Origin: Verrucomicrobiota bacterium
Lineage (GTDB): Bacteria; Verrucomicrobiota; Kiritimatiellia; CAIKKV01; CAITUY01
DNA length: 64,000 nucleotides
Reading direction: 5' to 3'
Assembly: GCA_011391785.1 (NCBI GenBank)
Contig: JAABPW010000228.1
Coordinates: 9,946-73,945, forward strand
Under the pieces are notes generated by a model, which was given only the letters and a program-made list of their open reading frames with translations, was not told where the DNA came from and ran no database searches. The translations under genes were made by a program, and so were the position numbers. Of this stretch, positions 1 through 64,000 are shown piece after piece; positions within the stretch are counted from its first letter, which is position 1; every line of letters starts with the position of its first letter.

Positions 1-38
1 TGCCCGCACAGTCACCGTTGAGGGGGGGATGTTTCTCT

Positions 39-3000
39 TTATCCGGCGAATTCCCGGGCATTTTGGAACATTCTCAGCCAGGGACCTTCCTCGCCCTTGA
101 ACAGGTCCCCGGGTTTCCAGGAAAGTTGGATGGCCCGGAAAGCGCGCTCGGGGTGGGGCATCATGATGGTGACCCGGCCATCCCGCGTGGTGAGCCCGGT
201 CAGGCCATGGGGGGATCCATTGGGGTTGGAGGGATACTGTTCCGAGGGTCTGCCGTAATTATCCACATAACGCAGGGCCGCCAGATTGTGGCCGAGAATG
301 TCCGGCAGCGAGCCGGTCCTGCTGAAATTCGTGAACCCCTCGCCGTGGGCCACGGGAATGGGAATCCGTGATCCGGCCATGCCTTTCAGCAGAATCGACG
401 GGGAGGGTTGGATCTCTACCGTCGCATACCGGGCCTCGAACTGCTCAATCCTGTTGCGGGTGAACTGCGGCCATGCCTCGGCACCGGGAATGATGTCCTT
501 GAGCAGCGAGACCATCTGGCACCCATTGCATATGCCCAGGGTGAAGGTGTCGGGGCGGGTGAAGAAAGACTGGAACATATCCCGGAGCCGGTCATTGAAC
601 AGGATGCTCCGGGCCCAGCCAGCCCCGGCCCCCAGTACGTCGCCGTAGGAAAAACCGCCACAGGCCACCAGACCCGAGAAGTTGGCGAGATTCACCCGGC
701 CTGACAGGAGGTCGGTCATGTGCACATCAATACTGGTGAAGCCTGCCCGGGCGAAGGCGGCTGCCATTTCAATGTGACCATTGATGCCCTGTTCGCGGAG
801 AATGGCCATTTTGGGCCGGTCGGTGCCGATGGTGAACGGGCGGCAGGGATCGTAGGTCAGGTTGAAGGAGAGCCCCGGATTGGTTTCGTCCTTGAGTGTC
901 TCATATTCCTCGCGGACGCAAACCTCGTTGTCGCGGCGGGATTGCATCTCGCAGGAAAGTTCCGACCAAACCCTCTTTAAGTGTGAGACTGACGCCTGGT
1001 AGATGGGCGTGTCGCCCATCTTGAAGGTCAGGGTCTTGTCCCCTGTCGGGCTTCCCAGGATGATGGCCAGGTCGCCGATATCGTGGCGTTTCAGGATTTC
1101 GTTTACACGGGGAATGTTCTGGTCGGACACTTGGATCACGGCGCCGAGTTCCTCGGCGAAAAGGGCGGACAAGGGCTCTTCACCTACTTCGTCCAACTGG
1201 GCGTGCAACCCGGAATGAGCGCCGAACGCCATTTCGGCCAAGGTCACAAACAGGCCGCCGTCGGAACGGTCGTGGTAGGCCAGCAACAGCCCTTCGGCGA
1301 CAAGTTCCTGAATGGCGGCGAAGAAGTTGGCCAGGTCCGCCGGGCTATCGAGATCAGGAGGAACGGCACCCACCTGGTTGTAGACCTGGGCGAGGGCGGA
1401 GGCGCCAAGGCGGTTTTTCCCGCGGCCAAGGTCGAGCAGGAGGAGCACTGAGTCGGGTGCGGGCTTCAGTTCGGCGGTGACCGTTTTCCGCACATCCAGG
1501 ACAGAGGTGAAGGCGCTGACAATGAGGCTGAGCGGACCGATCTGGCGCTCGGTTTTACCACTGGAATCTTTCCACATGGTCCGCATGGAAAGGGAATCCT
1601 TGCCCACGGGGATCGAAATTCCCAGTTCCGGACAGAGTTTCATGCCGACCGCCCGCACGGTTTCGAAGAGTGCGGCATCCTCGCCTTCCTCGCCGCATGC
1701 GCACATCCAGTTGGCGGAGAGCTTGATGTTTCCAAGCCGGCCAGTGAGGACGCCCGCGATATTGGTCAGCGCCTCGCCGACGGCCATGCGGCCCGAGGCC
1801 GGGGCATTGAGCAGGGCGATGGGTGTCCTTTCGCCCATGGACATGGCTTCCCCCTGATAACCGTCATAAGTCGCAACGGTCACGGCGGCGTCGGATATCG
1901 GGGTTTGGTACGGCCCCGTCATTTGGTCGCGTGTCACCATTCCCGTCACCGAACGGTCGGCGATGGTGATGAGGAAGGTTTTGTTGGCGACGGCCGGGAG
2001 CCTTAGGACACGTTCCACGGCATCACCAAGATCGATGCTGGAGCAATCCAAATCGGTCTGGGTTTCGGTGAGGCGTTTGACGTCGCGGAGCATTTTCGGG
2101 GGCTTCCCGAGAATAACCTGAAGGTCGATGTCGATGGGGTTGTTGTTGAAATGGGTGTCGTGCAGGGTGAGGTGCCTGTCATCGGTGGCCTCGCCGATGA
2201 CGGCGGCGGGGCAGCGTTCGCGCCGGCACAGCGCCATAAACCTGTCAAGCTGCTCCGGAGCCACGGCCAGGACATAGCGTTCCTGTGCCTCGCAGCACCA
2301 GATTTCCATGGGGCTCATGGAGATTTCCTCGTTATTGATCTTGCGCAGGTCGAACCGGCCGCCGGTCTCCGAGACCAGTTCCGGGCAGCCGTTGGAGAGG
2401 CCGCCGGCGCCGATATCGTGGATGCTGAGGATGGGGTTCTCGTCATTGAGGGCGATGCAGGTGTTGATGACTTCCTGGCAGCGGCGCTCGATCTCGGCAT
2501 TGTCGCGCTGGACCGAATCGAAATCGAGGTTTTCGGCATTGCTGCCGCTCCCCATGGAAGAGGCCGCGCCGCCGCCCAGCCCGATGCGCAGGGCCGGGCC
2601 GCCGATCTGGATGATGAAGGCACCCGGAAGGATAGGCTTCTTGAGGATGTGTTTCCGCTTGATATTGCCCATGCCGCCGGCTGTCATGATGGGCTTGTGG
2701 TAGCCGCGGTAACGGTTGTTGTGGCGGTGTTCGTAGGTGCGGAAGATTCCCGTGAGCTGGGGGCGCCCGAACTCGTTGCCGAAGCGGGCTCCACCCAGCG
2801 GGCCATCGGTCATGATTTCCAGGGGCGTCGCCAGGCGGTTCGGGAATTCGGCATAGTCCTGTTCCCACGGCATGACAAACCCTGGGATCTTCAGGTTGGA
2901 GACAAGGAAGGCGGCCAGTCCGGCCTTGGGTTTTCCGCCGGTACCCGTGGCGCCCTCGTCGCGGATTTCGCCGCCGACGCCGGTGGCGGCACCGGGATAG

Positions 3001-3926
3001 GGCGAGATGGCGGTGGGATGGTTGTGCGTCTCAACCTTCATGAGGATATCGACCTGCTCCGGCAGACTGCCGTAGTGGTTGGATCCGCCGGGATGAACTT
3101 CAAACCAGTTTCCGGGAAAACCTTCCATTACCGAGGAATTGTCCTCATAGGCCATCAACGTGCCCTGCGGGTGCAGGGTGTGGGTGTTGCGAATCATGTC
3201 AAAAAGGCTCAGGGACTGGCGTTCGCCGTCCAGAATCCAATCGGCCTTGAAGATCTTGTGCCGGCAGTGCTCGGAGTTGACCTGCCCGAACATGACCAGC
3301 TCGACGTCAGTCGGGTTGCGCCGGAGCTTGGTGTAGACATCAAACAGGTATTGGATTTCCTCGTCCGAAAGCGCCAGGCCCAGCGTGATGTTCGCCTTTT
3401 TCAAGGCGGGAAGCCCCCCCTCGAGGATGTCGACGCACACGAGCGGGGCGGGGGGAATATGTTGGAAGATATCGGAGAGATCGGTGTAAACCCCCTCGGT
3501 CATCCGGTCGTGAATGACATGGAGCGCGGGCTTCAGCTGCGACAGGGTGGCGGATGAGTCATCGGCCAGCCGGACCTGGAAAAGCGATCCGCGTTCAACG
3601 CGCTGCACGGCGCCGAGTCCGCAGTTGTGGAAGATGTCGGTGGCCTTGGATGCCCAGGGTGACAAGGTTCCCTTGCGGGGCGTGACAAAAACTCCGTCAT
3701 GGGAGTGGGGCTGAATCCGGTTGTCGGTATCAAGCAGGGCGGCAACCCGCGGCCACAGTTCGGCGGGAAAATTCGTCGCGGTTTCAACGATGAAAACGGC
3801 ATGGACCTCGAGGGCGTCGATTTTGCATCCCGGCATTTCCCTGGAAATCTGGTGTTTCAGGGCGGAGAGGCGGAAGGCCGAGTGAACGGGCCCGCCTTTG
3901 AAGATGTGGAGTGTGTGGGTGGTCAT
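39..3926 (-). CDS. purL: phosphoribosylformylglycinamidine (FGAM) synthase, single-chain large form
   Basis: 1295-aa ORF with the PurL N-terminal region, duplicated AIR-synthase-like domains and a C-terminal class-I glutamine amidotransferase; stop TAA at 39-41. Confidence 0.95.
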
Positions 3927-3930
3927 GGGG

Positions 3931-4851
3931 TCAACTGTGTTTGTTTGTGATCAGGGGTTTGGGTTGCTGGTTGTAGACTTTTGAATGGGGGGGGACCGAA
4001 TGCGTGAGCCAGACATTGCCGCCGATTTCAGAGCCGGTTCCGATGACCGTCTCGCCTCCCAGAATGGTGGCGCCGGCGTAGATGGTGACATCGTCCTGGA
4101 CATCCGGGTGCCGCTTGATTCCCTTGATGGGATTGCCGTCGGCGTCCTTCGGAAAGCTCAGTGCGCCCAGGGTGACGCCCTGGTACAGCTTGACGCGGCG
4201 CCCGATGGTCGTGGTTTCGCCGATCACCACGCCGGTGCCGTGGTCAATGAAGAAGCCGGGTCCGATCATGGCGCCGGGATGGATGTCAATTCCCGTCTGG
4301 GAATGGGAGTACTCGGACATGATGCGCGGGATCAGGGGAACGTGCTCCTGATAAAGGACATGGGCTATCCGGTGGACCATGATGGCCTGAACCCCGGGGT
4401 AGCTCATGACCACCTCCATGATGGAACGGGCCGCCGGATCCCCTTCGTAGGCGGCCTGAATATCCTCCTGAAGTATCTTGCGGACGTCCATCAGGGATTC
4501 CATGAGCCGCTTGACGGCCTTGGCCGCCTTGAGGGCGCAGTCACCGCAGTCCTTGCATTGCTCAAAGACGCATTGATAACGGAAGGCGTACTCAATTTGT
4601 TCCGCGAGTGCGGCGGCACTTGTCTGGAGCCGTTTTTCGGTAATGGCACGTATTTGTTCGGCGGGTATCGGGTTTCGGCCGTGGCAACCGGGGAAGAGCA
4701 CGGCGACCAGGTCATCCAGGACCTGGTAGATTGCCTTTCGGCCTGACAGCTGGAAGCCCCGTGACGTATTGGAGGTCATGGCGCAGATATCGCAGCCGCT
4801 CAGGATGCGGGCAAGTTCGGGAATATCAATATTGTTGCCGGGGTTTTTCAT
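3931..4851 (-). CDS. cysE: serine O-acetyltransferase (long form with hexapeptide-repeat C-terminus)
   Basis: 306 aa; SATase N-terminal helical domain followed by left-handed beta-helix hexapeptide repeats ([25 protein letters not shown]...); RBS GAAGGAAA upstream of ATG. Confidence 0.9.
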
Positions 4852-4874
4852 GGCGTTTCCTTCGATGCGACCGG

Positions 4875-6635
4875 TCAGGGTCTGGCAATGTTCACGAGAA
4901 TCCTTTCAGCACCCAGGTTTCGCAATCCGCTCCGCACCAGAAGCCGGCTGATCGGGCTTTCCGCCAGGGGGATGATCTTCTTGACCTTGATGTTGTCCTG
5001 CCGGCAAAGATTCAGGAAATCGGTCCAGGTGGCCATGTGGATGTTGGGGGTGTTGTACCATTCGAACGGTAACGCCTCGGTTTTAGGCATACGGCCGGTT
5101 ACCCCGAGTTTTATCCGGTTGTGCCAATTGGCGAAGTTGGGAAAGCTGACGATGCCCTCGCGGGCGATCCGCAGCATTTCATGCAGCACCTCGCGGGGGC
5201 GACGAACCACCTGGAGGGTTTGGCTGAGGATGACGTAATCATAGGACTGGTCGGGGATCATGGAGAGATCCTCGTCAATATCGTCCTGGAATATATCGAG
5301 TTTCTTTTCCAGTGCCGCGATGAGATTGTGCAGGTCAATGTCCACCCCCATGCCGGTGGTGTTCCGGTTGGTGGCGAGCAAGGAAAGCAGATCCCCGTTG
5401 CCGCACCCGAGATCCAGAACGCGTGAGCCGGGTTCGATGAGATTTGCGATCAGGTCGTAGTCATCGCGCTTGACGACCGGCATGGCCGGATTCGGGGTGG
5501 CGCATCCTCCCAGGAAAGTGCAGATGACCTGTGACATGTGCTCAATGTCCACCAGGAAGGCGTCATGCCCGTACGGAGCCTTGAGCAGGCAATAGGAGAC
5601 GGGCTTGCCGATTTGCACGAAGGCGGAGGCGATCTCCAGCGACTGTTCCGGAGGGAATAGCCAATCAGAACTCAGGGCCACGACCATGAACCGGGCCTTG
5701 ACGTCCTTGAAGGCTGTTTTCAGCTCACCATAGGTCTCGACCAGATCATAGCTATCCATGGCGTGGGTGATGTGGAGGTACGAGTTGGGGTCAAACCGCT
5801 CCACAAACTTTTCGCCCTGGTATTGGAGATAGCTTTCCACTTCAAACCGGGTGCTGAACCGGTCTTCGGCGGCGTGCGCTTTCTTCTTGCGCCCGAATTT
5901 TGTGGTCATGATCTCCGGCGAGAGATAGGTGATGTGCCCGAGCATGCGGGCGGCGGCCAGGCCGTTCCTGGGGAGCTGGCCGGTTCCGTAATAATTGCCA
6001 CCGACCCAGCCGGGGTCGTTGGTGATCACTTCGCGCCCGACGATGTCAAAGGCCAGGGCCTGGGCGGACAATGAGGCTGCCGAAGCGATGCAAATGCAGT
6101 TTTTCGGGACCTCGGGATAGCGGATGCTCCACTCCAGAACCTGCATGCCGCCGAATGAGCCGCCAATCACCGCATGAAGGCGGTTGATGCCAAGCTGCTG
6201 AAGGAACAGGTAATGGACGTGGACGATGTCGCCGATGGTGATGGACGGGAAGTCCTCGCCATAAGCGCGGCGGGTTTCCGGATTGATGGAGGAGGGACCG
6301 GTGGTGCCCTTGCAGCCGCCGAGGATGTTGGCGCAAATGACGTGGTAGAGGTTGGTGTCGAGCCCCTTGCCGGGACCGATCATGTCGTTCCACCAACCGG
6401 GAGCCGTATCCTCCTTGGTGTGGTATCCCGCCACATGGGCATCGCCCGTGAGCGCGTGGCAGATGAAGACCGCATTGTCGCGTTCGGCATTGAGCGTGCC
6501 ATACGACTCGTAGGCCACCGTCAATTCAGGCAGAACCCCGCCGTTTTCCAGCTTCAATCCGCCCGGGGGGAGGGGAATGCTCACGGTGCGGGTTTCAACC
6601 AGACCAACCGATTGTTCAAGATTCACTGTTTTCAT
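4875..6635 (-). CDS. metX: homoserine O-acetyltransferase MetX fused in-frame to a MetW-like methyltransferase-fold domain
   Basis: 586 aa; N-terminal ~380 aa is an MetX alpha/beta hydrolase (GGSFGGMQ nucleophile elbow); C-terminal ~200 aa is MetW-like (VLDLGCGNGDLL SAM-binding fold). Confidence 0.9.
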   Translation of the reverse strand: MKTVNLEQSVGLVETRTVSIPLPPGGLKLENGGVLPELTVAYESYGTLNAERDNAVFICHALTGDAHVAGYHTKEDTAPGWWNDMIGPGKGLDTNLYHVICANILGGCKGTTGPSSINPETRRAYGEDFPSITIGDIVHVHYLFLQQLGINRLHAVIGGSFGGMQVLEWSIRYPEVPKNCICIASAASLSAQALAFDIVGREVITNDPGWVGGNYYGTGQLPRNGLAAARMLGHITYLSPEIMTTKFGRKKKAHAAEDRFSTRFEVESYLQYQGEKFVERFDPNSYLHITHAMDSYDLVETYGELKTAFKDVKARFMVVALSSDWLFPPEQSLEIASAFVQIGKPVSYCLLKAPYGHDAFLVDIEHMSQVICTFLGGCATPNPAMPVVKRDDYDLIANLIEPGSRVLDLGCGNGDLLSLLATNRNTTGMGVDIDLHNLIAALEKKLDIFQDDIDEDLSMIPDQSYDYVILSQTLQVVRRPREVLHEMLRIAREGIVSFPNFANWHNRIKLGVTGRMPKTEALPFEWYNTPNIHMATWTDFLNLCRQDNIKVKKIIPLAESPISRLLVRSGLRNLGAERILVNIARP

Positions 6636-6687
6636 GCTGTCCGATCACTGCGCAAAATTCATTATTTAGTGTTCAACGGGCGAAATG

Positions 6688-7017
6688 TCAATCGCTGCCC
6701 TGTGTTTCCCGGCGGAGCCATGACATATACGCGGGGAATCCCCCTGAAATCGGTGTCGCAATGATCTCCGGGACCTCGTAGGGGTGATGTTCGCGGATAA
6801 AGCGCTGGAGGGCGGTTGCGCGGGCCGCTCGGGTTTTGCAGGACAGCAGGTGCTCGCGTCCTGATTCGATCTTTCCCTTCCATCGGTAGGTGCTGTGGAC
6901 CGGCCATTGCTGGACGCAGGCGGCCAATCCGGCCTTCACGATGGCCGTCGCCATCTCCAGCGCCTGCTTGCGGGTGGCGAGGGTGGTTGTCACAATGCAA
7001 AATCCAGATTTCGTCAT
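6688..7017 (-). CDS. cutA: divalent-cation tolerance protein CutA
   Basis: ~109 aa from the internal ATG (MTKSGFCIVTTTLATRKQALE...EVPEIIATPISGG); CutA1 family signature; the ORF extends upstream but its N-terminus is non-protein-like. Confidence 0.8.
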   Translation of the reverse strand: MTKSGFCIVTTTLATRKQALEMATAIVKAGLAACVQQWPVHSTYRWKGKIESGREHLLSCKTRAARATALQRFIREHHPYEVPEIIATPISGGFPAYMSWLRRETQGSD

Positions 7018-7152
7018 ACCCCGGAAAGTATCGAATTTACCCCCCTCCCAGCAAGGGGAATGGAGAGGGGTGGCCAAGGAATGCGGTTGATTCAGGGCGT
7101 GACGTGGGATATAGATACAGGGCCTGCGATGCAGGCGGGTGAAGGAGCGGCT

Positions 7153-8244
7153 ATGGCAACTGCAATCAATGTCAAACTGGGTGAACGATCCTACCCGATC
7201 CATATTGGACAGGGAGTGCCGTTGGCGGGTGAATTGGATGCCGGTACCCGTGTGATGCTGGTATCGGATTCGAATGTCGATGCATTGCACGGTGAGGCGT
7301 GTGCAAGGCAGCTGTCCGGACACGGACTTGAGGTGGTCCGGGCCGTCATTCCTGCCGGGGAAGCCACCAAATCGCTCCAGTGGGTTGAGTTTCTGTATGC
7401 CAAGGCCGCGGAGGCCGGTCTGGACCGGTCATGTGCCATGGCGGCCCTGGGGGGGGGCATGACGGGCGACCTGGTCGGATTTGTCGCGGCCACATACCTG
7501 AGGGGAGTTCGCTTTGTCCAGATCCCGACCTCCCTTCTGGCCATGGTCGACAGTTCGGTGGGGGGGAAGACTGGAATCAACCTGCCTCAAGGAAAGAACC
7601 TGGTCGGTGCCTTTTACCAGCCGGTCGAGGTCAACGCCGATCTCGTGTTGCTGGCAACCCTGCCGCGTCGTGAATATATCTCCGGCCTTGCCGAAGTGGT
7701 GAAGTACGGTGTTATTTGGGATGCCTCGTTTTTTCATTTTCTAGAGAAGCATCCGGCAGAGCTGCTTGACCGGAATCCGGAGTTGCTGGAGAAGGTGGTG
7801 GCCCGTTGCTGCGAGATCAAGGCCGAGGTCGTGGCGATGGATGAGCGGGAGCTCGGCCCGCGGGCCATTCTGAATTTCGGGCATACATTGGGACATGCCC
7901 TCGAGAAAGTGGATGGCTATGGTCGCTGGTTGCACGGCGAGGCCGTGGCCATCGGGATGAATTATGCGGCACGCCTGTCGGTTGTAACGCATGGATTCAA
8001 GCCTGCCGATGCGGATCGGATTGTTCGGCTGATGGAGCGCCTTGAGTTGCCGGTTCGCCCGGTTGGGGCTCCGCTTGATTGGCGCCTTCTCAGGGAAGCC
8101 ATGATGCTGGACAAGAAAACCCTGAAGAAGCGGCCCCGCTTTGTGCTGGCCAAGCAGCTTGGCGGCGTCGTGACGGGGTGCGAGGTGGATGAGCCGATTT
8201 TGGCGGAAGCTTGGACGGCCTGCTGCAACAAGGAGCCCTCATGA
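7153..8244 (+). CDS. aroB: 3-dehydroquinate synthase
   Basis: 363 aa from MATAINVKL; RBS GAAGGAG at 7141-7147; conserved DHQS motifs (GGGMTGDLVGFVAATYLRG, VDSSVGGKTGIN, NFGHTLGHALE). Confidence 0.93.
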   Translation: MATAINVKLGERSYPIHIGQGVPLAGELDAGTRVMLVSDSNVDALHGEACARQLSGHGLEVVRAVIPAGEATKSLQWVEFLYAKAAEAGLDRSCAMAALGGGMTGDLVGFVAATYLRGVRFVQIPTSLLAMVDSSVGGKTGINLPQGKNLVGAFYQPVEVNADLVLLATLPRREYISGLAEVVKYGVIWDASFFHFLEKHPAELLDRNPELLEKVVARCCEIKAEVVAMDERELGPRAILNFGHTLGHALEKVDGYGRWLHGEAVAIGMNYAARLSVVTHGFKPADADRIVRLMERLELPVRPVGAPLDWRLLREAMMLDKKTLKKRPRFVLAKQLGGVVTGCEVDEPILAEAWTACCNKEPS

Positions 8245-9212
8245 TCCGCTCATTTGTTTTCAATCAGTCCCAGGGGCGCCTGATCAGCCAGGATATCGCC
8301 CCGGATCTCCTGAAAATCGTGCTGCAGGACGAGGGCGTTCAGTTCTGGGTTGATGTCGGGGAATGCACCGACGAGGAGGCGAAGGAGGTTTTGGATGGAA
8401 TATTCCAGTTCCATCCCCTCGCCATCGAGGACTGTCTGGCGCCGAGCGACCGCGCCAAGGTCGAGGAATACGAGGGCTATGTCTTCCTGGTCATCCACGC
8501 GGTGACCTACAACAATGGCGAATTCAAGCGGAGCGAGCTGGATATTTTCATTGGAAAGAATTTCCTGGTGACCTACCACCGTGAACCGCTGCCATGTATC
8601 CATTCCACCATCGAGCGGGTCCTGAAAAACGCGCCCGCCGTGGCGCGTGCCCCTGACCGCTTGACCTACACCATCCTCGATTTTCTTTTGGAGGGGTATG
8701 CCCCCGCGCTCGAGGAAATGTCGCAGGAGATTGCTGAACTGGAGAAGACGATGCTCACGAGCCGGTCGGAGGATATCCTGGCGGGAGTGATGCAATTGAA
8801 GGGGGAAGTCCAGCGGCTCCGTTCGGTGGCCTGGCCGCAGCGCGAGACCATTGCGCGTCTGGCCCACGGTGAGTTCAAGGTGGTTCGGGCCCACATGGTT
8901 CCCTATTACCGGGATCTGCTGGATCAGCTGGTCAAAATCAGTTCGCAGGCGGAAAATGCGCGGGACTCGCTGACCAATGTGCTTCAGATCCACTTGAACA
9001 TCCAGCAGATGCAGGTGAATCATGTCATCAAGGTGCTTACCGTGATGGCTACCCTCTGCATGCCGGCCCTGGTAATCACCAGCTACTACGGAATGAACGT
9101 CTACCACTGGCCTGACCTTGAGAATCACTTCGGGTGGCTTTGGGTTGTGGCGATAACGGGCCTGTCGACGGCCATGCTTGCGTGGCTCCTGAAACGCCGG
9201 GGCTGGTGGTGA
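8241..9212 (+). CDS. corA: magnesium/cobalt transporter CorA
   Basis: 323 aa; ATGA start/stop overlap with aroB and RBS AAGGAG at 8230-8235; C-terminal TM pair with the YGMNV (GMN) signature. Confidence 0.9.
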   Translation: MIRSFVFNQSQGRLISQDIAPDLLKIVLQDEGVQFWVDVGECTDEEAKEVLDGIFQFHPLAIEDCLAPSDRAKVEEYEGYVFLVIHAVTYNNGEFKRSELDIFIGKNFLVTYHREPLPCIHSTIERVLKNAPAVARAPDRLTYTILDFLLEGYAPALEEMSQEIAELEKTMLTSRSEDILAGVMQLKGEVQRLRSVAWPQRETIARLAHGEFKVVRAHMVPYYRDLLDQLVKISSQAENARDSLTNVLQIHLNIQQMQVNHVIKVLTVMATLCMPALVITSYYGMNVYHWPDLENHFGWLWVVAITGLSTAMLAWLLKRRGWW

Positions 9213-9228
9213 GGGGAGTCCCGCCGCC

Positions 9229-11643
9229 ATGAAGATTGAGTTGCTGGCGCCGGCGGGTGACCTTGAGGCGGCCTATGCCGCCTTTCATTACGGTGCCAAT
9301 GCCATTTATCTGGGCCTCAAACGGTTTTCCGCCCGGGCGGAAGCTGCCAATTTCACCCCCGATGAGCTCAGTGAGATCACGGCATTCGCCCACCAGTCCG
9401 CTCCGCGCCGTTCCGTGTTCGTTGCCCTGAACACCCTGATCCTGGATGATGAGGTCAATGATGCCATTGATGCGCTTGCCACGGCCGAGGAGGCGGGCGT
9501 GGATGCCGTGATTGTCCAGGATCTGGGTGTTGCCCGGCTGGTCCGCCGGCACTTTCCAAAGCTGGCGTTGCACGCCAGCACCCAGATGGCCATCCACGAT
9601 GTCGCCGGCGCCGTGGCGGCCGCCAAGCTGGGGTTCAGCCGGGTGACCCTGGCCCGCGAGCTGACCCTCAAGGAGGTGGAGGCGATTGTGCGGGACAGCG
9701 GGCTGGAGGTCGAAACCTTCATCCATGGGGCCTTGTGCTACTCCTACAGCGGCTTGTGCCTCTACTCCTCCATGCTGAGGGGGCGAAGCGGGAATCGCGG
9801 ACGCTGCACCTATCCCTGCCGCGACAGTTTTGGAAAGGAAGGGAATCCGGACCGGTATCCCTTCTCCATGAAGGATCTGGCTGTGGCCTCGGATGTGGTG
9901 AAGTTGCGGGATGCCGGCGTCTACAGTTTCAAGATCGAGGGACGCAAGAAAAGCGCGCTTTATGTGGCCGCGGTGACTCGTTATTACCGGAGTCTTCTAG
10001 ACAACCGGTTGTCACCGGATGACCGGCGCGACGCCGAGGAGGATATCAAGACCATCTTCAGCCGTCCCTGGACCTCCCTTTATTTGACATCCGCCCGGAA
10101 CCGTCAGGTGACCGATGCGGTGGTGGTGGGGCACCGGGGGGCGCCGATCGGGACCGTTCAGGATCTCGTGAAGCAGGGACATGCCGACTGGATCCGCTTC
10201 AAGACCAGCCGCCGGATCGAGCGGCATGATGGAATCCAGACCGATGTCCCTGGGCAGGGCCGTCCCTTCGGGTTTCCGGTGGACAGCCTGAGATTGGCTG
10301 GCGCGCGGGGAAAAAGGCCGGAGGATGTATTTGAGGCTGACGCCCATGCTCTCGTTGAAGTGATGCTCCCCGCGGAGCATCCGAAAATCGAGCCCGGTGC
10401 GCCGTTGTACTGCTCCTCGTCCCAGGAAGTGAAACAGCATTATAAATTCCCGCGGCCGAAGCCGGGGGTGTACCGTGTTCGCACCCCGGCGACTGTTGTC
10501 GTGACCGTCACGGCCGAACTGATTTCCGTTGAGGTCGCGGTTCCATCCACGTCCTTGCGCGCCCGATCGTCGCTGGCGGGAGCCTTTGAACCCGGCCGGG
10601 ATGTTGCCCGGATCGAAGCAACCGCCCGGGATGCCTTCCTCAAGCTTGGCGACACCCGTTTTGACCTGGCGCAATTCACATTGATCAACCGGGCGAACCT
10701 TTTCATTCCGGTCTCCCTGCTCAACCGGGTTCGCCGCGAGGTGATGTCGAAACTCGCGGAGGCCATGACCACCGCCCGCCAGGAACGGGTCCGCGGGGTG
10801 CAGGAAGAGGAGCAGCCTGAACGGCCGGCCCATTCCGCCCGTGAGCCCCTCTGGAGCATCAAGGTTGACCGCCTCGAGCATCTGGCGGCTTTCCAGGAAT
10901 CCGATTGGAAAGGGGTTCACGAGGTGGTCCTGGACATACGGCGGGATGCCCTGCCTGAATTGCAGGCCAGCTTGGCGGTGCTTTCGGAGCGGGTGGGGCC
11001 GGACAGGATCAGGATAGGACTCCCCTTGCTTGCCCGCGAATGGGAGGCTGATGAGATCCGGATCAAGAGGAACACCCTGCGGGACGCAGGCTGGAAGCAA
11101 TGGGAGGCCGCCGCACTGTCGGATTGGCCGGATGGCGATCTGACAACGGATTGGTCCGTGTATATCACCAACCGGTCGGCCGCCCGCCAGGTTCTGGGCA
11201 TGGGGGTCTCCCGGTTCACTCTTTCCCCTGAGGATGGGCGCGACAATATGGAGGCCTTGCTGGCGCAGTTTGGCGATAGGGCCACGGTCATTGTCTTTCA
11301 GGATACCCCGCTCTTCATTTCCGAAACCTGCGCCCTTTCGGCGATGGCGGGTCAGTGTCCGGCTGATCCGAATTGCCGGGATTCCGACAAGGAATGGGTG
11401 TCGGGTAGCGGAGATACCATCCGGCTTGTCCAGCAGGGCTGCCGGACAATCGCCCTCCATCGGAAACCGCACTCGCTAGCCAGGTATCTGGAGGAGTTGA
11501 CGGAAATGGGGGCCTTGCATTTCCGGGCGGACTTCATCAATCACCACTATGAGGCGGCAGAGGTTCGGCGACTGTGGCGAGCGCTCCGCCATGGCGGTAC
11601 GGTGCCGGGTCATGAGGGGAATTACCGGCAGGGGATGAGATAG
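9229..11643 (+). CDS. peptidase U32 family protein, long form with C-terminal DUF3656-like extension (RlhA/TrhP-like)
   Basis: 804 aa; N-terminal U32 core (MKIELLAPAGDLEAAYAAF...FKIEGRKKSALYVAAVTRYYR) with a Cys-rich CxxC..C Fe-S-like segment, then a ~400-aa extension. Confidence 0.8.
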   Translation: MKIELLAPAGDLEAAYAAFHYGANAIYLGLKRFSARAEAANFTPDELSEITAFAHQSAPRRSVFVALNTLILDDEVNDAIDALATAEEAGVDAVIVQDLGVARLVRRHFPKLALHASTQMAIHDVAGAVAAAKLGFSRVTLARELTLKEVEAIVRDSGLEVETFIHGALCYSYSGLCLYSSMLRGRSGNRGRCTYPCRDSFGKEGNPDRYPFSMKDLAVASDVVKLRDAGVYSFKIEGRKKSALYVAAVTRYYRSLLDNRLSPDDRRDAEEDIKTIFSRPWTSLYLTSARNRQVTDAVVVGHRGAPIGTVQDLVKQGHADWIRFKTSRRIERHDGIQTDVPGQGRPFGFPVDSLRLAGARGKRPEDVFEADAHALVEVMLPAEHPKIEPGAPLYCSSSQEVKQHYKFPRPKPGVYRVRTPATVVVTVTAELISVEVAVPSTSLRARSSLAGAFEPGRDVARIEATARDAFLKLGDTRFDLAQFTLINRANLFIPVSLLNRVRREVMSKLAEAMTTARQERVRGVQEEEQPERPAHSAREPLWSIKVDRLEHLAAFQESDWKGVHEVVLDIRRDALPELQASLAVLSERVGPDRIRIGLPLLAREWEADEIRIKRNTLRDAGWKQWEAAALSDWPDGDLTTDWSVYITNRSAARQVLGMGVSRFTLSPEDGRDNMEALLAQFGDRATVIVFQDTPLFISETCALSAMAGQCPADPNCRDSDKEWVSGSGDTIRLVQQGCRTIALHRKPHSLARYLEELTEMGALHFRADFINHHYEAAEVRRLWRALRHGGTVPGHEGNYRQGMR

Positions 11644-11649
11644 GGAGGC

Positions 11650-12543
11650 TTACCGGCTGAAGGTGAAGATCCCCAGCAAGCACAGTCCATAGAGGATCAG
11701 GTCAACGATCAGGATCCCGTCTGTGAGAAGCGTCTTTTCGGGGCGGCCGCCCGCATCTTTCCTGTAAACCAGGTCAAGATACCTGAAAATCCCGAAAATC
11801 ACGAAAGGGATGGTCAGCGACAGGAGCGAGGTTCCGAACTTCTGAACCGTCTCGGTCGAGAGGGTGTAGACCGAGTAGGAGACAATGGTCGAGGCGCAGA
11901 CAATGGCGATGAGCTGGTCCAGCAGCTTGGTGTTGTAATACTCGAGGCTGGCCCGGTGGCCTTCCGCGTTGTCCTCGAGCAGGATTTTTTCGTGGCGCCG
12001 CTTGCACAGGGCCAGGAAGAGGGCCAGCAGAAATGCGCAGACCAGCAGCCATGGTGAAACGTGAACGTGAATGGCCAGCCCGCCGCCCGCCGCCCGCAAG
12101 ACGAATCCGGTTGCAATAATGAAGACATCCAGGAGGGCGATTTTTTTGAGACCGTAGGTGTAGGCGGCCTGCATGGCAACGTAGACGCACACCAGCAACC
12201 CGAAGTTGGGTGCCAGACGGGCGGCGCCCATGAGCGAGATGGCCAGAAGCATTACCGCGAGGCCGGCGGCCAGGGTTTGCGATACCCGTCCGGCGGCGAT
12301 CGGGCGGAATCGCTTGGTTGGATGGAGACGGTCGGCATCGGCATCGTGCAGGTCGTTGATGATGTAGATGCTGCTGGAGGCCAGGCAGAAGAGGGCGCAT
12401 GCGGACAGGATCCGTACCAGGGCATGGCCGGGCATCGATTGGTGCTGGTCGCCGAACGCGAAGAAGTATGCCGCCAGCACCACGAGGTTTTTTGTCCACT
12501 GGTTTGGACGCAGGATCCGGAGGATATCCAGGGGACTGTTCAT
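11650..12543 (-). CDS. UbiA-family prenyltransferase, decaprenyl-phosphate phosphoribosyltransferase (DPPR synthase)-like
   Basis: ~297 aa from MNSPLDIL; NDxxDxxxD motif (NDLHDADADRLHPTKRFRPIAAG); 8-9 TM helices; ATGA overlap with the upstream GT2 gene. Confidence 0.75.
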   Translation of the reverse strand: MNSPLDILRILRPNQWTKNLVVLAAYFFAFGDQHQSMPGHALVRILSACALFCLASSSIYIINDLHDADADRLHPTKRFRPIAAGRVSQTLAAGLAVMLLAISLMGAARLAPNFGLLVCVYVAMQAAYTYGLKKIALLDVFIIATGFVLRAAGGGLAIHVHVSPWLLVCAFLLALFLALCKRRHEKILLEDNAEGHRASLEYYNTKLLDQLIAIVCASTIVSYSVYTLSTETVQKFGTSLLSLTIPFVIFGIFRYLDLVYRKDAGGRPEKTLLTDGILIVDLILYGLCLLGIFTFSR

Positions 12544-13289
12544 GCGTGCGCTTCCGGAGGAGTGTTCCGCCGGGGGGACCGACGAAACCCGTTCCGGAAA
12601 AGGAGGGTCCAAACCATCTTGAGCGCCTCCCGGACGATTTTCTTGCTCATTTTGGAGTAGCCGGAACGGCGATCCTCGAATGTGATGGGGATTTCCTTGA
12701 TCCGGAATCCCTTTCGCCAGGTGGAGTGGGTCATCTCGATCTGGAATGAGTATCCGTTGGAGGTCACGCGGTTCAGGTCAATGGATTGCAGCACCCGGCG
12801 ACGGAAGCACTTGAATCCGCCGGTAGGATCCTCGTAGGGCATTCCGGTGATAAGCCGCACATACAGGCCGCCGCTCATGCTGAGGAGCAAGCGGCTGAGG
12901 GGCCAGTTGGTGATGCGGATTCCGTTGATGTAGCGTGAGCCGAGCACCAGGTCGTTCTCCTCGGCGGCTTTCAGGAAGTTGGGAATTTCGGCGGGATTGT
13001 GGGAGAAATCGGCATCCATTTCGAAGATGAATTCATACTGGCGTTGCAGGGCCCAGACGAATCCCTCGATATAGGCGCGGCCAAGTCCGCATTTGCCCGG
13101 CTGGTGGATGACGAAGACCCGGGGGTCTGCCGCAACCATCCGGTCGAGAATCTGTCCTGTTCCGTCCGGGGAGTTGGCGTCAACGAACAGGACGTGAACG
13201 TCGGGTTTGACTGCGAAAATAGCCTTGGCAATGGCCTCGACATTTTCCTTCTCGTCGTAGGTCGGAATAATGATCAGGACGTTGCTCAT
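12540..13289 (-). CDS. GT2 polyprenol-phosphate glycosyltransferase (Dpm1/Ppm1-like)
   Basis: 249 aa; GT-A fold motifs (IIIPTYDEKENV, VDANSPDGT, DADFSH DxD) typical of dolichyl/polyprenyl-phosphate mannosyl/glucosyltransferases. Confidence 0.8.
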   Translation of the reverse strand: MSNVLIIIPTYDEKENVEAIAKAIFAVKPDVHVLFVDANSPDGTGQILDRMVAADPRVFVIHQPGKCGLGRAYIEGFVWALQRQYEFIFEMDADFSHNPAEIPNFLKAAEENDLVLGSRYINGIRITNWPLSRLLLSMSGGLYVRLITGMPYEDPTGGFKCFRRRVLQSIDLNRVTSNGYSFQIEMTHSTWRKGFRIKEIPITFEDRRSGYSKMSKKIVREALKMVWTLLFRNGFRRSPRRNTPPEAHA

Positions 13290-13339
13290 GCGCGGCAGTA
13301 TGGCGGAAACGAAGGCGTCCGGACAAGTAAAAACATCAA

Positions 13340-13867
13340 TTATGCCTGATAGGCGAGACCGGCGTTAAGCGCCGCCAGGTTGCGGGCGAGAATGACGGGG
13401 CTTCCCGCGAGCAGGTTGCGGAGCAACATCTCGATCTGGGCGGGGTCCACAATGCGCCGGTGGGCCAGCAGGGTGCCCAGCATGATCAGGTTAGCCACAC
13501 GCTGGTCGCCCAGCCGGTCGGCTTCCTCGGTCGCAGGGACCATGACGCAGCTGGGGCAGGGCGTGCCCCGGGCCAGTGAACTGTTTACGATCGCCACGCC
13601 GCCGGGCGCCAGTTGGGGTCGGAATTTTGCCGTACTCGCCGGATTCATGACGATCATGAGGTCGAATTCGCGCGAAACCGGTGAGGATATCTCCTTGGTG
13701 CTCAGAATGACCTGGCAGGATGAATCGCCCCCCCTCACTTCAGCGCCGTAGGAGGGGAAAAAGGTGATGTGCGGGGTGGTTGTGATGGCCGCATTGGCCA
13801 GAAGTTTGCCGATGAAGACAATGCCCTGTCCTCCTGCGCCTGCAATCAGGATCCGTTCCGCGCTCAT
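13340..13867 (-). CDS. 2-oxoacid:ferredoxin oxidoreductase gamma subunit
   Basis: 175 aa; KorC/PorC family (ILIAGAGGQGIVFIGKLLA...); last gene of the four-gene operon. Confidence 0.85.
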   Translation of the reverse strand: MSAERILIAGAGGQGIVFIGKLLANAAITTTPHITFFPSYGAEVRGGDSSCQVILSTKEISSPVSREFDLMIVMNPASTAKFRPQLAPGGVAIVNSSLARGTPCPSCVMVPATEEADRLGDQRVANLIMLGTLLAHRRIVDPAQIEMLLRNLLAGSPVILARNLAALNAGLAYQA

Positions 13868-14646
13868 GCGACAGGTTTGCCCTCCCTGCGGAAAACACCC
13901 AGGGGGAATGCCGGGACCATGCCCTCCTTGACGAATCGGACAGCCTCCAGCGGGCTCAGCCGCATGTGGATGGGGCAGGGCGACAGGATTTCAACCAGGC
14001 TGTAGCCTTTTCCCTCCATCTGGCCCTTGAAGGCGGTCAGCAGGGCTTTGCGGGTTTTGCGCACACCGGCAGGGCTGTCGAGTGCCACGCGCTCGATATG
14101 CCAGGGCGCATCAAGAGTATTGAGCAGTTCACAAACCCGGATGGGACTTCCCATGGTGTGTGCATCCCGGCCGCAGGGAGAGGTTACGGTCTTCTGGCCC
14201 GAGAGGGTAGTGGGCGCCATCTGGCCGCCAGTCATGCCATAAACCGAATTGTTGACGAAGATCACGGTGATGTTTTCGCCCCGGTTGGCGGCATGGATGG
14301 TTTCCGCCATGCCAATGGCGGCCAGATCGCCATCGCCCTGATAGGAGAAGACGATCCGGTCAGGCAGGCACCGCTTGATGCCCGTGGCCACGGCGGGGGT
14401 GCGTCCATGCGCGGCCTCGCTGATATCGCAATTGAGGTAGTAGTAGGCCATGACGGCGCAGCCAACCGGCGCCACGCCAATGGTTTTTTCCCTGATTTTC
14501 AGCGAATCCAGGACTTCCGCGATGAGTTTATGGGCGGTGCCATGACCGCATCCGGGACAGAAGTGGGTGGGCTTGTTCACCAGGGAGACGGGCCGGTGGT
14601 ATACGCTTCGCCTGCTTGCCTGGGTTGGTTTTCTGGAAGGGCTCAT
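13864..14646 (-). CDS. 2-oxoacid:ferredoxin oxidoreductase beta subunit (TPP-binding)
   Basis: 260 aa; TPP-binding GDGDLAAIGMAE motif and N-terminal CxxC; ATGA overlap with the gamma subunit. Confidence 0.88.
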   Translation of the reverse strand: MSPSRKPTQASRRSVYHRPVSLVNKPTHFCPGCGHGTAHKLIAEVLDSLKIREKTIGVAPVGCAVMAYYYLNCDISEAAHGRTPAVATGIKRCLPDRIVFSYQGDGDLAAIGMAETIHAANRGENITVIFVNNSVYGMTGGQMAPTTLSGQKTVTSPCGRDAHTMGSPIRVCELLNTLDAPWHIERVALDSPAGVRKTRKALLTAFKGQMEGKGYSLVEILSPCPIHMRLSPLEAVRFVKEGMVPAFPLGVFRREGKPVA

Positions 14647-15719
14647 TTCCGGGCGCTCCTCTGGGGTGGTTTCGCCAGGCGTTGTATGGCCCGGACCACG
14701 GCGGATTCCTCGGGAATTCCCCCGCCCATGCGCCCCTCGAAGGCAAGGGGAACGCGGTCGCCGGCTGAAAGCTGAACATCCTCAATCATCTGGCCTGCGC
14801 TCATCTCCACGACCAGGATGCCGCGGACCTTTCCGGCAAGTTGCCGGATCCGAGCGCGGGGAAACGGCCAGAGCGTGATGGGGCGCAGGAGTCCGGCCTT
14901 GACGCCTTTTGCCCGGGCCTGGTCAATGGCGCCGCGCGCGATCCGGGCGCTGCTGCCGTAGGCCACCACCAGCACCGTGGCATCGCTCGTGAGGTACTCA
15001 TCATAGCCGACCAGTTCATTCAGGATCGTCTTGTATTTGGCCTGCAAATGGAGATTCCGCTGTTCCAGGGCGCCATCCTCCAGGAGTAATGAGCGGATGT
15101 GGTTGGGTTTCCTTCCCTTGGCTCCCGTGAGCGCCCAGGGTTTCGCGGGAATTTTCTGCGGGCGTCCCGCGTAAAGCGTGAGCGGTTCCATCATCTGGCC
15201 CAGGCGGCCATCGGTGAGCAGCATGACGGGGTTCCGGTAGCGGTCCGCCAAGGCGAATGCATCGATGGTGAAATCATGCATTTCCTGGACGGTATAAGGC
15301 GCCAGGACGATCAGGTGGTAATCGCCGTGCCCGCCGCCCTTGGTGGCCTGGAAGTAGTCGGACTGCGAGGGGGCGATGTTCCCGAGCCCGGGCCCGCCCC
15401 GCTGCACATTGACAATTACGGACGGCAATTCGGCGGCCGCCAGGTAGGAAAGTCCTTCCTGTTTCAGGCTGATGCCGGGCGACGAGGAGCTTGTCATGGC
15501 GCGCCGGCCCGTCACCGCGGCGCCGAACACCATGTTGACGGCCGCCACTTCACTTTCCGCCTGGATGAACACCCGCCCATGGGCCTGCATATGGTTGGCC
15601 ATGTAGGAGGTCAATTCGTTCTGGGGGGTGATAGGGTATCCGAAGTAGGCCTCGCACCCGGCCCGGATGGCACCTTCGCCGATGGCATCGTTTCCATTCA
15701 TGAGGACGCGTTTACGCAT
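14643..15719 (-). CDS. 2-oxoacid:ferredoxin oxidoreductase alpha subunit
   Basis: ~358 aa from the MRKRVLMNGNDAIGEGAIRAGC start at 15719; pyruvate-flavodoxin/ferredoxin oxidoreductase domain I/II; the ORF extends upstream but overlaps the delta gene. Confidence 0.85.
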   Translation of the reverse strand: MRKRVLMNGNDAIGEGAIRAGCEAYFGYPITPQNELTSYMANHMQAHGRVFIQAESEVAAVNMVFGAAVTGRRAMTSSSSPGISLKQEGLSYLAAAELPSVIVNVQRGGPGLGNIAPSQSDYFQATKGGGHGDYHLIVLAPYTVQEMHDFTIDAFALADRYRNPVMLLTDGRLGQMMEPLTLYAGRPQKIPAKPWALTGAKGRKPNHIRSLLLEDGALEQRNLHLQAKYKTILNELVGYDEYLTSDATVLVVAYGSSARIARGAIDQARAKGVKAGLLRPITLWPFPRARIRQLAGKVRGILVVEMSAGQMIEDVQLSAGDRVPLAFEGRMGGGIPEESAVVRAIQRLAKPPQRSARK

Positions 15720-15945
15720 GGGCCGATTCCTCTTCGTCGATCTCGATGGCGGCATCGGGACACATGTCGGAGCACTGGGCGCATCCGATGCAGCTGGCAG
15801 GGTTGGTGACAAACGCATAATGCTGGCCACGGGAATTGAGCTTCGGGGACAAGGCGAGAACGGTTCTAGGGCAAACGTCGACGCAGAGTTCGCACCCCTT
15901 GCAGCGCTCCCGGTCAATAGTGAGACTATACAGTCTGGGACTCAT
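15712..15945 (-). CDS. 2-oxoacid:ferredoxin oxidoreductase delta subunit (2x[4Fe-4S] ferredoxin)
   Basis: 77 aa; two CxxCxxCxxxCP clusters (CKGCELCVDVCP, CIGCAQCSDMCP). Confidence 0.85.
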   Translation of the reverse strand: MSPRLYSLTIDRERCKGCELCVDVCPRTVLALSPKLNSRGQHYAFVTNPASCIGCAQCSDMCPDAAIEIDEEESAHA

Positions 15946-15955
15946 GGGGAAGCCC

Positions 15956-17464
15956 TCAGGAACGGTAGTTCGGGGCTTCCTTCATGATCTTGACGTCATG
16001 AGGATGGGCCTCCGTCACGCCTGCCTGTGAGACCCGGATAAACCTGCCCCGCTGCTGAAGTTCATCGATGGAACGGCACCCGCAGTATCCCATGGATGCC
16101 CGGATGCCGCCGCAGAACTGGACCATGACCTTGCGGACCGAGCCCGTGTAGGGAATGATGCCTTCGATACCCTGGGGAACCAGTTCCTCCTCGCGGATAT
16201 TTCCCTGCCCGTAGCGTTCACGGCTGGCGGCGCCCTCGCGCATGGCGGACAGGCTGCCCATTCCACGATAGACAACGTACTGGCGCCCCTGGTGGATGAT
16301 TTTCTCGCCCGGACTCTCATCAGTTCCGGCGAAGAGTGAACCCGCCATGATCGTATTGGCGCCAGCCACAATGGCCTTGGGTACATCACCGGAATGCCGG
16401 ATGCCGCCATCGGCGATGATGGGGATCGACCCGGCGAGGGCCTTGGCGCACTCATAGATGGCGCTGACCTGGGGGATGCCGACACCGGCCACGACTCGGG
16501 TGGTGCAGATGGATCCCGGACCGATGCCGACCTTGACGCCGTCGGCTCCCGCATCCCTCAGGGCGAGGGCCGCCTCCCCGGTGGCGATGTTGCCGGCAAT
16601 CACGTCAATTTCAGGGTGATGCTTCTTGACCCACTTCACCATTTCAATCACGCCGCGGCTGTGTCCGTGCGCCGTGTCCACGACAACCACATCCACATCC
16701 TCTCGGGCGAGGACGGCGACCCGGTCCTGGTCGTTCGGGCCGATGGCGGCGCCAACGCGCAGGCGGTAGCGGGCATCCCGGTTGTACAGGGGTTCCACGT
16801 TCTCAATGAGCGTGCGCACATCGCAGAAACTGTATAGTCCGGCGAGCTTGCCGTCCTTGTCGACGAGAGGCAACTTGCCGATGCGGTGCTTCTTCATCTG
16901 GGTGTAGGCCTCCTGGAGCGTGGTCTCGGCAGGGGCGCAAATCACGTTGGAGGTCATCACGTCGGCAACGCGGATCTTGTTGTCGCTCGCGAACTTGATG
17001 TCGGCGGCGGTCAGGATTCCAACCACGCGGTCGTTCTCATCCAGAATCGGGAAGCCGCTGAAGGTGAAGCCCTTCTGCTGCTTAGTCTTGTGGACGGTTT
17101 CGAGGGTGTCGGTGTGGCGGAAGGCGATGGGGGCGCGGATCAGGCCGTTCAGGTAATGCTTCACCCGGGCGACATGGTCGGCTTGCCGCTTGGGCGAAAG
17201 GTTCTTGTGGATGATGCCCATGCCGCCAAGCAGGGCCATGCCGATCGCCATGGGGCTTTCGGTCACGGTGTCCATGGCGGCGCTGACGAAGGGGATGTTG
17301 AGGGTGATGTTGCGGGTCAAGCGGCTCTTGATGTCGGCTTCCTCCGGGAGGAAATCGGCATACTGCGTGATCAGCGAGACATCGTCGAATGTCAGCCCCT
17401 CCTGGGGGAACTTTTCCATAAAGGACTGCACAAAGGCATTCAAGCTCATGGGGCGAATCTCCAT
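15956..17464 (-). CDS. guaB: inosine-5'-monophosphate dehydrogenase
   Basis: ~502 aa; IMPDH TIM barrel with tandem CBS domains and the catalytic loop [11 protein letters not shown]; start taken at MEIRPMS (alternative MSLNAF at 17449). Confidence 0.9.
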
Positions 17465-17574
17465 TATTCGTTGAAGTGTTGGCGGGTCATTATGGATTTT
17501 GACAGGGAGGGAATCAAGTGATTTCAACGATTTCAGTCTGGACACGCGGGCATTGCATCAGCAGGATAGGTCCC

Positions 17575-18360
17575 ATGAGTTCGAACACGGTATTTAAAAA
17601 GAAAAAGGACATCAATCCTGAGCGGTGGGTGCAGTCCCTTTTCGAGTTGGCCGCCAACCGCGGCGACACCAAGGCGGTGGCGCAGCGGGCTGTTGTGCTG
17701 AGCAAACAGCTCAATGTCTCGCCCTGGGTTGCCCTGGCCATCGCGGAACGCCTGATCAGTTTGAAAGAAGCGAGGTTGTTGGACCGGGTGGGGCGCTGCA
17801 AGGAGTTGCAGCCCGCCATCCTCGACCGGCGGAAGACGCTTGATGAATTGCGCAATACGATGCCGTATGCCGCGCACTTCCTGGCGGAGGAGTTGCTGGA
17901 ACACCGCAAGGGGCAGGGCTGGGATGTCCGGATCGTCGTGCGGATCCTCGACGCCATCCTGGGGGGGGAGAAAAAAACCGGTGATGAGGACTTCTCATCC
18001 AAGGTCCGGACCCGCCTGCTGGGCGATTACGAGGCGGTTGTGGATCGCGTGCTGGGGGTGATGCGGCGCACCCGTTGTGATGTGGGGATGGCTTTGGACG
18101 TGGAGGCGGGGCGCGCTACCGAGCAATTCGCCGGTGAGTATGTGCGCCGAAAGCGGACACTGGAGCTCGAGGAGCGACAGATGATGGCGCCGCAGGGCGA
18201 AGGAGGTTCTCCCCGGTTTCCCCAGCGCCGCGGGGACCATGAACGCCGACCCTCATTCCATCCTGCCGGGGGGCATAGCCCGGCCCCGGCCCCGCACCGG
18301 GATCATTGGCCAAGGCAGGTTGAGTCCCAGTTCACGCGGGATCACTGGCCGAAAACCTGA
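17575..18360 (+). CDS. hypothetical protein with Arg/Pro/His-rich C-terminal tail
   Basis: ~261 aa from MSSNTVFKKKKD; no recognisable family; divergent from guaB. Confidence 0.5.
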   Translation: MSSNTVFKKKKDINPERWVQSLFELAANRGDTKAVAQRAVVLSKQLNVSPWVALAIAERLISLKEARLLDRVGRCKELQPAILDRRKTLDELRNTMPYAAHFLAEELLEHRKGQGWDVRIVVRILDAILGGEKKTGDEDFSSKVRTRLLGDYEAVVDRVLGVMRRTRCDVGMALDVEAGRATEQFAGEYVRRKRTLELEERQMMAPQGEGGSPRFPQRRGDHERRPSFHPAGGHSPAPAPHRDHWPRQVESQFTRDHWPKT

Positions 18361-18405
18361 CGGTAACCTGCTGTCCTTTGACGTTTCCCGTCTTGTAAAA
18401 CAAAA

Positions 18406-18430
18406 AACCGGCTCATTGCTGAGCCGGTTT
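18406..18430. terminator. bidirectional rho-independent terminator between the hypothetical gene (+) and fusA (-)
   Basis: perfect hairpin AACCGGCTCA-ttgc-TGAGCCGGTT; on the minus strand it is followed by TTTTTTGTTTT, on the plus strand by TTT. Confidence 0.8.
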
Positions 18431-18452
18431 CCGTCAACTTCGACCGTGTCCC

Positions 18453-20543
18453 TTAATTGATCTTCTTGGCTTCGCGGCGCTTGGCCACGATTTCTTCGGC
18501 CAAGGTAAACGGAACCGCCTCGTAGTGCTCGAAGTGCATCGTGTAGGAGGCGCGACCCTGTGAGATCGTGCGGATCACGTTCGAGTACCCGAACATTTCA
18601 CTCAACGGAACCATGCCGCGAACCACCTTGTATTCGGCCTGCTCGTCCATGGATTCGATACGGCCACGGCGCTGGCAGATGGAGCCGGTCGCGCCGCCCA
18701 TGTAATCCTCGGGCGTCACCACCTCGACGGACATCACGGGTTCCAGCAGGACGGGACGACATTCCAGGAACAGCTTGTGGAAACCGGCGCGCGCCGCCTC
18801 AATGAAGGCGAATTCATTCGAGTCCACCTCATGGAACGATCCATCGTACAGGGTGACGCGGATATCCACCACGGGGTACCCACCCACGGGACCCCTGAGC
18901 ATGGCCTTGACGATACCCTTCTCGACGGAGGGGATGAAGTTCTGGGGAATGCGTCCGCCGCGGACTTCGTTGACAAACTCGAAGCCTTCACCGGGGGCGA
19001 GCGGTTCCAGTTTGAGGCAGACATGCGCGTATTGACCGCGACCGCCCGACTGCTTGACGTGCTTGTATTCGCCATCCACCTTGGCGGTACCGGTTTCGCG
19101 GTAGGCCACCTCGGGGCGGCCGATCTGGGCCACCACGCCGTGCTCGCGTTTCATGCGATCCACCAAAATTTCGAGATGAAGCTCACCCATTCCCGCGATG
19201 ATGGTTTCCTTCGTCTCGTCATCGAAGCTGACCACGAAAGTCGGATCCTCGTCGGCGAGGGAATGCAGGGCATGACTCAGTTTCTCGTCGTCTGCCCGGC
19301 TTTCCGGCTTAATGCTGATGGAAATGACGGGCGCGGGGAACTCGATGGACTCAAGCAGGATCGGGTTGTCCTCGCAGCAGAGGGTGTCGCCGGTCTTGGT
19401 TTGCTGCAGACCGACCACGGCCACAATGTCACCGCAACGGGCGACGTCAATGGACTCCTGGCGGTTGGCATGCATGCGCAGCAGGCGGCCGATCCGCTGT
19501 TCCTTCTTCTGCGTGCTGTTGTAGACCGGGGTGCCGGAGGAGATCTTGCCGGAATAAACCCGCATATAGACGAGCTTGCCCATGTGCTTGTCGGACATGA
19601 TTTTGAACGCGAGGGCGGAGAACGGCTCATCCTCGGAATGATTGCGGTGCTCTTCGCCTTCACCAACACGGCCGATGACCGGGGCGATATCCGCAGGCGA
19701 GGGGAGGAAGTCCACGATGCCGTCGAGCAGGCGCTGGACGCCCTTGTTTTTGAAGGCTGAACCGCAGTAAACCGGGATCACGCGGCGGGCGATGGTGGCC
19801 TTGCGGATGATGGCCTTGATTTCCTCCTCGGAAAGGTCGCCGGTCTCAAGGAACTTTTCCAGAAGTGCATCGCACTGCTCGGCGCACTTTTCGACGAGGT
19901 TGGCGCGCCACTTCTTGGCCTTCTCCATCTTGTCGGCGGGAATGGGGTCTTCGGTCCAGGTGCGGCCACGATCCGCCTCGTTATAATGGATGGCCTTCAT
20001 CTTCACCAGGTCGATGATGCCTTCGAAATTCTCCTCCTTGCCGATCGGGATCACGACAGGAACGGCGTTGGCGCCCAGGATGCTTTGGATCTTGTCCACC
20101 ACGCCGAAGAAGTCGGCGCCGGTGCGGTCCATCTTGTTGATGAAGGCGACCTTCGGGACGCTGTACTTCTCGCTCTGGCGCCAGACCTGCTCGGACTGGG
20201 GCTGCACGCCGCCGACGGCGCAGTACAGGGCCACCGCGCCATCGAGGACGCGGAGGCTGCGTTCCACCTCGGCCGTGAAGTCCACGTGCCCGGGAGTATC
20301 GATCAGCGAAATCCGGCAGTCGCCCCAGGTGGTGGTCGTGGCGGCGGATGTGATGGTGATTCCGCGTTCCTGCTCCTGCTCCATCCAGTCCATGGTGGCG
20401 GCGCCATCGTGAACTTCGCCCATCTTGTGGGTTTTGCCGGAATAAAATAGAATGCGTTCGCTGACGGTGGTTTTACCCGCGTCAATGTGGGCCATGATGC
20501 CGATGTTGCGAATCTTGGACAAAGGAAGTTTATCGTCAGCCAT
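18453..20543 (-). CDS. fusA: translation elongation factor G
   Basis: 696 aa; GTPase G1-G4 motifs ([21 protein letters not shown]); stand-alone, with no adjacent rpsG or tuf. Confidence 0.93.
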
Positions 20544-20678
20544 AAGTATTACCTCGAACTACAGTTTCTCCCGAATCATTTCGGGGGTAAAAAGGCGCAC
20601 ACTATGTCTTCTGGGAGGGGGGGAATCAAGAAAATTATTGCGTCGGTTCCCCAGGCGCAGGTTCGGACATGGGTCAGG

Positions 20679-22715
20679 TTATTTCGAGGGCGTGTTCAGT
20701 TTGGCTTTGTTCACGACCGGCAACTCCATCCGTGTCGCCCATTCCGTCCAGCCTGCGTCGTACCAGCGCACGTTGGGGTACCCCAGCAGATGCTTCAGCA
20801 CGAAGAACGTCTGGCTTGCCTGGTGGCCCGTCCGGCAGTGGACTATGACCTCCGTGTTTTGGGAGGGAATGACTTGGCCATACTCCGCCGCCAGGGCCTC
20901 CCGGGACTTGAGCGTGATAACCATGTTGGATGAGGTCGCGACATCCTCCGTGTAGGGACGGTTGATGGCGCCGGGAATGTGGCCTGCCCGGGCCTCATCG
21001 GACTTTTTGCCCGTGTAGAATTCAACGGGTCGGACGTCGATGATCACGGTGCCAGGCTTGCCGACCTTCGCCGCCACAGCCCGGTAATCCACCGTGAAGT
21101 GATCGGCGGGCTGCCTTGCCGGATATTCGGAAGGGGTTACGATGGGGAGCATCGCGTTTGCCGGCCGACCGTCCTGCGCCCATTTGGCCTGGGTGCCGTT
21201 CAGAATGGCGTAGTTGGCGTGTCCCAGCCGCTCGAGCGCCATTCCGGCCAAGGTGGCATCATGAAACTTGTCGCCGGCTACCAGCACGACCGTGTCTGTT
21301 GGCCTGATACCCAGCAACGAAAATTGCGCCGCCAGCATGGGGGCAGGAAGGAGCATGGAGGGCACGCCCCCGACATTTCCGCGGAGGCTCTCCACGTTCA
21401 GGCTGACCGCTCCCGGGATATGTGATGCGTTGTACTCCGGCTGGGGTCTTAGATCGATGATCTTGATCGTGCTGGCGCCAAGCTGGGAGGCTAGCCAGTC
21501 GGTCTCGACCAATCTTGGTCCAGTCTCCGCCGGCGTCACGGTTGTCACGGGGCCGGTCTTGGCCGCCAATCCGGATGCGGCGAAGAAATTTCGCCACGCA
21601 TTCACTTGAGCCGCCTGCGAAGCACTCAGCGGTTCCAGGCGGAGGGAGACCGGCTTGAGACACCGTTCCCGAAAGCCCTGGAGACCGTCCGTCAGCAAGT
21701 ACACGTTTCCGAAACCCTGGCGCTGGAGTGAGTCCCTGGCCTGGGCGGGATGAGTCATGCCATTTGAGTAGAGCACCACCATGCCCTTGTTCTTGAAGGG
21801 CTGTAGCGCCTCGGCCAGGCCGGCAAGCGGCACGTTGATGGCGCCCCGGATGTGGAAGGCGTTGAACTCAATGGCTGGCCGGACATCGACGAGCACGAGG
21901 CCGGTCTCCCCGGCCATCAGGCGGGCGGCCAGCTCCTCGGGTTCTATATGGTCACCTGCCTTCTCGACTCCCGCCAGGAGGGCCGTCTCGTCCCTTGCCG
22001 TTGTGCCGTGGGAGCTGGTTTGTGGCGTGGGACTGTTTGTCGTTGCCGGGGACAGCACAAACAAACCGGCCGCCACGGCCACGAGTGCGACGCTGAACGC
22101 CTTAAGGAAGGGAGATCCGAGGTATTCGGAGTGGCCGGTGCGAGTTCTCTCGGCCCATTCGGCCAGCCAAAAAGCCGCCACGGCCACGAGCGTGAAGACC
22201 AGGATGAAGACGTTTCGCGACATCCCAAGCGTGTCGTACAGCATCTGGACGCCCCGGTCACCGGCGGTATAGAGGCCGCTGATCAGGGGAAAGAGCTCGT
22301 TGAACAGGATGCTGCCGCCAACGGCTCCGAGGAGGAACACAAGTGCGTCAATGCGGCCGGCGGCCATGCCGGCTGCTGCCGTGCCGGGACACCATCCGCC
22401 CATGGCGAACCCCACTCCAAACAAGAGCCCGCCCACGATTTGCGCCCCATAGATGGTCGGCATGAGAAATATCTGGTCCATGCTGATCCATCCGGCTGCG
22501 ACAAGGTAGGACAGTCCCAGCATGGCGGTGACCAGCGCCGTGAACATCACCTTCACCACGGCCATGTCGGTGAAGTAGAAGACCCCTGCCAGGCGGCGTG
22601 AACTGCTGAAGCCTGCGCGTTCAAGCGCGAAACCGAATCCGAATCCGAGCAGCAGGGCCATGAAAAAAGCCAGGGATGTTCCGAGCGCATCGAGGCTGTA
22701 AAGGGTGTTAGTCAT
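20679..22715 (-). CDS. YeeE/YedE-family sulfur-compound transporter half fused to three rhodanese domains (C-terminal domain catalytic, CRTGHQ)
   Basis: ~678 aa from MTNTLYS; N-terminal TM domain with the GGWCPG motif typical of YeeE/YedE (TsuA-like); three rhodanese folds, the last with the active-site Cys (IVHCRTGHQAS); 8-nt overlap with the upstream YeeE gene. Confidence 0.8.
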   Translation of the reverse strand: MTNTLYSLDALGTSLAFFMALLLGFGFGFALERAGFSSSRRLAGVFYFTDMAVVKVMFTALVTAMLGLSYLVAAGWISMDQIFLMPTIYGAQIVGGLLFGVGFAMGGWCPGTAAAGMAAGRIDALVFLLGAVGGSILFNELFPLISGLYTAGDRGVQMLYDTLGMSRNVFILVFTLVAVAAFWLAEWAERTRTGHSEYLGSPFLKAFSVALVAVAAGLFVLSPATTNSPTPQTSSHGTTARDETALLAGVEKAGDHIEPEELAARLMAGETGLVLVDVRPAIEFNAFHIRGAINVPLAGLAEALQPFKNKGMVVLYSNGMTHPAQARDSLQRQGFGNVYLLTDGLQGFRERCLKPVSLRLEPLSASQAAQVNAWRNFFAASGLAAKTGPVTTVTPAETGPRLVETDWLASQLGASTIKIIDLRPQPEYNASHIPGAVSLNVESLRGNVGGVPSMLLPAPMLAAQFSLLGIRPTDTVVLVAGDKFHDATLAGMALERLGHANYAILNGTQAKWAQDGRPANAMLPIVTPSEYPARQPADHFTVDYRAVAAKVGKPGTVIIDVRPVEFYTGKKSDEARAGHIPGAINRPYTEDVATSSNMVITLKSREALAAEYGQVIPSQNTEVIVHCRTGHQASQTFFVLKHLLGYPNVRWYDAGWTEWATRMELPVVNKAKLNTPSK

Positions 22716-23241
22716 GCCATTGCCTCCTGACGAACCATGCCGTCGCGTAGCCGCTGGCAAAAAGACAGAGCATGAACACCATGCTGCCGGTGAGTAGCAG
22801 CGCCCCGCCGCTCAGTGCCTGTCCGGATGTGCACCCCTGGGCCAGGCGGCTGGCGAAACCTGCGATCAAACCGCCCACCAGGGCATATCCAAGCCGCAGC
22901 ATGACAGGCGATGCGGCTCCCCGTTCCACCTGGATCCGTACGCGGTTGGCCAGCAACGCCGAGAAGAGGGCCCCGACAAACGTGCCCGCAAGCATGAACA
23001 CAAGATAGTAGTTCATCGGCTGGGTGCCCCACTTGCCGAAGTATTCGCTACCCAGTGTATGCGCCGGCGATAGACACAGTGACGTTGACGCGCCGATGCG
23101 CGCGATGCCCCCGGAGGCGCCCAGACCGGCGCCAAGGATCACGAAGGACCCAAGGAGCACAAGGCCCAGTAGCACCCCCGCGAGGTAGGGATTGGCATAA
23201 GGACGCGGACCGCTCTTGGAAGTATCGGGATTAGTGTTCAT
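22708..23241 (-). CDS. YeeE/YedE-family membrane protein (second transporter half)
   Basis: 177 aa; polytopic, with a conserved GCTSG cysteine motif. Confidence 0.8.
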   Translation of the reverse strand: MNTNPDTSKSGPRPYANPYLAGVLLGLVLLGSFVILGAGLGASGGIARIGASTSLCLSPAHTLGSEYFGKWGTQPMNYYLVFMLAGTFVGALFSALLANRVRIQVERGAASPVMLRLGYALVGGLIAGFASRLAQGCTSGQALSGGALLLTGSMVFMLCLFASGYATAWFVRRQWHD

Positions 23242-23244
23242 GGG

Positions 23245-25269
23245 TCAGCACCCCGCGCTTTTCTTTTTGGGAGGGGCCGGCGTCGATGGCGCCGATGCGG
23301 CGGGAACCGATGCCGGTGCGCCAGGCTTGATGCCCGGCCCGGGGGCAGGGGGAGGGGAGGCCGGCGGCGGAGTCATGCCGGACTCGTTCCAGTACGTCTC
23401 CAGGCCACCGAATAGCGCTTTGACCGGCCGCAACGTCTTTTGCGAGAGTATACCCCCTGCCGCCATGGCCAGGGAGCCGTCGCGATCAACAATCACCAGC
23501 GGAACCGTGCCGTTCACATAAGCCGGACTGGTGATCACCTCCGCGATATCCACATTCATCGAGCCAGGCAGGTTGAAGTCGGCGAACTGCACAGGAGGGC
23601 GGATATCCACAATCTCAAAGGTGCCCGGCAGATCCATGATCATCCGCTTGAGTTCCGCGGCGGCAAGGCGGTCGGGAAGCTTGATCGAACGGACCGGTGC
23701 CGCGGCGGTGCCGTGTCCGCTTCCACCAGCACTCAGGGTCGGCAGGCCTGCGGCGATCCATGCCTCGCTGCCGCCTTCCATGTTCCGCACATCCTTGAAT
23801 CCAAGTTTCAGGAGAACCGAGCCGCCCAGGCTCGAACGATAGGCCGAGTTGCACACGGTAAGCACAGGCATGTCCTTGGCAAGGCGCGTGCTGTCGGTGA
23901 ATAGCTTGTTGATGGGGATGTTGAGCACGTTGCCGATGCGCAACGCCATCCACTCGGCGGGCAGACGGACATCCACGATAACGGGAGCCGTGCCGGCCTG
24001 CATCTCCCGGTGAAGGGTTTGCGCCTGCACAAGCTTCAGGGTTCCGGAGGGGAGCCCCGCTTTCTTCCAGGCGTCGACAGACCCCTGCAGGAACCCGGAC
24101 GGCGCATCGTAGCCGATCCGCTTCAAACGTGACGCCGATTCGCGGACTTCCTCATCGGATCCAACGAGAACAAAGGGGTTTCCCCACGGGGTCATGATGC
24201 CGGTCCATGTTTCAAACCGTCCACGAATTCCGATGTTGATGGCCCCCTGCGGGTGTGCGGCGGCAAATGCCTTGGCATCCCGCACATCAAGGAGCCACGC
24301 GCCATTCCGGGCCAGGGTCGATGCCTCCGCGGCCGACAAGGCCGGCGGCATAACCTTGTCCCACGCCACCAGGGGGGGGCCATCGTGATTCATCTTCGCG
24401 TTGTGCTTGAAGTACTGGGGCGCCTCGGGAAGGCCGTCAATCACGGCCATGACGTACGAAGCCAGGTCCTTGTGCTGGAGATAGACGTTCTCCCGCTTCT
24501 GCTCCCCGAACGTGGACACAGGCTTGTCGCTCAAATGGGCGCCGCAGAGTGAGCCGGCGCCATGGGCGGGGAACAGTTTTGTTTCATCGGGGATCCTGGA
24601 TAATTTATTGCGCCAGGTTTGGTAGCCCATTTCGGCGAGCGCTGCCGCGCTCATGCCTTCGCCCATGAGGTCCGGGCGACCGACGCTGCCGATGAACAGG
24701 GTGTCACCGGTAAGGACAAAGTCCGGCTTTTCCGTCGAGCCAGGCGCGTAGACCAGCATGCAGGTGCCGTCGGGTGTGTGGCCGGGGGTCATGATGACCA
24801 CGCCCCGGACCTTGCCGACCCTGACTTCGTCGTTATCCTTCAGGGCCTTATGGGGATATCCGGCCTGCGTGTCCGCGTTAATGAGGATTTCGGCGCCAGT
24901 TGACTTCGCCAGCTCCATGTGTCCGGCTACGAAATCGGCATGGGAATGGGTCAGGTACACTTTCGTGATCTTCAGTCCCAGATCCCTCGCGTCGTTCAGG
25001 TATTGGCTGGTATCGCGGGCGGGATCGACGACCATCGCTTCCCCCCCGCTTCCGATCATGTAGGAGTAGTGCGAGAGAACGGCAAGGTTGTATTGGCGGA
25101 AGATGAAGTCGGGAGCTTTCTGCTCGGTCTCCTTGACGAGTTGCACGGTGGCGGCTTCGTCACCGTGCGTCGCCGCCTCCGCGTCGCCGGGCACGGCGGC
25201 TCCCCGGGCCGATGCCGAAGCCAGAACGAGCCATGCCGATAGACCTGTGATCCAGTCGCGCTTCTTCAT
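23245..25269 (-). CDS. secreted MBL-fold hydrolase (persulfide dioxygenase/glyoxalase II-like) fused to rhodanese domains, Pro-rich C-terminal tail
   Basis: 674 aa; signal peptide MKKRDWITGLSAWLVLASASA; metallo-beta-lactamase motif LTHSHADF...GHTPDG; rhodanese domains with CNSAYRS catalytic Cys; C-terminal PPPASPPPAPGPG low-complexity. Confidence 0.8.
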   Translation of the reverse strand: MKKRDWITGLSAWLVLASASARGAAVPGDAEAATHGDEAATVQLVKETEQKAPDFIFRQYNLAVLSHYSYMIGSGGEAMVVDPARDTSQYLNDARDLGLKITKVYLTHSHADFVAGHMELAKSTGAEILINADTQAGYPHKALKDNDEVRVGKVRGVVIMTPGHTPDGTCMLVYAPGSTEKPDFVLTGDTLFIGSVGRPDLMGEGMSAAALAEMGYQTWRNKLSRIPDETKLFPAHGAGSLCGAHLSDKPVSTFGEQKRENVYLQHKDLASYVMAVIDGLPEAPQYFKHNAKMNHDGPPLVAWDKVMPPALSAAEASTLARNGAWLLDVRDAKAFAAAHPQGAINIGIRGRFETWTGIMTPWGNPFVLVGSDEEVRESASRLKRIGYDAPSGFLQGSVDAWKKAGLPSGTLKLVQAQTLHREMQAGTAPVIVDVRLPAEWMALRIGNVLNIPINKLFTDSTRLAKDMPVLTVCNSAYRSSLGGSVLLKLGFKDVRNMEGGSEAWIAAGLPTLSAGGSGHGTAAAPVRSIKLPDRLAAAELKRMIMDLPGTFEIVDIRPPVQFADFNLPGSMNVDIAEVITSPAYVNGTVPLVIVDRDGSLAMAAGGILSQKTLRPVKALFGGLETYWNESGMTPPPASPPPAPGPGIKPGAPASVPAASAPSTPAPPKKKSAGC

Positions 25270-25498
25270 GTGAATTTCCTTCCGTTAGACATCGCAACGT
25301 AACGCTCATCAAGCACGAAAGATGAATACATAAAGACAGTTGCCTGTCAAGGTCAAGAGGTCGTCTTGTTTTGAAATGACAGGAGAATCCGGGGGACAAA
25401 GGTAAGGTGGAGAGGGTCAGCCTGTTTTGAATTGCGCTTGGGGGCGAGCCCGCTCGCCGCGATTTTCAGGGGGCATTTGTTCTGCAAAAAAAACAAAT

Positions 25499-25575
25499 GG
25501 CGGGGACGACGGGGCTCGAACCCGCGACCTCTGCCGTGACAGGGCAGCGCTCTAACCAATTGAGCTACGTCCCCC
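25499..25575 (-). tRNA. tRNA-Asp (anticodon GUC)
   Basis: minus-strand sequence GGGGACGTAGCTCAATTGGTTAGAGCGCTGCCCTGTCACGGCAGAGGTCGCGGGTTCGAGCCCCGTCGTCCCCGCCA; cloverleaf with 7-bp acceptor stem, anticodon loop CTGTCAC and encoded CCA. Confidence 0.9.
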
Positions 25576-25679
25576 CAAAAACAGGCGCGCATCATGTCGA
25601 AAGTTGATTGGGATTTCAACATAAAAAGGAAGAAAAGTTTTTCCGGTCACTAAAGAGTCCCTGCCGGTCCTTTGGAAAT

Positions 25680-26537
25680 TCATCGCAGAAGCAGGATTGC
25701 CGTGGCGAGGGCGAGGGCGATCCGGTAGTAGCCGAAGCAGGAAAGGGGATGGTGTTGGAGATACCGGACGAGCCACTTGACGGCCAGCGCGGCGGAGACA
25801 AATGCGGCGACCAGGCCCGCGAGCGGGGTTTGCCACCCGTAGAGGGCGAGGATGTCGCCCCCGTATTTCACCGTGTCCAGCGCGGTTGCCGCGCCCAGGG
25901 TGATCAGTCCGAGGAGAAAGCTGAATTCAACGGCGGCAACCAGGGAGAGTCCGGCAAGCAGGCCGCCCAGAATGGTCGCCAGGCTCCGGCTTACACCGGG
26001 CCACATCGCCAGGACTTGCATGGATCCGATGAGGAGCGCCAGTTTCCAGGTGATCTCCCGGATCGTCAGCCCGCTGGAGCTGTCCTTGCCGGCCACCCGG
26101 CGGTGACGCTCGACCAGCAGGATGGCAATCCCGCCGAAAAACCACGCGGCCACAACCGGCCACAAGCCCCATTGCCCTCCGCCGAACAAATTATGCTTGA
26201 TCCATTTCTCGAGGGTCAGTCCCATGATCGCGGCGGGGATAAATGCCAGGATCATGTTGGTTCCGAGTTTCAATCCCGCCGGATTGCGGCCGGTGAGCCC
26301 TTCCGCCACTTCCCGGAGCCGGCGGAAATACAAGCCGGCCACGGCAAGAATGGCACCTGCCTGGATGCAGATGGCGTAGGCCTCGGAGGCGTTGCGGGTG
26401 GATGCGGATTGGCCGATGTTCATCAGCTTCTGGGTGAGGAGCAGATGGCCCGTGGAGCTGACGGGCAAATATTCGGTGATGCCTTCCACGATTCCCAGGA
26501 TGGCTGCCTGGATCAGGGTCATTTCAGGTGCGGACAT
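25680..26537 (-). CDS. uppP: undecaprenyl-diphosphate phosphatase
   Basis: ~285 aa; BacA/UppP motifs (GIVEGITEYLPVSSTGHLLL, PGVSRS); start ambiguous (ATG 26537 or 26522). Confidence 0.88.
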   Translation of the reverse strand: MSAPEMTLIQAAILGIVEGITEYLPVSSTGHLLLTQKLMNIGQSASTRNASEAYAICIQAGAILAVAGLYFRRLREVAEGLTGRNPAGLKLGTNMILAFIPAAIMGLTLEKWIKHNLFGGGQWGLWPVVAAWFFGGIAILLVERHRRVAGKDSSSGLTIREITWKLALLIGSMQVLAMWPGVSRSLATILGGLLAGLSLVAAVEFSFLLGLITLGAATALDTVKYGGDILALYGWQTPLAGLVAAFVSAALAVKWLVRYLQHHPLSCFGYYRIALALATAILLLR

Positions 26538-26554
26538 GGAAGGCACGCTCCAGG

Positions 26555-28770
<2,216 letters not shown>

Positions 28771-28906
28771 TTAATCAATATTGAGAATTTCATTTCGGCG
28801 GGATGGGTGAAAAACCTTTCCATTTTGTCATTCTTGAGAAGATTATTAGGGTGATTTAGGGTTGGCATCGCAATTGCTATAGAACTATCCGAAGGAAAGA
28901 AACACC

Positions 28907-29632
28907 ATGGAAAAAGAATTTACAAGTCGGGGTGAGTTGAAGCAAGGCCTACTGGTAAACCTGTTGCAGGAAAAGGCGTTAAATCAGGGATTCAATGGGT
29001 TTATCGATATCTTCAGCTTTAAGCAGCGGGGGCAGATCTGGTTGCGCAAGGGCGTACCGATAGCGGCCCAGTGGCAGGACGAGGGAGGGGACGTTGCGCT
29101 TAAGTCCATGGTGAACCTCGCCCATGGTCGTTTCGAGCTGGGTGAAAGCACGGCGTTTCCTGCCAAAAATATCAACCGCAGCCTGGATGCCGTGCTGAGG
29201 GACTGCACCGTGGTTCCGGAGGTTGTGGTGGCGACTCCCCTCCGCCGCCGAAACGGAAAATGGATCAAGCGTCTGGCCGTGGCGGCTGGACTCATGGCAC
29301 TGTTCGGGGTAGGTGTTCTCCACGCTGTTGAGAGGTGGAACGTCTGGATGGCCCCGGATCCGGTGTTGAACGTTTCGCAAGTGCCTTTGGTTACCGTGTC
29401 CGTTCCCCTTCAGCCTGCGATGCAGATTCAGGACGGGTGGCCTTACTTGAGTCTTTCCGCCCTGGTGGCGTGCGGTCAGGTGCGTGCCTGTGCCATCCTG
29501 AACGGACAGATTATTGAGGCGGGCGGTGAAGTTGATGGCATTAGGGTTCGATCCATCCGCGCCAACGGCGTATTCCTCGAATATCAGGGGAAGCGACGGT
29601 TCGTGGCGATGGAAAAGAGAGTGACGATGTAA
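28907..29632 (+). CDS. hypothetical single-pass membrane protein (DUF4388-like N-terminus, GspC/PilP-like C-terminus)
   Basis: 241 aa; RBS GAAGGAAAGAAACACC-ATG; one TM (LAVAAGLMALFGVGVL); family assignment by weak motif resemblance only. Confidence 0.55.
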   Translation: MEKEFTSRGELKQGLLVNLLQEKALNQGFNGFIDIFSFKQRGQIWLRKGVPIAAQWQDEGGDVALKSMVNLAHGRFELGESTAFPAKNINRSLDAVLRDCTVVPEVVVATPLRRRNGKWIKRLAVAAGLMALFGVGVLHAVERWNVWMAPDPVLNVSQVPLVTVSVPLQPAMQIQDGWPYLSLSALVACGQVRACAILNGQIIEAGGEVDGIRVRSIRANGVFLEYQGKRRFVAMEKRVTM

Positions 29633-29638
29633 GGGATG

Positions 29639-31456
29639 TCAGATGTACAACCGGATCACGGATTCGCCGGTTTCCCAGCGTTGAAGGCGTTTAAGATCCG
29701 TGGTCAATTGCGAGGCTTGCGCCATGGTTTCGTCCCGGGTCAGTTCATCCGCAGCGGATTGCGATTGTTGTTCCAGCGCGCCCCTGCGCCGTTGAAGTTC
29801 GGCGCGCCAGAATCCGAGGATCAGGCTTTCCACGGCTTCCTTATGGGTCCCGTCGCTTCCGGTCTTGGCGGGAGCGCTCAGGACCTGTGCGGCAAAACAG
29901 GAAAGGGACCGTTCCGCATCGTCGCGCTCGGCAATCAGCTGCATGACGTCACCCCCGTTGTGCTGGCTGTCCCGCAGGGCCTCGATGAGGCGGCGGCAGA
30001 GCGGGTCAGTGATCATGGTGACGGGCAGGTATAATTCGAGCAGGGTGATGAGGCTGGGCGCCGCCCCCAGATGTTCCGTCAGGAGGACTTCATTGGAGGG
30101 GCGACTATCGGGGGGCTTGGGCGGCGTGGTGGCTTCACGCTGGGCCTGGTTTTTCAGCAGGGGACGCAGTTCGACCTGAAGGGCGGCGGCCGAGACACCC
30201 AGCCGGCGTGCGGCGGTCTGGATAAGGACATCGCGCTGGACGGCGTTGGGGCTCTGGCTGATGGTCGCCAGGACCGACTTACAGGCCTGCATCATGCCGA
30301 TTTCCGTGCGGATATCCTCCTGGGTCAGGAGCAGGTTCAGTTGGAAATCTATGGCGGGAACCGCCCGGCTCAGGGCCTCGGCAAAGGCATTGGCGCCCTG
30401 CTTGAGGATGAGCGAATCGGGGTCTTCTCCCTGGGGCAGGGAGGCGACCCTGACGGCCAATCCCGCCTGCATGAACATCACCGACGCCTTCAGGGCGGCG
30501 TTGCGACCGGCGTTGTCGGAGTCGAACACCAGCACCACGCCATCGGCGTAGCGCTTGATCATGCGCGCATGATCCTCGGTGAACGCCGTGCCCTGGGCGG
30601 CCACAGCGGTCTTGAAACCGGCCTGATGGCAGCGGATGACGTCGATCTGGCCCTCGCAGATGATGGCCTCGCGGGTCTCGACAATATCGCGGCGGGCCCG
30701 ATCTAAAGCGTAGAGGATGTGGCTTTTTCTGAACAGGGGGGTTTCCGGGCTGTTGACATACTTGGCGGTCTTGGCATCCTGCAGCAGGGTGCGTCCGCTG
30801 AAGCCGACGATCCGGCCCTGCTCGTTGCGGATCGGAAACATCACCCGGCCGCGGAACCGGTCGTAGTAGGGGTGGCTTCCGCCATCCTCCTCCCGTTTAC
30901 CGACGAGGCCGGCGAGTTCAAGCTTGGCCAGGGGGTAGTTCTTCTGGCGGGCCCAGTCGATGATGAAATCCCGTTTTTCCGGCGCATAACCGATCATGAA
31001 GTCCACGGCGACTTCCGAGTTGATCTGGCGTTTTTTGAGGTATTCCCGGGCGGGTTGGGCATCGGGGGACTGGAGCAGGCACTTGTGGTAGAAGGCCGAG
31101 GCCTCCTCGTTGATCGTCAGGAGGACCGCCTTGTCCTCTGAAGGGCCCGCGCCCTTCTCGTATTGAAGCGTGACGCCCGCCTTCTCGGCGAGAATCTGGA
31201 TGGCGCCCGGAAAATCGGTGTGCTCGTAAAGCATCACGAACTTGAAGACATCCCCGCCTGCACCGCAGCCGAAGCAGTGGAACATCTGGCGCTGACGGTT
31301 GACGGAAAACGACGGGGACTTCTCCTTGTGGAAAGGGCAGAGGGTCTTGATCACGGTTCCCTTGCGCGGCAACGTGATGTAGGAGTCGATCACATCAACG
31401 ATGTCGCACCTGAACCGGATATCATCCAGCACGGACTTGGAAATCATTCCCGCCAT
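29639..31456 (-). CDS. dnaG: DNA primase
   Basis: ~605 aa from MAGMISKSV; zinc ribbon CPFHKEKSPSFSV...CFGCGAGGD, TOPRIM domain; TAATG overlap with the cvpA stop. Confidence 0.9.
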   Translation of the reverse strand: MAGMISKSVLDDIRFRCDIVDVIDSYITLPRKGTVIKTLCPFHKEKSPSFSVNRQRQMFHCFGCGAGGDVFKFVMLYEHTDFPGAIQILAEKAGVTLQYEKGAGPSEDKAVLLTINEEASAFYHKCLLQSPDAQPAREYLKKRQINSEVAVDFMIGYAPEKRDFIIDWARQKNYPLAKLELAGLVGKREEDGGSHPYYDRFRGRVMFPIRNEQGRIVGFSGRTLLQDAKTAKYVNSPETPLFRKSHILYALDRARRDIVETREAIICEGQIDVIRCHQAGFKTAVAAQGTAFTEDHARMIKRYADGVVLVFDSDNAGRNAALKASVMFMQAGLAVRVASLPQGEDPDSLILKQGANAFAEALSRAVPAIDFQLNLLLTQEDIRTEIGMMQACKSVLATISQSPNAVQRDVLIQTAARRLGVSAAALQVELRPLLKNQAQREATTPPKPPDSRPSNEVLLTEHLGAAPSLITLLELYLPVTMITDPLCRRLIEALRDSQHNGGDVMQLIAERDDAERSLSCFAAQVLSAPAKTGSDGTHKEAVESLILGFWRAELQRRRGALEQQSQSAADELTRDETMAQASQLTTDLKRLQRWETGESVIRLYI

Positions 31457-32022
31457 TACTCTTCCCACTTTTCACGGCGTCCGGCGCGGTCTATCCGTGC
31501 TTTCTCGATGACATTCTCGCCCCGCTCGACCCGGTTTCTGATGGATTGCACGAGTTGGGTTTGCGTGCCCACCACTTCCCTCATGATCCAGGATTGCTGG
31601 CCGATCATGGCGGGCTGGCGCTCCGCCGGCAGGCATTCAATAAGCAGGAAGACCAGGATGATGATGCCCGCCGCGGTCAATCCGCCGGCAATGGCGCCGC
31701 CGATCCGGTCCACCCAGGTGGTGAAGGTGATCTTCAGGACAAACCGCAGGAACGTGTAGAGCAGGGTTACCGTCAGGATGGGGACGGCGGTCAGGATGAT
31801 CATTGAGACGATACGGGCGGTGTCGGCCGACAGGGCAAAGCGTGCGGCTAGCCAGGACTGGCAGGGCTCGAGGCCATTGACCAGTGCCGCCCACACGGAG
31901 AGCGCCATCAGCAGGAGTGCCATTTGTGCGGAGAGGCCGTGTTTGAAGCCAACACCCATGCTGATGAGGATAATGATCAGCGCGACGATGTCGGCACTGT
32001 TGAAACCTGTTAGTTCGGTCAT
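31456..32022 (-). CDS. cvpA: CvpA-family membrane protein (colicin V production protein-like)
   Basis: 188 aa; four TM helices and a CvpA-like N-terminus (DIVALIIILISMGVGFKHG). Confidence 0.7.
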   Translation of the reverse strand: MTELTGFNSADIVALIIILISMGVGFKHGLSAQMALLLMALSVWAALVNGLEPCQSWLAARFALSADTARIVSMIILTAVPILTVTLLYTFLRFVLKITFTTWVDRIGGAIAGGLTAAGIIILVFLLIECLPAERQPAMIGQQSWIMREVVGTQTQLVQSIRNRVERGENVIEKARIDRAGRREKWEE

Positions 32023-32048
32023 GATGACACCTTCCCTTTCTGGTTTCC

Positions 32049-33260
32049 CTACTGATACTTGAGCCAGTTGCGGATTTCTTTCGACTTGGGGCTGTCCGGC
32101 TGCAATTTCAGGTAGGTTGAGAGTTCCTTGCGGGCAAGGGACAGCTTGGTTTTGTCTTTCTTGTACAGGAGGCCGAGTGCCAGATGGGCGTCGGCATGAT
32201 TGGGGTTTTTTCCGATGATGGCGGTCAATTGCTTGACGGCCTCATCATCCTTGCCCTGTTCCGTCATCACCAGCGCCAGCATGTAACGGGCATCCGTCAT
32301 TGCCGGGGAGAGCTTGAGCACGGTTTCGAAGGAGGTGCGGGCGGCTTGAAGATCCTGCCTTGTGCGATACAGGAGGCCGAGATTGAAATGGGCGCGTGTG
32401 AGGCCCGGGTCGTTTCGGATGGCCCGCGTATATTCCTGCAGGGCCTTTTCATAGTTCCCTGCCTGATGGAATTGCGTTGCCAGCCGGCAGGCTTCCAGCG
32501 CTTCGGCGGGATTACGCGGCAGGGGCGGAGCGCTGGTGGCGGGCTCGGTGGTGGCGGGAGCGGGAATGCTGCGGGTTATGTGGGCCGGTGTGGTGCGGGA
32601 GGTGACGGGCTGGGGGGCTCCGGTCGGGGGCGCTACCGTTTTGGCGGCCATGGCGGAGCGGGCGATCACGGCGTGGGAATCCGTGGGGGCGACCGCGAGA
32701 TAACGCTGGAAATATTTCCGTCCCTCGGCAGGGTTTTTCAGCCAGTCCCGCTCGATCACGGCCAGGTTGAACAAGGCCGGAGGGTAGCTTGGATTCCGGG
32801 CGAGCACCTGGAGCAGGCGCGTTGTGGCGGATGCGGCGTTCGTTGTATTGATGTCCACCAGCGCCAGCGCGGTCTGGATCGCGGGGGAGTTCGGAGTGCG
32901 CCGGTCCGCCTCGTTCAGGACAAGGCCCGTCTCATGCCACCGGTTGTTGTCCGACAAGATGGCCGCCATATACTCGAGGGCCCGGGAATCCTCCGGGGCC
33001 AGGTCGGCGACCTTGGAGAAGCCGGCAAGCGCGTCATCGGTCCGGCCGTTTTCAAGGTGAATAATGGCGAGGTTCATGATGGCCGAGGCATTCGAAGGAT
33101 CCTGTTCCAGAATCTGGATCAGGAGTGTCTCGGCGTGTTTCAAGTCTCCAGCTTCAATTGCCTTGATGCTGGTGGAGACGGGGTCCCGCCCGCAACCCGG
33201 GGTCAGCAGGAGGGCGGCGAGAAGACTTAAAGCCGGAAATAGGATGGTATTCGTTTTCAT
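32049..33260 (-). CDS. TPR-repeat lipoprotein
   Basis: 403 aa; lipobox LTPGCG; multiple tetratricopeptide repeats. Confidence 0.75.
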   Translation of the reverse strand: MKTNTILFPALSLLAALLLTPGCGRDPVSTSIKAIEAGDLKHAETLLIQILEQDPSNASAIMNLAIIHLENGRTDDALAGFSKVADLAPEDSRALEYMAAILSDNNRWHETGLVLNEADRRTPNSPAIQTALALVDINTTNAASATTRLLQVLARNPSYPPALFNLAVIERDWLKNPAEGRKYFQRYLAVAPTDSHAVIARSAMAAKTVAPPTGAPQPVTSRTTPAHITRSIPAPATTEPATSAPPLPRNPAEALEACRLATQFHQAGNYEKALQEYTRAIRNDPGLTRAHFNLGLLYRTRQDLQAARTSFETVLKLSPAMTDARYMLALVMTEQGKDDEAVKQLTAIIGKNPNHADAHLALGLLYKKDKTKLSLARKELSTYLKLQPDSPKSKEIRNWLKYQ

Positions 33261-33316
33261 GATTATTGGAAGTCAACTATACCATGCGTTGCCCGCTTGG
33301 CAAATATTCCTGCAGC

Positions 33317-36300
33317 CTACTTTTTGCTGATGGCTGCCAGCGCGGCGGTGGCGGCATGGCGGACGTCGGGTGCGTTCTGGAGGTTTTCAGCGGTTTTGAT
33401 GAGGATAGGCAGCGCCTTCTTGTCCTTGATCATGCCCAATGCCCATGCGGCGGCGGCGCGGTAGCAGGGAGTCAGGTCGTTGTGCAGGAAGATGACGCCG
33501 GGGCCGAGGGGGTCCGGGTAACCGGATGCGGCTTCGGGCGGGGATTGCTCCAGGGTGGCAATGAGGGAATCAACCGAATCGGGGGCGGCCAGGTGGCCCA
33601 GGTTGCGTGCCAGGAAGAAGCAGACCCAGTTCTTGACGGGTAGTTTGTTGACAACGGGGATGCCGGTGCTGAATACCCGCTCTATCGGATCGTTCGGCCG
33701 GGTACGGTAACGTTCCAGTGCCGCGCGTATTCTCGGCTCGAATTTCCGGTCCCGGCAGGTGAGCGAGAGGATCTGCGCCGCCCGGTTCTCCAGGTCCGGC
33801 GTGCCGCCCCAGGCGCCATGGACCCTGGCAATGGCGCCGGCTATTTCCGGGGTTCGGCCTGCCTGGGGATCGCCGAGGATCGCGAGGCAGGTCTCCACCA
33901 CGGTCGAGTGGGGGTCGTTGCGCCGGATGACCCGCCCGGCCAGGGTTTCATAGTCATCGTTCCAGATGAAGAGCCCACGGTCAAAATCGGTGGGGACCGA
34001 GCGGATGATGTGCGTCAGGATGGCGCCGGCCTGCCGTGACTCCATCTTATCAAGCGCCTCGAGGATGAAGTAGTGGATGGGGGAAGCGTGGCAGGCCATG
34101 AGGGCCTCGTGATCGCCGTACCAGACGGTGTAGCGGATATAATCCTTGAGCTGGGTGAAGGTGTTGATCAGGAGGGATTCGATCCCGGGGGTGGCAATCA
34201 TTCCCAGCGCCTCCACGCAGGCTTCGGCCAGGAACAGGTTGCCTTTGTCCGGATCGCTGTTGCGGGAAAGGGTTTCGGCGAGCAAGGGCACGGCGTCCTT
34301 GTCCTTCAGGTATCCGAGTGACCGTGCAACAGCCTGTATCCTCCGGGGGTTCACCTCCGCGAGGGAATTGAATTGTGTGCCATCGCCCCTATGGCTTATA
34401 CGCCACCTTGGGAACGGGTTGAAGTCGCGTGCCGTGGTGAGGTAGGTCCGCAGGTGTTGCCTGGCTGTTTCGCCCCCGGTATGGCCAAGTGCCACGGCTG
34501 CCCTCCTCACAACGTTGCTGTCGGCATTGGCGAGACGCTGGACGAGATCCTGCTCGATGGCGTTCCAGTTGGTGGAACGGAACCAGTCGCGCCACTTTCC
34601 GGCTCCGTTGGCGGGGGTGCCCGGAGTGAGGAAGGCGTTGAAGGATTCGGTGTGGCCGGTAAGGTTTTCCAGCGCCACGGAGGCGGCCTGCGCGACAATC
34701 GGGTCGGGGTCGGTAAGGGCGGCCAGTAGCGGCGGGACGGAGTCACGGGTGCCGCAGGCCGCAAGCGCGAGCGCGGTCGCCACGCGAACCTCGCGGTTTG
34801 TTGTTCCGAGTTTTTCCGCCAGTGCCGGGGCGGCGGTCTGGTCGCGGAAGACCGCCAGCCGGTTGGCGGCGGAAATGCAGAGGGTGTCGTCGCTTCCCTT
34901 CAATTGCGCTATCAGGTCCGCCACTTCTGTTTTGCCGCTCATGTCGATGTCTGCCGCGGCCCTGTGGCGGTTGAGTCCCGCGACTTCGCGGAAGCGGTCG
35001 AACTGCAATTCCATAAGACCGGTGACGGCGGGATTGTTACCCCTGAAATGGAGCGGGCTGCCCTGGCCGAGGAGTTTCAGCGGCGGTGCCTGCAGCGCCT
35101 GGGCGCGGGTCGATGCCGTTGAGGGCGTCACCTGCCGTGTCTGGTGACAGCCGAGGCAACTGCGGTTCTCCCCGGGTTTCACGAAAATCCAGGACATCTC
35201 GTTGAGTTCGGAACGGCCCTCGGCATCGACGGCCTGGAGCGCGAGGGCGGTATCGGCCGGCACTTCGACAGAGAAGGAGCCGTCGGGAGCGAGGGGGACT
35301 GTGCCAAGATCGATCGTTTCATTGCCGGCATGGACGATATAGGAATGCGAGGAGCGGGTGGTGATGCCTTTTCCGGCGAGGACGCGGATGGCCCGGACAT
35401 GCGGCCAGCCAGCGGTGGTGTTTTTCGTGAAACGCGCGTTCTGGCAGAAGAGGATTCCTGTGGCAGCAGGTTTCCCGGTTTCATTTTTTCCGGTGGAGCT
35501 TGAAAGGACCGGGGGTCTGGGCCGTGGTCCGACGTAGGTGGGAGAATGGATTTGCATGTCAGGGCACTGAAGGATCGTCTGGGCCTTGTTGGCGGGGCTG
35601 CTGTCAGGATCGAGGATGGCGAGCCGGTTGTAGCTTCCGTTTCCGGCCAGGGTGCAAAGGAGTCTGCCATCGGGCAGGGAGGCGACATCCCCGGCATCGA
35701 TGCTGATGTTCTTCTGGTTATGCTGGCTACTGCCGGGGCGCCCGATGATGATTCCCCCTGCCGAGACGAAGGCCACCCGGCCATCGGGCATGGGGGCGGG
35801 GCTACCGCAGTAGTAGGCGCGCAGGCGGCCGCCGTATTCGGGGCCGAGATCCAGGCCGAACTCCGTGTAGCCGTGGGTACCGTCAGGGTGGATCGCCGAC
35901 AGGAGTGTCTCCACCTTCCCGCGGTCGAAGAAGTTGTCGGACCGGATGAAGAGGATCCGGCCGTCGGCCATTGCCCTGGCCTCGTTGTCGAAACCGAATG
36001 TGTGGGTGAGTGCCCGGATGTTGCCGCCATCGGCGTTCATGGTGAACAGGGACCGTGAGGGCGTGTTGTGGTATTCCTCGAAGGTGCCGATGCGGGTGGA
36101 GGTGAAGACGATGCGCCCGTCGGGGAGTTCGGCCGGGTCGATGTCGTGGAACGGCCCCTCGGTGAGGCGGGTGGGCTTTCCACCGGTTGCGGGAAGGCGG
36201 TAGATGTGGAAGAAGGGCTCGTTGTTGAGGGCCATGGCCACATAGATCCATTTGCCATCGAAGGAGCAACAGGGGGTGCCGATGGCGCCGGTCCCGGCAT

Positions 36301-37159
36301 CGAGGATCACTTTGGGTTTGGCGGTGGCGCTTACCGGGCTGAGAAGGTAGAGCTTGCGGCCCATCTTGATCGGGGAGGGCAGGTCGTGTTCCGGGAAAGC
36401 GCGTGATTTCCTGGCGGTGAACATGGTGACGCCGAGGCTGGTTGCACCGGCACCCCTGTAGTTTTCGCGGTAAAGGCTGCAGTCATCCCCGAGGTAGGCG
36501 ATGCCGCCCTGAGGCCACTTGAAGAGGGTGTCGGGCAGGATTGACTGATTGGCGCGGGGAAGTTCCGCGGTGGCGGGGATTTGCGTGATTTCGCCCCACG
36601 GGGCAACCCCATGGTTTCCGATGGCGTGAGCGGGCTTCCAAGTGGAGTCATTGAACCCGGGGGCTGTCCAGTTCCTGACTTCCACGATGCTGCATTTCCA
36701 GCTGTCATCACTGACAAGTTCGATCTGCTGGCCGTCGGCCAGGGTGATTGAGAGTTTCGCGATGAATCCGGCCGGTCCCATGGCGGTATTGCTGGCCTTG
36801 ACGGCAATCAGGTTGATGCCGGGTTTGAACAGCGAGGTCAGGTTGATCCGCTTGGGCTCGCTCCAGTTCTCGCTTTCACAGGCGACTTTGCCGTTGACGT
36901 GGAGGGTAAACAGGTTGTCGGCGGAGGCAAGGATTTCCACCGATTTGATTTTTGACTTTTTCGGGAGGGACACCGGCAGGCGCAGGTAAACGGTGCCGCC
37001 TTCGAAGGAGTTGAGGGTTGTCTCGGCGGCAGGCTGGTGCCAGATCCATTTCGCCCCGGTGAAGCCGGGGGATTGCGCCCGCACGGGCGAGAGCATGGCG
37101 GAGAATGCCAGGCACAGTGTGACGAGTGGAATCCTGTTGCGGCCAGGTTTTGTTTTCAT
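33317..37159 (-). CDS. giant secreted protein: N-terminal galactose-binding-like domain, TolB-like beta-propeller, single CxxCH motif, C-terminal HEAT/PBS-lyase-like repeats
   Basis: ~1280 aa from MKTKPGRNRIPLVTLCLAFSAMLSPVRAQ (RBS GGGAGA); PD40-like blades (PDGRIVFTSTR, ADGRILF, PDGRVAFVS); SCLGCHQ; HEAT repeats (PPLLAALTDPDPIVAQAASVAL...). Confidence 0.75.
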   Translation of the reverse strand: MKTKPGRNRIPLVTLCLAFSAMLSPVRAQSPGFTGAKWIWHQPAAETTLNSFEGGTVYLRLPVSLPKKSKIKSVEILASADNLFTLHVNGKVACESENWSEPKRINLTSLFKPGINLIAVKASNTAMGPAGFIAKLSITLADGQQIELVSDDSWKCSIVEVRNWTAPGFNDSTWKPAHAIGNHGVAPWGEITQIPATAELPRANQSILPDTLFKWPQGGIAYLGDDCSLYRENYRGAGATSLGVTMFTARKSRAFPEHDLPSPIKMGRKLYLLSPVSATAKPKVILDAGTGAIGTPCCSFDGKWIYVAMALNNEPFFHIYRLPATGGKPTRLTEGPFHDIDPAELPDGRIVFTSTRIGTFEEYHNTPSRSLFTMNADGGNIRALTHTFGFDNEARAMADGRILFIRSDNFFDRGKVETLLSAIHPDGTHGYTEFGLDLGPEYGGRLRAYYCGSPAPMPDGRVAFVSAGGIIIGRPGSSQHNQKNISIDAGDVASLPDGRLLCTLAGNGSYNRLAILDPDSSPANKAQTILQCPDMQIHSPTYVGPRPRPPVLSSSTGKNETGKPAATGILFCQNARFTKNTTAGWPHVRAIRVLAGKGITTRSSHSYIVHAGNETIDLGTVPLAPDGSFSVEVPADTALALQAVDAEGRSELNEMSWIFVKPGENRSCLGCHQTRQVTPSTASTRAQALQAPPLKLLGQGSPLHFRGNNPAVTGLMELQFDRFREVAGLNRHRAAADIDMSGKTEVADLIAQLKGSDDTLCISAANRLAVFRDQTAAPALAEKLGTTNREVRVATALALAACGTRDSVPPLLAALTDPDPIVAQAASVALENLTGHTESFNAFLTPGTPANGAGKWRDWFRSTNWNAIEQDLVQRLANADSNVVRRAAVALGHTGGETARQHLRTYLTTARDFNPFPRWRISHRGDGTQFNSLAEVNPRRIQAVARSLGYLKDKDAVPLLAETLSRNSDPDKGNLFLAEACVEALGMIATPGIESLLINTFTQLKDYIRYTVWYGDHEALMACHASPIHYFILEALDKMESRQAGAILTHIIRSVPTDFDRGLFIWNDDYETLAGRVIRRNDPHSTVVETCLAILGDPQAGRTPEIAGAIARVHGAWGGTPDLENRAAQILSLTCRDRKFEPRIRAALERYRTRPNDPIERVFSTGIPVVNKLPVKNWVCFFLARNLGHLAAPDSVDSLIATLEQSPPEAASGYPDPLGPGVIFLHNDLTPCYRAAAAWALGMIKDKKALPILIKTAENLQNAPDVRHAATAALAAISKK

Positions 37160-37206
37160 CGTGTCTCCCTTGTCGTTAAAGATATGAAGTGCCTTCCGGG
37201 GTGCGA

Positions 37207-37980
37207 TTAATGTTTCAGGCGTGCGGTAATGCGGGCTGCCGCATCGGTAGCCATGCGGCCGAAGTGTTTGAATTTCTCCTTCCGGATTCTCTCCAGCGGA
37301 CCTGTGATCACGATGGCGGCGACGAGCCGGTCGTCGTCGGCGAAGACCGGTGCGGCAACACAATGGGATCCCTCGATCTCCTCGGCCAGATCGAGGGTGT
37401 ATCCTTCCTTGCGTGCCAGCTCCAACTCCTTTTCCAGCTTGGCGGGGGTGGTGATGGTCCGGGCCGTGAACCGTTCGAAGGACTGCGCCGCGAGTTTGCG
37501 TTTCCGTTCCGCTTCGTCGCCAAAGGCGAGGAAAACCTTGCCGGGAGCGTTGCAGTACAAGGGGATTCGCACCCCGATATCATAGATGATGCGGATGGGC
37601 TGGCGTGATGGCTGGAAGTAGACCAGCACGGCCTCGTTGCCGCTGGGGATGAGGAGTCCGACGCTTTCCCCGCTCTCGTGGCGGAGCGCCTTGATTTCAG
37701 GGGTGGCCTCGTCCACGAGGTTCTTGCCGGCGGCATTCGGGACGGCGAGTTCCAGGAGCTTGGTGCCGAGGGAATAGGTTTTGGATTCTGTTTTATGCGT
37801 GTAACCGCGGGAGGATAGGTCCCCCAGGATCCGGAAGATCATGTTCTTGCTGATGCCGAGCAAACGGTGGATGTCGGTCAGGGTGAGCCCTGCGGGGTGC
37901 TGGCTGAGCAGCTCGAGTATGGCCAGGCATCGATCCGTACTGGGGGCAAGTGCTTTGTTGTTTATCGGAATACGCGTCAT
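37207..37980 (-). CDS. IclR-family transcriptional regulator
   Basis: 257 aa; N-terminal wHTH (LAILELLSQHPAGLTLTDIHRLLGISKNMIFRIL) and a C-terminal IclR effector domain; 47-bp gap to the downstream giant gene. Confidence 0.88.
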   Translation of the reverse strand: MTRIPINNKALAPSTDRCLAILELLSQHPAGLTLTDIHRLLGISKNMIFRILGDLSSRGYTHKTESKTYSLGTKLLELAVPNAAGKNLVDEATPEIKALRHESGESVGLLIPSGNEAVLVYFQPSRQPIRIIYDIGVRIPLYCNAPGKVFLAFGDEAERKRKLAAQSFERFTARTITTPAKLEKELELARKEGYTLDLAEEIEGSHCVAAPVFADDDRLVAAIVITGPLERIRKEKFKHFGRMATDAAARITARLKH

Positions 37981-38061
37981 CGGGGTCCCTCCTGTAATTC
38001 TTTATGTAGAATGTGTTCCTCCTGTAGAATAGTCAAGGGAGAGGAGGGGTGGAATTGAAAA

Positions 38062-38085
38062 TCCCCCCTTTCGGGTGGTGCTAAT
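38062..38085 (+). promoter_or_regulatory. conserved 24-nt upstream motif, copy A (TCCCCCCTTTCGGGTGGTGCTAAT)
   Basis: 23/24 nt identical to 48376-48399; lies in the IclR/propeller-A divergent intergenic region, ~28 nt upstream of the 38113 ATG. Confidence 0.6.
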
Positions 38086-38112
38086 CCCCGGAGGGATGAA
38101 CTAGAATGTGGC

Positions 38113-40584
38113 ATGTTTGAATCATGTCATGGAGCCGCAGCACTGTTGCTTGCGGTGATGCTGGTGGGGGGGGATGGCCTTGGGGCCGAGGACCGGTCTT
38201 CCGACGTGGATTCGCCCGGGGCGCGTGTGGCCTTGCGGAAGGCCATTGAGGATTTGTCGGAGACATTCCAGGACCGGTATCCGCGCGGGAAGGAATTCCT
38301 CGCCCGACTTGACAAGCTGAGCGATAAGAAGGCCTTTCTTGCGCTTCAGCGTGAGGCCCTGCTGGCTAATCCCCTGATCTCCGGCCAACCCCTCCTGTTT
38401 GTGGTGCGTCACCAGTACGCGGCGGATCACCACAACACCGAGACCATGTTTCAAACGGGTGAAATCAATACCAAAAAGTTCGAGGGGGGCGGCGCCCTGA
38501 AGTCGATTGATTTCGCCCGGGGCGGCGAGGTCAGGACCCTCGTCGATGCCGGTGACGCGGGCGTGGTGCGGGACCCGGATGTGTATTTCGACGGGAAGAA
38601 GATCCTCTTTTCGATGCGCCGGAACATCCGCGAGGATTATCACCTTTACGAGGTGCAGGCGGATGGGACGGGGCTCCGGCAGCTGACTTCCGCGGCCGGC
38701 GTGTTTGACATAGATCCGCTTTACTTGCCTGACGACAGTATTGTCTTCACGTCCTCCCGGGAACCCAAGTACTGCGGGTGCAACCGCCACATCATGGGCA
38801 ACCTTTTCCGGATGGATTCGGATGGCGCCAACATTCATCAGATCGGGAAGAGCACCTTGCACGAGGGGCATGGCAACCTGTTGCCCGATGGCCGTATCCT
38901 CTATGATCGCTGGGAGTATGTGGACCGTAACTTCGGGAGCGCCCAGGGACTCTGGACGGTCAATCCCGATGGAACCTATCACCAGATCTACTGGGGCAAC
39001 AATACGGCCAGTCCCGGCGCCGTGCTTGAGGGGCGGGTGATTCCCGGAACAGACAAGGTGCTCTGTACGTTTTCGTCCTGCCATGACCGGCCCTGGGGGG
39101 CGCTGGCGATCATTGACCGGCAGCGCGGGGTTGACGGGCGAGATCCTGTGGTGTGGACCTGGCCGGCGTACGCCATTAACCTGGTGGATGAGGACGGGAA
39201 CTACGATTCGTTCGGGAAAATCAAACTCAAGTACGAGGATCCTTATCCCCTCGGCGCGAAATATTTCCTATGTTCCCGGATGAGCGGAAAGGGAGCGGGC
39301 ATGGGGCTTTACCTGGTGGATTTGTTCGGCAATGAAATCCTGCTTCACGCGGAAGCGCCAGGCTGTTTCGACCCGATGCCGATAGTGGCCCGGACCCGTC
39401 CCCCGGTGATTCCCGTCCGGCGCGATTATACTGGGAATGAAGGAACATTTTTCATCCAGGACGTGTATCAGGGGACGCATTTGAAAGGGGTCAAGCGCGG
39501 GGACGTGAAGTTCCTGCGGGTGATTGAGGTTCCGGAAAAGCGGGGGTGGACCTATTCTGACTGGGCGGGGCAGGGGGCCATCGCCCCGGCGATGAACTGG
39601 TTCGATTTCAACAGCAAGCGCATCCTGGGGACGGTTCCGGTGGCGGAGGATGGCTCGGCGCATTTCGTGGTGCCGTCCGACACGTTCGTCTATTTCCAGC
39701 TGCTGGACAAGGACGGCCTGATGATCCAGTCCATGCGCAGTGGAACGATCATCCAGTCCGGGGAGCGCCAGGGTTGCGTCGGGTGCCACGAGAACCGGAT
39801 AACGGTTCCGATGACGTCGGCGCCCAAAAACCTCATCGCGTTGCAGCAGCCGCCGGCCCGGTTGACGGGGTGGCATGGCCCCGCGCGGTACTTCAACTAC
39901 CGGGCCGAAGTTCAGCCCGTTTTTGACCGGAACTGCGTGAGTTGCCACGATTTCGGAAAACCGGCGGGGAAGGTGCTGAATCTCGCAGGCGACCGGGGCA
40001 TGGTGTTTAACGCCTCGTATAGCAGCTTGTGGAACAACAACATGATGAAGGTGATTTCGGCCGGCCCCTCGGCAATCCAGGAAGCCTTGACCTGGGGTGC
40101 CCGCGTCAGCCCCCTGGTGAAGACGCTGAAACGGGGGCACAAGGACGTGAAGTTATCGGCCGAGGACATGGACCGGATTGTGACCTGGATTGATATCAAC
40201 GCTCCTTATTATCCCTCCTATTACTGTGCCCATCCCGCGAATGCGTTCGGGCGGTCTCCGCTCGACCCGGGTCAGCTTGATCAGCTCGAATCGCTGGGGA
40301 TTGACTTGCAGAAGAAGAAAAACATCAGCCGGGTGAGTTTTGACAGGCCTGAAAAGAGCCTTTGTCTGGAGGAGATGGGGGGCCCGGACGGGCACCGGTA
40401 CAAGGCGGTGCTGGCGATCCTCAAGGCCGGGCAGGCGGAATTGGCGGCGCACCCCGAGGCGGACGCAGCGGGATTCGTTCCGTGCGCCAAGGATCAGGAG
40501 CGGGAAGAAAAATATGAAGCCCGCCGCCAGACGGAATTGAGAAACCGGCGGAGTATTGCCACCGGCGCCAAGGCGCACGATTAG
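38113..40584 (+). CDS. secreted TolB-like beta-propeller protein with two CxxCH motifs (PSCyt1-like), paralog A
   Basis: 823 aa; close paralog of 52456-54792 (shared blocks REPKYCGCNRHIMGNLFRMDSDGANI, MRSGTIIQSGERQGCVGCHENR, NCVSCHDFGKPAGKVLNLAGD, IVTWIDINAPYYPSY). Confidence 0.8.
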   Translation: MFESCHGAAALLLAVMLVGGDGLGAEDRSSDVDSPGARVALRKAIEDLSETFQDRYPRGKEFLARLDKLSDKKAFLALQREALLANPLISGQPLLFVVRHQYAADHHNTETMFQTGEINTKKFEGGGALKSIDFARGGEVRTLVDAGDAGVVRDPDVYFDGKKILFSMRRNIREDYHLYEVQADGTGLRQLTSAAGVFDIDPLYLPDDSIVFTSSREPKYCGCNRHIMGNLFRMDSDGANIHQIGKSTLHEGHGNLLPDGRILYDRWEYVDRNFGSAQGLWTVNPDGTYHQIYWGNNTASPGAVLEGRVIPGTDKVLCTFSSCHDRPWGALAIIDRQRGVDGRDPVVWTWPAYAINLVDEDGNYDSFGKIKLKYEDPYPLGAKYFLCSRMSGKGAGMGLYLVDLFGNEILLHAEAPGCFDPMPIVARTRPPVIPVRRDYTGNEGTFFIQDVYQGTHLKGVKRGDVKFLRVIEVPEKRGWTYSDWAGQGAIAPAMNWFDFNSKRILGTVPVAEDGSAHFVVPSDTFVYFQLLDKDGLMIQSMRSGTIIQSGERQGCVGCHENRITVPMTSAPKNLIALQQPPARLTGWHGPARYFNYRAEVQPVFDRNCVSCHDFGKPAGKVLNLAGDRGMVFNASYSSLWNNNMMKVISAGPSAIQEALTWGARVSPLVKTLKRGHKDVKLSAEDMDRIVTWIDINAPYYPSYYCAHPANAFGRSPLDPGQLDQLESLGIDLQKKKNISRVSFDRPEKSLCLEEMGGPDGHRYKAVLAILKAGQAELAAHPEADAAGFVPCAKDQEREEKYEARRQTELRNRRSIATGAKAHD

Positions 40585-40772
40585 AATCCGTTGCACTTTT
40601 CCTTGAAATTGCCAGTCTCTTTAGTGCTTTAAACTTTGTATTGCAAAGTACTCTGCATTTTAATAGTGTTGATGGCGAAAGCAGCGGTAATGCCGGGCAG
40701 GGAGCCTGGACTGGGAGCGGCTGCTCGGGAAACCAGAAGGGGCGCGCAGCCCTGTTTGAAAAGGAGCCGGTC

Positions 40773-41528
40773 ATGAGCGAGATGGATGCAACCAATGGAA
40801 TTCCGGATGCGGGAGGCTATGGGGGGATGAGCGGGCAGGGCAGGACAACGCCCATGATCGCGTTTGAGGGGGACTATCATGCCATGAGGGGGATCGTGGG
40901 TGGGGCCGCGATTATCGAGGCGGTGCTCAAGCATCCGGCAGCGCTGGTCTACGAATTGACGAAGGGACGGGGCCGCTCCGTGGCGGTATGGCTGGTGTTG
41001 GTGGCCGGGCTGTGTCTGCTGGCCTATGGCGTGATCATGGGATCCTACAAGGGAGGCGTCATGTATCTCGTCGCCCCGGCCAAGATGGTCATGGGCGTGT
41101 TCCTTAGTTCGCTGCTGTGCCTGCCCAGCCTGTATATCTTCAGCAGCATGGGCGGGAGCCGGCAGACGCTTGGGGAAACGGCCGGACTTTTGCTGCTATG
41201 CCAGGCCCTTTCCGGACTGCTGCTGCTCGGCTTTGCCCCGATCGCCTGGGTGTTTTCACAATCCACCAGCGCGCTGGCGTTCATGGGGTTTCTCCATCTG
41301 GCGATGTGGCTGTTGGCTACGTTTTTTGCGGTTCGGTTGCTATCCCTCGCCCTGGAGTTCCTCAACAAGCGCAAGATGGGCGTCCTGAAGGTCTGGGCCG
41401 TGATCTTCGTTGTCGTGACGCTGCAGATGAGTGCCGTGCTGCGTCCCCTTATTGACAAGCCCGGGGCTACCCTGATTGAGCACGAGAAGATGTTTTTCAT
41501 GACCCATTGGGGCCGATGCATGGACTGA
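40773..41528 (+). CDS. hypothetical polytopic membrane protein
   Basis: ~251 aa from MSEMDATNG (RBS AAAAGGAG); 5-6 TM helices; paralogous to the next gene. Confidence 0.6.
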   Translation: MSEMDATNGIPDAGGYGGMSGQGRTTPMIAFEGDYHAMRGIVGGAAIIEAVLKHPAALVYELTKGRGRSVAVWLVLVAGLCLLAYGVIMGSYKGGVMYLVAPAKMVMGVFLSSLLCLPSLYIFSSMGGSRQTLGETAGLLLLCQALSGLLLLGFAPIAWVFSQSTSALAFMGFLHLAMWLLATFFAVRLLSLALEFLNKRKMGVLKVWAVIFVVVTLQMSAVLRPLIDKPGATLIEHEKMFFMTHWGRCMD

Positions 41529-41558
41529 TGAGGGTCGCAGCAAGGGAGGACCCCTGAT

Positions 41559-42296
41559 ATGGAAGAATCAAAACACCGTCCTGTAACACTGGCCGCCATG
41601 TGTCGCATGGATGCGGAGTTTGTCGGTTGCCTCGCGGAGGGCCGGAACACGCGGCCCATGCTCATCACGGCGCTGGGGGGGATCCTGATTGGAACCCTGG
41701 CCTACGGGGTGGTTTTCGGGTTATGGCGGGCACCCCTGCAGGCCGTGTTCTCCGGCTTCAAGCTGCCGCTGCTCTTTCTCCTGGTGGTGGCGGCAAGCGG
41801 CGTGATCAATGCCATGCTGGCGCAGGTCATGGGTGCCAGACTGGCCCTGAAGACGGTGGTTCTGCTGATGTTGGTGGGGATGGCGGTCACCGCCCTGCTG
41901 CTGGGTGCCCTGAGCCCGGTGGTGTGGTTCTTTGTGGCGCAAGCCCCGCCACCCGACCCCCTTGTGTTGGGGCTGGCCAAGGATAACGTGGCGGCGGCAA
42001 AATCAATGGGAGTGTATCGTGTCATCCTCGTCACCCATGTCGCGATCATCGGGGTGTGCGGGATTGTAGGGAATGCCCGGTTGTTCCGGATGATACGGGC
42101 CGTGACCGGGTCGGAGACCATGGCCTGGCGGCTTCTGCTCACCTGGATCATGGTTTCGGGTTTTGTGGGGTGTGAATTGTCCTGGCTCCTGAGTCCCTAC
42201 TTGTGCAATCCCCTTACTCCGCCGCACATTGTGAACCGGCAGTATTTTGAGAGTAATTTCTATGAGTATGTCTATCACGCATTACAGGGAAGGTAG
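41559..42296 (+). CDS. hypothetical polytopic membrane protein (tandem paralog of 40773-41528)
   Basis: 245 aa; RBS AGGGAGG; similar TM topology. Confidence 0.6.
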   Translation: MEESKHRPVTLAAMCRMDAEFVGCLAEGRNTRPMLITALGGILIGTLAYGVVFGLWRAPLQAVFSGFKLPLLFLLVVAASGVINAMLAQVMGARLALKTVVLLMLVGMAVTALLLGALSPVVWFFVAQAPPPDPLVLGLAKDNVAAAKSMGVYRVILVTHVAIIGVCGIVGNARLFRMIRAVTGSETMAWRLLLTWIMVSGFVGCELSWLLSPYLCNPLTPPHIVNRQYFESNFYEYVYHALQGR

Positions 42297-42353
42297 GGGG
42301 ATGAAAGTCAGTAGTCAGAAGTTAGGAGACAGGAGTCAGGCTTTGCGATTTCT

Positions 42354-43997
42354 TTGTATCCTGACGGCGGGGATGCGGGTATTTTGGGAGCAAGAGCACG
42401 AAAACCGCAGAGGGGCATTGTCTTGGATATAGTCATCAGTAATTTGCGAATCGCCGTTGAACGGGACGGGCTGGAGGAATATGGCCAGGTCGCATCAGCC
42501 AGGCTGAATCTCGGTGTGTCCGATCTCAACGTTGTCAAAATTCTCGGCAAATCACTGGATGCCAAGGATGAGGAGCAGTTTTTCTTCCTCGTATCCATTG
42601 TCGCAAGGGTGCCGGATTCTTTCGCCAACGAGGAGGGGTTTCCCCTTCATGCGGAGGAGGCCAAGCCGGGAAGGACCGCCATCGTTTCCGCGGAGCGGCC
42701 TGTGATCATCGGCTTCGGTCCTGCTGGGATGTTTGCCGCGCTTGAACTTCTCGACTATGGAGTTAAACCCCTGATCTTTGAGCGGGGCAAAAGAATCGAA
42801 GAGCGTGATCTCGATATCCGGGGATTTATCCGCGACAGGACGCTCGATCCCGAGTCCAATATCCAGTTTGGTGAAGGCGGGGCCGGTTCCTATTCGGATG
42901 GAAAACTGTTCTCGCGAATCAATAATTCGCCTCATGCCAACAAGGTGCTGGATACCCTCATCCGGTTTGGCGCGCCCGGGGAAATCGGTTACCTCCGCAA
43001 GCCCCATCTGGGGACCGACGTTCTGCGCGGGATTGTCCGCAATATCAGGAATCATATCCTCTCCCGTGGCGGCGAGATCCATTATTCCTCGCGGTTGACG
43101 GATGTGCTTGTGTCCGGCGGCCTGGTGACTGGGGTCGTGATCAACGGCGCGGCCGAGTATCCTGCGCCAACCCTTTTTCTCGCCGTGGGGCATTCGGCCC
43201 GCGATACCTTCCGGATGCTCCATGATAAGGGCGTGGCGCTCGAGCAAAAGCCTATTTCCGTCGGCGTGCGGATCGAGCATCCGGCGGAGGTCATCAACCT
43301 GGTGAGATATGGCAGGAAATATCAGGCTTTTCCCGGGCTTGGGGCCGCCACCTATTCCTTCAACCATACCAATCGAAAGACGGGAAGGGGGGTCGCCACC
43401 TTCTGCATGTGCCCCGGCGGCGAGATTGTGAATGCCTCGTCTGAAAACGGCTTGTTGGTCCTGAATGGCATGAGTTACGCCGCCAGGTCCTCGGCTTTCT
43501 CGAATTCAGCGCTGGTGGTGAGCTGCCGCACGGCGGATTATCCCTCGGCGCATCCACTGGCCGGACTCGATTTCCAGGCGGAAATTGAGCGGAAAGCGTT
43601 TGAGACGGCCGGGGAGGGATGGACCGTTCCCGCGCAGAATCTGATGGATTTTATCGGCGGGCGGGTCTCTGCCGGAATCAAGGTCAACTCGTACAAGATG
43701 GGCTCCACCGCCGTTGACCTCAACGTGGTTTTGCCGGGATTTGTTTGCGAGGAACTCTCGACCGCCTTTGCCCGATGGAAGGAGGAGGCGCCCTTGTTCG
43801 TTTCGGAGCAGGCCGTCCTGTTGTCGCCGGAAACACGGACTTCTTCGCCCGTGCGAATTCGGCGCAACGAAAATTACGGGTCCGTCTCGCTGGAAAATCT
43901 GGTCCCGATCGGCGAAGGGGCGGGCTATGCCGGCGGAATCACCAGTTCGGCGATTGATGCCATCAAGGCGGTGGAGCGCCGCATGGCCGGGTCATAG
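42354..43997 (+). CDS. FAD-dependent oxidoreductase (COG2509-like uncharacterised FAD-dependent dehydrogenase)
   Basis: 547-aa ORF; dinucleotide-binding VIIGFGPAGMFAALEL; start uncertain (ATG 42354 or in-frame TTG 42423 preceded by AGAGGGG). Confidence 0.75.
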   Translation: MYPDGGDAGILGARARKPQRGIVLDIVISNLRIAVERDGLEEYGQVASARLNLGVSDLNVVKILGKSLDAKDEEQFFFLVSIVARVPDSFANEEGFPLHAEEAKPGRTAIVSAERPVIIGFGPAGMFAALELLDYGVKPLIFERGKRIEERDLDIRGFIRDRTLDPESNIQFGEGGAGSYSDGKLFSRINNSPHANKVLDTLIRFGAPGEIGYLRKPHLGTDVLRGIVRNIRNHILSRGGEIHYSSRLTDVLVSGGLVTGVVINGAAEYPAPTLFLAVGHSARDTFRMLHDKGVALEQKPISVGVRIEHPAEVINLVRYGRKYQAFPGLGAATYSFNHTNRKTGRGVATFCMCPGGEIVNASSENGLLVLNGMSYAARSSAFSNSALVVSCRTADYPSAHPLAGLDFQAEIERKAFETAGEGWTVPAQNLMDFIGGRVSAGIKVNSYKMGSTAVDLNVVLPGFVCEELSTAFARWKEEAPLFVSEQAVLLSPETRTSSPVRIRRNENYGSVSLENLVPIGEGAGYAGGITSSAIDAIKAVERRMAGS

Positions 43998-44030
43998 GCT
44001 CAAGGTGGACGCCGACCGCCTCTTCCCGAT

Positions 44031-44303
44031 TTATCCGCGGTTGACTGGATTTACCGGATGATGCCGGACCCCGTCGGGTGATGAATACGGACTTTCCACC
44101 GGCAGGAACTCTGTTCCCGAGGGCTTGATGCTTGCAAGCTTCGCGGCAAGCTTTTCAAGTAGTTGAATGCGTTCCTTAAGCGCGTCCTTGTATGCGAAGG
44201 CCCGTGTGTGGTGCAATTCGACTTCGCTGCCCCGACATTCCTTCTTGACCAGGAAATCCAATTCCTGCAGTTCCGCATCCGTCAATTCAAGTGTCCGGTT
44301 CAT
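44031..44303 (-). CDS. small coiled-coil hypothetical protein
   Basis: ~90 aa from MNRTLELTDAELQELDF; RBS AAAGGAG 7 nt upstream; in the lower-GC island. Confidence 0.55.
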   Translation of the reverse strand: MNRTLELTDAELQELDFLVKKECRGSEVELHHTRAFAYKDALKERIQLLEKLAAKLASIKPSGTEFLPVESPYSSPDGVRHHPVNPVNRG

Positions 44304-44335
44304 ACTCGCTCCTTTCGTTTTATCCACCGCCACCA

Positions 44336-47300
44336 CTATGGCATAATCCCTACATTGATTTTGTAGTAGCCGCAGGGGGAGAGAGTGGCATTGGTGAAAC
44401 CACTTTTTGTCCAGGGAATATTGCTTTCTAGGCATTGAAACCCGCTTAGCAGATTGGTCGTCCAGTAAACCGAATAGACCCGTCCGGAAACGGCATTCCA
44501 GTCGAGTATATTGTTCGTGCCAGGCCGGTATCCTGTAATGCCAAACCCGGCCTCTTCGTCGTTTGGATCGAATCCGGCTAGATAGGCTTCGAGCACGGTG
44601 TTAATGCCGTTGGAGCAAACAGCATGCGGATTTCCATTTGTAATATTGCCGCAATGCTCCTGTTCCCAGGTATCAGGAATTCCATCACCATCGGCATCCC
44701 ACGGAATGATGGTGAGATGAAAGGTTTGCTGGATAGGCTGGTTCTCGGGTCCTGGCGGGCCCGGTAGACTGGCCATGACCAAAATATCCCATGTACCGGC
44801 AGTGGTCGGGATGCCCTCCAATTTGCCGTTTAAGGCGGATACCCCGGGCGGAAGGGTTGCCATCGGGTTGATGCTGATCTGAGAGGAAAGCGACGTCGCA
44901 AACATCCAAAGGAAACTGACCCCCACACGGGCGGAGGCCGAGCTGGCAGTGGTGAAAACAAGATTCGTAGCTCCTCCCCCGGACACCTCGATACGTGCGG
45001 GATCACTGGAGACAGTGCCACCCGGATTCCTGATCACAACACGAAACCAGCAGGTCGCGGAGAGTGCTGGCGTTGTTACGGTGTTGGATGTAGCGCCCTC
45101 AATGTCCGTATAAAGGCCGCCAAAGTCCGATGCCATCGACCACTGATAGGTCAGCAAATCGCTGGTGGCGGTAACGGAAAGTTGCGCCGTAGATCCCGCC
45201 GTAATTGGAGCGATGCTGCTGGCGGGCTGAACCGTGATCGTGGGGGCAGGATGAGCCGCATAGTAGGCGCTTTGGAGGGGGGCGAGCTCGTCGTTTCTAA
45301 GCCCTGTAACGACACTGTAACTGCCATCGTCCGCCAGAAAAGCCTCATCGGACAAATCCCAGAGTTGATCCATCACCGCGTTGAAACGGGCAATGAAGTC
45401 AGCCTCCGCCATGGAAAACCAGGACGGGACCTCCTCTATGATAACGGCCTTCATGGCCGTGATGCGATGGGGAAGATAATTGGTGGGGGCGTCAAGCCCG
45501 GGATCAGGCAGGTCCCTCATATTCGGCAAGCCGTTCCAATGAAGAATTTGATCCTGAGTCTCTCCTCCCACCGTGGGTTCCCCAGTCAAGCCGGTAAGGC
45601 GCACCGCCTCGCTCGTGTTGAGGAGCGCGTGATAGCGTGCAAGCTGGTTCGACACCGCTGAGGCATCGATCGGGTGCGCCTCTGAAGAATAGGTGGCCGC
45701 ATTGGTCCAGTCATCATAAACAAGCAAACGATGGAGGGAGCCACCCCCTTCGTAGGCTTGAACACGCGCAAAGGCCGCTTGATAGCCGTGCCACGCAGAG
45801 TCGTAAGCGTCTTTGAATGCCGGATTGGCCGTGACTAGAGCCTCATATTTCGACTGCAGGGCGCGAGCCGCAGTAAGTCCTGCGCTCCCCGGCGTGGCGA
45901 GAGCGGCGAGCAGCGAGGTTTTGTAAGTCGCCATCGAAAAGGCGTGCCCAACGACCAGCGTAAAGTCCTCCGGCGTTTGGGAGAAGTAACCGAGGCGCCC
46001 GATTGGCGGGTTCTGGGGTATGTTGAGAATAGGCTCCAACGGTCCGAGTACGAGGCCTGACGATGAAGCCAATGCGTTTTCCCACGCAAGGCCCTGTGCG
46101 ATCAAAACGGCTAAGGCGCCTTCTGCGGCGGAAAGATTTCCGTCGAGGTCAGCGGAAACGGAAGCGATTCCGCCGCTCCAGGTCACCACGGCGTCGGCCA
46201 GTTTATCCGCCAGCGTTTGCGCATTAACGAGTGACACGGGAAGCTGAGTCAAATACTGACCAAGACTAACCGCCAAATCCTCTGCCGGAGCTTGCCCCAT
46301 GCCGGGAATGTTGCTCCAGCCGGAGGAATAATAATTCTCAGGTGTGTCGCTATAGCCGCTCTCCTCGAGCAACGTCTTGAGCGAACGAGTCTGGTTCTGC
46401 AGGTTGAAAAGGGTGTTGTAGAGATCCGTGAGCGCCTCAACGTGAACAATTAACCCCGGCAATGCCGGGCCGGTAGGGGTCACATCGGTGACCCATTGTT
46501 GAATGGCGGCGCATGAGCTGATCGAGTCGTTATATGAAGCCGTCGTGTTGGCATCGAGGGTGTCTCCGTAAAAGGTGGAGATAAAGCCGGCGATCCGGGG
46601 CGTGGTGAGATAGACGGATACGCCGGTATCGATGGATGTTTGCCGCGCTTCGATCTGGGCCTGGCAGTTGGTGATTGCGGTGATCGGCGCCTCGGCGTTC
46701 CAGCGCGCAATCGCGGCATTGCGCACACGGGTTTGGTAGTCCGGAATGGGCTCGTTCTCTTCCTGCGGCGGGATTGGCTGATGAACCGGTGGCGAAACGG
46801 CGGACTGATTGGCGGCGAGTCTGGCCGCACCCTCTTCAAGCAGCTGCTGGGCCTTCAAGTCATCCAGCGCCGCAATGAGCGTAGCGAGCTCCTCTTCAAG
46901 GTGGCTCACCTCAGCTTGCGCCAGGGGGAGATCGAGGTCAGCATCGGTCTTGGCGGTGGCCGCTTCCGTGCTGAGGGCGTCCAGGGTCCCCAGGGCGGTG
47001 GCGATCGCGGTACGTACCATGCCGTTCTTGTAATAAATGACGCCAGGGCCTGTGGGGAGGATCACCTTGCCCGTTTGCTTCAGACAGGCACTGGCCACCG
47101 CATAGCCGTCCAACGCCAGTGTTTCCTGAACCAGGCCAAGGTTGGGGAAAGTGGCGCGTGCCGCATCAGAGACCGCCTTGATTTTTACATTGCGCGGACT
47201 ACAGAGCGTTTCGTCGTCAAGCCCCATCGCTTTTTTACGAGCATTATCGGCTCCGCTCTGAAGCGTTTCCAGCGCTACTTTACCCACGGCATTCCGGAGC

Positions 47301-47725
47301 CCGTGGGTAATCAGCGCATTGGCGGCAGTCTTGCCGATATTGATTTTATCAGCGACCTCGTTACAGGTCACGATGCCCAGTTGAATCGTGGTTTTGATGA
47401 GATTTTTGTTGTTGATATCCGCCAGCGTAACATCCGCGCTCCTGAGTTGCTGGCGAGCAGCGGTGATATCACTGGTTTTGGTGTCGAAATTGTCCAGAAA
47501 TTCGCTTAATATCGCAAGTTGGCGCTGTGCGGCGAGCAATTCAGCTTGCTTCGAATTGATCTCGCTCATCTTGGCCGTAATGGCACCTTCGTAGTCACCA
47601 GCGTTCGCCCCTGATTGTCCCTTGATCAGCGCCGAACCCTCGACATTAACGATTGCATTCACATCCTGAGCAATGCAGGCTGCGGTCATAGCCAGAATAA
47701 CTGCAGCTATAAAACTTCTCTTCAT
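44336..47725 (-). CDS. giant secreted hypothetical protein (N-terminal coiled coil, Ig-like region, thrombospondin-type Ca-binding DADGDGIPD motif)
   Basis: ~1130 aa from MKRSFIAAVILAMTAACIAQD; lower GC (~50%) than its surroundings; no catalytic motifs recognised. Confidence 0.7.
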   Translation of the reverse strand: MKRSFIAAVILAMTAACIAQDVNAIVNVEGSALIKGQSGANAGDYEGAITAKMSEINSKQAELLAAQRQLAILSEFLDNFDTKTSDITAARQQLRSADVTLADINNKNLIKTTIQLGIVTCNEVADKINIGKTAANALITHGLRNAVGKVALETLQSGADNARKKAMGLDDETLCSPRNVKIKAVSDAARATFPNLGLVQETLALDGYAVASACLKQTGKVILPTGPGVIYYKNGMVRTAIATALGTLDALSTEAATAKTDADLDLPLAQAEVSHLEEELATLIAALDDLKAQQLLEEGAARLAANQSAVSPPVHQPIPPQEENEPIPDYQTRVRNAAIARWNAEAPITAITNCQAQIEARQTSIDTGVSVYLTTPRIAGFISTFYGDTLDANTTASYNDSISSCAAIQQWVTDVTPTGPALPGLIVHVEALTDLYNTLFNLQNQTRSLKTLLEESGYSDTPENYYSSGWSNIPGMGQAPAEDLAVSLGQYLTQLPVSLVNAQTLADKLADAVVTWSGGIASVSADLDGNLSAAEGALAVLIAQGLAWENALASSSGLVLGPLEPILNIPQNPPIGRLGYFSQTPEDFTLVVGHAFSMATYKTSLLAALATPGSAGLTAARALQSKYEALVTANPAFKDAYDSAWHGYQAAFARVQAYEGGGSLHRLLVYDDWTNAATYSSEAHPIDASAVSNQLARYHALLNTSEAVRLTGLTGEPTVGGETQDQILHWNGLPNMRDLPDPGLDAPTNYLPHRITAMKAVIIEEVPSWFSMAEADFIARFNAVMDQLWDLSDEAFLADDGSYSVVTGLRNDELAPLQSAYYAAHPAPTITVQPASSIAPITAGSTAQLSVTATSDLLTYQWSMASDFGGLYTDIEGATSNTVTTPALSATCWFRVVIRNPGGTVSSDPARIEVSGGGATNLVFTTASSASARVGVSFLWMFATSLSSQISINPMATLPPGVSALNGKLEGIPTTAGTWDILVMASLPGPPGPENQPIQQTFHLTIIPWDADGDGIPDTWEQEHCGNITNGNPHAVCSNGINTVLEAYLAGFDPNDEEAGFGITGYRPGTNNILDWNAVSGRVYSVYWTTNLLSGFQCLESNIPWTKSGFTNATLSPCGYYKINVGIMP

Positions 47726-47790
47726 TTCTGTCCTCCTGACGTCATGGCTCACTGGCGACGAGCCTGACAGTGCGGCCACTTGTTTGCAGC

Positions 47791-48033
47791 TCAGTTCTTC
47801 ATGATGTCAATGATTGAAAGTCCTCGTGATCCTGCCACAATGAGCATGACGCCAAAGACAATCGGCATAATTGTGTACGAAACAAAATGCATCGCGAATC
47901 CAGTTTTCCCGCCCCAAAACCTTTTCATCGCATCCAGCTTTCCGAACTTACTAGGGTCTTTTTTCCTCATATATCCCGTGTAGACCCCATAACCTGCGGC
48001 GACAACACCCAGTCCCATCGTCACTAGATCCAT
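47791..48033 (-). CDS. small two-TM membrane protein
   Basis: 80 aa; immediately upstream of, and co-oriented with, the giant secreted protein. Confidence 0.5.
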   Translation of the reverse strand: MDLVTMGLGVVAAGYGVYTGYMRKKDPSKFGKLDAMKRFWGGKTGFAMHFVSYTIMPIVFGVMLIVAGSRGLSIIDIMKN

Positions 48034-48076
48034 TTCATGCTCCCTTTAGGTTTTGCAAACACAACAGTCGTCTTTT

Positions 48077-48259
48077 TCAGCGGCGAACCTGTGTGCGGGA
48101 CGGAATAAGGGGTGGTTCGGCGTGTCTTTTGAATTCATAACCATGCCATGCCGGGGATGGTACATCCTCCTGTGAATGACAAAGGCTGTCCCAAACTTCC
48201 TCCAGAACGCGAAGTTTCTCGGCTACATCCATTTTGTCGAGCGGTATCGCCACATGCAT
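48077..48259 (-). CDS. putative addiction-module antitoxin-like small protein (TIGR02574-like), orphan
   Basis: ~60 aa from MHVAIPLDKMDVAEKLRVLEEVWDSL; no partner toxin ORF nearby. Confidence 0.35.
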   Translation of the reverse strand: MHVAIPLDKMDVAEKLRVLEEVWDSLCHSQEDVPSPAWHGYEFKRHAEPPLIPSRTQVRR

Positions 48260-48375
48260 GATTGTCTTCTTCAGCTGGCGAAAGAATATCCCAATCATCA
48301 TCCTTCTGCAACATTCAACCCTTCCCTCAAATTGGCAGATGATGATTACGATAAACCCAGTGTTCGACACTGGGC

Positions 48376-48399
48376 GGTCGTAATTTCCCCCCTTTCGGG
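48376..48399 (+). promoter_or_regulatory. conserved 24-nt upstream motif, copy B (TCCCCCCTTTCGGGTGGTGATAAT) with extended -10-like TGATAATAT
   Basis: 23/24 nt identical to 38062-38085; ~80 nt upstream of the AKR gene that heads the propeller/FGE/CCP gene string. Confidence 0.6.
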
Positions 48400-48480
48400 T
48401 GGTGATAATATCTGGCTGGATTCACTATAGTTCGGTTCACAAAAGGTTCCCGATATGGGGCCGTGGGGAGATACCGGACT

Positions 48481-49485
48481 ATGCGTACTAGGAAACTCGG
48501 GAATTCAGGGATTGAAGCTTCTGTTGTCGGGCTTGGCGCCTGGGTGCTGGGCGGGGGGGCGGTGTGGGGGGCTGATACGGATGACAACGAGTCCATCGCC
48601 ACGATCAAATCGGCCCTGGATGCGGGCATCACTCTCATTGACACGGCACCCGCCTACGGGTTCGGGCGCAGCGAGGAGGTTGTGGGCAAGGCGATCCGCG
48701 GCCGGCGCGGCCAGGTTGTCCTGGCCACCAAGTGCGGGCTGTGGTGGGATGACCAGCGCGGATCCTACTTCTGTGAGTTCGACGGGCGCCCGATCCAACG
48801 ATCCCTGCGTCCCGACACGATTGTCATCGAACTCGAAAACAGCCTGCGGCGACTGGGAACCGATTACATCGACCTTTACCAGAGCCACTGGCCAGCGGTG
48901 GCGCCCGACAAGACTCCGATTGCCGACACCATGGCGTGCCTGATGAAGCTGAAGGAGCAGGGGAAGATCCGCGCCATCGGGGTCTCCAATGTGTCCATCC
49001 CGGAGCTGGGTGAGAATCTCGCCAGCGGGGATGTGGCCTCGAACCAGTTCCGCTACAGCATGCTGCACCGGGCCCCGGAGCAGGATATGCTCCCGGCCTG
49101 CCGCCAGAACAATTTGGCCACGCTGACCTACATGAGCCTCGAGCAGGGACTGCTGACCGGCAAGGTAGGCATGGACCGGTCCTTCTCGTCCGGCGATTTC
49201 CGCAGTAACGAAGCCTGGAATCCCTGGTACAAGATCGAGAACCGCCAGCGCGTGCTGGATTTTCTGGCCGGGTTCAAGCCCTTGACTGAAAAGTACGCCT
49301 GCACCACCGCCCAGCTGGTTATCGCCTGGACCCTGGCTCAGCCCGGCGTGACCCACACTCTGGCCGGCGCCCGCCGCGAGGCGCAGGCCCGGGAGAATGC
49401 CCGCGGCGGCGATATCCTGATCGAAATCGATGATTTGAAGGCCATGTGCAAGGCCGTGGAGGTGCTCGGTGAACCGATACGCTAA
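48481..49485 (+). CDS. aldo/keto reductase
   Basis: ~334 aa from MRTRKLGNSGIEAS; AKR TIM-barrel motifs (GITLIDTAPAYG, IDLYQSHWP). Confidence 0.88.
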   Translation: MRTRKLGNSGIEASVVGLGAWVLGGGAVWGADTDDNESIATIKSALDAGITLIDTAPAYGFGRSEEVVGKAIRGRRGQVVLATKCGLWWDDQRGSYFCEFDGRPIQRSLRPDTIVIELENSLRRLGTDYIDLYQSHWPAVAPDKTPIADTMACLMKLKEQGKIRAIGVSNVSIPELGENLASGDVASNQFRYSMLHRAPEQDMLPACRQNNLATLTYMSLEQGLLTGKVGMDRSFSSGDFRSNEAWNPWYKIENRQRVLDFLAGFKPLTEKYACTTAQLVIAWTLAQPGVTHTLAGARREAQARENARGGDILIEIDDLKAMCKAVEVLGEPIR

Positions 49486-52399
49486 GCGATATGCGACGAT
49501 GATCATCGGCGGGGCGTTGTGGCTGGCAGGGCAGACCGCCCCGGCCTTTGAGACAAACGCCCTGGCTCGCGCCATTGAGGACCTGTCGGCCTCGTTCCCG
49601 GCGCACTACACGCAGGGAGCTGATTTCCTGAAGCAATTGGCGGCGGTCCGCACCGAGGCTGAGTTCGCGGCCCTGGAGCGGAAGGCCCTGTTGGCCAATC
49701 CGCTTCTCGATTTCGACCAGGTGCTGGTGGTCAGGCGCGGCGCCGATAAGCTCGCCCTTCCCCAGAATTGGCAGGGAAACTGCGCCCTTCCTCCCAAAGG
49801 CTATCGCAACGACATCGCTGTCCTCTCCCTCTCCAACGGGGTTGCCAGGGCGCTCTTCACGCCGACCAACGGGGTGTTCGTCGGGGATGTGGATCTGGAT
49901 TTCGATGCCGACAAGCTCCTGTTCTCGATGCCTGATGACGCTGGCAACTGGCATGTCTGGGAACTGGTCGCGAACGGGGCCGGCCTTAAAAAGGTCACTC
50001 CCGATGAGCCGATGATTGACCAGTACGACGCCTGTTACCTGCCGGATGGCGGGATTATTTTCAACTCCACCGCCGCCGTTGCCGGGGTGCCCTGTGTCGG
50101 GGGCGGGACGGTTGTGGCCAACCTTTTCCGCATGTCGGCCGACCGGAGCACGATCCGGCGCCTATGCTTCGACCAGGAGCACAATTGGTGCCCCACGGTG
50201 TTGAATGACGGGCGTATCCTGTACACCCGCTGGGAATATACCGACACGCCGCATTACTTCACCCGCCTGCTGTTCTCGATGAATCCGGACGGAACGACCC
50301 AATCGGCCTACTATGGTAGCAATTCCTATTGGCCCAATTCCATCTTCTATGCGCGGCCCATTCCCGGTGTAGCGGGCAAGGTGGTTGGGATTGTCTCCGG
50401 TCACCACGGCGTGACGCGGATGGGGGATCTCATCCTGTTTGATCCGGGCTTCGGCCGCAACGAGTCCGCCGGGGTCGTCCAGCGTATTCCCGGGTTCGGG
50501 AAAAAGGTTGAACCGGTAATCAAGGATCAGCTGGTGGATGATGTCTGGCCGAAGTTCCTGCATCCCTATCCGCTGAGCGCGAAATATTTCCTGGTTTCCT
50601 GCAAGCCCGGACCCCATGAAAAGTGGGGGATATACCTGGTGGACGTTTTCGACAATAGGGTGCGGCTCTACGACGAGCCGGGCATGGCCATCCTGGAGCC
50701 CATCCCGTTCCGGAAGACCGTCAGGCCCCCGGTGATTCCCGACCGTGTCAATCTGGATGAAAAGGAAGCCACGGTCTATCTCAACGATGTCTATACGGGC
50801 CCCGGCCTCGCGGGTGTGCCTCGCGGGACAGTGACAAAACTTCGCGTCTACACCTATCATTTCGCCTACCCGGGAATGGGGGGGCATATCAACGTGGGGA
50901 TCGATGGCCCCTGGGATGTGCGCCGTTTACTGGGAACCGTGCCGGTCAATGCCGATGGCTCAGCATCGTTCAAGGTGCCTGCCAACATGCCCCTGGCCCT
51001 GCAGCCGCTGGACAAGGACGGGCAGGCCCTCCAGATCATGCGGAGCTGGTTCACCGCCATGCCCGGTGAGAGCGTGACCTGCGCGGGGTGTCATGAGAAG
51101 CAGAATACCACCCCGCCATCGCGACCGAACAAGGCGGTTCTGCAGAAACCGGTAACGATCACCCCGTGGTACGGTCCTTTCCGCGGTTTCAGCTTCACCC
51201 GCGAGGTGCAGCCGGTCCTGGACCGGAACTGCACCGGGTGTCATTCCCAATTCGCCGCGAACCAGCCCAAGATCGGCGGCTTTACCCGTTCCTATTTCGC
51301 CCTGCATCCCTTTGTGCGGCGGCCTGGCCCCGAGAGCGATTACCATATGCCGAAGCCCTACGAGTATCATGCAAGCACCAGTGAGCTGGTCCAGATGCTG
51401 CGCCAGGGGCATCATGGTGTCCGGCTCGACAAGGAGGACTGGGACCGCCTCACGACCTGGATCGACCTCAACGTCCCCGATCATGGCACATGGGGCGAGC
51501 ACCACTCCATCCCGGCAAACATGGAGACGTTGCGCCGGGACATGCTGAAGAAGTATGCGCAGATGGACGATAACCCGGAGGTGATCCCGGAGACGCCTGC
51601 CAGAAGCACTAAATTTGTCCCGCCCGCCGCGACGTCTCAGGAAAAACCGGCCGTCAAGGACTGGTCCGTTGATGCCCGCTGGGGCCAGGGACTGGCCCCT
51701 GAAATGAAATTCGATCTCGGGGAGGGGAAGGTTATGGAGCTGGTCCTGATCCCGGCGAAGAAGCCCTTCTATATGGGGCGTTTCGAGGTCGTGAATGCGC
51801 AGTACCGGCTGTTCGATCCGGATCATGACAGCGGTTATGTCCAGATCTTCAACAAGGACCGAACGGCCCGGGGGGTTCCGGTTAATGGGGCGGCCCAGCC
51901 TGTCGTGCGGGTCACCTGGCAGGAAGCCTCGGCTTTCTGTGCCTGGCTGTCGAAGAAAACGGGGAACAAATTCAAGCTGCCCGACGAAGATCAATGGGAA
52001 TGGGCCTGCCGCGCCGGAAAGGCGACCCCGATGTGGTACGGGGAGACCAACGCGGATTTTGCAACGTTCGCCAATCTGGCGGATACCAACCTGGCAGAAT
52101 TAACCCCCGGGAATTCCCCGAAATGGATTCCGGCGATCCGGACGGTCGATGACGGGGTGGCGGCAACGGCCGGGGTGGGGCGCTATCTGCCGAATCCGTG
52201 GGGACTTTACGACATGCACGGGAATGCCGCGGAATGGACCTCGTCCGTGACCCGCGAGGGGGAGCGGATCTGTCGGGGCGGCTCCTTCTATGACCGTCCG
52301 AAACGGGCCACCGCCAGTTCGTACCGCGGCTATCTTCCTTTCCAGCCGGTTTTTGATGTCGGGTTCAGGGTAATCATGGAACTTCCCGATCGTAAATGA
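49469..52399 (+). CDS. secreted TolB-like beta-propeller / CxxCH (PSCyt1-like) protein fused to a C-terminal FGE-sulfatase (formylglycine-generating enzyme family) domain, paralog C
   Basis: 976 aa; GTG start with GGAGG RBS, overlapping the AKR stop; propeller blocks paralogous to A/B; TCAGCHEKQ and NCTGCHSQ; C-terminal ~270 aa is FGE-like (RVTWQEASAFCAWL...WEWACRAG...MHGNAAEWTSS...RGGSF). Confidence 0.8.
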   Translation: MNRYAKRYATMIIGGALWLAGQTAPAFETNALARAIEDLSASFPAHYTQGADFLKQLAAVRTEAEFAALERKALLANPLLDFDQVLVVRRGADKLALPQNWQGNCALPPKGYRNDIAVLSLSNGVARALFTPTNGVFVGDVDLDFDADKLLFSMPDDAGNWHVWELVANGAGLKKVTPDEPMIDQYDACYLPDGGIIFNSTAAVAGVPCVGGGTVVANLFRMSADRSTIRRLCFDQEHNWCPTVLNDGRILYTRWEYTDTPHYFTRLLFSMNPDGTTQSAYYGSNSYWPNSIFYARPIPGVAGKVVGIVSGHHGVTRMGDLILFDPGFGRNESAGVVQRIPGFGKKVEPVIKDQLVDDVWPKFLHPYPLSAKYFLVSCKPGPHEKWGIYLVDVFDNRVRLYDEPGMAILEPIPFRKTVRPPVIPDRVNLDEKEATVYLNDVYTGPGLAGVPRGTVTKLRVYTYHFAYPGMGGHINVGIDGPWDVRRLLGTVPVNADGSASFKVPANMPLALQPLDKDGQALQIMRSWFTAMPGESVTCAGCHEKQNTTPPSRPNKAVLQKPVTITPWYGPFRGFSFTREVQPVLDRNCTGCHSQFAANQPKIGGFTRSYFALHPFVRRPGPESDYHMPKPYEYHASTSELVQMLRQGHHGVRLDKEDWDRLTTWIDLNVPDHGTWGEHHSIPANMETLRRDMLKKYAQMDDNPEVIPETPARSTKFVPPAATSQEKPAVKDWSVDARWGQGLAPEMKFDLGEGKVMELVLIPAKKPFYMGRFEVVNAQYRLFDPDHDSGYVQIFNKDRTARGVPVNGAAQPVVRVTWQEASAFCAWLSKKTGNKFKLPDEDQWEWACRAGKATPMWYGETNADFATFANLADTNLAELTPGNSPKWIPAIRTVDDGVAATAGVGRYLPNPWGLYDMHGNAAEWTSSVTREGERICRGGSFYDRPKRATASSYRGYLPFQPVFDVGFRVIMELPDRK

Positions 52400-52455
52400 T
52401 ACTCTCAACCCCGTTGCCCTGGGAGGGGGGCTGTCTGCATCGAGAAGGGGGAGGC

Positions 52456-54792
52456 ATGAGTATCAGGTTTGATCGTCTCTGTTCCATATTCGTGCTGATA
52501 TCGGCTGTTCCCGTGTTTGCCGCGGACGTGTCGCCGTCGCTGCCTGAGGTGGCGAAGCAATCGGTCCTGTTCGTCACGCGCCACCAATACCAGCGCGACC
52601 ACCATAACACGCACGATTTCTTTCCCGTGGCGGAGCATGAATTCAACCTGGGTGAATTCACGCCCGGCAGCGCCATGAAGATTATCGAGCTGCCGTCGCG
52701 GAAGATCACCACCCTCCTGGAAACGAAGACGGGCGTCATCCGCGACCCGGACCTGAGTTATGATGCCCGGAAAATTGTCTTCTCCATGCGCCGCGACACT
52801 CAGGACAGTTATCACATCTACGAGATCAATGTCGATGGGACGGGCTTGAGGCAACTGACGTCGCTGAAGGATGCCGATGATCTCGACCCGGTCATCCTGC
52901 CGGATGGCCACATCCTGTTCAGCTCTACCCGGGAACCGAAGTACTGCCTCTGCAACCGGCATATCATGGGCAACCTGTACCGCATGGAGCCGGATGGCGC
53001 CAACATCATCCAGATCAGCAAGAACACGCTGTTCGACAACAAGCCCTCCGTGATGCCGGATGGACGGATCCTCTATACGCGCTGGGAATATGTCGACCGC
53101 GAGCAGCTGAGCGCCCAGGGCCTGTGGGTCTGCAATCCCGACGGCACGCGTCACCAGTTGATCTGGGGGAACAACACGCAAAGTCCGGGCGGCATCCAGG
53201 ATGGCCGCATCATTCCTGGCACCCGTCAGCAGATCGTGTGCACCTTCTCTCCCTGCCACGACAGGAGCTGGGGGGCGATTGCCCTTATCAACCGATCCCT
53301 CGGCATGGACGGTCCGAAGCCCGTGGTGAAGATCTGGCCCGCCTCCGCCCGCCGCCTGATTGCGGAGGTCGGTTCCTGTGATGCCTTTGCCGTATGTAAT
53401 CCCAAGTACGAGGATCCCTATCCCCTGACGTATCCCGGGACCGGAATCGCGGGCCGCTATTTCCTCAGCATCCGAACCATCGGCAAGGGCGAAAAAACCG
53501 CGATCGTCCTGCTTGATGCCGAAGGCGAGGATGTTGTCCTGCACGAGGAGGTGGGGCCGCTGGGTTGCTTTGACCCCATGCCGGTGAGGGCAAGGGAAAA
53601 GCCGCCCGTTGTCCCGGCGCAACGCAAATACGATATTGGATCGGAAGGGGCCTTGTATATTTCCGACGTCTATAACGGAACCCACATGCAGGGGATCGCC
53701 AGGGGCGATGCCAAGTTCCTGCGAATTGTCGAAACGCCGGAAAAACGGTTTTACGTGCTACGGCATACCTGGACCGCCCCGGCCATCAACTGGAATGAAT
53801 TCAACACCAAGAGGATCATCGGCACCGTGCCGGTGGAGGAGGATGGCTCTGCCTATTTCACCGTTCCGTCCGAGAAATTCGTCTACTTCCAGTTGCTCGA
53901 CAAGGATGGCATGATGATCCAGTCCATGCGCAGCGGCACCTATGTCCAGCCGGGAGAAACGCAAGGGTGCAACGGCTGCCACGAGAACCGCCTGTCCACC
54001 CCGCTCACGCGCCCTGACAAGTCGGCGGCCTTGAGGAAGAAGCCCGCGGTCCCCTCAGGATGGTACGGGAGCAGGGAGTCCTTCAATTTCCTGTCCGCGA
54101 TCCAACCCATCCTGGACCAGCACTGCCTGAAGTGTCATGACTACGGCGGGCAGGGGGCCAGGAAAGTTGTGCTTGCGGGAGATAAGAGCGTCCCTTTCAA
54201 TGTGTCCTACATGGAACTGCACCGCAAAAAATATCTCGGCAGCATCGGGGCCGGCCCGGTTCCCATTTTCCAGCCGAAAACATGGGGATCCCATGCCAGT
54301 AAACTCATCGACATCCTGCGGAAGGGGCACAAGGAGGTGCGCCTGTCGCGGGAAGAACTCGACAAGATCATCACCTGGGTTGATCTCAATGCCCCTTATT
54401 ACCCCTCCTTTGCCTGTTCCTTCCCGGACAATGTGACGGGGCGCTGTCCGTTGAACGACGAGGAGTTGACGCGGCTCGAACAGATGACCGGGCGACCGGA
54501 CCTGATCGCCAGCCTCAATGAATGGGCCTGGAAAGCGCCTGAACCATTCCTGAATTTCGACCGGCCGGCCCTGAGCCCGATCATGCAGGCCGTTCCTGCG
54601 AAGGACAAGGAAACCGCCTTGAAGATCATTCAGACTGGCGCATTGCGTCTAAGGGACAAGCCTCGCGCCGACATGCCCGGGTTCAAGTTGTCGGGCCTCG
54701 ATGAATGGCGTGAAGAGAAGTATCAGAAGCGCCTTGGCCGTGAAGCGGTCAACCGGGAGGCCGTGACCAAGGGTAAAAAGGTCTATGATTGA
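52456..54792 (+). CDS. secreted TolB-like beta-propeller protein with two CxxCH motifs (PSCyt1-like), paralog B
   Basis: ~778 aa from MSIRFDRLCSIFVLISAVPVFAADV (RBS GGGGAGG); closest paralog of 38113-40584. Confidence 0.8.
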   Translation: MSIRFDRLCSIFVLISAVPVFAADVSPSLPEVAKQSVLFVTRHQYQRDHHNTHDFFPVAEHEFNLGEFTPGSAMKIIELPSRKITTLLETKTGVIRDPDLSYDARKIVFSMRRDTQDSYHIYEINVDGTGLRQLTSLKDADDLDPVILPDGHILFSSTREPKYCLCNRHIMGNLYRMEPDGANIIQISKNTLFDNKPSVMPDGRILYTRWEYVDREQLSAQGLWVCNPDGTRHQLIWGNNTQSPGGIQDGRIIPGTRQQIVCTFSPCHDRSWGAIALINRSLGMDGPKPVVKIWPASARRLIAEVGSCDAFAVCNPKYEDPYPLTYPGTGIAGRYFLSIRTIGKGEKTAIVLLDAEGEDVVLHEEVGPLGCFDPMPVRAREKPPVVPAQRKYDIGSEGALYISDVYNGTHMQGIARGDAKFLRIVETPEKRFYVLRHTWTAPAINWNEFNTKRIIGTVPVEEDGSAYFTVPSEKFVYFQLLDKDGMMIQSMRSGTYVQPGETQGCNGCHENRLSTPLTRPDKSAALRKKPAVPSGWYGSRESFNFLSAIQPILDQHCLKCHDYGGQGARKVVLAGDKSVPFNVSYMELHRKKYLGSIGAGPVPIFQPKTWGSHASKLIDILRKGHKEVRLSREELDKIITWVDLNAPYYPSFACSFPDNVTGRCPLNDEELTRLEQMTGRPDLIASLNEWAWKAPEPFLNFDRPALSPIMQAVPAKDKETALKIIQTGALRLRDKPRADMPGFKLSGLDEWREEKYQKRLGREAVNREAVTKGKKVYD

Positions 54793-54910
54793 GCCACGGC
54801 GCCCTATTGAATAACCACCCGAAAGTGGGGGTTCCAATATTCTTATTTCGGGTTACCTTTAAGCAAATGACCGAGATGGGGTGTCTACTATGGAGAAGGG
54901 GATAATTTTA

Positions 54911-56770
54911 ATGAAAAACTATCTGCGGTTTACGATGTCGGGTGTTGGGGCTGTCCTGGTGTGTGTCCTTGTGTCCCAGGCCCGGGCGGGATGGTTCAGT
55001 GCAAAAAGCGAAGCCCGTTATTATTCCCCTTGCGCCGTTGTGGCATCCGACGATGGTAACGATGTGTTCGTGGCCGAATATTCCGCCAACCAAGTGGTCC
55101 AGGCTGATGTTGTCAAGGGAGGCCTGAAGCGCACCATTGCCACAAAACTACCCCCGTCCGGTCTTGCCCTGGATTCCAGGTCCGGTGTCCTGTTTGTCAC
55201 ACTGGAGTCAAACGAGGGACAGGTTGTCCTGATCGACACCCGCACGGGAAAGCTGGAAGCCCGGATTGCCGTTGGCCATACCCCGCTTGCGCCGGCGTTG
55301 AGTCCCGACGGGAAGACCCTGGCCGTCTGCAACCGGTTCAATAACAATGTCAGCCTGATTGACGTCCCTTCCCGCAAGGAATCGGGGCGGGTTGCCGTTT
55401 CCCGGGAGCCCGTGGCGGCGGCCTTCTCGCCCGATGGTCGTCAGCTCCTGATCGCCAGCCATTTGCCGTCCATGCCCGCCAATGGCGACTATAGCGCTTC
55501 GGTCGTTACGGTGATTGATCCTGCCACGCGGCTTGTGGTGACCAACCTGACGCTTCCCAACGGGTCCACCGGGCTCCGGGGCCTGTGCGTTTCGCCCGAT
55601 GGCCGGTATGCCTATGTGACCCATACGCTTGGCCGGTATCAGTTGCCGACCACCCAGCTCGAGCGGGGGTGGATGAACACCAGCGCCATCAGCATTATTG
55701 ACCTGCAGGGCGTGAAGATGCTGTCCACCGTGCTGCTGGATGACGTTGACCTGGGGGCGGCTAATCCTTGGGGGGTGGCCTGTACGACCAATGGGGCGCT
55801 GTTGTGTGTGGCTCAGGCGGGCACGCACGAGGTCAGTGTGATTGACCGCAATGCCCTCCATGAACGCCTTGGCCGTGTTGCCAAGGGCGAGAAAGTCGGA
55901 GTGTCCCTGTCGCTGGAGGATGTCCCGAATGACCTGAGTTTCCTGGTCGGGATCCGGCAACGCGTCAAGCTGCCCGGGAACGGGCCCCGCGGGTTATGCC
56001 TGGCCGGTGACCTCGCGGTCGCGGGGATGTACTTCAGCGACAATCTGGCGGTTGTGTCGCTGACGACCACCCCGGTGGTGGCCCGCGAGGTGTCGCTTGG
56101 GCCCAAGACACCGCTTTCCGAGGAACGCAAGGGAGAGATGTATTTCAATGACGCCGCGTTCTGTTTCCAGGAATGGCAGAGCTGCGCGAGCTGTCACCCC
56201 GACGGAAGGGCAGATGCCCTGAACTGGGACCTGCTCAATGACGGGATTGGAAACCCGAAGAATACCAAGAACATGCTGCTGAGCGTTCAAACTCCGCCCT
56301 CGATGAGCCTCGCGGTGCGTGCGGATGCGGCCATGGGGGTTCGGGCAGGACTCAAGTTCATCCAGTTCTCCATGCGGCCTGAGGAGGATGCCCTGGCGAT
56401 TGATGCGTACCTGACCAAGATGAAGCCGGTTCCCAGCCCCTATCTCGAGAAAGGCAAGCTTAGCAAGGCCGCCCGCCGTGGCGAAAAGGTGTTCAGGAAG
56501 GCCAACTGCGCCACCTGTCATTCCGGCTCACTCTACACCGACCTCCAGACCCATGAGATGGGTATGGGGCAGGGGATGGACAAGGATAAGCCTTTTGATA
56601 CACCCACCCTTGTGGAGTGCTGGCGCACAGCGCCGTTTCTTCATGACGGGCGGGCCTCCACGATGAAGGAGCTGTTCCAGGAATTTAATAAGGATGACGT
56701 TCACGGTGACACCAGCAAGTTGTCGCCGCGGGAGCTGGATGACCTGGTGGAGTTTGTATTGTCGTTGTGA
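54911..56770 (+). CDS. secreted YVTN-family beta-propeller fused to a di-heme cytochrome c peroxidase (CCP/MauG-family) domain
   Basis: ~619 aa from MKNYLRF (RBS GAAGGGGA); N-terminal YVTN/PQQ-like repeats (SPDGKTLAVCNRFNNNVSLID, SPDGRQLLIASH, SPDGRYAYVTH); C-terminal CASCHPDG and CATCHSG with the CCP signature FDTPTLVECWRTAPFLHDGRASTMKE. Confidence 0.8.
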   Translation: MKNYLRFTMSGVGAVLVCVLVSQARAGWFSAKSEARYYSPCAVVASDDGNDVFVAEYSANQVVQADVVKGGLKRTIATKLPPSGLALDSRSGVLFVTLESNEGQVVLIDTRTGKLEARIAVGHTPLAPALSPDGKTLAVCNRFNNNVSLIDVPSRKESGRVAVSREPVAAAFSPDGRQLLIASHLPSMPANGDYSASVVTVIDPATRLVVTNLTLPNGSTGLRGLCVSPDGRYAYVTHTLGRYQLPTTQLERGWMNTSAISIIDLQGVKMLSTVLLDDVDLGAANPWGVACTTNGALLCVAQAGTHEVSVIDRNALHERLGRVAKGEKVGVSLSLEDVPNDLSFLVGIRQRVKLPGNGPRGLCLAGDLAVAGMYFSDNLAVVSLTTTPVVAREVSLGPKTPLSEERKGEMYFNDAAFCFQEWQSCASCHPDGRADALNWDLLNDGIGNPKNTKNMLLSVQTPPSMSLAVRADAAMGVRAGLKFIQFSMRPEEDALAIDAYLTKMKPVPSPYLEKGKLSKAARRGEKVFRKANCATCHSGSLYTDLQTHEMGMGQGMDKDKPFDTPTLVECWRTAPFLHDGRASTMKELFQEFNKDDVHGDTSKLSPRELDDLVEFVLSL

Positions 56771-56790
56771 TGGGGGGAGGGGGAACCACA

Positions 56791-57873
56791 ATGAAACTGC
56801 CGGAAAAAGATGTGGCGCGTTTTGTACGCCCGATCGGGCACTGCGGCGTAACGGAAGCCTGTCTCGGTGTGCAGCGTCTTGGCGACGACCCGATGTCGGT
56901 TTTCCAGGGGTTCCCTCAGGAACCCGGGGAAGTAGCGGCCCAACTGGTTTTTGGAGGGTGTCAATTCCAGGAAGCCGGCCAGGCGCTCATGGGCGGGGCC
57001 AAGTGGCCGATGATGTGGCTTCAGGGTGATCCGTGCGATGGGAAGCACGTGGCCGGGCTCCAAGCCCTGCTGCTCAAGGGTGCGTCCATCAGGCGGCTCC
57101 AGTTGGACGGTGCGGTGGTCGGATCGGCCTGGTCTGACGAGGATGCCGACTATTGCCTGCTGGCCGGGATTATGCCTTCCGATTTGTCTGCCTCCCGTAG
57201 CGATCAGGCGCGGCAGGTCTTTGAGCGGATCGAGACGGTCCTCAGGCAGGCGGACATGGGTTTTGACGACGTGATCCGAACCTGGCTGTATCTGGATCAC
57301 CTGCTCGACTGGTATGGGGATTTCAATGTCGTCCGCACCCGGTTTTTCGAGGAACGTGGCGTGATGGGGAAGCGGGTTCCTGCGAGCACCGGAATCGGAG
57401 CCCGCAATCCGCTCGGTTCGGCGATTGTGGCGGGTGCCCTGGCGATCCGCCCGAAACACAAGGGTGTCAAGATCACGCTGGTATCCTCGCCGCTCCAGTG
57501 TTCCGCCCTGGAGTACAAGAGTACCTTCAGTCGCGCGGTTGAATTGGAGTTTCCCGGGCGGCGCCAGCTGCTCATCTCCGGCACGGCGAGCATTGCCCCG
57601 GGGGGCGAATCGGTGCACCGGGGTGATACGGCGGCCCAGATCGAACTGACCATGAAGGTGGTTGCCGCCATCCTGGAGTCACGGGGCATGACGTGGAAGG
57701 ACACGACGCGCGCCATCGGTTATTTCCAGGACATGAAGGATGCCCCGCTGCTGGCGGAGTATTGCCGGGCAAACGGGATCAAGGACTTCCCGGTGGTCAA
57801 CGCCCACGCCACCGTCTGCCGCGATGATCTTCTCTTCGAGATCGAACTGGACGCCGCCGTTACCTGCTGCTAA
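56791..57873 (+). CDS. tandem RidA/YjgF-like (Rid family) protein
   Basis: ~360 aa from MKLPEKDV (G-rich RBS); two YjgF-like repeats (IRTWLYLDHLLDWYGDFNVVRTRFF, AIGYFQDMKDAPLLAEYC...VVNAHATVCRDDLLFEIELDA); assignment by motif resemblance only. Confidence 0.5.
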   Translation: MKLPEKDVARFVRPIGHCGVTEACLGVQRLGDDPMSVFQGFPQEPGEVAAQLVFGGCQFQEAGQALMGGAKWPMMWLQGDPCDGKHVAGLQALLLKGASIRRLQLDGAVVGSAWSDEDADYCLLAGIMPSDLSASRSDQARQVFERIETVLRQADMGFDDVIRTWLYLDHLLDWYGDFNVVRTRFFEERGVMGKRVPASTGIGARNPLGSAIVAGALAIRPKHKGVKITLVSSPLQCSALEYKSTFSRAVELEFPGRRQLLISGTASIAPGGESVHRGDTAAQIELTMKVVAAILESRGMTWKDTTRAIGYFQDMKDAPLLAEYCRANGIKDFPVVNAHATVCRDDLLFEIELDAAVTCC

Positions 57874-57962
57874 TCCGGCTACTAAATAGTGGCGATTCCC
57901 GCACGACGAGCAAGATTCACCACCCGCTTCGCTAGAGGCGCGGAGACGCAGAGAAGAAAATG

Positions 57963-58009
57963 TTGCGGGAATTATGCCCGCGGAAATACCGTGGGCATAA
58001 TTCCCGCAA
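57963..58009. repeat. 17-bp perfect inverted repeat with 13-nt spacer (TTGCGGGAATTATGCCC ... GGGCATAATTCCCGCAA)
   Basis: read directly; lies at the GC-content boundary downstream of the RidA-like gene; no T-run follows. Confidence 0.7.
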
Positions 58010-58054
58010 CCCCTCTGGTGGAGAATTCCCAAGAGGAAAAGGATCCTAACGTCC

Positions 58055-58078
58055 CCCTCTCCCGCGTGCGGGAGAGGG
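58055..58078. terminator. GC-rich hairpin (CCCTCTCCCGC-gt-GCGGGAGAGGG), possible terminator for the minus-strand gene 58234-58821
   Basis: ~10-bp stem; on the minus strand it is followed by the T-rich GGATCCTTTTCCTCTT. Confidence 0.4.
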
Positions 58079-58233
58079 CTGGGGTGAGGGGTTCTGATCT
58101 CCGTCCTCTGTTATTCGTCACATTCGGGCTGTTTTTCAGTGCGTTTCTTTCCTGAGGCCGAACTGCCGACATGTCTTTATGGCTCTCCAAGAAGATGGAT
58201 ATATGACTATCAACTCACCTTCGGAGTAAAGCG

Positions 58234-58821
58234 TTACAAGCCACTCTCGAGGGGGCCAGCGGGCTCCGAAGCGGGTGCGTTTGTTGGTTCGACGATCTCT
58301 ATGGTGAAGACTTCCGTTGTGGCGGGTGGGTTCCAGCCGCGAGTAGACGCCCTGCGAGCCTGGCATTTGCGCGCCTCTTGGAAAATGTAGGAAATACCCC
58401 GTCTATGAAAATAACAGGAGGCACTTGTTTGATATTCCGGATGCTCTTGGCGGAAGTCAGCGATTCGCAGAATCAGCTGGTATTCATCTTCGCCATTAGG
58501 CCATTCGAGCCCGCGATGATCTCCAAATTCCGTCCAGCCGCTGTGTTCCAGAATTCTGCTGTTAATTATGTTGTTCAGACGATCAACGGCTCCGGGTAAA
58601 TCATTCTTTCGCTGGAGCAATTCCACAACAGATTGGAACTCGTCCAGCGTGTGATTGTTCTCGGCTCGGTTTTCGTATAACGAAGCTTCCAGGCATTGCT
58701 CCAGATATTGTAGGCGTTGGCGATCTGCAGGTTGCCCATGGGTCCACCCTATGAGGATGCCAAGACCAATGACTATGACTTGCAGAGCAATAAGGAGTAT
58801 GATTTTTCCATTTATCTTCAT
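58234..58821 (-). CDS. hypothetical N-terminally anchored protein
   Basis: 195 aa; MKINGKIILLIALQVIVIGLGILIGW signal anchor; RBS AAGGAA; immediately downstream of promoter cassette 1. Confidence 0.6.
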   Translation of the reverse strand: MKINGKIILLIALQVIVIGLGILIGWTHGQPADRQRLQYLEQCLEASLYENRAENNHTLDEFQSVVELLQRKNDLPGAVDRLNNIINSRILEHSGWTEFGDHRGLEWPNGEDEYQLILRIADFRQEHPEYQTSASCYFHRRGISYIFQEARKCQARRASTRGWNPPATTEVFTIEIVEPTNAPASEPAGPLESGL

Positions 58822-58837
58822 CCGTTCCTTACCTGGT

Positions 58838-58990
58838 TCAAATCAGTTCCCATTCATCATCTCCTTGCTTTCCTTATGTTCAACCCCTCATTCCGGCACC
58901 GTTTTGTCAGGCAGGTGCCTGAATCGCGGAAATGTAGGGGTGGGGGGACAAAGGGTCAAGGGCGATCTGAAGAAGTTCTTGATGGACGCT
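58838..58990 (-). promoter_or_regulatory. promoter-operator cassette copy 1: -35 TTGACC / 17 bp / -10 TACATT, then the 16-bp palindrome TCAGGCA-NN-TGCCTGA and a conserved ATGATGAATGGGAACTGA leader
   Basis: minus-strand reading of 58954-58959 (-35), 58931-58936 (-10), 58907-58922 (palindrome); whole cassette repeated at 63034-63160. Confidence 0.7.
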
Positions 58991-59592
58991 TAATTCGCGC
59001 CAGTATCAATAGCCTGCGACGCTTCGCTGGGTGTATTCATTCTCTTAAGGGCGCGAAGCGACGCCTTCATTTCAGTAAGTGTGTGGAATCCCGCCTCCTG
59101 TTCCCTGCGCCAGCGGTAGGCGTCATCCGCTTCAACCCGGGCAATGGTCCACTCAATCGCTTCAATCTGAAGCTCGGGGAGCGTCTTCTGCTGGTGTGAT
59201 TGCCACCAGGCAGCGATGTTGTCGCGGGTCAGGTAGGAGGGGCCGGACTTGTTGTAGGAGTACCATTCCACCTGCCAGACGATGATATTGAGGCACGCAT
59301 CGCCAACAGTTGTCCGGGTAGAGGTGTCGGCCTGGAAGCAGGGGCAGGCGGGGCGACGGTCTGGCAGGCTCGCGATTAGGGCGGGGAATACCGCCGTTCC
59401 CATGCTGATGAGCTTGTCATAAGCGAGCACCGCCGCCGGTGGATTGAACTGGCTGGTGGTATCCGCGAGCAGGTTGACCAGGTCCTGCGGCCTGTCCGGG
59501 CGAAAATCACTGAACGTCCGTGTCTGGCAGGAGGCGGTAAACATCCCCGCTATAGTCATCACAATCGCAATTGCCTGGTTTATTTTCATCAT
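58990..59592 (-). CDS. hypothetical lipoprotein
   Basis: ~200 aa from MMKINQAIAIVMTIAGMFTASC (lipobox); the ORF extends upstream but its N-terminus is non-protein-like. Confidence 0.6.
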   Translation of the reverse strand: MMKINQAIAIVMTIAGMFTASCQTRTFSDFRPDRPQDLVNLLADTTSQFNPPAAVLAYDKLISMGTAVFPALIASLPDRRPACPCFQADTSTRTTVGDACLNIIVWQVEWYSYNKSGPSYLTRDNIAAWWQSHQQKTLPELQIEAIEWTIARVEADDAYRWRREQEAGFHTLTEMKASLRALKRMNTPSEASQAIDTGAN

Positions 59593-59665
59593 TCTTATGG
59601 AGTGCCGACTCAAGCGACCACTCTCCAAATTTCCCGATGCCCTCTGGCATCTATATTCCTGGGCT

Positions 59666-60493
59666 TTATTCCTGATCACCCTTGGGCTTGATTCCGGCCC
59701 CTGCGATGATTTTCCTGATCTCATCTTTTGAGTCGAGGTTCTCCATTTTGAATCGGAAAGTTTTCACGATGCAGGAGACAAAATCCATCACGTCATTCGT
59801 GCAGCCTTTTCGGGTGCGGATATGCATTCCCACCGTCTGGGTTCCCGCCCTGTTCTGGATCGAGACATGTGATTTGGTGAAGTCATCAGGAGTCTCTCCT
59901 ACTCGAACCAGTCCGCGTGTTTCAGACGTGTGATAGGTGTGGACGCGCCGCATGCCTCGGCCTACTGAGAAGCCCTTTTCTTGAAGGAGTATTGAATTCA
60001 CAACGAAAACGGACCAATCCTCAAGACAGGCCTCCCATAATGATTCCGGGAGCATCTGCTCAGCGCGTATTTCCATGTCCAGGAATGTCGTGCCTGGACA
60101 CGGTGCGAGCGCACGGTAGGGATGGCTGGCGGGCAGCTTGGCTAACGCCTGTGATAAAATATTATTTGTCCATTCAGGCGCTGAAGGGTTGAACGGAATC
60201 AAAAAAAAGAAGCTTAGCCGGTCAGTGTTGCCCAGAACCACGCAACCTTCTCCGGATGACTTCAGTTGAACCGCGTTGGTCGAGGGGATGATGAATTCGG
60301 CATAACCAACATCGCAGGTCACGCCATGTTTGGCCTGGATGGGTGACAAGTCGAGTTCCGTCGCAACGACCCCGGCGCGATATCGCACTTCCGGATGATG
60401 GTACAGCTTATGTAACACATACCACCGCGAGCCCACACGCCATCCCGCGAGTGCGATAGCTAGCACAACAATGCTGATTATCCATTTCTTCAT
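59666..60493 (-). CDS. hypothetical exported protein (N-terminal signal anchor)
   Basis: 275 aa; MKKWIISIVVLAIALAG. Confidence 0.6.
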   Translation of the reverse strand: MKKWIISIVVLAIALAGWRVGSRWYVLHKLYHHPEVRYRAGVVATELDLSPIQAKHGVTCDVGYAEFIIPSTNAVQLKSSGEGCVVLGNTDRLSFFFLIPFNPSAPEWTNNILSQALAKLPASHPYRALAPCPGTTFLDMEIRAEQMLPESLWEACLEDWSVFVVNSILLQEKGFSVGRGMRRVHTYHTSETRGLVRVGETPDDFTKSHVSIQNRAGTQTVGMHIRTRKGCTNDVMDFVSCIVKTFRFKMENLDSKDEIRKIIAGAGIKPKGDQE

Positions 60494-60535
60494 CAGATTT
60501 CCGGTCCAAATGTCAGGACATCTCCGCTCCCTGCA

Positions 60536-60898
60536 TCATCCTGGGTTATAGCTCTTCGAAAGGTGGATTGAATATCCATCCGGGGTATTGAATATCACCT
60601 CGTTCTCTTTCCACTCAACAGCGCACTGCTTCATCCAGCCTGCCTTGTCATTGGTATATTGAATTGAGAATTCCGCGGGATAGTCCCATCCGCCACGATC
60701 AATATAAACCCTTTGCCTTTCGGCATGGAGGAAATCAACAATAGGGCTAAATGTCTGAACTCTTAAGGACAAATTCCCTTCAGGGGCTTTGTAGACATGA
60801 AGATCCTTCCATTCCCCCGCCGTTGAAAGAATTATCATGGCTGTGGGGAGCAGCAGCGTGATGAGGATAAGAAGTGTTGCTGCTGTTGATTTCTTCAT
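60536..60898 (-). CDS. hypothetical small secreted protein
   Basis: 120 aa; signal peptide MKKSTAATLLILITLLLPTA; abuts the upstream SPase-like gene. Confidence 0.6.
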   Translation of the reverse strand: MKKSTAATLLILITLLLPTAMIILSTAGEWKDLHVYKAPEGNLSLRVQTFSPIVDFLHAERQRVYIDRGGWDYPAEFSIQYTNDKAGWMKQCAVEWKENEVIFNTPDGYSIHLSKSYNPG

Positions 60899-60899
60899 T

Positions 60900-62009
60900 T
60901 CATTTTCCTTCCAGGGCGCTGATCCTGGTAAACGGCCAGTAGATCCGGGTCACCCTGCCGAGGATGTTCCGCTCGGGTACGGCGCCCCAGAATCGGCTGT
61001 CAAAGCTGTTCTGGGTGTTGTCGCCAAGAACCAGGTATTCATGGGGGCCAAGGGTGATTTCGTCGGTGGGTTTTGAAAGGCGTCCGCCGACCGGTCCAGC
61101 GAGCTGGAATCCAGCGTAGCCGCCGGACGAGGTCGATATGGTCTTGAATATCGGTGGTTCCATCACCTCGTGGCCGTTCACGATCAGGAAGGGGGGCGCG
61201 ATACGGATCCGTTCCCCGGGAAGCCCGGCGATGCGCTTGATATAGAAAGTGCCGGGAGGGAGGGTAGGGATGCCCTCGGTGCGGAAGACCACGATGTCAC
61301 CCCGCTTTGGCTTGCTGAAAAGATACGAGATCCGCTCGATGAACACGTGGTCACCGGCGGTTACGATGCCTGCCCACAGCGTATCGCCAGCTGACACTTG
61401 CTCGCCGGGCTGCTTGAGCGGTGGCGCGAAGCGCGGTAGCTCATACTGCCGGGAACCGACACGACATGTCAGCCAGGATGGGTCAACTCGGGAAAGAGAC
61501 ATCGCGGAAAACGTGCCGCTGGACTCCGCCTTGACCTCCAGATAACGCTGCCCCGACAGGAGCCACTGGGAAAAGCCAGGCTTGTCACACGAATCCGCAG
61601 GCATGCTTCGCGCATGGGTCCCGAAGATGGTCGGCTGCATTGTGCCGGTTGGCACCTTGAAGGGATGGATGAATTGCCGTGCCAGGAAGCTTGAGCCGCT
61701 TCTGAGAACTATGGCTATAACAATGAGGGTTAGCCAGCCGGGGATCCCGATCCGCTGGACGGGGCGGTATGATTGCTTGAGCATCACGAGCCACAAGACA
61801 ACGCCGGCGGGAATAATGGCCAGTCCGAGAATGAAGGGGGCCATGCCCGGAGTGGCAAGGAGCGCCACGCCGACAACGCCACAGGCAAACAGGCTAATAT
61901 ACCACTTCAGGCCAGCTGCACGCTGGCCCGACAGGAAATGGGCGGCGCCGGCGAGTAGCATCCCAAGCACTACGCCAACCCACTCGCGATATGGTTGTTT
62001 GTTGTTCAT
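60900..62009 (-). CDS. signal peptidase I (S26) homolog with extended polytopic N-terminus and Thr at the nucleophile position
   Basis: 369 aa; boxes B-E recognisable (VPTGTMQPT in place of PSGSMxPT, KRGDIVVF, YIKRIAGLPGE, GDNTQNSFDSRFWG); ~110-aa N-terminal region with 3-4 TM helices. Confidence 0.75.
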   Translation of the reverse strand: MNNKQPYREWVGVVLGMLLAGAAHFLSGQRAAGLKWYISLFACGVVGVALLATPGMAPFILGLAIIPAGVVLWLVMLKQSYRPVQRIGIPGWLTLIVIAIVLRSGSSFLARQFIHPFKVPTGTMQPTIFGTHARSMPADSCDKPGFSQWLLSGQRYLEVKAESSGTFSAMSLSRVDPSWLTCRVGSRQYELPRFAPPLKQPGEQVSAGDTLWAGIVTAGDHVFIERISYLFSKPKRGDIVVFRTEGIPTLPPGTFYIKRIAGLPGERIRIAPPFLIVNGHEVMEPPIFKTISTSSGGYAGFQLAGPVGGRLSKPTDEITLGPHEYLVLGDNTQNSFDSRFWGAVPERNILGRVTRIYWPFTRISALEGK

Positions 62010-62024
62010 CCCTGCATGCGTTTC

Positions 62025-63026
62025 CTAGTAGCAGTCGCTTGCCCATGTGACGTTTCCACGGGTGTCGATCATGAAGTAGATGCAGCCTACGTCTCCAAAC
62101 ATCATTTCATAGAGCTCCCCGTCTGACTCTTCGTCGCCGTCCGATATGCTCCGCGGGAGTGCTTCCATGTTCGTAAACGGCCATTTTTCTTTAGGCTGAA
62201 CACTGCTGAGCGCGCAAATGAACTCCTGGCCCTTTTTGCGGGGATCGCCCTGGATTACATAGGTTTCCCGGCCGATCTTCGTGCTTTGACTCTTTGAGAG
62301 GAGGTAGGATTCATAGTGCCCTTCCTTTTCAAAGATCTCGGTGCTGTCCGGATATTCGTTACAGCGGTGGAGCTCGCCCGCGAGTTCGGGAACAGCAAAA
62401 CCGGGTTTCGGGCAGTCCTTTTGGGTCATCGGTTGCCGGAGCGAGGCGGAAGACCACTCGATATGCACATCGCCCGGGTCGCCTGCATAACTCTCGGAGT
62501 CCTTGAAGAACACCAGCATGATGTCGCCAGGCAACTTGTCCGACACAATATCCTTCGAGTCCAGGAAACAGAACTGGGCTACAAATGTATAGGGCCTGCC
62601 TGTCTTTTCGGTGGGCCATTGCAAGGATTTCTCCCTGTGCGGCACACCCCCTGTTTTCGTCAGGTAAGGCTTCTCCGGCGCCCCATGACTCCAGATAATC
62701 GTGTCAACCGGCACACGCCGTCCCAGATCGTGTTTTTTCGCGACACGCTCCCGGACGAGTTCCACCTGGCAAAGGTCGGAGGGGCTGCTGATGATCGTGC
62801 CGCTGGCCTTCCAGAGATCGAGAGGATCACCCTTCGGGGTAGTCGAGTACTGGTGCGGACCGTCCTTCTTCTCGAAAGTCTCGATAGGGAAGATCGCGCG
62901 CCACTTGGCGAAGTCTACCGTCGGATGGTGCTTCGCCGCAGGTCCCTTGATGGAAGAACTGTCGGGCTCCTGTTTCGTGCACGAAGCAAGGACAGTTGCA
63001 AGAAGTATTACAGGTACTATCTTTTT
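62025..63026 (-). CDS. DUF1963/YwqG-like lipoprotein
   Basis: ~333 aa from MKKIVPVILLATVLASC (lipobox); C-terminal blocks TFVAQFCFLD...GDIMLVFF...GELYEMMFGDVGCIYFMID resemble the YwqG family; directly downstream of promoter cassette 2. Confidence 0.6.
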   Translation of the reverse strand, partial: KKIVPVILLATVLASCTKQEPDSSSIKGPAAKHHPTVDFAKWRAIFPIETFEKKDGPHQYSTTPKGDPLDLWKASGTIISSPSDLCQVELVRERVAKKHDLGRRVPVDTIIWSHGAPEKPYLTKTGGVPHREKSLQWPTEKTGRPYTFVAQFCFLDSKDIVSDKLPGDIMLVFFKDSESYAGDPGDVHIEWSSASLRQPMTQKDCPKPGFAVPELAGELHRCNEYPDSTEIFEKEGHYESYLLSKSQSTKIGRETYVIQGDPRKKGQEFICALSSVQPKEKWPFTNMEALPRSISDGDEESDGELYEMMFGDVGCIYFMIDTRGNVTWASDCY

Positions 63027-63033
63027 CATATTC

Positions 63034-63160
63034 AGATCAGTTCCCATTCATCATTCCGATGCCGTATTGTCAGGCAGGTGCCTGAATTGCGGAAATGTAG
63101 GGGCGGGGGAGTGAACGGTCAAGGGCGATCTGGATAAGTCCTTGGTGACGGAGGGTTTGC
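63034..63160 (-). promoter_or_regulatory. promoter-operator cassette copy 2 (-35 TTGACC 63117-63122, -10 TACATT 63094-63099, palindrome TCAGGCAGGTGCCTGA 63070-63085, leader ATGATGAATGGGAACTGA)
   Basis: near-identical to copy 1 except for a 44-nt indel between the palindrome and the leader; read directly from the sequence. Confidence 0.7.
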
Positions 63161-63808
63161 CTGTTTTGAAGTTATTCCGTTGAGGAGGTCGCATGCCGTC
63201 TTTTTGCGTTTCGCGTTGTTTTCCAGTGCGGTGCGGTAGTCTTTCAGGCGCTCCTCCAGTATGCGAATCTGGCTCTCATTGACTGGCGTCAGCTTGCTTT
63301 GTTTATCAAGGGTGGCTTGAAGCTTGTCGATGACTCTGGCAAGCCGGTTGCATTCCTTGGTCAGCGACTTGATCAATACCTCAAGCTCGCTTTGCTGCGG
63401 ATGGACCTCTTTTCCCAGGGGACGCAGGCTGCATCCGGCATCACCAAGGTCGACGAGCTTGCTCTTCACTATATTGAAACGATATCTCGTGTCTGGGCGG
63501 TACAGGCGGGCCGGGTCGCCTGACGCAAGGTAGCCATCATGGTGGAGCCTGAAATACTGGCCGGCGTAATTGGTTGGTGAGAGCACAAAGAAGAGGAACG
63601 CTCCGGCGCCTGAACCGGTAGCCTTGTCGCCTGTAAATAGCGGGGCATGTTCCCCCGTTGGCAGTTCGCGCCACAATTCATAACCAGCGAGCGAGGCGGT
63701 GACCTCGATCGTTTCAGGGTGCGGCGTGGGGTCCTGCCGGGATGCCTTGTTCATCTGGCAGGCGGAGGTTGTGGCAATGGCAAGAATCAATACGGCAAGT
63801 GTTCTCAT
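63119..63808 (-). CDS. hypothetical lipoprotein with C-terminal coiled coil
   Basis: 229 aa; MRTLAVLILAIATTSAC lipobox; its stop codon lies inside the -35 of cassette copy 2. Confidence 0.6.
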   Translation of the reverse strand: MRTLAVLILAIATTSACQMNKASRQDPTPHPETIEVTASLAGYELWRELPTGEHAPLFTGDKATGSGAGAFLFFVLSPTNYAGQYFRLHHDGYLASGDPARLYRPDTRYRFNIVKSKLVDLGDAGCSLRPLGKEVHPQQSELEVLIKSLTKECNRLARVIDKLQATLDKQSKLTPVNESQIRILEERLKDYRTALENNAKRKKTACDLLNGITSKQANPPSPRTYPDRP

Positions 63809-63881
63809 GATTGTTTTTCGCTATTGAACATCAGCGCACACTCCCGATCCTGCCGGCTGGCATCCATGGCCAGACTGGCTC

Positions 63882-64000
63882 AGGGTTCAAACCTGACCCA
63901 GTCCACGTTGTTTACCGCTCCGCCGGGGAAGACCAGGTACAGGTTGTGAATGCCGGCGGCATGATCGATGCCGCATTCGGACTGGCCGGGAAGGAGCTGG
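63882..64000 (-). CDS. 3' end of an unidentified minus-strand CDS running off the window
   Basis: protein-like reading frame ...LLPGQSECGIDHAAGIHNLYLVFPGGAVNNVDWVRFEP* ending at TGA; too short for the ORF track. Confidence 0.3.

Follow-up and report, generated by a model that had tools for sequence, protein, structure and literature searches.

Hydrazine synthase is among the most unusual enzymes and, to our knowledge, was long believed to be without relatives. Dalcin Martins et al. (2023, PMC10732223) found that hzsA-like genes precede fused hzsBC-like genes in Phycisphaerae, and co-located alpha and fused beta-gamma homologs without the key residues have been described outside the anammox bacteria (Hagglund et al. 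2025, PMC12758564). The gene set that we present here, from a 64-kb stretch of DNA analyzed over its whole length (the window), is an example of this widespread "HzsA-related" non-anammox system, already described bioinformatically in 2023 and 2025, and its genes belong to the closest non-anammox kin of hydrazine synthase. It shares with the published homologs (PMC12758564, PMC10732223) the family itself, the pairing of alpha with fused beta-gamma proteins, and the loss of catalytic residues. The second alpha heme motif is retained, as in the non-anammox homologs of PMC12758564, and the matches to the window proteins include relatives from Sedimentisphaerales and Pirellulales. We place the locus in clade IV of the four clades (I to IV) of that study by elimination rather than from a tree: like clade IV, it lacks both an FG-GAP/CRTAC1 and an ABC-transporter gene, and its beta-gamma protein has no extra N-terminal heme motifs.

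A word search of the main texts of the two papers returned no mention of a fusion to a formylglycine-generating enzyme (FGE) fold, a RidA-like partner, a giant subfamily with CBM67-like and HEAT domains and its IclR partner, or fusions to glycoside hydrolases and carbohydrate-binding modules. The window unites a complete alpha and beta-gamma set and its conserved FGE-fold and RidA-like partners with additional alpha paralogs and a lectin-bearing giant linked to a regulator. Handles on function are provided by the regulator, by candidate glycan ligands, and by cultured carriers, with Victivallis among our matches and Anaerohalosphaera, Thermogutta, and Opitutus known from earlier work (PMC12758564). 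The function of the family would bear on the origin of anammox chemistry.

Genes of the window and their homology to hydrazine synthase

The features considered here are the following (coordinates are those of the window).

33317-37159, minus strand: giant HzsA-related paralog, 1280 aa (Pfam HEAT_2 2.5e-29, HZS_alpha 2.5e-15, PD40 8.9e-8)
37207-37980, minus strand: IclR-family transcription regulator, 257 aa (Pfam IclR_C 2.7e-38, HTH_IclR 1.8e-11)
38005-38030, no strand: candidate IclR operator in the IclR/A spacer, two direct copies of ATTCTACA (minus-strand reading) 18 bp apart
38113-40584, plus strand: paralog A, HzsA-related, 823 aa (HZS_alpha 2.5e-32)
48463-49485, plus strand: aldo-keto reductase (Aldo_ket_red 5.6e-62), with a 17-nt overlap with the start of C
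49469-52399, plus strand: paralog C, 976 aa (HZS_alpha 4.6e-30, FGE-sulfatase 1.4e-29)
52456-54792, plus strand: paralog B, 778 aa (HZS_alpha 3.5e-31), directly upstream of the beta-gamma gene
54881-56770, plus strand: fused HzsB-HzsC homolog, 629 aa (NCBIfam hydrazine_BC 1.3e-46, profile positions 14 to 589 of 690)
56767-57873, plus strand: tandem RidA/FkbO-Hyg5-like protein, 368 aa (Ribonuc_L-PSP 1.1e-16, FkbO_Hyg5-like_N 7.1e-8)

The four large proteins (the giant, A, B, and C) are true homologs. All contain the HZS_alpha domain (Pfam PF18582) at scores above the gathering score of 26.6 bits (giant, 57.2; A, 111.8; C, 104.5; B, 108.1), and blastp aligns A with B at 49% identity over 760 aa (E value of 0), A with C at 36% over 712 aa (1.5e-107), B with C at 33% (2.8e-90), and the giant with the other three at 26 to 27% over 435 to 468 aa (1e-19 to 1e-30), with shuffled-sequence controls at E values of 0.09 to 8. 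A tblastn search found no fifth copy in the window. The ORFs of the four paralogs and the IclR gene were confirmed at the positions and on the strands listed above, and an earlier note on this DNA was right about the coordinates of the paralogs, about the homologous blocks that they share, about the HEAT repeats of the 1280-aa giant, and about the reality of an exported family with propellers and heme motifs. It had also described A and B as near-identical over long stretches, which does not hold: they share no uninterrupted match longer than 11 aa, identity peaks at 80% in a 50-residue segment, and at the DNA level identity is 67 to 78% in three patches only. Nor is the family a local expansion. 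We rejected recent duplication within the locus because orthologs in other phyla (55 to 73% identity for A, 45 to 74% for C, and 57 to 75% for the giant) are closer than the siblings within the window (26 to 49%), and the paralogs thus represent ancient subfamilies of a family strongly conserved across phyla (55 to 75% identity). Close homologs carry the NCBI name "HzsA-related protein."

Paralog A consists of a propeller, an HZS_alpha middle domain, and a C-terminal cytochrome c-like domain, with one heme motif in each of the latter two (CVGCH at aa 555 to 559, nt 39775 to 39789, and CVSCH at aa 608 to 612, nt 39934 to 39948); the public gene call has its start 15 codons further downstream, which gives 808 aa. 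It matches the HzsA chain 5c2v_A at 1.7e-11 by phmmer and at 4.2e-21 with a family profile, and when its AlphaFold2 model (pLDDT of 77.8) was compared with the PDB, the only full-length match was again 5c2v_A (E value of 4e-29, TM scores of 0.57 and 0.61, 780 columns). B and C likewise have two CxxCH motifs each (CNGCH at aa 505 and CLKCH at aa 557 in B; CAGCH at aa 538 and CTGCH at aa 588, within the HzsA-related core, in C), and the giant has one. C extends at its C terminus into a fused FGE-fold domain (aa 765 to 969; FGE-sulfatase, 104 bits), with PDB matches to PvdO, ToxD, and PorK (the best) and to FGEs. The copper-binding catalytic Cys pair of FGEs, which we take from Cys336/Cys341 of the human enzyme to follow a GGS[YF] motif, is absent from C: the sequence here reads RGGSFYDRPKRATASSYRG, with no Cys, and alignments to true FGEs end before it. 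With the pair missing, we rejected a role for C as an active FGE that matures nearby sulfatases.

The fused beta-gamma protein (619 aa in the public call; start at 54881 or 54911) comprises a signal peptide, a seven-bladed YVTN-type propeller, and a diheme CCP/MauG-like domain with CASCH at aa 435 and CATCH at aa 543. By phmmer it matches 5c2v_B at 2.5e-33 and 5c2v_C at 1e-25 (1.9e-27 for the domain alone), and its top Foldseek match is 5c2v_B (TM score of 0.86); the gamma-like domain is modeled with low confidence. The gamma-I CxxCH, the flanking WQSCASCHPD block, and the beta loop are invariant in beta-gamma homologs, with beta-loop residues invariant among 15 homologs and the loop R252-T267 nearly so. 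In HzsB, the corresponding propeller loop (245 to 260) contains Glu253, which binds Mg. Glu261 of the window protein aligns with one Glu of the Kuenenia segment CEAENG, in which either of the two Glu residues may be Glu253, and gamma Glu122 has an acidic counterpart in the conserved Asp454. The C-terminal 200 aa, with their two CxxCH motifs, also resemble the diheme cytochrome c peroxidase/MauG family, with weak matches to 3o5c (1.1e-5), 1iqc (2.2e-4), and CCP_MauG, but this domain is far closer to HzsC, is fused to a propeller, and has no Trp at the position aligned to the inter-heme Trp/His144, which an invariant Met475 adjoins. Both the hydrazine synthase homology of the family and this fused gene, with the conserved operon in which alpha (FGE-like), alpha, beta-gamma, and RidA genes follow one another, had escaped the earlier note; the fused gene and the operon are the key to the nature of the family.

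Comparison with anammox hydrazine synthase

Relative to HzsABC of Kuenenia stuttgartiensis (5C2V, EC 1.7.2.7), paralogs A, B, and C retain the three-part alpha architecture with two heme c motifs at the expected spacing, the beta-gamma protein retains a seven-bladed propeller with an inserted loop and a diheme CCP/MauG-like module, and the genes are co-located in both systems; beta and gamma are fused in Scalindua hydrazine synthase as well. The differences are considerable. Identity is only about 19 to 26%, the order in the window is alpha and then beta-gamma, several alpha paralogs carry added domains (FGE-fold, CBM67-like, and HEAT), and the carriers of window-type genes are heterotrophic PVC bacteria with no anammox genes nearby. 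None of the proteins reaches an NCBIfam equivalog cutoff: the alpha-type proteins score 29.7, 57.4, 35.7, and 73.1 bits against 800 for hydrazine_alpha, and the beta-gamma protein scores 159.1 bits against 1250 for hydrazine_BC, with 103.6 and 96.5 bits for the separate subunit models (cutoffs of 560 for beta and 625 for gamma).

Residues that distinguish the anammox enzyme are lost. In HzsA, Tyr591, four residues past the CxxCH His, ligates heme alpha-I, and that His binds zinc (PMC12607021, PMC12758564). The Tyr has no counterpart in any of the four paralogs, in which the sequence at this point reads HENRIT (A), HENRLS (B), HEKQNT (C), and HQTRQV (giant). In the gamma subunit, Cys165 forms a third thioether to heme gamma-I, and the nearby Asp168 is the proposed proton donor (PMC12607021); neither has a counterpart in the beta-gamma protein, and the segment CGRDP (5c2v_C chain positions 126 to 130, gamma 165 to 169) is a 5-residue insertion in the phmmer alignment. 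We found no HAO/HDH-type octahemes, nitrite reductase, or other nitrogen-cycle genes in the 64-kb window or among recurrent neighbors in 80 loci. We rejected cryptic anammox on the basis of residues, scores, and context, and the sequence data point to a set of distant hydrazine synthase relatives that do not make hydrazine.

Gene order and the proposed complex

The genes for the aldo-keto reductase, C, B, the beta-gamma protein, and the tandem RidA protein look like one operon, of which the aldo-keto reductase gene is likely the first. This reductase is YdjG-like (319 bits, under the cutoff of 550), and an aldo-keto reductase gene is adjacent in locus L002 and in 4 of 80 loci. The tandem RidA gene, whose product has no signal peptide, is the last of the conserved module: of 69 loci, 31 have a RidA-like homolog immediately after the beta-gamma gene, as do L002 to L004. 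A co-oriented alpha-like gene stands directly upstream of beta-gamma in 42 of 58 loci, the other 16 having no adjacent alpha; C-type orthologs are upstream in many loci, and an FGE-fold domain is encoded upstream in 20 of 45. The alpha/beta-gamma module is also present in L002 to L005, its core is found repeatedly in PVC phyla and outside them, and unbiased neighbor clustering revealed no other frequent partner of beta-gamma genes. Beta-gamma relatives occur in at least 575 species representatives, mostly from heterotrophic PVC lineages, and the family comprises 2575 clusters at 50% identity (E value of ≤1e-30). The best matches suggest that the window itself comes from a PVC bacterium, probably a member of the Verrucomicrobiota. 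Paralog A and the giant lie 14 to 21 kb from the beta-gamma gene and therefore may work alone or with other partners. We rejected two ORFs downstream of A (40641 to 42296) as conserved members of the system; they have no Pfam or NCBIfam match and no tblastn match in the loci of other genomes.

The reading that we favor, with a probability of roughly 75%, is that the window holds two units, an operon (48463 to 57873) for a periplasmic non-anammox relative of hydrazine synthase and a separate region (33317 to 40584) with further alpha paralogs, A and the IclR-linked giant. The operon would supply two alpha-like c-type heme subunits (C, with its FGE-fold extension, and B) and the fused beta-gamma-like subunit, together with a cytoplasmic aldo-keto reductase and the tandem RidA protein; A and the giant would be alpha-type paralogs encoded apart from it, the giant and the IclR gene forming one unit. 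By analogy with hydrazine synthase, the alpha-like and beta-gamma-like proteins would assemble in the same way, with the nearly invariant beta-propeller loop RYQLPTTQLERGW at their interface. Electrons would enter via the gamma-II-like heme, with chemistry at the gamma-I-like and/or the alpha-I-like heme, the latter presumably with an ordinary CxxCH His ligand. Different alpha paralogs may serve as alternative substrate-recognition modules, and the reaction is probably one other than hydrazine synthesis.

The giant paralog, the IclR regulator, and possible functions

The giant is a member of a conserved family in which a CBM67-like lectin domain and a propeller are joined to a single heme motif and HEAT repeats, and its full-length orthologs (57 to 75% identity) are named "HEAT repeat domain-containing protein." Behind the signal peptide, the lectin domain (aa 28 to 199, nt 36563 to 37078) is followed by a PD40/TolB-like propeller, the HZS_alpha middle domain, and about 530 aa of HEAT/PBS-lyase-type repeats (aa 747 to 1278). 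Only the first heme motif is present (CLGCH, aa 668 to 672, nt 35144 to 35158), the repeats replacing the C-terminal heme domain. The N terminus matches the lectins 6t0q and 6kbj, both fungal, and 6t1d (E values of about 5e-26), the CBM67 region of SaRha78A (3w5m residues 130 to 303; 7.9e-24), and positions 129 to 301 of the NCBIfam model rhamnosid_Stmyc (2e-28).

An alternative reading, to which this lectin-like domain lends some support, is that the alpha propellers, with their lectin/CBM or FGE-fold domains, engage complex and possibly rhamnose-containing or sulfated polysaccharides, with hemes fed by the beta-gamma diheme module performing or supporting an oxidative step. Giant orthologs adjoin a GH78 rhamnosidase gene with Gfo/Idh/MocA and ThuA genes in L088, a sulfatase gene in L087, and a Gfo/Idh/MocA gene in L086; 12 of 80 beta-gamma loci contain sulfatase genes, the L002 cluster includes a GDSL lipase gene, and KdgR is among the closest named relatives of the window IclR. 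Fusion partners of other family members are NPCBM (twice), GH123 plus a GDSL esterase, GH43, GH28, and GH2 sugar-binding, F5/8-type C, and Laminin_G_3 domains, and these fusions hint at a glycan-linked redox role. We nevertheless consider a role of this kind unlikely. Adjacency carries little weight in PVC genomes, given their wealth of CAZyme and sulfatase genes; in a sample of 47 proteins, no glycoside hydrolase or CBM fusion turned up more than twice, and the commonest fusion, the FGE fold, is without the FGE catalytic Cys residues. There is no known heme c glycan oxidase of this fold, and the conserved RidA and aldo-keto reductase partners would be left unexplained. More doubtful still is the broader extension, in which PVC bacteria would widely use alpha/beta-gamma complexes as a periplasmic redox machinery for complex glycans, a common diheme beta-gamma protein serving interchangeable alpha subunits (lectin/CBM, glycoside hydrolase, or FGE-fold) and the IclR-controlled giant being the version specific for rhamnose glycans. 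If that were true, anammox hydrazine synthase would have evolved from a carbohydrate-processing ancestor.

Homology to all three hydrazine synthase subunits could instead suggest that the beta-gamma protein reduces NO, or handles hydroxylamine, at its gamma-I-like heme and that the alpha subunits process the product, amounting to periplasmic NO/NH2OH detoxification or cryptic N-N chemistry. The invariant gamma-I motif, flanking block, and beta loop fit this idea, as do Asp454 and the conserved RidA-type neighbor, given that the RidA family handles reactive imines and enamines, and similar gene pairs led Dalcin Martins et al. to suggest possible novel anammox organisms (PMC10732223). Yet the deletion of gamma Cys165 and Asp168, the missing alpha Tyr591, the lack of nitrogen-cycle genes in the window and among recurrent neighbors, and the mostly heterotrophic distribution of the family make such a function improbable, and it was on the basis of residues that Hagglund et al. 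dismissed an anammox role (PMC12758564).

We return to the favored two-unit reading, in which the IclR gene belongs with the giant. Its family identity is firm (HTH_IclR, 44.1 bits, cutoff of 22; IclR_C, 131.7 bits, cutoff of 24). It has the two-domain architecture of KdgR, PcaR/PcaU, BhcR, IclR, and AllR and, like these, adjoins its likely target on the upstream side and has a divergent neighbor, but it falls under every equivalog cutoff; the best NCBIfam matches are BhcR (158 bits against 350), PcaR/PcaU, and KdgR. The arrangement described in the earlier note was borne out: the gene lies 47 bp (37160 to 37206) upstream of the giant in the same orientation and diverges from A across a 132-bp spacer. 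Its proposal that the IclR protein regulates the family fared less evenly. A link to the giant is plausible, as orthologous pairs with the IclR gene directly upstream occur in L089 (giant 75% identical, IclR 79%) and L087 (65% and 68%), and an IclR gene stands beside the giant in 3 of 6 orthologous contexts (absent in L086, L088, and L090), compared with 3 of 80 beta-gamma loci; the IclR protein thus appears to be a partner of the giant only and not of the family in general.

The motif search that the earlier note had suggested for the operator yielded the two direct ATTCTACA copies listed above as a candidate, and the repeat finder reported no inverted repeats in the IclR spacers. ATTCTACA occurs three times in the window (0.49 expected), and two of these copies are those in the IclR/A spacer. 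Upstream of the orthologous IclR gene in L087 we found a related inverted pair, ATTCTACC ... AGTAGAAT, so that the candidate motif is drawn from two loci. Scans for sigma-70 promoters and for terminators did not rise above chance. We hypothesize that the IclR protein would control the giant, and possibly the divergent A, through the ATTCTACA repeats in response to a small molecule. That one IclR regulon governs all four family members as a secreted redox/binding set is very unlikely, despite the short gap to the giant and the repeat-bearing spacer common with A, as the motif is absent, even with one mismatch, upstream of the aldo-keto reductase-C-B operon and in the other tested spacers, IclR genes are rare near beta-gamma loci, and the L087 pair has no A-type neighbor. 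The remainder of the window is housekeeping, and Rfam and tRNA scans returned only a tRNA-Asp.

An HzsA-related locus and its beta-gamma partner

The earlier observation of a secreted propeller and heme-motif family around an IclR regulator is real but mislabelled. [quoted passage not shown] It includes the beta-gamma partner and also has two satellite alpha paralogs, one of them in a conserved unit with the regulator. This kind of system has already been described bioinformatically; the present analysis adds a conserved module of four genes, FGE-fold and RidA-like parts among them, a subfamily of giants that have a lectin domain and a regulator, and a pattern of fusions to glycan-related domains.

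Alpha paralogs and the unit around B and C
33317-37159, minus: giant paralog
38113-40584, plus: paralog A
48463-49485, plus: aldo-keto reductase (AKR), start of the unit, overlapping the start of C by 17 nt
49469-52399, plus: paralog C, with an extra FGE-fold domain
52456-54792, plus: paralog B
54881-56770, plus: beta-gamma protein, 629 aa, directly after B
to 57873, plus: tandem RidA/FkbO-like protein, its ORF overlapping the beta-gamma stop by 4 nt

ORF calls and translations confirm, at these positions, the ORFs that the earlier note had named, and the paralogs are truly homologous, as it proposed. In pairwise blastp, A matches B at 49% identity over 760 aa and C at 36% over 712 aa, B matches C at 33%, and the giant matches A, B and C each at 26-27% over 435-468 aa (E 1e-19 to 1e-30). 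Shuffled sequences score only E ~0.1 to 8, so composition does not explain the shared blocks. Exactly four copies were found by tblastn of the window. In the four-way alignment, propeller, middle domain and first C-x-G-C-H motif all contain invariant columns, PF18582 (HZS alpha middle domain) is present in all four well over the Pfam gathering score, and there are two CxxCH motifs each in A, B and C and one in the giant. By inspection, all four carry N-terminal hydrophobic signal-like segments, in keeping with c-type heme attachment, which depends on export.

A and B had been called near-identical, but they share no identical run longer than 11 residues, and 80% is the highest identity in any 50-residue window. 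Nor is the family a recent expansion: relatives of A in other phyla reach 57-73% identity at best, beta-gamma-adjacent genes of the A and C types are 55-72% and 45-74% identical to A and C, respectively, and full-length orthologues of the giant are 57-75% identical. Since these values exceed the 26-49% among the window copies, the four genes are old subfamilies.

Paralog A matches Kuenenia HzsA (structure 5C2V, chain A) in sequence at 1.7e-11, which a 24-sequence family profile lifts to 4.2e-21. The AlphaFold2 model of A (pLDDT 77.8, pTM 0.80) has 5C2V_A as its sole full-length structural match (E 4e-29, TM 0.57/0.61, 780 aligned columns, 19% identity), the remaining matches being confined to the TolB-like propeller. 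The earlier note overlooked the partner gene immediately 3' of B, whose product matches the NCBIfam fused hydrazine synthase beta-gamma model (E 1.3e-46, profile positions 14-589 of 690) as well as 5C2V HzsB (2.5e-33) and HzsC (1e-25; isolated domain, 1.9e-27), with its modelled propeller superposing on HzsB at TM 0.86 and rmsd 3.3 A. From spacing and orientation, we infer that the co-oriented genes of 48463-57873 (AKR, alpha with FGE fold [C], alpha [B], beta-gamma and RidA-like, in that order) form one operon.

Comparison with hydrazine synthase and its published homologues

Scores and diagnostic residues all indicate that this is not a hydrazine synthase. NCBIfam equivalog scores are 30-73 bits versus 800 for alpha and 159 versus 1250 for beta-gamma. 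In the CxxCH motif of Kuenenia alpha-I, the histidine binds zinc and Tyr591, four residues on, ligates iron (PMC12607021, PMC12758564), whereas the window paralogs have ENRI (A), ENRL (B), EKQN (C) and QTRQ (giant) after CxxCH. Gamma Cys165 of Kuenenia provides a third thioether and gamma Asp168 lies near the iron as a proposed proton donor (PMC12607021); the five-residue CGRDP segment holding both is an HzsC insertion relative to the window protein. The 64-kb window has no HAO/HDH-type genes, and its other genes are housekeeping (PurL, MetX/W, AroB, CorA, PFOR subunits, IMPDH, EF-G, LeuB and DnaG). What the window family does keep is the beta-propeller loop, whose hydrazine synthase counterpart extends to the tunnel that connects the two active hemes. 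This loop is the family's most conserved stretch (RYQLPTTQ-ERGW-NT invariant in 15 diverse sequences), an argument for a retained alpha/beta-gamma assembly that has an internal path.

Dalcin Martins et al. 2023 reported that in Phycisphaerae an hzsA-like gene precedes a fused hzsBC-like gene, and suggested a wider family of enzymes that act on different substrates (PMC10732223). A homologue search by Hagglund et al. 2025 showed that alpha and fused beta-gamma genes are also co-located in bacteria other than anammox bacteria; these homologues were divided into four clades (I-IV), and the same residues led the authors to conclude that none is a hydrazine synthase (PMC12758564); NCBI names such proteins 'HzsA-related protein'. 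By elimination, the window locus fits clade IV, given no FG-GAP/ABC genes, no extra beta-gamma hemes, a second alpha heme motif and Sedimentisphaerales relatives. Sulfatase/FGE, HEAT, RidA, regulators and carbohydrates did not turn up in a word search of the main text of PMC12758564.

Conservation of the module and the giant subfamily

Beta-gamma relatives number in the thousands (55-77% identity), the nearest being 72-73% identical and assigned to Verrucomicrobiota or the PVC group. With each species represented by one genome, a scan gave at least 575 carriers, mostly Planctomycetota (Pirellulales, Sedimentisphaerales and Phycisphaerae), Verrucomicrobiota, Lentisphaerota/Victivallales, Kiritimatiellia and Hydrogenedentota, plus a few others, and searching 1.84 billion cluster representatives with a profile gave 2575 family clusters at E<=1e-30. 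Gene context was counted in 80 beta-gamma loci. A co-oriented alpha-like gene ends <=1.5 kb upstream in 42 of the 58 loci whose upstream sequence is long enough, 20/45 have an FGE-fold domain upstream, and a RidA-like gene starts <=600 bp downstream in 31/69. Unprejudiced clustering of all ORFs in the 80 loci recovered only the beta-gamma, alpha-like and RidA-like genes as recurrent families, sulfatases coming next (12 loci). Metagenomic contigs with close A homologues carry the same module. On one of them (L002, 5162-17654), five tandem HZS_alpha genes lie beside AKR and GDSL lipase genes, divergent from the beta-gamma and RidA-like genes, and alpha copy number thus differs widely among genomes.

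The giant belongs to a conserved family of orthologues, 1300-1370 aa long, whose sole annotation is 'HEAT repeat domain-containing protein'. Its residues 28-199 match the fungal lectins 6t0q and 6kbj (E 5e-26) as well as the CBM67 region of a Streptomyces rhamnosidase (3w5m residues 130-303, E 8e-24); a propeller and HZS_alpha with one CxxCH follow, and then ~530 residues of HEAT/PBS-lyase-type repeats that replace the second cytochrome domain. Neither its N-terminal nor its HEAT parts were found in any of the 80 beta-gamma loci, 3 of which have an IclR gene.

The regulator is, as previously reported, a clear IclR-family protein (Pfam), with its stop codon 47 bp from the giant start and its own start 132 bp from A, on the opposite strand. 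Of seven giant-orthologue contexts, six had DNA to read; among these, an IclR orthologue lies directly upstream of and co-oriented with the giant in the window, L089 (giant 75%, IclR 79%) and L087 (65%, 68%), and was not found beside it in L086, L088 or L090. The earlier note had implied that the family is regulated. A motif search for an IclR operator found two copies of ATTCTACA 18 bp apart in the IclR/A spacer (three in the window versus 0.49 expected), which are a candidate only, and no copy in front of the AKR-C-B operon; in L087, the sequence preceding the IclR gene contains the related ATTCTACC and AGTAGAAT as an inverted pair.

Hints to function and neighbouring genes

The extra domain of C has an FGE fold resembling PvdO, ToxD and PorK and lacks the cysteine pair of true FGE. 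Our domain-fusion sample comprised 47 long family members, and an FGE-fold domain occurs in 14/40 of sampled long members. One sampled protein each has a GH43, GH28, GH2 sugar-binding, NPCBM, Laminin_G_3, F5/8-type C, DUF4960 or CCP_MauG domain, and further members have NPCBM, GH123 with GDSL esterase, LanC-like or Mal s 1-like domains; P0403, P0382, P0383 and members of alignment A4, from other organisms, are HzsA-related cores fused to such domains. Near giant genes lie, among others, a GH78 rhamnosidase gene accompanied by Gfo/Idh/MocA and ThuA genes in L088 and a sulfatase gene in L087. Together with the giant's lectin domain, the carbohydrate-binding and glycoside hydrolase fusions and these neighbours hint that at least some family members have a role linked to glycans. 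This evidence is thin, since genes of these kinds abound in PVC genomes and any one fusion is rare, and such a role leaves the RidA-like and AKR partners unaccounted for.

Other genes in the window
13864-15917, minus: pyruvate:ferredoxin oxidoreductase (PFOR)-type subunits (POR_N, PFOR_II, TPP_enzyme_C)
40641-42296, plus: two ORFs (295/251 aa and 245 aa) immediately 3' of A
42354-43997, plus: FAD-dependent protein downstream of A (PF21688 FAD-depend_C, 3.7e-61)
44336-47779, minus: ORF of 1147 aa, N-terminus resembling a signal peptide, located between the A locus and the AKR-C-B operon

The two ORFs after A are without a family match and appear lineage-specific, with tblastn matches only in L001, from the same organism; the FAD-dependent gene was not found in other loci. 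The 1147-aa ORF has no Pfam match, only weak NCBIfam matches far under cutoff (ZirU, 1.2e-5; SpiroCoCo_C, 5.5e-3) and tblastn matches in 0/80 beta-gamma loci. The PFOR-type subunits point to an anaerobic or facultative host lifestyle. Two large multi-rhodanese proteins, ~0.5 kb apart at 20679-25269 (minus), one with a Sulf_transp membrane domain and three rhodanese domains and the other with a metallo-beta-lactamase fold and rhodanese domains, look like a sulfur-transfer or persulfide-handling pair. A tRNA-Asp (GTC) at 25498-25574 (minus) is the sole RNA gene detected in the window. GC skew is positive throughout, peaking at 0.11-0.18 at 32000-42000, despite the minus-strand orientation of the giant and IclR genes in that interval.

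Follow-up and report, generated by a model that had tools for sequence, protein, structure and literature searches.

Closest described systems

Among class II activator sites, the CRP and FNR boxes are centred at -41.5 and the lux box of LuxR at -42.5. Proteins of the IclR family bind palindromes or pseudopalindromes as dimers or tetramers, and their operators include the E. coli IclR box (TGGAAATNATTTCCA) as well as those of KdgR, PcaR/PobR and BhcR. [quoted passage not shown]

The locus considered here is a window of 64,000 nucleotides (the whole stretch of DNA analysed), and the small regulon that we propose belongs to a Kiritimatiellia-like bacterium. Judging from sequence comparison, a conserved promoter-operator module upstream of three transcription units probably unites them in one small regulon, controlled by a factor that is likely dimeric. 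The motif at the core of this module is an ordinary kind of regulatory site, previously undescribed. Features and coordinates are collected in Table 1.

A repeated motif with a dyad at its core

The original prediction was that a 24-nt motif, TCCCCCCTTTCGGGTGGTG(C/A)TAAT, lies ahead of two units, at 38062-38085 and 48376-48399, and nowhere else in the window. The first position is correct (copy A). The second copy (B) is at 48386-48409, the earlier coordinates being off by 10 nt. Uniqueness holds for the exact 24-mer only, as there is a degenerate, inverted third copy (C) at 54814-54831 (ACCACCCgaaaGTGGGGG on the + strand, CCCCCACTTTCGGGTGGTT on the - strand). Copies A and B agree at 23/24 positions, and 100 dinucleotide-preserving shuffles of the window contained no match to the motif, even with up to three mismatches, which places the A/B repeat far beyond chance. 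Their in-register similarity spans 42 nt at 81% identity (repeat family D14) and reaches a -10-like hexamer in each copy (TAGAAT and TATAGT); none was detected between A and B upstream of the motif or past ~50 nt. Copy C, read on the - strand, matches the motif with two mismatches in the 16-nt core, and lies within the 88 nt that separate the ORFs 52396-54792 and 54881-56770. It lies 21 nt past the stop codon, and a T-rich stretch comes after it.

Comparison with related metagenomic contigs resolves the conserved core as an 18-bp dyad with the consensus ACCACCC-N4-GGGTGGT, that is, with the symmetry of an operator. The arms match this consensus at 5+7 positions in A, 5+7 in B and 7+4 in C; in the related locus L051, they match at 6+7 positions at one site (site 1) and form a perfect 7+7 palindrome at the other. 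Within the window genome, one arm is always perfect and the other degenerate (C-rich in A and B).

Table 1. Coordinates of the promoter elements and genes of the locus (numbering of the window; -10 hexamers are putative)
Feature	Position	Strand	Remarks
HZS_alpha+HEAT gene	33317-37159		Co-directional with the IclR gene
IclR-family regulator gene	37207-37980	-	Pfam; divergent from unit A
iclR promoter/operator-like block	37997-38036	-	Conserved upstream of five IclR orthologues; distinct from the dyad
Block part TTGACT	38036-38031	-
Block part TTCTACAGGAGGAAC	38029-38015	-
Block part CATTCT	38013-38008	-
Block part TTCTACATAAAGAA	38011-37998	-
Dyad A, TCCCCCC-tttc-GGGTGGT	38062-38079	+	Proximal arm perfect; distal arm 5/7 to ACCACCC; 18 bp identical in L046
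GCTAAT block	38080-38085	+	Adjoins dyad A, in -35 region
-10 TAGAAT, unit A promoter	38102-38107	+	From register; ends 5 nt before ATG 38113
Unit A	38113-43997	+	Pfam, NCBIfam, CxxCH motifs, hydrophobic sequences
HZS alpha-like haem protein, unit A	38113-40584	+
Two membrane proteins, unit A	40641-41528, 41559-42296	+
FAD-dependent protein, unit A	42354-43997	+
Dyad B, TCCCCCC-tttc-GGGTGGT	48386-48403	+	Orthologous L047/48/49 site TCAACCC-tttc-GGGTGGT
-10 TATAGT, AKR operon promoter	48426-48431	+	49 nt upstream of ATG 48481
Unit B	48481-54792	+	Three genes
Aldo-keto reductase (AKR), unit B	48481-49485	+
HZS alpha-like protein fused to FGE-sulfatase domain, unit B	49469-52399	+
Extra HZS alpha-like paralogue, unit B	52396-54792	+
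Dyad C, ACCACCC-gaaa-GTGGGGG	54814-54831	+	Distal arm perfect, proximal arm degenerate
-10 TACCTT, beta-gamma-like gene	54854-54859	+	22-bp offset from dyad as in the other six
Unit C	54911-57873	+	Beta-gamma-like gene and FkbO/RidA-like gene
HZS beta-gamma-fusion-like protein, unit C	Likely start ATG 54911	+	7-bladed propeller and di-haem
FkbO/RidA-like protein, unit C	56767-57873	+

Fixed distance between the dyad and a -10-like hexamer

We scanned the window and nine related loci, on both strands, for the dyad (up to four mismatches) combined with TAnnnT at +22. This composite search returned exactly seven hits, all of them intergenic and pointing at an adjacent HZS-like or AKR gene; the same scan on shuffles of the window gave 0.74 hits. 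In 7/7 promoters, TAnnnT starts 22 bp past the dyad and is on the same strand as the gene that follows. The hexamers (TAGAAT, TATGAT, TATAGT, TATATT, TACTTT, TATTTT and TACCTT) have T1, A2 and T6 of a sigma-70-type -10 at a consistent position, and the spacers differ. Because two of the seven are orthologues of others in the set, the independent observations number ~4-5. The -10 assignments themselves are predictions from this register, and the start sites predicted from them would put the centre of the dyad near -43.5. With only 5 nt between its putative -10 and the ATG, the unit A mRNA would have at most a very short leader. In L047, TATATT occupies the position matching TATAGT of copy B, and here too the start codon is 49 nt away.

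The -35 region is poor throughout. No TTGACA-like hexamer was found 16-18 bp upstream of the -10: the hexamers at a 17-bp spacer (TGCTAA, TGATAA, TTATAA, TAGTAT, TTACCT and GTTCCA) match TTGACA at 2-3 of six positions. A sigma-70 consensus scan had no hit at A, and its one hit at B was GTGATA-18-TATAGT (9/12).

An alternative sigma factor that reads GGGTGGT directly, as an upstream promoter element and in place of a separate transcription factor, would be in keeping with both the fixed distance to a -10-like hexamer and the missing TTGACA-like -35. We nevertheless hold this to be highly improbable. The perfect arm of the dyad is distal in C and L051 site 1 and proximal in the other five promoters, with the 22-bp offset in all seven; such use in either orientation fits a symmetric protein site and not a directional sigma element. 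In addition, spacers in promoters of the sigma-70 family measure 16-19 bp, less than the 22-bp gap here, and no sigma factor gene was found in the window.

The GCTAAT block that adjoins dyad A has equivalents in B and L046 (GATAAT), L047 (TATAAT) and L051 (AGTATC). Among the seven promoters compared, no block of this type was found in copy C or L051 site 1, and it is therefore not a universal part of the module. This bears on the earlier suggestion that copy B runs into an extended -10: the sequence in question, TGATAATAT, is indeed present (48403-48411), but such a role is unlikely because the block is missing from 2/7 promoters and TAnnnT, 16 nt downstream, is found in 7/7. In its general form, this reading takes G(C/A)TAAT as the true -10, with the dyad filling the spacer, either as a MerR-like site in a 19-bp spacer or as a repressor site between -35 and -10. 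GCTAAT, GATAAT and TATAAT are certainly -10-like and are conserved in A, B and the orthologues of each, and TTGAAA lies exactly 19 bp upstream in A and its orthologue. However, B and its orthologue have no -35-like hexamer at 19 bp (CGTAAT and TGGAGT), and the block is replaced by TTCCAA in C, TACCTT at L051 site 1 and AGTATC at L051 site 2, whereas the downstream TAnnnT recurs throughout. The TGAAAA before A is also kept ahead of IclR orthologues without a dyad; within the intergenic region it thus belongs to the side of iclR. Overall, we judge it quite unlikely that G(C/A)TAAT is the -10. A MerR-type promoter was tried and rejected: it fits only A and its orthologue (TTGAAA-19-GMTAAT), and at B, its orthologue, C and both L051 sites at least one of the two hexamers (-35 and -10) is missing.

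Conservation at related loci

The dyad is kept at orthologous promoters while the flanks diverge, as expected of an operator. In L046 (IclR 82% identical), TTGAAAATCCCCCCTTTCGGGTGGTGATAAT is intact, in contrast to the diverged 14 nt next to it and the diverged 16-nt spacer; 31 nt are identical to A, with diverged patches on either side. In L047/48/49 (AKR 88% identical), TCAACCCTTTCGGGTGGTTATAAT is present next to unalignable upstream sequence, and the L047 copy is identical to B at 21/24 positions. L051 (AKR 81% identical) has two dyad sites, one per divergent promoter, and the perfect palindrome among them is ACCACCCaaatGGGTGGT. More distant AKR orthologues (72-77% identity; L052 and L054) are without the dyad site. 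This retention in relatives, together with the fixed distance to a -10-like hexamer, supports the proposal that the repeat is a shared cis-element.

Copies A and B also have in common the tttc spacer, which would not be contacted, and the flanking TAAT. Part of their 23/24 identity may thus reflect common descent or gene conversion, and not only selection for binding. The stronger version of this idea is that the whole similarity is a relic, left by duplication of a promoter fragment or by gene conversion among paralogous clusters, and that no regulator is shared. It would explain why A is closer to B than B is to its own orthologue, down to the spacer, and the HZS alpha-like genes are recent paralogues (families D1-D3). 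We consider it very unlikely all the same, because the genes directly 3' of A and B are not paralogues (HZS alpha-like vs AKR), the similarity ends so close to the motif on both sides, both copies are kept in other lineages though their flanks have diverged, and the L051 palindrome has a different spacer.

The last of these readings is that the element acts as an RNA or DNA hairpin, whether an intrinsic terminator, an mRNA-stabilising stem-loop or a REP/MITE-like dispersed palindrome. CCCCCC and GGGTGG are able to pair, and the placement of copy C, behind a stop codon and before T-rich sequence, counts in favour of this reading. However, the predicted hairpins are weak and no better than those of shuffles (z from -1.0 to -1.8, and 0.0 for L047), and changes in the arms are one-sided, with no compensatory changes. 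Rfam 15 covariance models gave no match with an E-value up to 1 on either strand of region 37000-57000, and neither A nor B has a gene upstream that a terminator could serve. Against a dispersed repeat, the 64-kb window contains no more than three copies, and the promoters at which they lie are of one kind. No further copies were found in ~170 kb of related loci, and when 185,579 genomes and JGI metagenomes were scanned for the exact core, the only matches were unrelated and at chance level. Many unrelated intragenic copies had been named beforehand as the mark of a dispersed repeat, and none of these searches gave a sign of them. The hairpin or dispersed-repeat reading is largely refuted already, and we give it a minimal likelihood.

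The genes downstream

Judged by their sequence matches, the genes served by the module are distant homologues of the hydrazine synthase alpha and beta-gamma subunits, together with an AKR. The gene order of unit A is also found in L024, and the order AKR then HZS+FGE is kept in L047, from which the extra HZS alpha-like paralogue is missing. The DNA of this paralogue is 72-77% identical to that of 38113-40584 (D1-D3). The beta-gamma-like protein has two CxxCH motifs, and its N-terminus aligns with those of the L047 and L051 orthologues. Its match to NCBIfam hydrazine_BC (E = 1.2e-46) is far below the family cut-off, and so marks a distant homologue.

The adjacent IclR-family regulator

A natural candidate for the factor is the adjacent IclR protein, and the original prediction had it bind the motif and control both loci. 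In L046 as in the window, its gene is divergent from promoter A. The HZS_alpha+HEAT gene comes next in all orthologous contigs, presumably on the same transcript, a pairing that ties the regulator functionally to the HZS-like family, and the palindrome binding of IclR-family proteins would fit a dyad as operator. Nevertheless, what all five IclR orthologues keep in the iclR promoter is a different, AT-rich box, within the pattern TTGACn / TTCTAyArGrAGAAC / TAyTCT. This box was found at no other promoter in the window, and promoters B and C are without it. The recognition helix SKNMxFRIL is invariant among the orthologues (S44, K45, N46, M47, F49, R50, I51 and L52), yet L040, L042 and L044 (IclR 68-75% identical) have no dyad within the 16-21 kb around each. 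Conversely, the dyad promoters of L047 and L051 have no IclR gene within 10 kb upstream, or within 6.6 kb (L047) and 10 kb (L051) downstream. The dyad therefore does not co-occur with IclR orthologues of the same recognition helix, and across the dyad promoters no candidate regulator is consistently adjacent. Binding by the adjacent IclR is thus not supported. We regard the protein as a candidate but not the favoured one, and an IclR operator here as unlikely.

A proposed promoter-operator module

In the reading that we prefer, the 24-mer would be the core of a module of ~46 bp, the essential parts of which would be the 18-bp dyad and the sigma-70-type -10 hexamer. The dyad is probably an operator to which a dimeric transcription factor binds, joined to a promoter of the sigma-70 type. 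With TAnnnT exactly 22 bp past it, the dyad would overlap the poor -35 region, where a dimeric helix-turn-helix protein most likely binds. Given the weak -35 hexamers and the lack of a TGn extension, this factor is probably an activator of the class II type; the alternative would be a repressor that occludes the -35 region. In this reading the sequences, their conservation, the spacing and the gene content are direct observations, and the start sites, the binding of a protein and the direction of regulation are predictions.

The three units that carry the module (A, B and C) jointly encode HZS alpha-like, beta-gamma-like, AKR and accessory proteins, which is what suggests one small regulon. 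The single regulon first proposed for two loci thus becomes a probable one that also takes in the third promoter (54814-54859). That a dedicated activator would jointly switch on the alpha-like, beta-gamma-like, AKR and FGE-domain genes is a serious but still tentative proposal. The factor and its ligand, once found, would offer the first experimental handle on the role of these widespread haem/propeller complexes.

Comparison with known systems

The module resembles IclR-family operators in that its site is palindromic and an IclR gene is divergent to promoter A. It differs in base composition: the box of this IclR orthogroup is rich in A and T, the dyad in G and C. It also recalls REP/BIME palindromes, being short, GC-rich, imperfectly palindromic and confined to intergenic DNA. 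Unlike these, it is limited to three copies, every one of which precedes the putative -10 of a functionally related operon by 22 bp; relatives keep the site at orthologous positions, and its hairpin is unstable.

The likeness to class II promoters (CRP/FNR, LuxR) is closer: a dyad of ~18-22 bp lies over a weak -35 with fixed phasing to the -10, and there is one site per promoter, with two sites for the divergent pair of L051. However, ACCACCC-N4-GGGTGGT matches none of the CRP, FNR or LuxR boxes, and its centre, reckoned from predicted starts, is at about -43.5.

As to the genes, the locus resembles those of the earlier account (PMC12758564) in having HZS alpha-like di-haem genes beside a propeller and di-haem beta-gamma-like fusion, in a bacterium of the PVC superphylum, a likeness carried by distant NCBIfam and Pfam matches. 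It differs from what is described there in its multiplied alpha-like genes, one of which carries a fused FGE-sulfatase domain, and in their linkage to an AKR.

Motif copies in the window and their conservation

A search of the window bears out the 24-mer of the original prediction, TCCCCCCTTTCGGGTGGTG(C/A)TAAT, which is present twice (38062–38085 and 48386–48409) and has no match in dinucleotide-preserving shuffles of the window, even with three mismatches allowed. The coordinates first assigned to copy A were correct, whereas those of copy B were 10 nt too low. The motif had been seen nowhere else in the window, and this has to be revised: a third copy (C) had been missed, which reads ACCACCCgaaaGTGGGGG on the + strand and CCCCCACTTTCGGGTGGTT on the − strand, with two mismatches to the 16-nt core on the latter. 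Copy C lies within an 88-nt gap between ORF 52396–54792 and ORF 54881–56770. The ungapped similarity of copies A and B extends over 42 nt (81% identity), with −10-like hexamers in register, and there is no significant similarity between them upstream of the motif or past ∼50 nt.

Motif copies, promoters, and neighboring genes
Feature	Position	Strand	Content or putative −10 hexamer
IclR-family gene	37207–37980	−	divergent from unit A; copy A lies between the two
Copy A (dyad)	38062–38079		
Promoter A	38102–38107 (hexamer)		TAGAAT
Unit A	38113–43997	+	823-aa protein, two polytopic membrane proteins, FAD-dependent protein
Toxin–antitoxin pair	47791–48262	−	lies between copy B and the 1147-aa gene
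Copy B (dyad)	48386–48403		
Promoter B	48426–48431 (hexamer)		TATAGT
Unit B, downstream of copy B	48481–54792	+	aldo-keto reductase (AKR; ATG 48481), hydrazine synthase (HZS)-alpha-like + FGE-sulfatase fusion, further HZS-alpha-like paralogue
Copy C (dyad)	54814–54831		
Promoter C		+	TACCTT; towards beta-gamma-like gene
Unit C, downstream of copy C	54911–57873	+	7-bladed-propeller and di-haem protein, then FkbO/RidA-like gene
Promoter A' (contig L046)			TATGAT
Promoter B' (contig L047)			TATATT
L051 site 1		other strand	TATTTT; towards beta-gamma-like gene
L051 site 2			TACTTT; towards AKR

For comparison, we used contigs that encode orthologues of the proteins flanking the motif. In contig L046 (IclR 82% identical), the IclR and propeller genes are likewise divergent, and TTGAAAATCCCCCCTTTCGGGTGGTGATAAT is retained unchanged between 14 nt upstream and 16 nt downstream that have diverged. 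Contigs L047, L048, and L049 (AKR 88% identical) show the gene order AKR, HZS+FGE, beta-gamma-like, FkbO-like, and have TCAACCCTTTCGGGTGGTTATAAT at an equal distance to the AKR start, preceded by sequence that cannot be aligned. In L051 (AKR 81% identical), AKR and three HZS-alpha genes are divergent from the beta-gamma-like gene, and the common intergenic region holds a pair of sites at a distance of 60 bp, ACTACCCgttcGGGTGGT and ACCACCCaaatGGGTGGT, the latter a perfect palindrome. Because of these comparisons, we take the conserved entity to be an 18-bp dyad, ACCACCC-N4-GGGTGGT. The dyads of the window have one perfect arm, the other being C-rich and degenerate.

No site is found in the more distant or rearranged AKR orthologues (L050, L052, and L054). 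The upstream regions of L050 and L052, both without the dyad, are filled with short tandem repeats. In L050, the region upstream of AKR (9512–10000) is interrupted by an IS200-like insertion, with five copies of CACCCTTAACCTGA beside an IS200-like Y1 transposase; in L052, a long GGAAGG(C/A)-type array (6821–7196) lies upstream of the AKR/HZS operon.

The setting of copy C differs among relatives. L047-type relatives lack the extra alpha-like paralogue 52396–54792 (72%–77% DNA identity to 38113–40584), and in them the beta-gamma-like gene and the one before it overlap. In the window, this paralogue is followed by the new 88-nt gap with its own dyad promoter; the beta-gamma-like gene of L051 also has a dyad promoter of its own.

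Could the likeness of A and B simply be the relic of a duplication? The two share a tttc spacer and are identical at 23 of 24 positions, compared with 21 of 24 between B and its orthologue, and this suggests some common descent or concerted evolution. A pure relic is nevertheless not favored, given that the genes downstream are not paralogous and that the site is kept across lineages.

Promoter geometry

Both strands of the window and of nine related loci were searched for a composite of the dyad (no more than four mismatches), a spacing of exactly 22 nt, and TAnnnT. The scan returned exactly seven matches, all of them intergenic and directed at the adjacent gene; shuffles of the window gave 0.74. 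The 16-nt stretches between dyad and −10 differ among the seven promoters. If transcription starts ∼7 nt past the hexamer, which would be near 38113–38115, 48437–48439, and 54865–54867 for A, B, and C, the dyad would be centered near −43.5, with its proximal arm at −41 to −35. At −35, the hexamers share just two to three of six positions with TTGACA, and TGn precedes the −10 hexamer in none of the seven. The extended −10 proposed originally is not supported: neither C nor L051 site 1 has the G(C/A)TAAT block, which therefore is not a common −10 element. The perfect arm is distal in these same two promoters and proximal in the other five; such independence of orientation is what a symmetric protein site should show, unlike an element read by a sigma factor.

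The putative −10 of promoter A stops 5 nt short of ATG 38113, so the mRNA of unit A may be leaderless. This start codon is supported by a signal-peptide sequence conserved in L046, and no Shine–Dalgarno sequence occurs at a usable distance from it. For the other units, the distance from −10 to start codon is 27–57 nt (about 51 nt for C, to ATG 54911). In the L046 orthologue of the 38113 gene, 34 nt separate the −10 and the ATG, after an indel of ∼26 nt.

The original idea of a shared cis-element that links the loci into one regulon is supported, and refined to a dyad operator plus −10 module: the three units probably form one regulon. A dimeric helix-turn-helix factor would bind the dyad and control recruitment of RNA polymerase at the three promoters. 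Weak −35 sequences and the placement of the dyad favor an activator of class-II type; the factor might instead repress by occlusion.

Some other readings of the site were considered and set aside. An RNA hairpin, terminator, or REP-like element is at odds with weak folds (z from −1.0 to −1.8, and 0.0 in L047), changes that affect only one arm, and the lack of any Rfam match. Only A and A' are compatible with a MerR-like operator in the spacer. Copies B and C are inverted around 6.4 kb, as the ends of an invertible segment or insertion sequence might be, but the window holds no recombinase or transposase, and both copies are explained as promoters.

Does the adjacent IclR protein bind the dyad?

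The product of the adjacent IclR-family gene is the obvious candidate regulator, and had been named as a possible one, yet the claim is unsupported, and we consider it unlikely that this protein binds the dyad. Its recognition helix (S44 K45 N46 M47 F49 R50 I51 L52) is invariant in five IclR orthologues (68%–100% identity), yet no dyad is present in the 16–21 kb around each of the orthologues in L040, L042, and L044. What the five do have is a different conserved promoter block, composed of TTGACn, TTCTAyArGrAGAAC in the spacer, TAyTCT, and TCTAC-nn-GTAGAA. In the window, this block occurs only at 37997–38036 (− strand); promoters B and C lack it. It is likely the autoregulatory operator of this IclR orthogroup; the iclR AT-rich box is seen upstream of IclR in the window, L040, L042, L044, and L046. 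IclR is conserved together with the HZS_alpha+HEAT gene downstream of it, not with divergent unit A: in the contigs compared, the orthogroup is always cotranscribed with a 1300-aa HZS_alpha+HEAT protein. Around the dyad promoters of L047 and L051, no IclR gene lies within 10 kb upstream (both) or within 6.6 kb (L047) and 10 kb (L051) downstream.

A 9-mer, TAGAATGTG, found both in the iclR box and in the −10 of A, is not conserved in L046 and was taken as chance. The two Pfam-less proteins of unit A were ruled out as hidden regulators, both being polytopic membrane proteins. Besides the NCBI contig (74.8 kb), an exact match to the IclR protein was found only on a 16.8-kb contig of Logan run SRR29699982.

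Occurrence outside the lineage

The exact 18-nt core has 23 matches in 185,579 species genomes and 15 in JGI metagenomes (neither of which contains the source organism), and the NTAAT extension accompanies none of them. All are in unrelated taxa (a Streptomyces 23S–5S spacer, an Oscillospiraceae element, and singletons), and their number is at chance level. There is no sign of a repeat family among the collections scanned, and a literature search on the dyad sequence found nothing relevant.

In gut Oscillospiraceae/Clostridia contigs, this same 18-mer, CCCCCCTTTCGGGTGGTG, sits inside a recurrent element, ...CCCCCCTTTCGGGTGGTGT(A/G)GCCAACCGCCTGCCGTT..., that is unrelated to the window. This element is present in L002, L010, L017 (two copies), L021, L025, and L038, and has no Rfam match at gathering thresholds (L010, L017, and L025).

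Genes connected by the module

The 823-aa protein of unit A has a hydrazine-synthase-alpha middle domain and two CxxCH motifs. The propeller/di-haem protein of unit C matches the NCBIfam family “hydrazine synthase beta-gamma fusion” with E = 1.2e-46, a match well short of the cut-off for that family, and so is a distant beta-gamma homologue. Four HZS_alpha-domain paralogues lie within 21 kb (33317–37159, 38113–40584, 49469–52399, and 52396–54792) and represent a local expansion of an orphan family. Their fusions differ (HEAT repeats, FGE-sulfatase domain); among the three checked for CxxCH haem motifs (all except 52396–54792), two have two motifs and the HEAT fusion has one.

Outside these loci, the window carries ordinary chromosomal genes (purL, IMPDH, EF-G, dnaG, and others). 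Among named organisms, the best relatives of its EF-G, with about 75% identity, belong to Kiritimatiellia, which makes the source an uncultured bacterium of the PVC superphylum. In the toxin–antitoxin-like pair near copy B, the 61-aa product matches Pfam Unstab_antitox and its 80-aa partner has no Pfam match; L047 has a Peptidase_MA_2 gene at the equivalent place instead of the pair. Directly 3' of the FkbO/RidA-like gene lies the probable terminator of unit C, a 22-nt inverted repeat that is nearly perfect and has a loop of 5 nt (57962–58010). Two genes on the minus strand (58234–58821 and the DUF1963 gene 62025–63047) make up a second pair that shares its upstream region: a repeat of ∼97 nt (85% identity) plus an adjoining 24-mer (96%) spans their start and upstream region (58837–58984 and 63031–63147).

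Significance and relation to known systems

The main importance of the module is that it connects orphan hydrazine-synthase-like genes. A shared operator, as predicted here, implies that the alpha-like, beta-gamma-like, and AKR genes are probably expressed as one functional unit in this lineage. The 46-bp module is a concrete bait for the regulator and, via the regulator, for the inducing substrate. Few promoter architectures have been proposed explicitly for uncultured Kiritimatiellia-like bacteria; this is one of them, combining a TAnnnT −10 with a weak −35 and, at 38113, a possible leaderless start.

In PMC12758564, hydrazine synthase homologues of non-anammox bacteria are given no known function, and alpha-like genes paired with beta-gamma-like genes are described outside anammox bacteria; the pairing in the window is the same situation as that described there. 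In kind, the module is an ordinary bacterial operator–promoter, new and lineage-restricted within a familiar class of bacterial regulatory sites.

Follow-up and report, generated by a model that had tools for sequence, protein, structure and literature searches.

In hydrazine synthase (HZS), NO reduction takes place in the di-haem gamma fold, and gamma-His332 is an axial ligand of the bis-His haem gamma-II (PMC12607021). Clusters of non-anammox HZS homologues have recently been described without an assigned function (Hagglund et al., 2025; PMC12758564). We analysed a stretch of 64,000 nucleotides from an uncultured Verrucomicrobiota (PVC) bacterium (the window), and find that three haem proteins encoded in one gene string, which we call alpha-FGE, alpha2 and beta-gamma, are distant, non-anammox relatives of HZS.

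A reading of the DNA made from the sequence only had described five co-oriented genes downstream of one conserved motif. Indeed, the five + strand ORFs in the 48376-57873 region are genuine, and the motif has a second copy in the window (Table 1). The gaps of about 20-60 nt given in the same reading are roughly recovered if alternative starts are chosen to fit the signal peptide or homologue alignments, whereas the longest-ORF starts give inter-gene distances of -17, -4, +88 and -4 nt. Translation of alpha2 probably starts at M21 (52456) and that of the aldo/keto reductase (AKR) at the ATG at 48481, while the start of the tandem RidA-fold protein (Rid2), whose homologues align from approximately residue 42-75 onward, may lie further downstream than called. 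At their N-termini, the sequences of alpha-FGE, alpha2 and beta-gamma each show a hydrophobic, signal-like stretch that ends in A-x-A, as expected from the signal peptides proposed earlier for all propeller proteins, and six c-type haem motifs are spread over these three exported proteins. No signal peptide was seen in the sequences of AKR and Rid2, consistent with a cytoplasmic location. The perfect stem-loop beyond Rid2 (-45.4 kcal/mol, z -8.8, equalled by 0 of 200 shuffles) scored as terminator-like on the - strand, and probably represents the 3' end of the transcription unit, between convergent genes.

Table 1. Features of the window discussed in the text (positions are those of the window).
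Feature	Position	Strand	Domain or remark
IclR-family transcriptional regulator	37207..37980	-	IclR_C 131.7 bits, HTH_IclR 44 bits
Second 23-nt motif copy	38063..38085	+	28 nt upstream of A3 gene
A3, third HZS-alpha-like protein	38113..40584	+	PF18582
Multi-pass membrane protein	40641-41528	+ (strand of A3)	hydrophobic multi-pass sequence, 3' of A3
Multi-pass membrane protein	41559-42296	+ (strand of A3)	hydrophobic multi-pass sequence, 3' of A3
FAD-dependent protein	42354-43997	+ (strand of A3)	PF21688
Conserved promoter-region block	48385..48431	+	core = 23-nt motif CCCCCCTTTCGGGTGGTGATAAT at 48387-48409
AKR	48463..49485	+	PF00248
alpha-FGE	49469..52399	+	PF18582 + PF03781
alpha2	52396..54792	+	PF18582
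Partial inverted motif copy CCCCCACTTTCGGGTGGTTAT	54811..54831	-	alpha2/beta-gamma intergenic gap
beta-gamma	54881..56770	+	hydrazine_BC fusion model
Rid2	56767..57873	+	PF01042, PF21168
Perfect 22-bp stem-loop	57962..58010	.	89 nt past Rid2 stop

Both alpha-FGE and alpha2 are full-length HZS alpha-like proteins. The former consists of a six-bladed-type propeller, an HZS_alpha middle domain (PF18582, E 4.6e-30) and a C-terminal domain of the FGE/PvdO fold (PF03781, residues 765-969, E 1.4e-29, 104 bits), and the best PDB match of its AF2 model is 5c2v_A (E 1.7e-21 over 786 columns), with TolB next (1e-10). The exported alpha2 is 33% identical to alpha-FGE and is without the FGE domain; it has an HZS_alpha domain (E 3.8e-31), two CxxCH motifs (525, 577), a score of 72.9 bits against NCBIfam hydrazine_alpha (cutoff 800), and 5c2v_A as its sole PDB relative (54.6 bits, four collinear stretches). 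The sequence-only reading had correctly seen the propellers, the CxxCH motifs and the FGE-sulfatase domain, but counted one CxxCH in alpha-FGE where there are two (538 and 588), did not recognise the HZS_alpha domains, and overlooked the HZS homology of the alpha and beta-gamma proteins altogether.

The beta-gamma protein is an exported, fused HZS beta-gamma-like protein, in which a seven-bladed YVTN propeller (58 bits), resembling HZS-beta, is joined to an HZS-gamma-like di-haem domain with CxxCH motifs at 435 and 543. Among the NCBIfam models, the hydrazine_BC fusion matches it best (159 bits over residues 24-564, cutoff 1250). In sequence it matches 5c2v_B and 5c2v_C (118.6 and 93.5 bits), and 5c2v_B is also the top Foldseek match (E 5e-24, TM 0.87). 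The earlier labels of YVTN propeller and CCP/MauG-like domain thus hold at the level of superfamily, with a CCP_MauG match over the cutoff (33.2 against 25.6 bits), but the nearest relative is HZS-gamma, to which the di-haem domain gives 98.8 bits, compared with 28.9 bits to a cytochrome c peroxidase (3o5c) and 11.9 bits to MauG (E 1.2, not significant); the MauG equivalog TIGR03791 gives 36.6 bits (cutoff 443.85). An identification as MauG is not supported. At the position of the distal ligand of the second haem, MauG has a Tyr, whereas beta-gamma and HZS-gamma both have a His. The residue H608, which does not vary in the beta-gamma alignment, corresponds to gamma-His332.

These data bear on the function first suggested for the locus, namely extracytoplasmic protein maturation by two families of modifying enzymes, with FGE making formylglycine, a MauG-like domain oxidising secreted clients and the propellers serving for docking. 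Both folds are indeed there, in addition to export of all three haem proteins, and PVC genomes contain many sulfatases, with sulfatase genes in 12 of 160 related loci. However, the catalytic Cys pair of FGE is missing from alpha-FGE: there are no cysteines after RGGS936, and the family consensus at this position is GGSFYDRP. For this reason we ruled out that the domain is a formylglycine-generating enzyme. Among solved structures it is closest to PvdO, PorK/GldK and ToxD, none of them an FGE, ahead of FGE itself. Furthermore, genes for sulfatases, quinoproteins or mau-type substrates are not among the recurrent neighbours in the 160 loci, where the conserved neighbours encode cytoplasmic small-molecule enzymes instead, and the frequency of sulfatases does not exceed the PVC background. 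Together with the poor match to MauG and the His at the distal ligand position, this makes protein maturation very improbable. The sequence-only reading holds in so far as one conserved gene string encodes an extracytoplasmic redox module with c-type haem, for which there is no earlier functional description.

Two elements are kept in common with HZS, the gamma-II His (H608) and the motif PTTQLERGWMNT, which aligns with the HZS-beta tunnel loop and shows the highest conservation of any motif in the family; haem ligation and any inter-subunit tunnel in the HZS-like proteins are predictions from such alignments. In both AF2 models, that of alpha-FGE included, the haem-domain parts are of low confidence. 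This conservation, the homology to all three HZS subunits and the location of NO reduction in the gamma fold of HZS would be consistent with inorganic nitrogen-oxide chemistry, for example a detoxifying reduction in which NO or nitrite yields hydroxylamine or ammonium, or a cryptic formation of N-N bonds. Moreover, the imine intermediates on which RidA-type proteins act contain nitrogen. On the other hand, neither of the alpha haem motifs (CAGCHEKQN, CNGCHENRL) has a Tyr at +4 (the Tyr591 position), HZS gamma-Cys165 and gamma-His144 are opposite gaps in the alignment with beta-gamma, and the NCBIfam HZS equivalog cutoffs are all missed 8- to 20-fold. Because the anammox-specific catalytic residues alpha Tyr591 and gamma Cys165 are absent, we rejected the possibility of a true hydrazine synthase. 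Hydrazine dehydrogenase/HAO, nitrite reductase and other nitrogen-cycle genes are absent from the window ORFs scanned, and no nitrogen-cycle genes are found among the recurrent neighbour families of the 160 loci. Hagglund et al. (2025) likewise concluded against HZS-like nitrogen chemistry for related homologue clusters (PMC12758564), and we consider it unlikely here.

The HZS-like family is very widespread, and its cultured carriers include Luteolibacter, Blastopirellula marina and Anaerohalosphaera lusitana. There are at least 7,988 homologues of alpha-FGE and at least 6,997 of beta-gamma, both occurring in several phyla, and the two-domain architecture of alpha-FGE is identical in the best 120 of its at least 7,988 homologues. 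Among the homologues the propellers share the motifs RWEY.D.PHYF, YGSNS.WPNS and SGHHG and dozens of invariant non-haem residues, with approximately 55% identity across phyla. The gene set also co-occurs elsewhere. In our survey of 160 related loci, the recurrent operon reads AKR (or a cassette of VOC, DhaK, DhaL, LsrF-type aldolase and lyxose-isomerase-like genes) – alpha-FGE – (alpha2) – beta-gamma – tandem-RidA – (lactonase-like), and each of the five genes recurs beside the others in other phyla, far beyond chance. For example, L162 has AKR, alpha-FGE, beta-gamma and Rid2, L104 has the same string with two alpha-FGE genes, and L099 has the 3' end of an alpha-FGE gene at the contig start, followed by alpha2, beta-gamma and Rid2. 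Orthologues of alpha2 (48-53% identity) lie between alpha-FGE and beta-gamma in five loci (L042, L059, L099, L128, L145). Among the 43 beta-gamma-seeded loci with enough upstream sequence, 29 carry an alpha-like gene in the same orientation immediately 5' of beta-gamma (14 with the FGE domain), and one or more alpha-like genes are present in 17 of 20 long loci, with a mean of 1.5 per beta-gamma. With 4-kb flanks considered, alpha-FGE is solitary in about half of the loci (21/39), and therefore need not always work with beta-gamma.

AKR is an aldo/keto reductase (PF00248, E 5.6e-62); it is nearest to the YdjG methylglyoxal-reductase type, under the cutoff of that family (NF049922, 319 bits, cutoff 550). 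Its orthologues (61-81% identity) adjoin alpha-FGE or beta-gamma in seven loci (L052, L055, L075, L081, L084, L104, L108), and a PF00248 gene does likewise in L162 and L163. Rid2 is a tandem RidA-like protein, as first read, with PF01042 in two stretches (61 bits) and PF21168 (33 bits), and it resembles the FkbO/Hyg5 chorismatases (47.6 bits to FkbO 4bps over residues 115-360; TIGR04444 71.7 bits, cutoff 325). Rid2 is present in 27 loci in addition to the window, and 15 of the 60 metagenome loci that allowed the test have it immediately 3' of beta-gamma. Other recurrent co-oriented partners are DhaK and DhaL (342 and 151 bits), an LsrF-type class I aldolase (437 bits, cutoff 297), a cupin of the D-lyxose/D-mannose-isomerase family (105 bits to 7nzo), a glyoxalase-I-like protein and an SGL/lactonase-like lipoprotein. 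None of the 160 loci has both AKR and the DhaKL-aldolase cassette, and this mutual exclusion suggests alternative handling of one product. In the window the cytoplasmic partners are AKR and Rid2 only, the sugar cassette being seen in other genomes. GH29 fucosidases accompany a sulfatase in the gene string of L166, and a GH29 fucosidase is found in the string in L095 and L108, but this adjacency is not clearly above background since carbohydrate genes are common throughout PVC genomes. Overall, the conserved neighbour genes indicate chemistry on small molecules, which are probably derived from sugars.

A role as a periplasmic peroxidase or electron-transfer chain lacking a dedicated organic substrate, with AKR and Rid2 as unrelated neighbours, would fit with the six haems, the many solitary alpha-FGE genes and a di-haem domain within the bacterial cytochrome c peroxidase superfamily. 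We find this quite unlikely: large and extremely conserved propellers would be superfluous for simple electron transfer, the gamma domain is far nearer HZS-gamma than peroxidases, and several phyla have AKR, Rid2 and the sugar cassette recurrently in tight co-oriented strings with gaps of approximately 15-35 nt.

The window contains a third alpha-like protein, A3, which is of the alpha2 type (49% identity) with two CxxCH motifs (PF18582, E 2.5e-32; hydrazine_alpha, 57 bits). The motif copy upstream of its gene differs by 1 mismatch (chance expectation 0.00 matches). The alignment of the two copies extends over approximately 50 nt and includes the -10-like hexamers (TATAGT/TAGAAT); TATAGT lies at a fixed spacing 3' of the motif. 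GTGATA-18-TATAGT scores as sigma-70-like, but the region is not enriched in sites of this kind (3, compared with 3.2 expected). A3 is probably co-regulated with the five-gene operon via this common motif. The IclR gene is divergent from the A3 gene, and its product is the candidate for regulating both promoters that carry the motif. In L033 and L060, the extended operon is likewise flanked by homologous IclR genes. IclR-type regulators adjoin the HZS-like system in three genomes.

The explanation we favour, at slightly better than even chance, is an operon for a non-anammox HZS-like periplasmic haem complex plus two cytoplasmic small-molecule enzymes, acting on a carbohydrate-derived substrate. 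Beta-gamma would be the common redox module, as in HZS, with haem gamma-I as a catalytic site and the bis-His haem gamma-II taking or giving electrons. Interchangeable alpha-like subunits would pair with it and supply a second haem site and substrate specificity, and the FGE-fold domain could be a non-catalytic binding module of C-type-lectin-like fold. The chemistry would be neither hydrazine synthesis nor protein maturation, the substrate being a small organic molecule, most likely derived from carbohydrate. A reactive carbonyl or imine product would be processed in the cytoplasm. In the window, this task would fall to AKR and the tandem-RidA/chorismatase-like protein, and in other genomes to the sugar isomerase, DhaKL kinase, class I aldolase and glyoxalase-like protein. 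Since Rid2 and AKR are cytoplasmic and the haem proteins exported, a shared metabolite would need to cross the membrane; no transporter is conserved within the operon. Neither the FGE fusion nor the conserved partner genes were part of the 2025 description of HZS homologue clusters.

The string of five co-oriented genes described in the sequence-only reading was recovered as open reading frames (ORFs) at the same positions, all on the plus strand (see the table). These encode an aldo/keto reductase (AKR), two proteins resembling the alpha subunit of hydrazine synthase (HZS), called alpha-FGE and alpha2 here, a beta-gamma-like fusion protein (beta-gamma) and a tandem RidA-fold protein (Rid2). 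The short gaps that had been reported between the genes hold roughly, as small positive values, when internal starts are used (M21 of alpha2, judged by its signal peptide, and ATG 48481 of AKR and a downstream start of Rid2, judged by homologue alignments); with the longest ORFs they do not, the junctions then being -17, -4, +88 and -4 nt. Signal peptides had been read on all propeller proteins, and indeed alpha-FGE, alpha2 and beta-gamma each begin with a charged segment, a hydrophobic segment and A-x-A, resembling a signal peptide. All three also carry two CxxCH motifs, which corrects the single motif previously assigned to the propeller-FGE protein. A hairpin with a perfect 22-bp stem (57962-58010; -45.4 kcal/mol, z -8.8) lies 89 nt downstream of the Rid2 stop codon and probably closes the transcription unit. 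The operon is immediately preceded by a divergent long ORF with no significant Pfam family and only a faint Ig-like match.

Features of the HZS-like operon and its surroundings, in window positions
Feature	Position	Strand	Description
Rhodanese genes	20679-25269	-	adjoining pair
Fourth HZS-alpha-like paralogue	33317-37363	-	1,348 aa
IclR-family gene	37207-37980	-	
Second motif copy	38063-38085		one mismatch
A3	38113-40584	+	third HZS-alpha-like gene
Membrane-protein and FAD genes	40641-43997	+	downstream of A3
Upstream ORF	44336-47779	-	1,147 aa
23-nt motif	48387-48409		upstream of the operon
AKR	48463-49485	+	ORF, 340 aa
alpha-FGE	49469-52399	+	ORF, 976 aa
alpha2	52396-54792	+	ORF, 798 aa
Partial inverted motif copy	54811-54831		in the alpha2/beta-gamma gap
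beta-gamma	54881-56770	+	ORF, 629 aa
Rid2	56767-57873	+	ORF, 368 aa

Domain searches and structure comparisons bore out the FGE fold and the CCP_MauG superfamily named in the earlier reading, but they also identified the propeller proteins as HZS alpha-like and beta-gamma-like, which had not been recognised, and we regard this identity as secure. [quoted passage not shown] An AF2 model of alpha-FGE (pLDDT 67) had as its best PDB match in Foldseek the HZS alpha chain, 5c2v_A (E 1.7e-21, 786 columns), with TolB trailing it by eleven orders of magnitude, and in a search with the family profile HZS-alpha was the only solved relative of the N-terminal 700 residues. The same chain was the only solved relative of alpha2, matching it in four collinear stretches. 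For beta-gamma, the best NCBIfam model was that of fused hydrazine synthase beta-gamma (159.1 bits, residues 24-564), the sequence matched the HZS beta chain 5c2v_B with 118.6 bits and the gamma chain 5c2v_C with 93.5 bits, and a model (pLDDT 74.5; from database proteins) superposed on HZS-beta with a TM of 0.87. The haem domains of both the alpha-FGE and the beta-gamma model are of low confidence.

The resemblance extends only in part to the defining active-site features of HZS (PMC12607021, PMC12758564). In HZS, the proximal ligand of haem alpha-I is Tyr591, located four residues past the CxxCH His (CxxCHxxxY), and His587 belongs to a Zn site (PMC12607021). The haem motifs CAGCHEKQN of alpha-FGE and CNGCHENRL of alpha2 have no Tyr at +4; both the Tyr591 ligand and the Zn site of haem alpha-I are missing in the window's alpha proteins. 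Again, gamma-Cys165 of HZS, which makes the third covalent bond to haem gamma-I, corresponds to an alignment gap in beta-gamma ('ldrvCgrdp' versus 'lkfi.....'), as does gamma-His144. The bis-His haem gamma-II appears to be kept, in that H547 (of CATCH) and the invariant H608 of beta-gamma align with gamma-His229 and gamma-His332. The axial position of gamma-His332 is occupied by Met in peroxidases and by Tyr in MauG. A loop of HZS-beta approaches the inter-haem tunnel, and the beta-gamma segment aligned with it is the most conserved motif of the beta-gamma family, PTTQLERGWMNT. Scores fell well short of the cutoffs of all NCBIfam HZS equivalog models (NF052339-NF052342), at 35.7 and 72.9 bits for alpha (cutoff 800) and at 159.1 against 1250, 103.6 against 560 and 96.5 against 625 bits for the others. 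No hydrazine dehydrogenase/HAO genes were detected among the window ORFs scanned. Unlike that of HZS, the host appears to be an uncultured, non-anammox, Kiritimatiellia-like PVC bacterium and not a member of Brocadiia, as its EF-G is 97% identical to metagenome proteins and approximately 75% identical to named Kiritimatiellae.

The sequence-only reading had proposed an extracytoplasmic protein-maturation module, in which FGE and MauG-like oxidative enzymes act on secreted proteins, with the propellers as docking scaffolds. At the level of folds there is reason for such a proposal: the FGE-like domain of alpha-FGE matches PF03781 (104 bits, Pfam) and keeps the GNAAEWT core motif of the FGE-fold family, and beta-gamma shares with MauG, the di-haem cytochrome c peroxidases and MbnH the CCP_MauG superfamily, two CxxCH motifs and a PYLHDG-type motif. 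The residues argue otherwise. The catalytic, copper-binding Cys pair of FGE (Cys336/Cys341 of human SUMF1) lies C-terminal to RGGS. The tail of alpha-FGE, RGGSFYDRPKRATASSYRGYLPFQPVFDVGFRVIMELPDRK, has no Cys after RGGS936, and neither does the consensus of 18 alpha-FGE family sequences at that site (GGSFYDRP). We consider the pair absent because the tail has no Cys whatever, and not on account of a BLAST comparison of this tail with an approximate segment of human SUMF1, in which only the GNA.EWT motif aligned. Against solved structures, the family profile scored higher with PvdO (102.6 bits) and PorK/GldK (91) than with human FGE (85), and the domain is set apart from the solved members of its fold family (SUMF1/FGE, PvdO, PorK/GldK, ToxD and the EgtB C-domain) by its fusion to a haem-propeller protein, which is found in none of them. 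Thus, the fold is present but the assignment as a formylglycine-maker does not stand. A match to ToxD of the toxoflavin pathway (50 bits) was considered as a lead to N-N chemistry and dropped, since PvdO, PorK and FGE all outscore ToxD in the family profile.

The assignment of a MauG-like enzyme had to be abandoned as well. The MauG model TIGR03791 gave 36.6 bits on beta-gamma against a cutoff of 443.85, and in phmmer searches with the di-haem domain alone, HZS-gamma scored 98.8 bits, the best peroxidase 28.9 and MauG structures a non-significant 11.9 (E 1.2). In contrast to MauG, the peroxidases and MbnH, this domain is propeller-fused and stands outside a mau or mbn gene context; mau genes, the context of methylamine dehydrogenase, were found neither in the window nor among the recurrent neighbour families. 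With both the residue tests and the gene neighbourhoods against it, protein maturation is disfavoured. The same two lines of evidence count against a simple peroxidase or electron-transfer function, which membership in the CCP_MauG superfamily could otherwise suggest and which we likewise disfavour. On these grounds, hydrazine synthase, FGE and MauG can each be set aside as the identity of the operon products. The gene string and upstream motif of the earlier reading are confirmed, and its interpretation is partly supported, the FGE and MauG identities not being borne out.

The upstream motif is a 23-nt element, CCCCCCTTTCGGGTGGTGATAAT, which is repeated in the window with one mismatch where zero copies are expected by chance. 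Similarity between the two copies extends over approximately 50 nt, and at equal spacing both have a -10-like hexamer (TATAGT and TAGAAT). Sigma-70 promoter and terminator scans of the region gave counts not above those of shuffled sequence, and we read the element as a promoter because the conserved block is common to two promoters, not because of the scan. An Rfam search of the motif region matched no RNA family. The 14-nt motif core is absent from all 161 related loci searched, and the motif is therefore lineage-specific. Its second copy sits between A3, the third HZS-alpha-like gene, and the divergent IclR-family gene; IclR regulator genes adjoin the HZS-like system in two related loci (L033 and L060) as well as in the window. 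For the partial inverted copy inside the operon, possible explanations are a second operator, an antisense promoter and a remnant.

Downstream of A3, with short gaps, are genes for two multi-pass membrane proteins (no Pfam match) followed by one for an FAD-dependent protein (PF21688). It is possible that these genes are part of the same regulon and that the membrane proteins supply the missing transport or electron link. The fourth HZS-alpha-like paralogue combines PD40, a partial HZS_alpha domain and one CxxCH with C-terminal HEAT/PBS-lyase repeats. Including this HEAT-repeat variant, there are four HZS-alpha-like genes in the 64 kb, and one beta-gamma gene. Elsewhere in the window, the two rhodanese genes, with fusions to a sulphur-transport (YeeE/YedE-like) domain in one and to a metallo-beta-lactamase (persulfide-dioxygenase-like) domain in the other, make up a small sulphur-handling cluster unrelated to the HZS-like operon.

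Both protein families are widespread. At 90% identity, homologues of the alpha-FGE fusion fall into at least 7,988 clusters and those of beta-gamma into at least 6,997, and the beta-gamma homologues go by varying names ("cell surface protein", "c-type cytochrome", "lactonase family"). Species-representative genomes held at least 588 confirmed alpha-FGE matches, and those listed come from Planctomycetota, Verrucomicrobiota, Kiritimatiellia, Lentisphaerota, Hydrogenedentota, Sumerlaeota and other groups, although some of the MAG labels may be binning errors. We compared gene neighbourhoods in 80 alpha-FGE-seeded loci from genomes, 80 independently beta-gamma-seeded loci from metagenomes and five loci from close relatives of beta-gamma. 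A co-oriented alpha-like gene was found directly upstream of beta-gamma in 29 of the 43 loci whose upstream sequence spans 2.5 kb or more (with an FGE domain in 14), and Rid2 directly downstream in 15 of 60. At least one alpha-like gene was present in 17 of 20 long loci, with a mean of 1.5 per beta-gamma. When alpha-FGE loci with 4-kb flanks were considered, 18 of 39 had at least one partner family within 6 kb and the remainder were solitary. Clustering of all ORFs, with the window counted where it carries the family, gave as recurrent families alpha-like (126 loci), beta-gamma (98), Rid2 (28), a TAT-signal cupin (22), DhaK (18), a DeoC/LacD aldolase (17), DhaL (16), a 106-aa protein (15), AKR (11) and an SGL-like lipoprotein (11).

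The canonical string, with gene gaps of approximately 15-35 nt, runs 106-aa protein, DhaK, DhaL, aldolase, cupin, alpha-FGE, beta-gamma, Rid2 and lipoprotein (loci L111 and L050); the lipoprotein gene is missing from it in L096 and L031, and both end genes in L039. Three loci follow the gene order of the window itself, namely L104 (alpha, AKR, alpha-FGE, alpha-FGE, beta-gamma, Rid2), L099 (alpha-FGE, of which only the 3' end is present as the contig begins there, alpha2, beta-gamma, Rid2) and L162 (AKR, a small ORF, alpha-FGE, beta-gamma, Rid2). The genes of the five-gene set recur together elsewhere in variable combinations. AKR and the DhaKL-aldolase cassette never occur in the same locus. 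In L162 (positions 9154-18014), from a close relative with a beta-gamma of 74% identity, the strand continues after Rid2 with two radical-SAM genes, one NirD/L-like (AhbA/B-type) gene and tetrapyrrole-synthesis genes that match a glutamyl-tRNA reductase/sirohaem synthase, a porphobilinogen deaminase with uroporphyrinogen synthase and methylase, an ALA dehydratase and an aminotransferase; the haem-protein operon there thus has an alternative haem-synthesis cluster joined to it. An extreme expansion of HZS-alpha-like paralogues is seen in L068, a 20-kb contig labelled as a Gammaproteobacteria MAG and possibly misbinned, with seven successive HZS-alpha-like genes, a cupin gene and a 106-aa gene (positions 326-20664).

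The partner enzymes point to small-molecule, probably carbohydrate-type, metabolism. DhaK and DhaL are clear assignments, and the aldolase, with 437.7 bits, passes the NCBIfam LsrF equivalog cutoff of 297. For the cupin, a search with the family profile gave D-lyxose/D-mannose isomerases (7nzo, 105 bits; 2y0o, 101 bits), and the 106-aa family has a weak match to glyoxalase I (28.7 bits). AKR scores 209.9 bits with PF00248 (Pfam cutoff 24), and its closest NCBIfam model, of the YdjG methylglyoxal-reductase type, gives 319 bits, below the cutoff of 550. Rid2 is a tandem RidA-fold protein by Pfam; FkbO (4bps) aligns over residues 115-360 with 47.6 bits, and the chorismatase model TIGR04444 gives 71.7 bits against an NCBIfam cutoff of 325, so that a relationship to the FkbO/Hyg5 chorismatases is likely at the level of fold. 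We infer a pathway in which isomerase, C1-kinase and aldolase would together convert an aldose to DHAP and an aldehyde, with the reductase as an alternative means of handling a reactive carbonyl. Further recurrent neighbours are likewise of carbohydrate type (GH29 fucosidase, sulfatase, Gfo/Idh/MocA, GH67N/malectin, ThuA and GlcNAc-2-epimerase fold). Nitrogen-cycle enzymes are not found among the recurrent neighbour families, and inorganic nitrogen-oxide chemistry, a further reading for a relative of HZS, is disfavoured by these neighbourhoods as well as by the residue tests. In L166 (positions 2982-20474), the alpha-like, beta-gamma and Rid2 genes stand on one strand between two GH29 fucosidase genes with a sulfatase gene, immediately ahead of them on that strand, and GH2 and GH95 genes, which follow, a gene order that hints at a link to fucose-containing sulfated glycans. 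Fucosidase and sulfatase ORFs number 11 and 16 in approximately 2.2 Mb, which is not clearly above the PVC background, and their adjacency, considered as evidence for a fucoidan link, is therefore kept as a hint only.

The best-supported reading is that the locus encodes an HZS-like periplasmic haem complex acting on a small molecule, probably carbohydrate-derived, with a mechanism drawn from homology and gene context. Beta-gamma would be the common redox module, the alpha-like proteins its variable partners, and the Cys-less FGE-fold domain would have a binding role. A broader proposal, which we put forward tentatively and would not expect to hold in full, is that the alpha-FGE/beta-gamma/Rid2 core represents a very large, phylum-spanning family of periplasmic two-site haem enzymes, the non-anammox stock out of which HZS arose, which carries out an undescribed redox transformation of a carbohydrate-derived small molecule, a common beta-gamma serving interchangeable alphas. 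Under this proposal, the enzyme might, for example, strip an amino, sulfate or other substituent from the molecule by oxidation to yield a 2-oxoaldehyde or ketose, which would then enter either a route of isomerase, DhaKL kinase and aldolase or an AKR route.

To our knowledge, hydrazine synthase was long believed to be without relatives. The alpha-FGE/beta-gamma family is very large and keeps the three-subunit HZS architecture but not the catalytic residues, and its conserved partners (AKR or the isomerase-kinase-aldolase cassette, the tandem-RidA protein, IclR and the motif) provide testable handles on the function of the ancestral enzyme type and of the nearest non-anammox relatives of HZS. 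Among the loci compared, cultured carriers include Blastopirellula marina and an isolate of Verrucomicrobiaceae, and a published survey adds Anaerohalosphaera lusitana. Should the substrate be a carbohydrate derivative, polysaccharide-degrading PVC bacteria would have in this family a periplasmic haem enzyme of a new class, which would also be a plausible evolutionary starting point for anammox chemistry.

Among the known systems closest to the locus is HZS itself (5C2V, Kuenenia stuttgartiensis), which provides the best structural and sequence PDB matches of the alpha and beta-gamma proteins. In common with HZS, the proteins are exported, the alpha proteins consist of propeller, middle domain and two c-haems, and a seven-bladed beta propeller is combined with a di-haem CCP-like gamma domain; the fusion of beta and gamma is shared with Scalindua HZS. 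The locus differs from HZS in that sequence identity is only 17-25%, alpha precedes beta-gamma, each beta-gamma is accompanied by two to four alpha paralogues, of which one bears the extra FGE-fold domain, and the anammox partner genes are absent. Rid2 shares its tandem RidA-fold architecture with the FkbO/Hyg5 chorismatases and the RidA imine deaminases, but unlike FkbO/Hyg5 it always adjoins HZS-like beta-gamma genes and does not lie in polyketide or aromatic clusters.

Weak 'hzs-like' genes were noted in Phycisphaerae MAGs in 2023, and a broader enzyme family was proposed (PMC10732223). Since then, four clades have been described of non-anammox gene clusters in which an alpha homologue and a fused beta-gamma homologue lie together, with HZS key residues not conserved and function left open (Hagglund et al., Genome Biol Evol 2025; PMC12758564). 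The present locus is such a non-anammox cluster, with alpha and beta-gamma co-located, alpha upstream, a host outside Brocadiia and the HZS key residues not conserved. Its beta-gamma does not have the extra N-terminal haem domains of clade I, and in its lack of FG-GAP/CRTAC1 and ABC-transporter genes the locus tentatively fits clade IV, described as free of FG-GAP and ABC genes and as having a taxon-specific order (PMC12758564). The FGE-domain fusion is not mentioned in the main texts of the two papers (PMC12758564, PMC10732223), and a supplementary table of PMC12758564 has one SUMF1-annotated hit at the 80-bit threshold. The conserved AKR, Rid2, DhaKL, aldolase and isomerase partners, the IclR link and the motif are undescribed in both, and a literature search for the operon combination brought up no other paper that describes any of them. 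In summary, non-anammox clusters of HZS homologues are known, and what appears to be new here is the FGE fusion, the conserved partner genes, the IclR link and the promoter motif.
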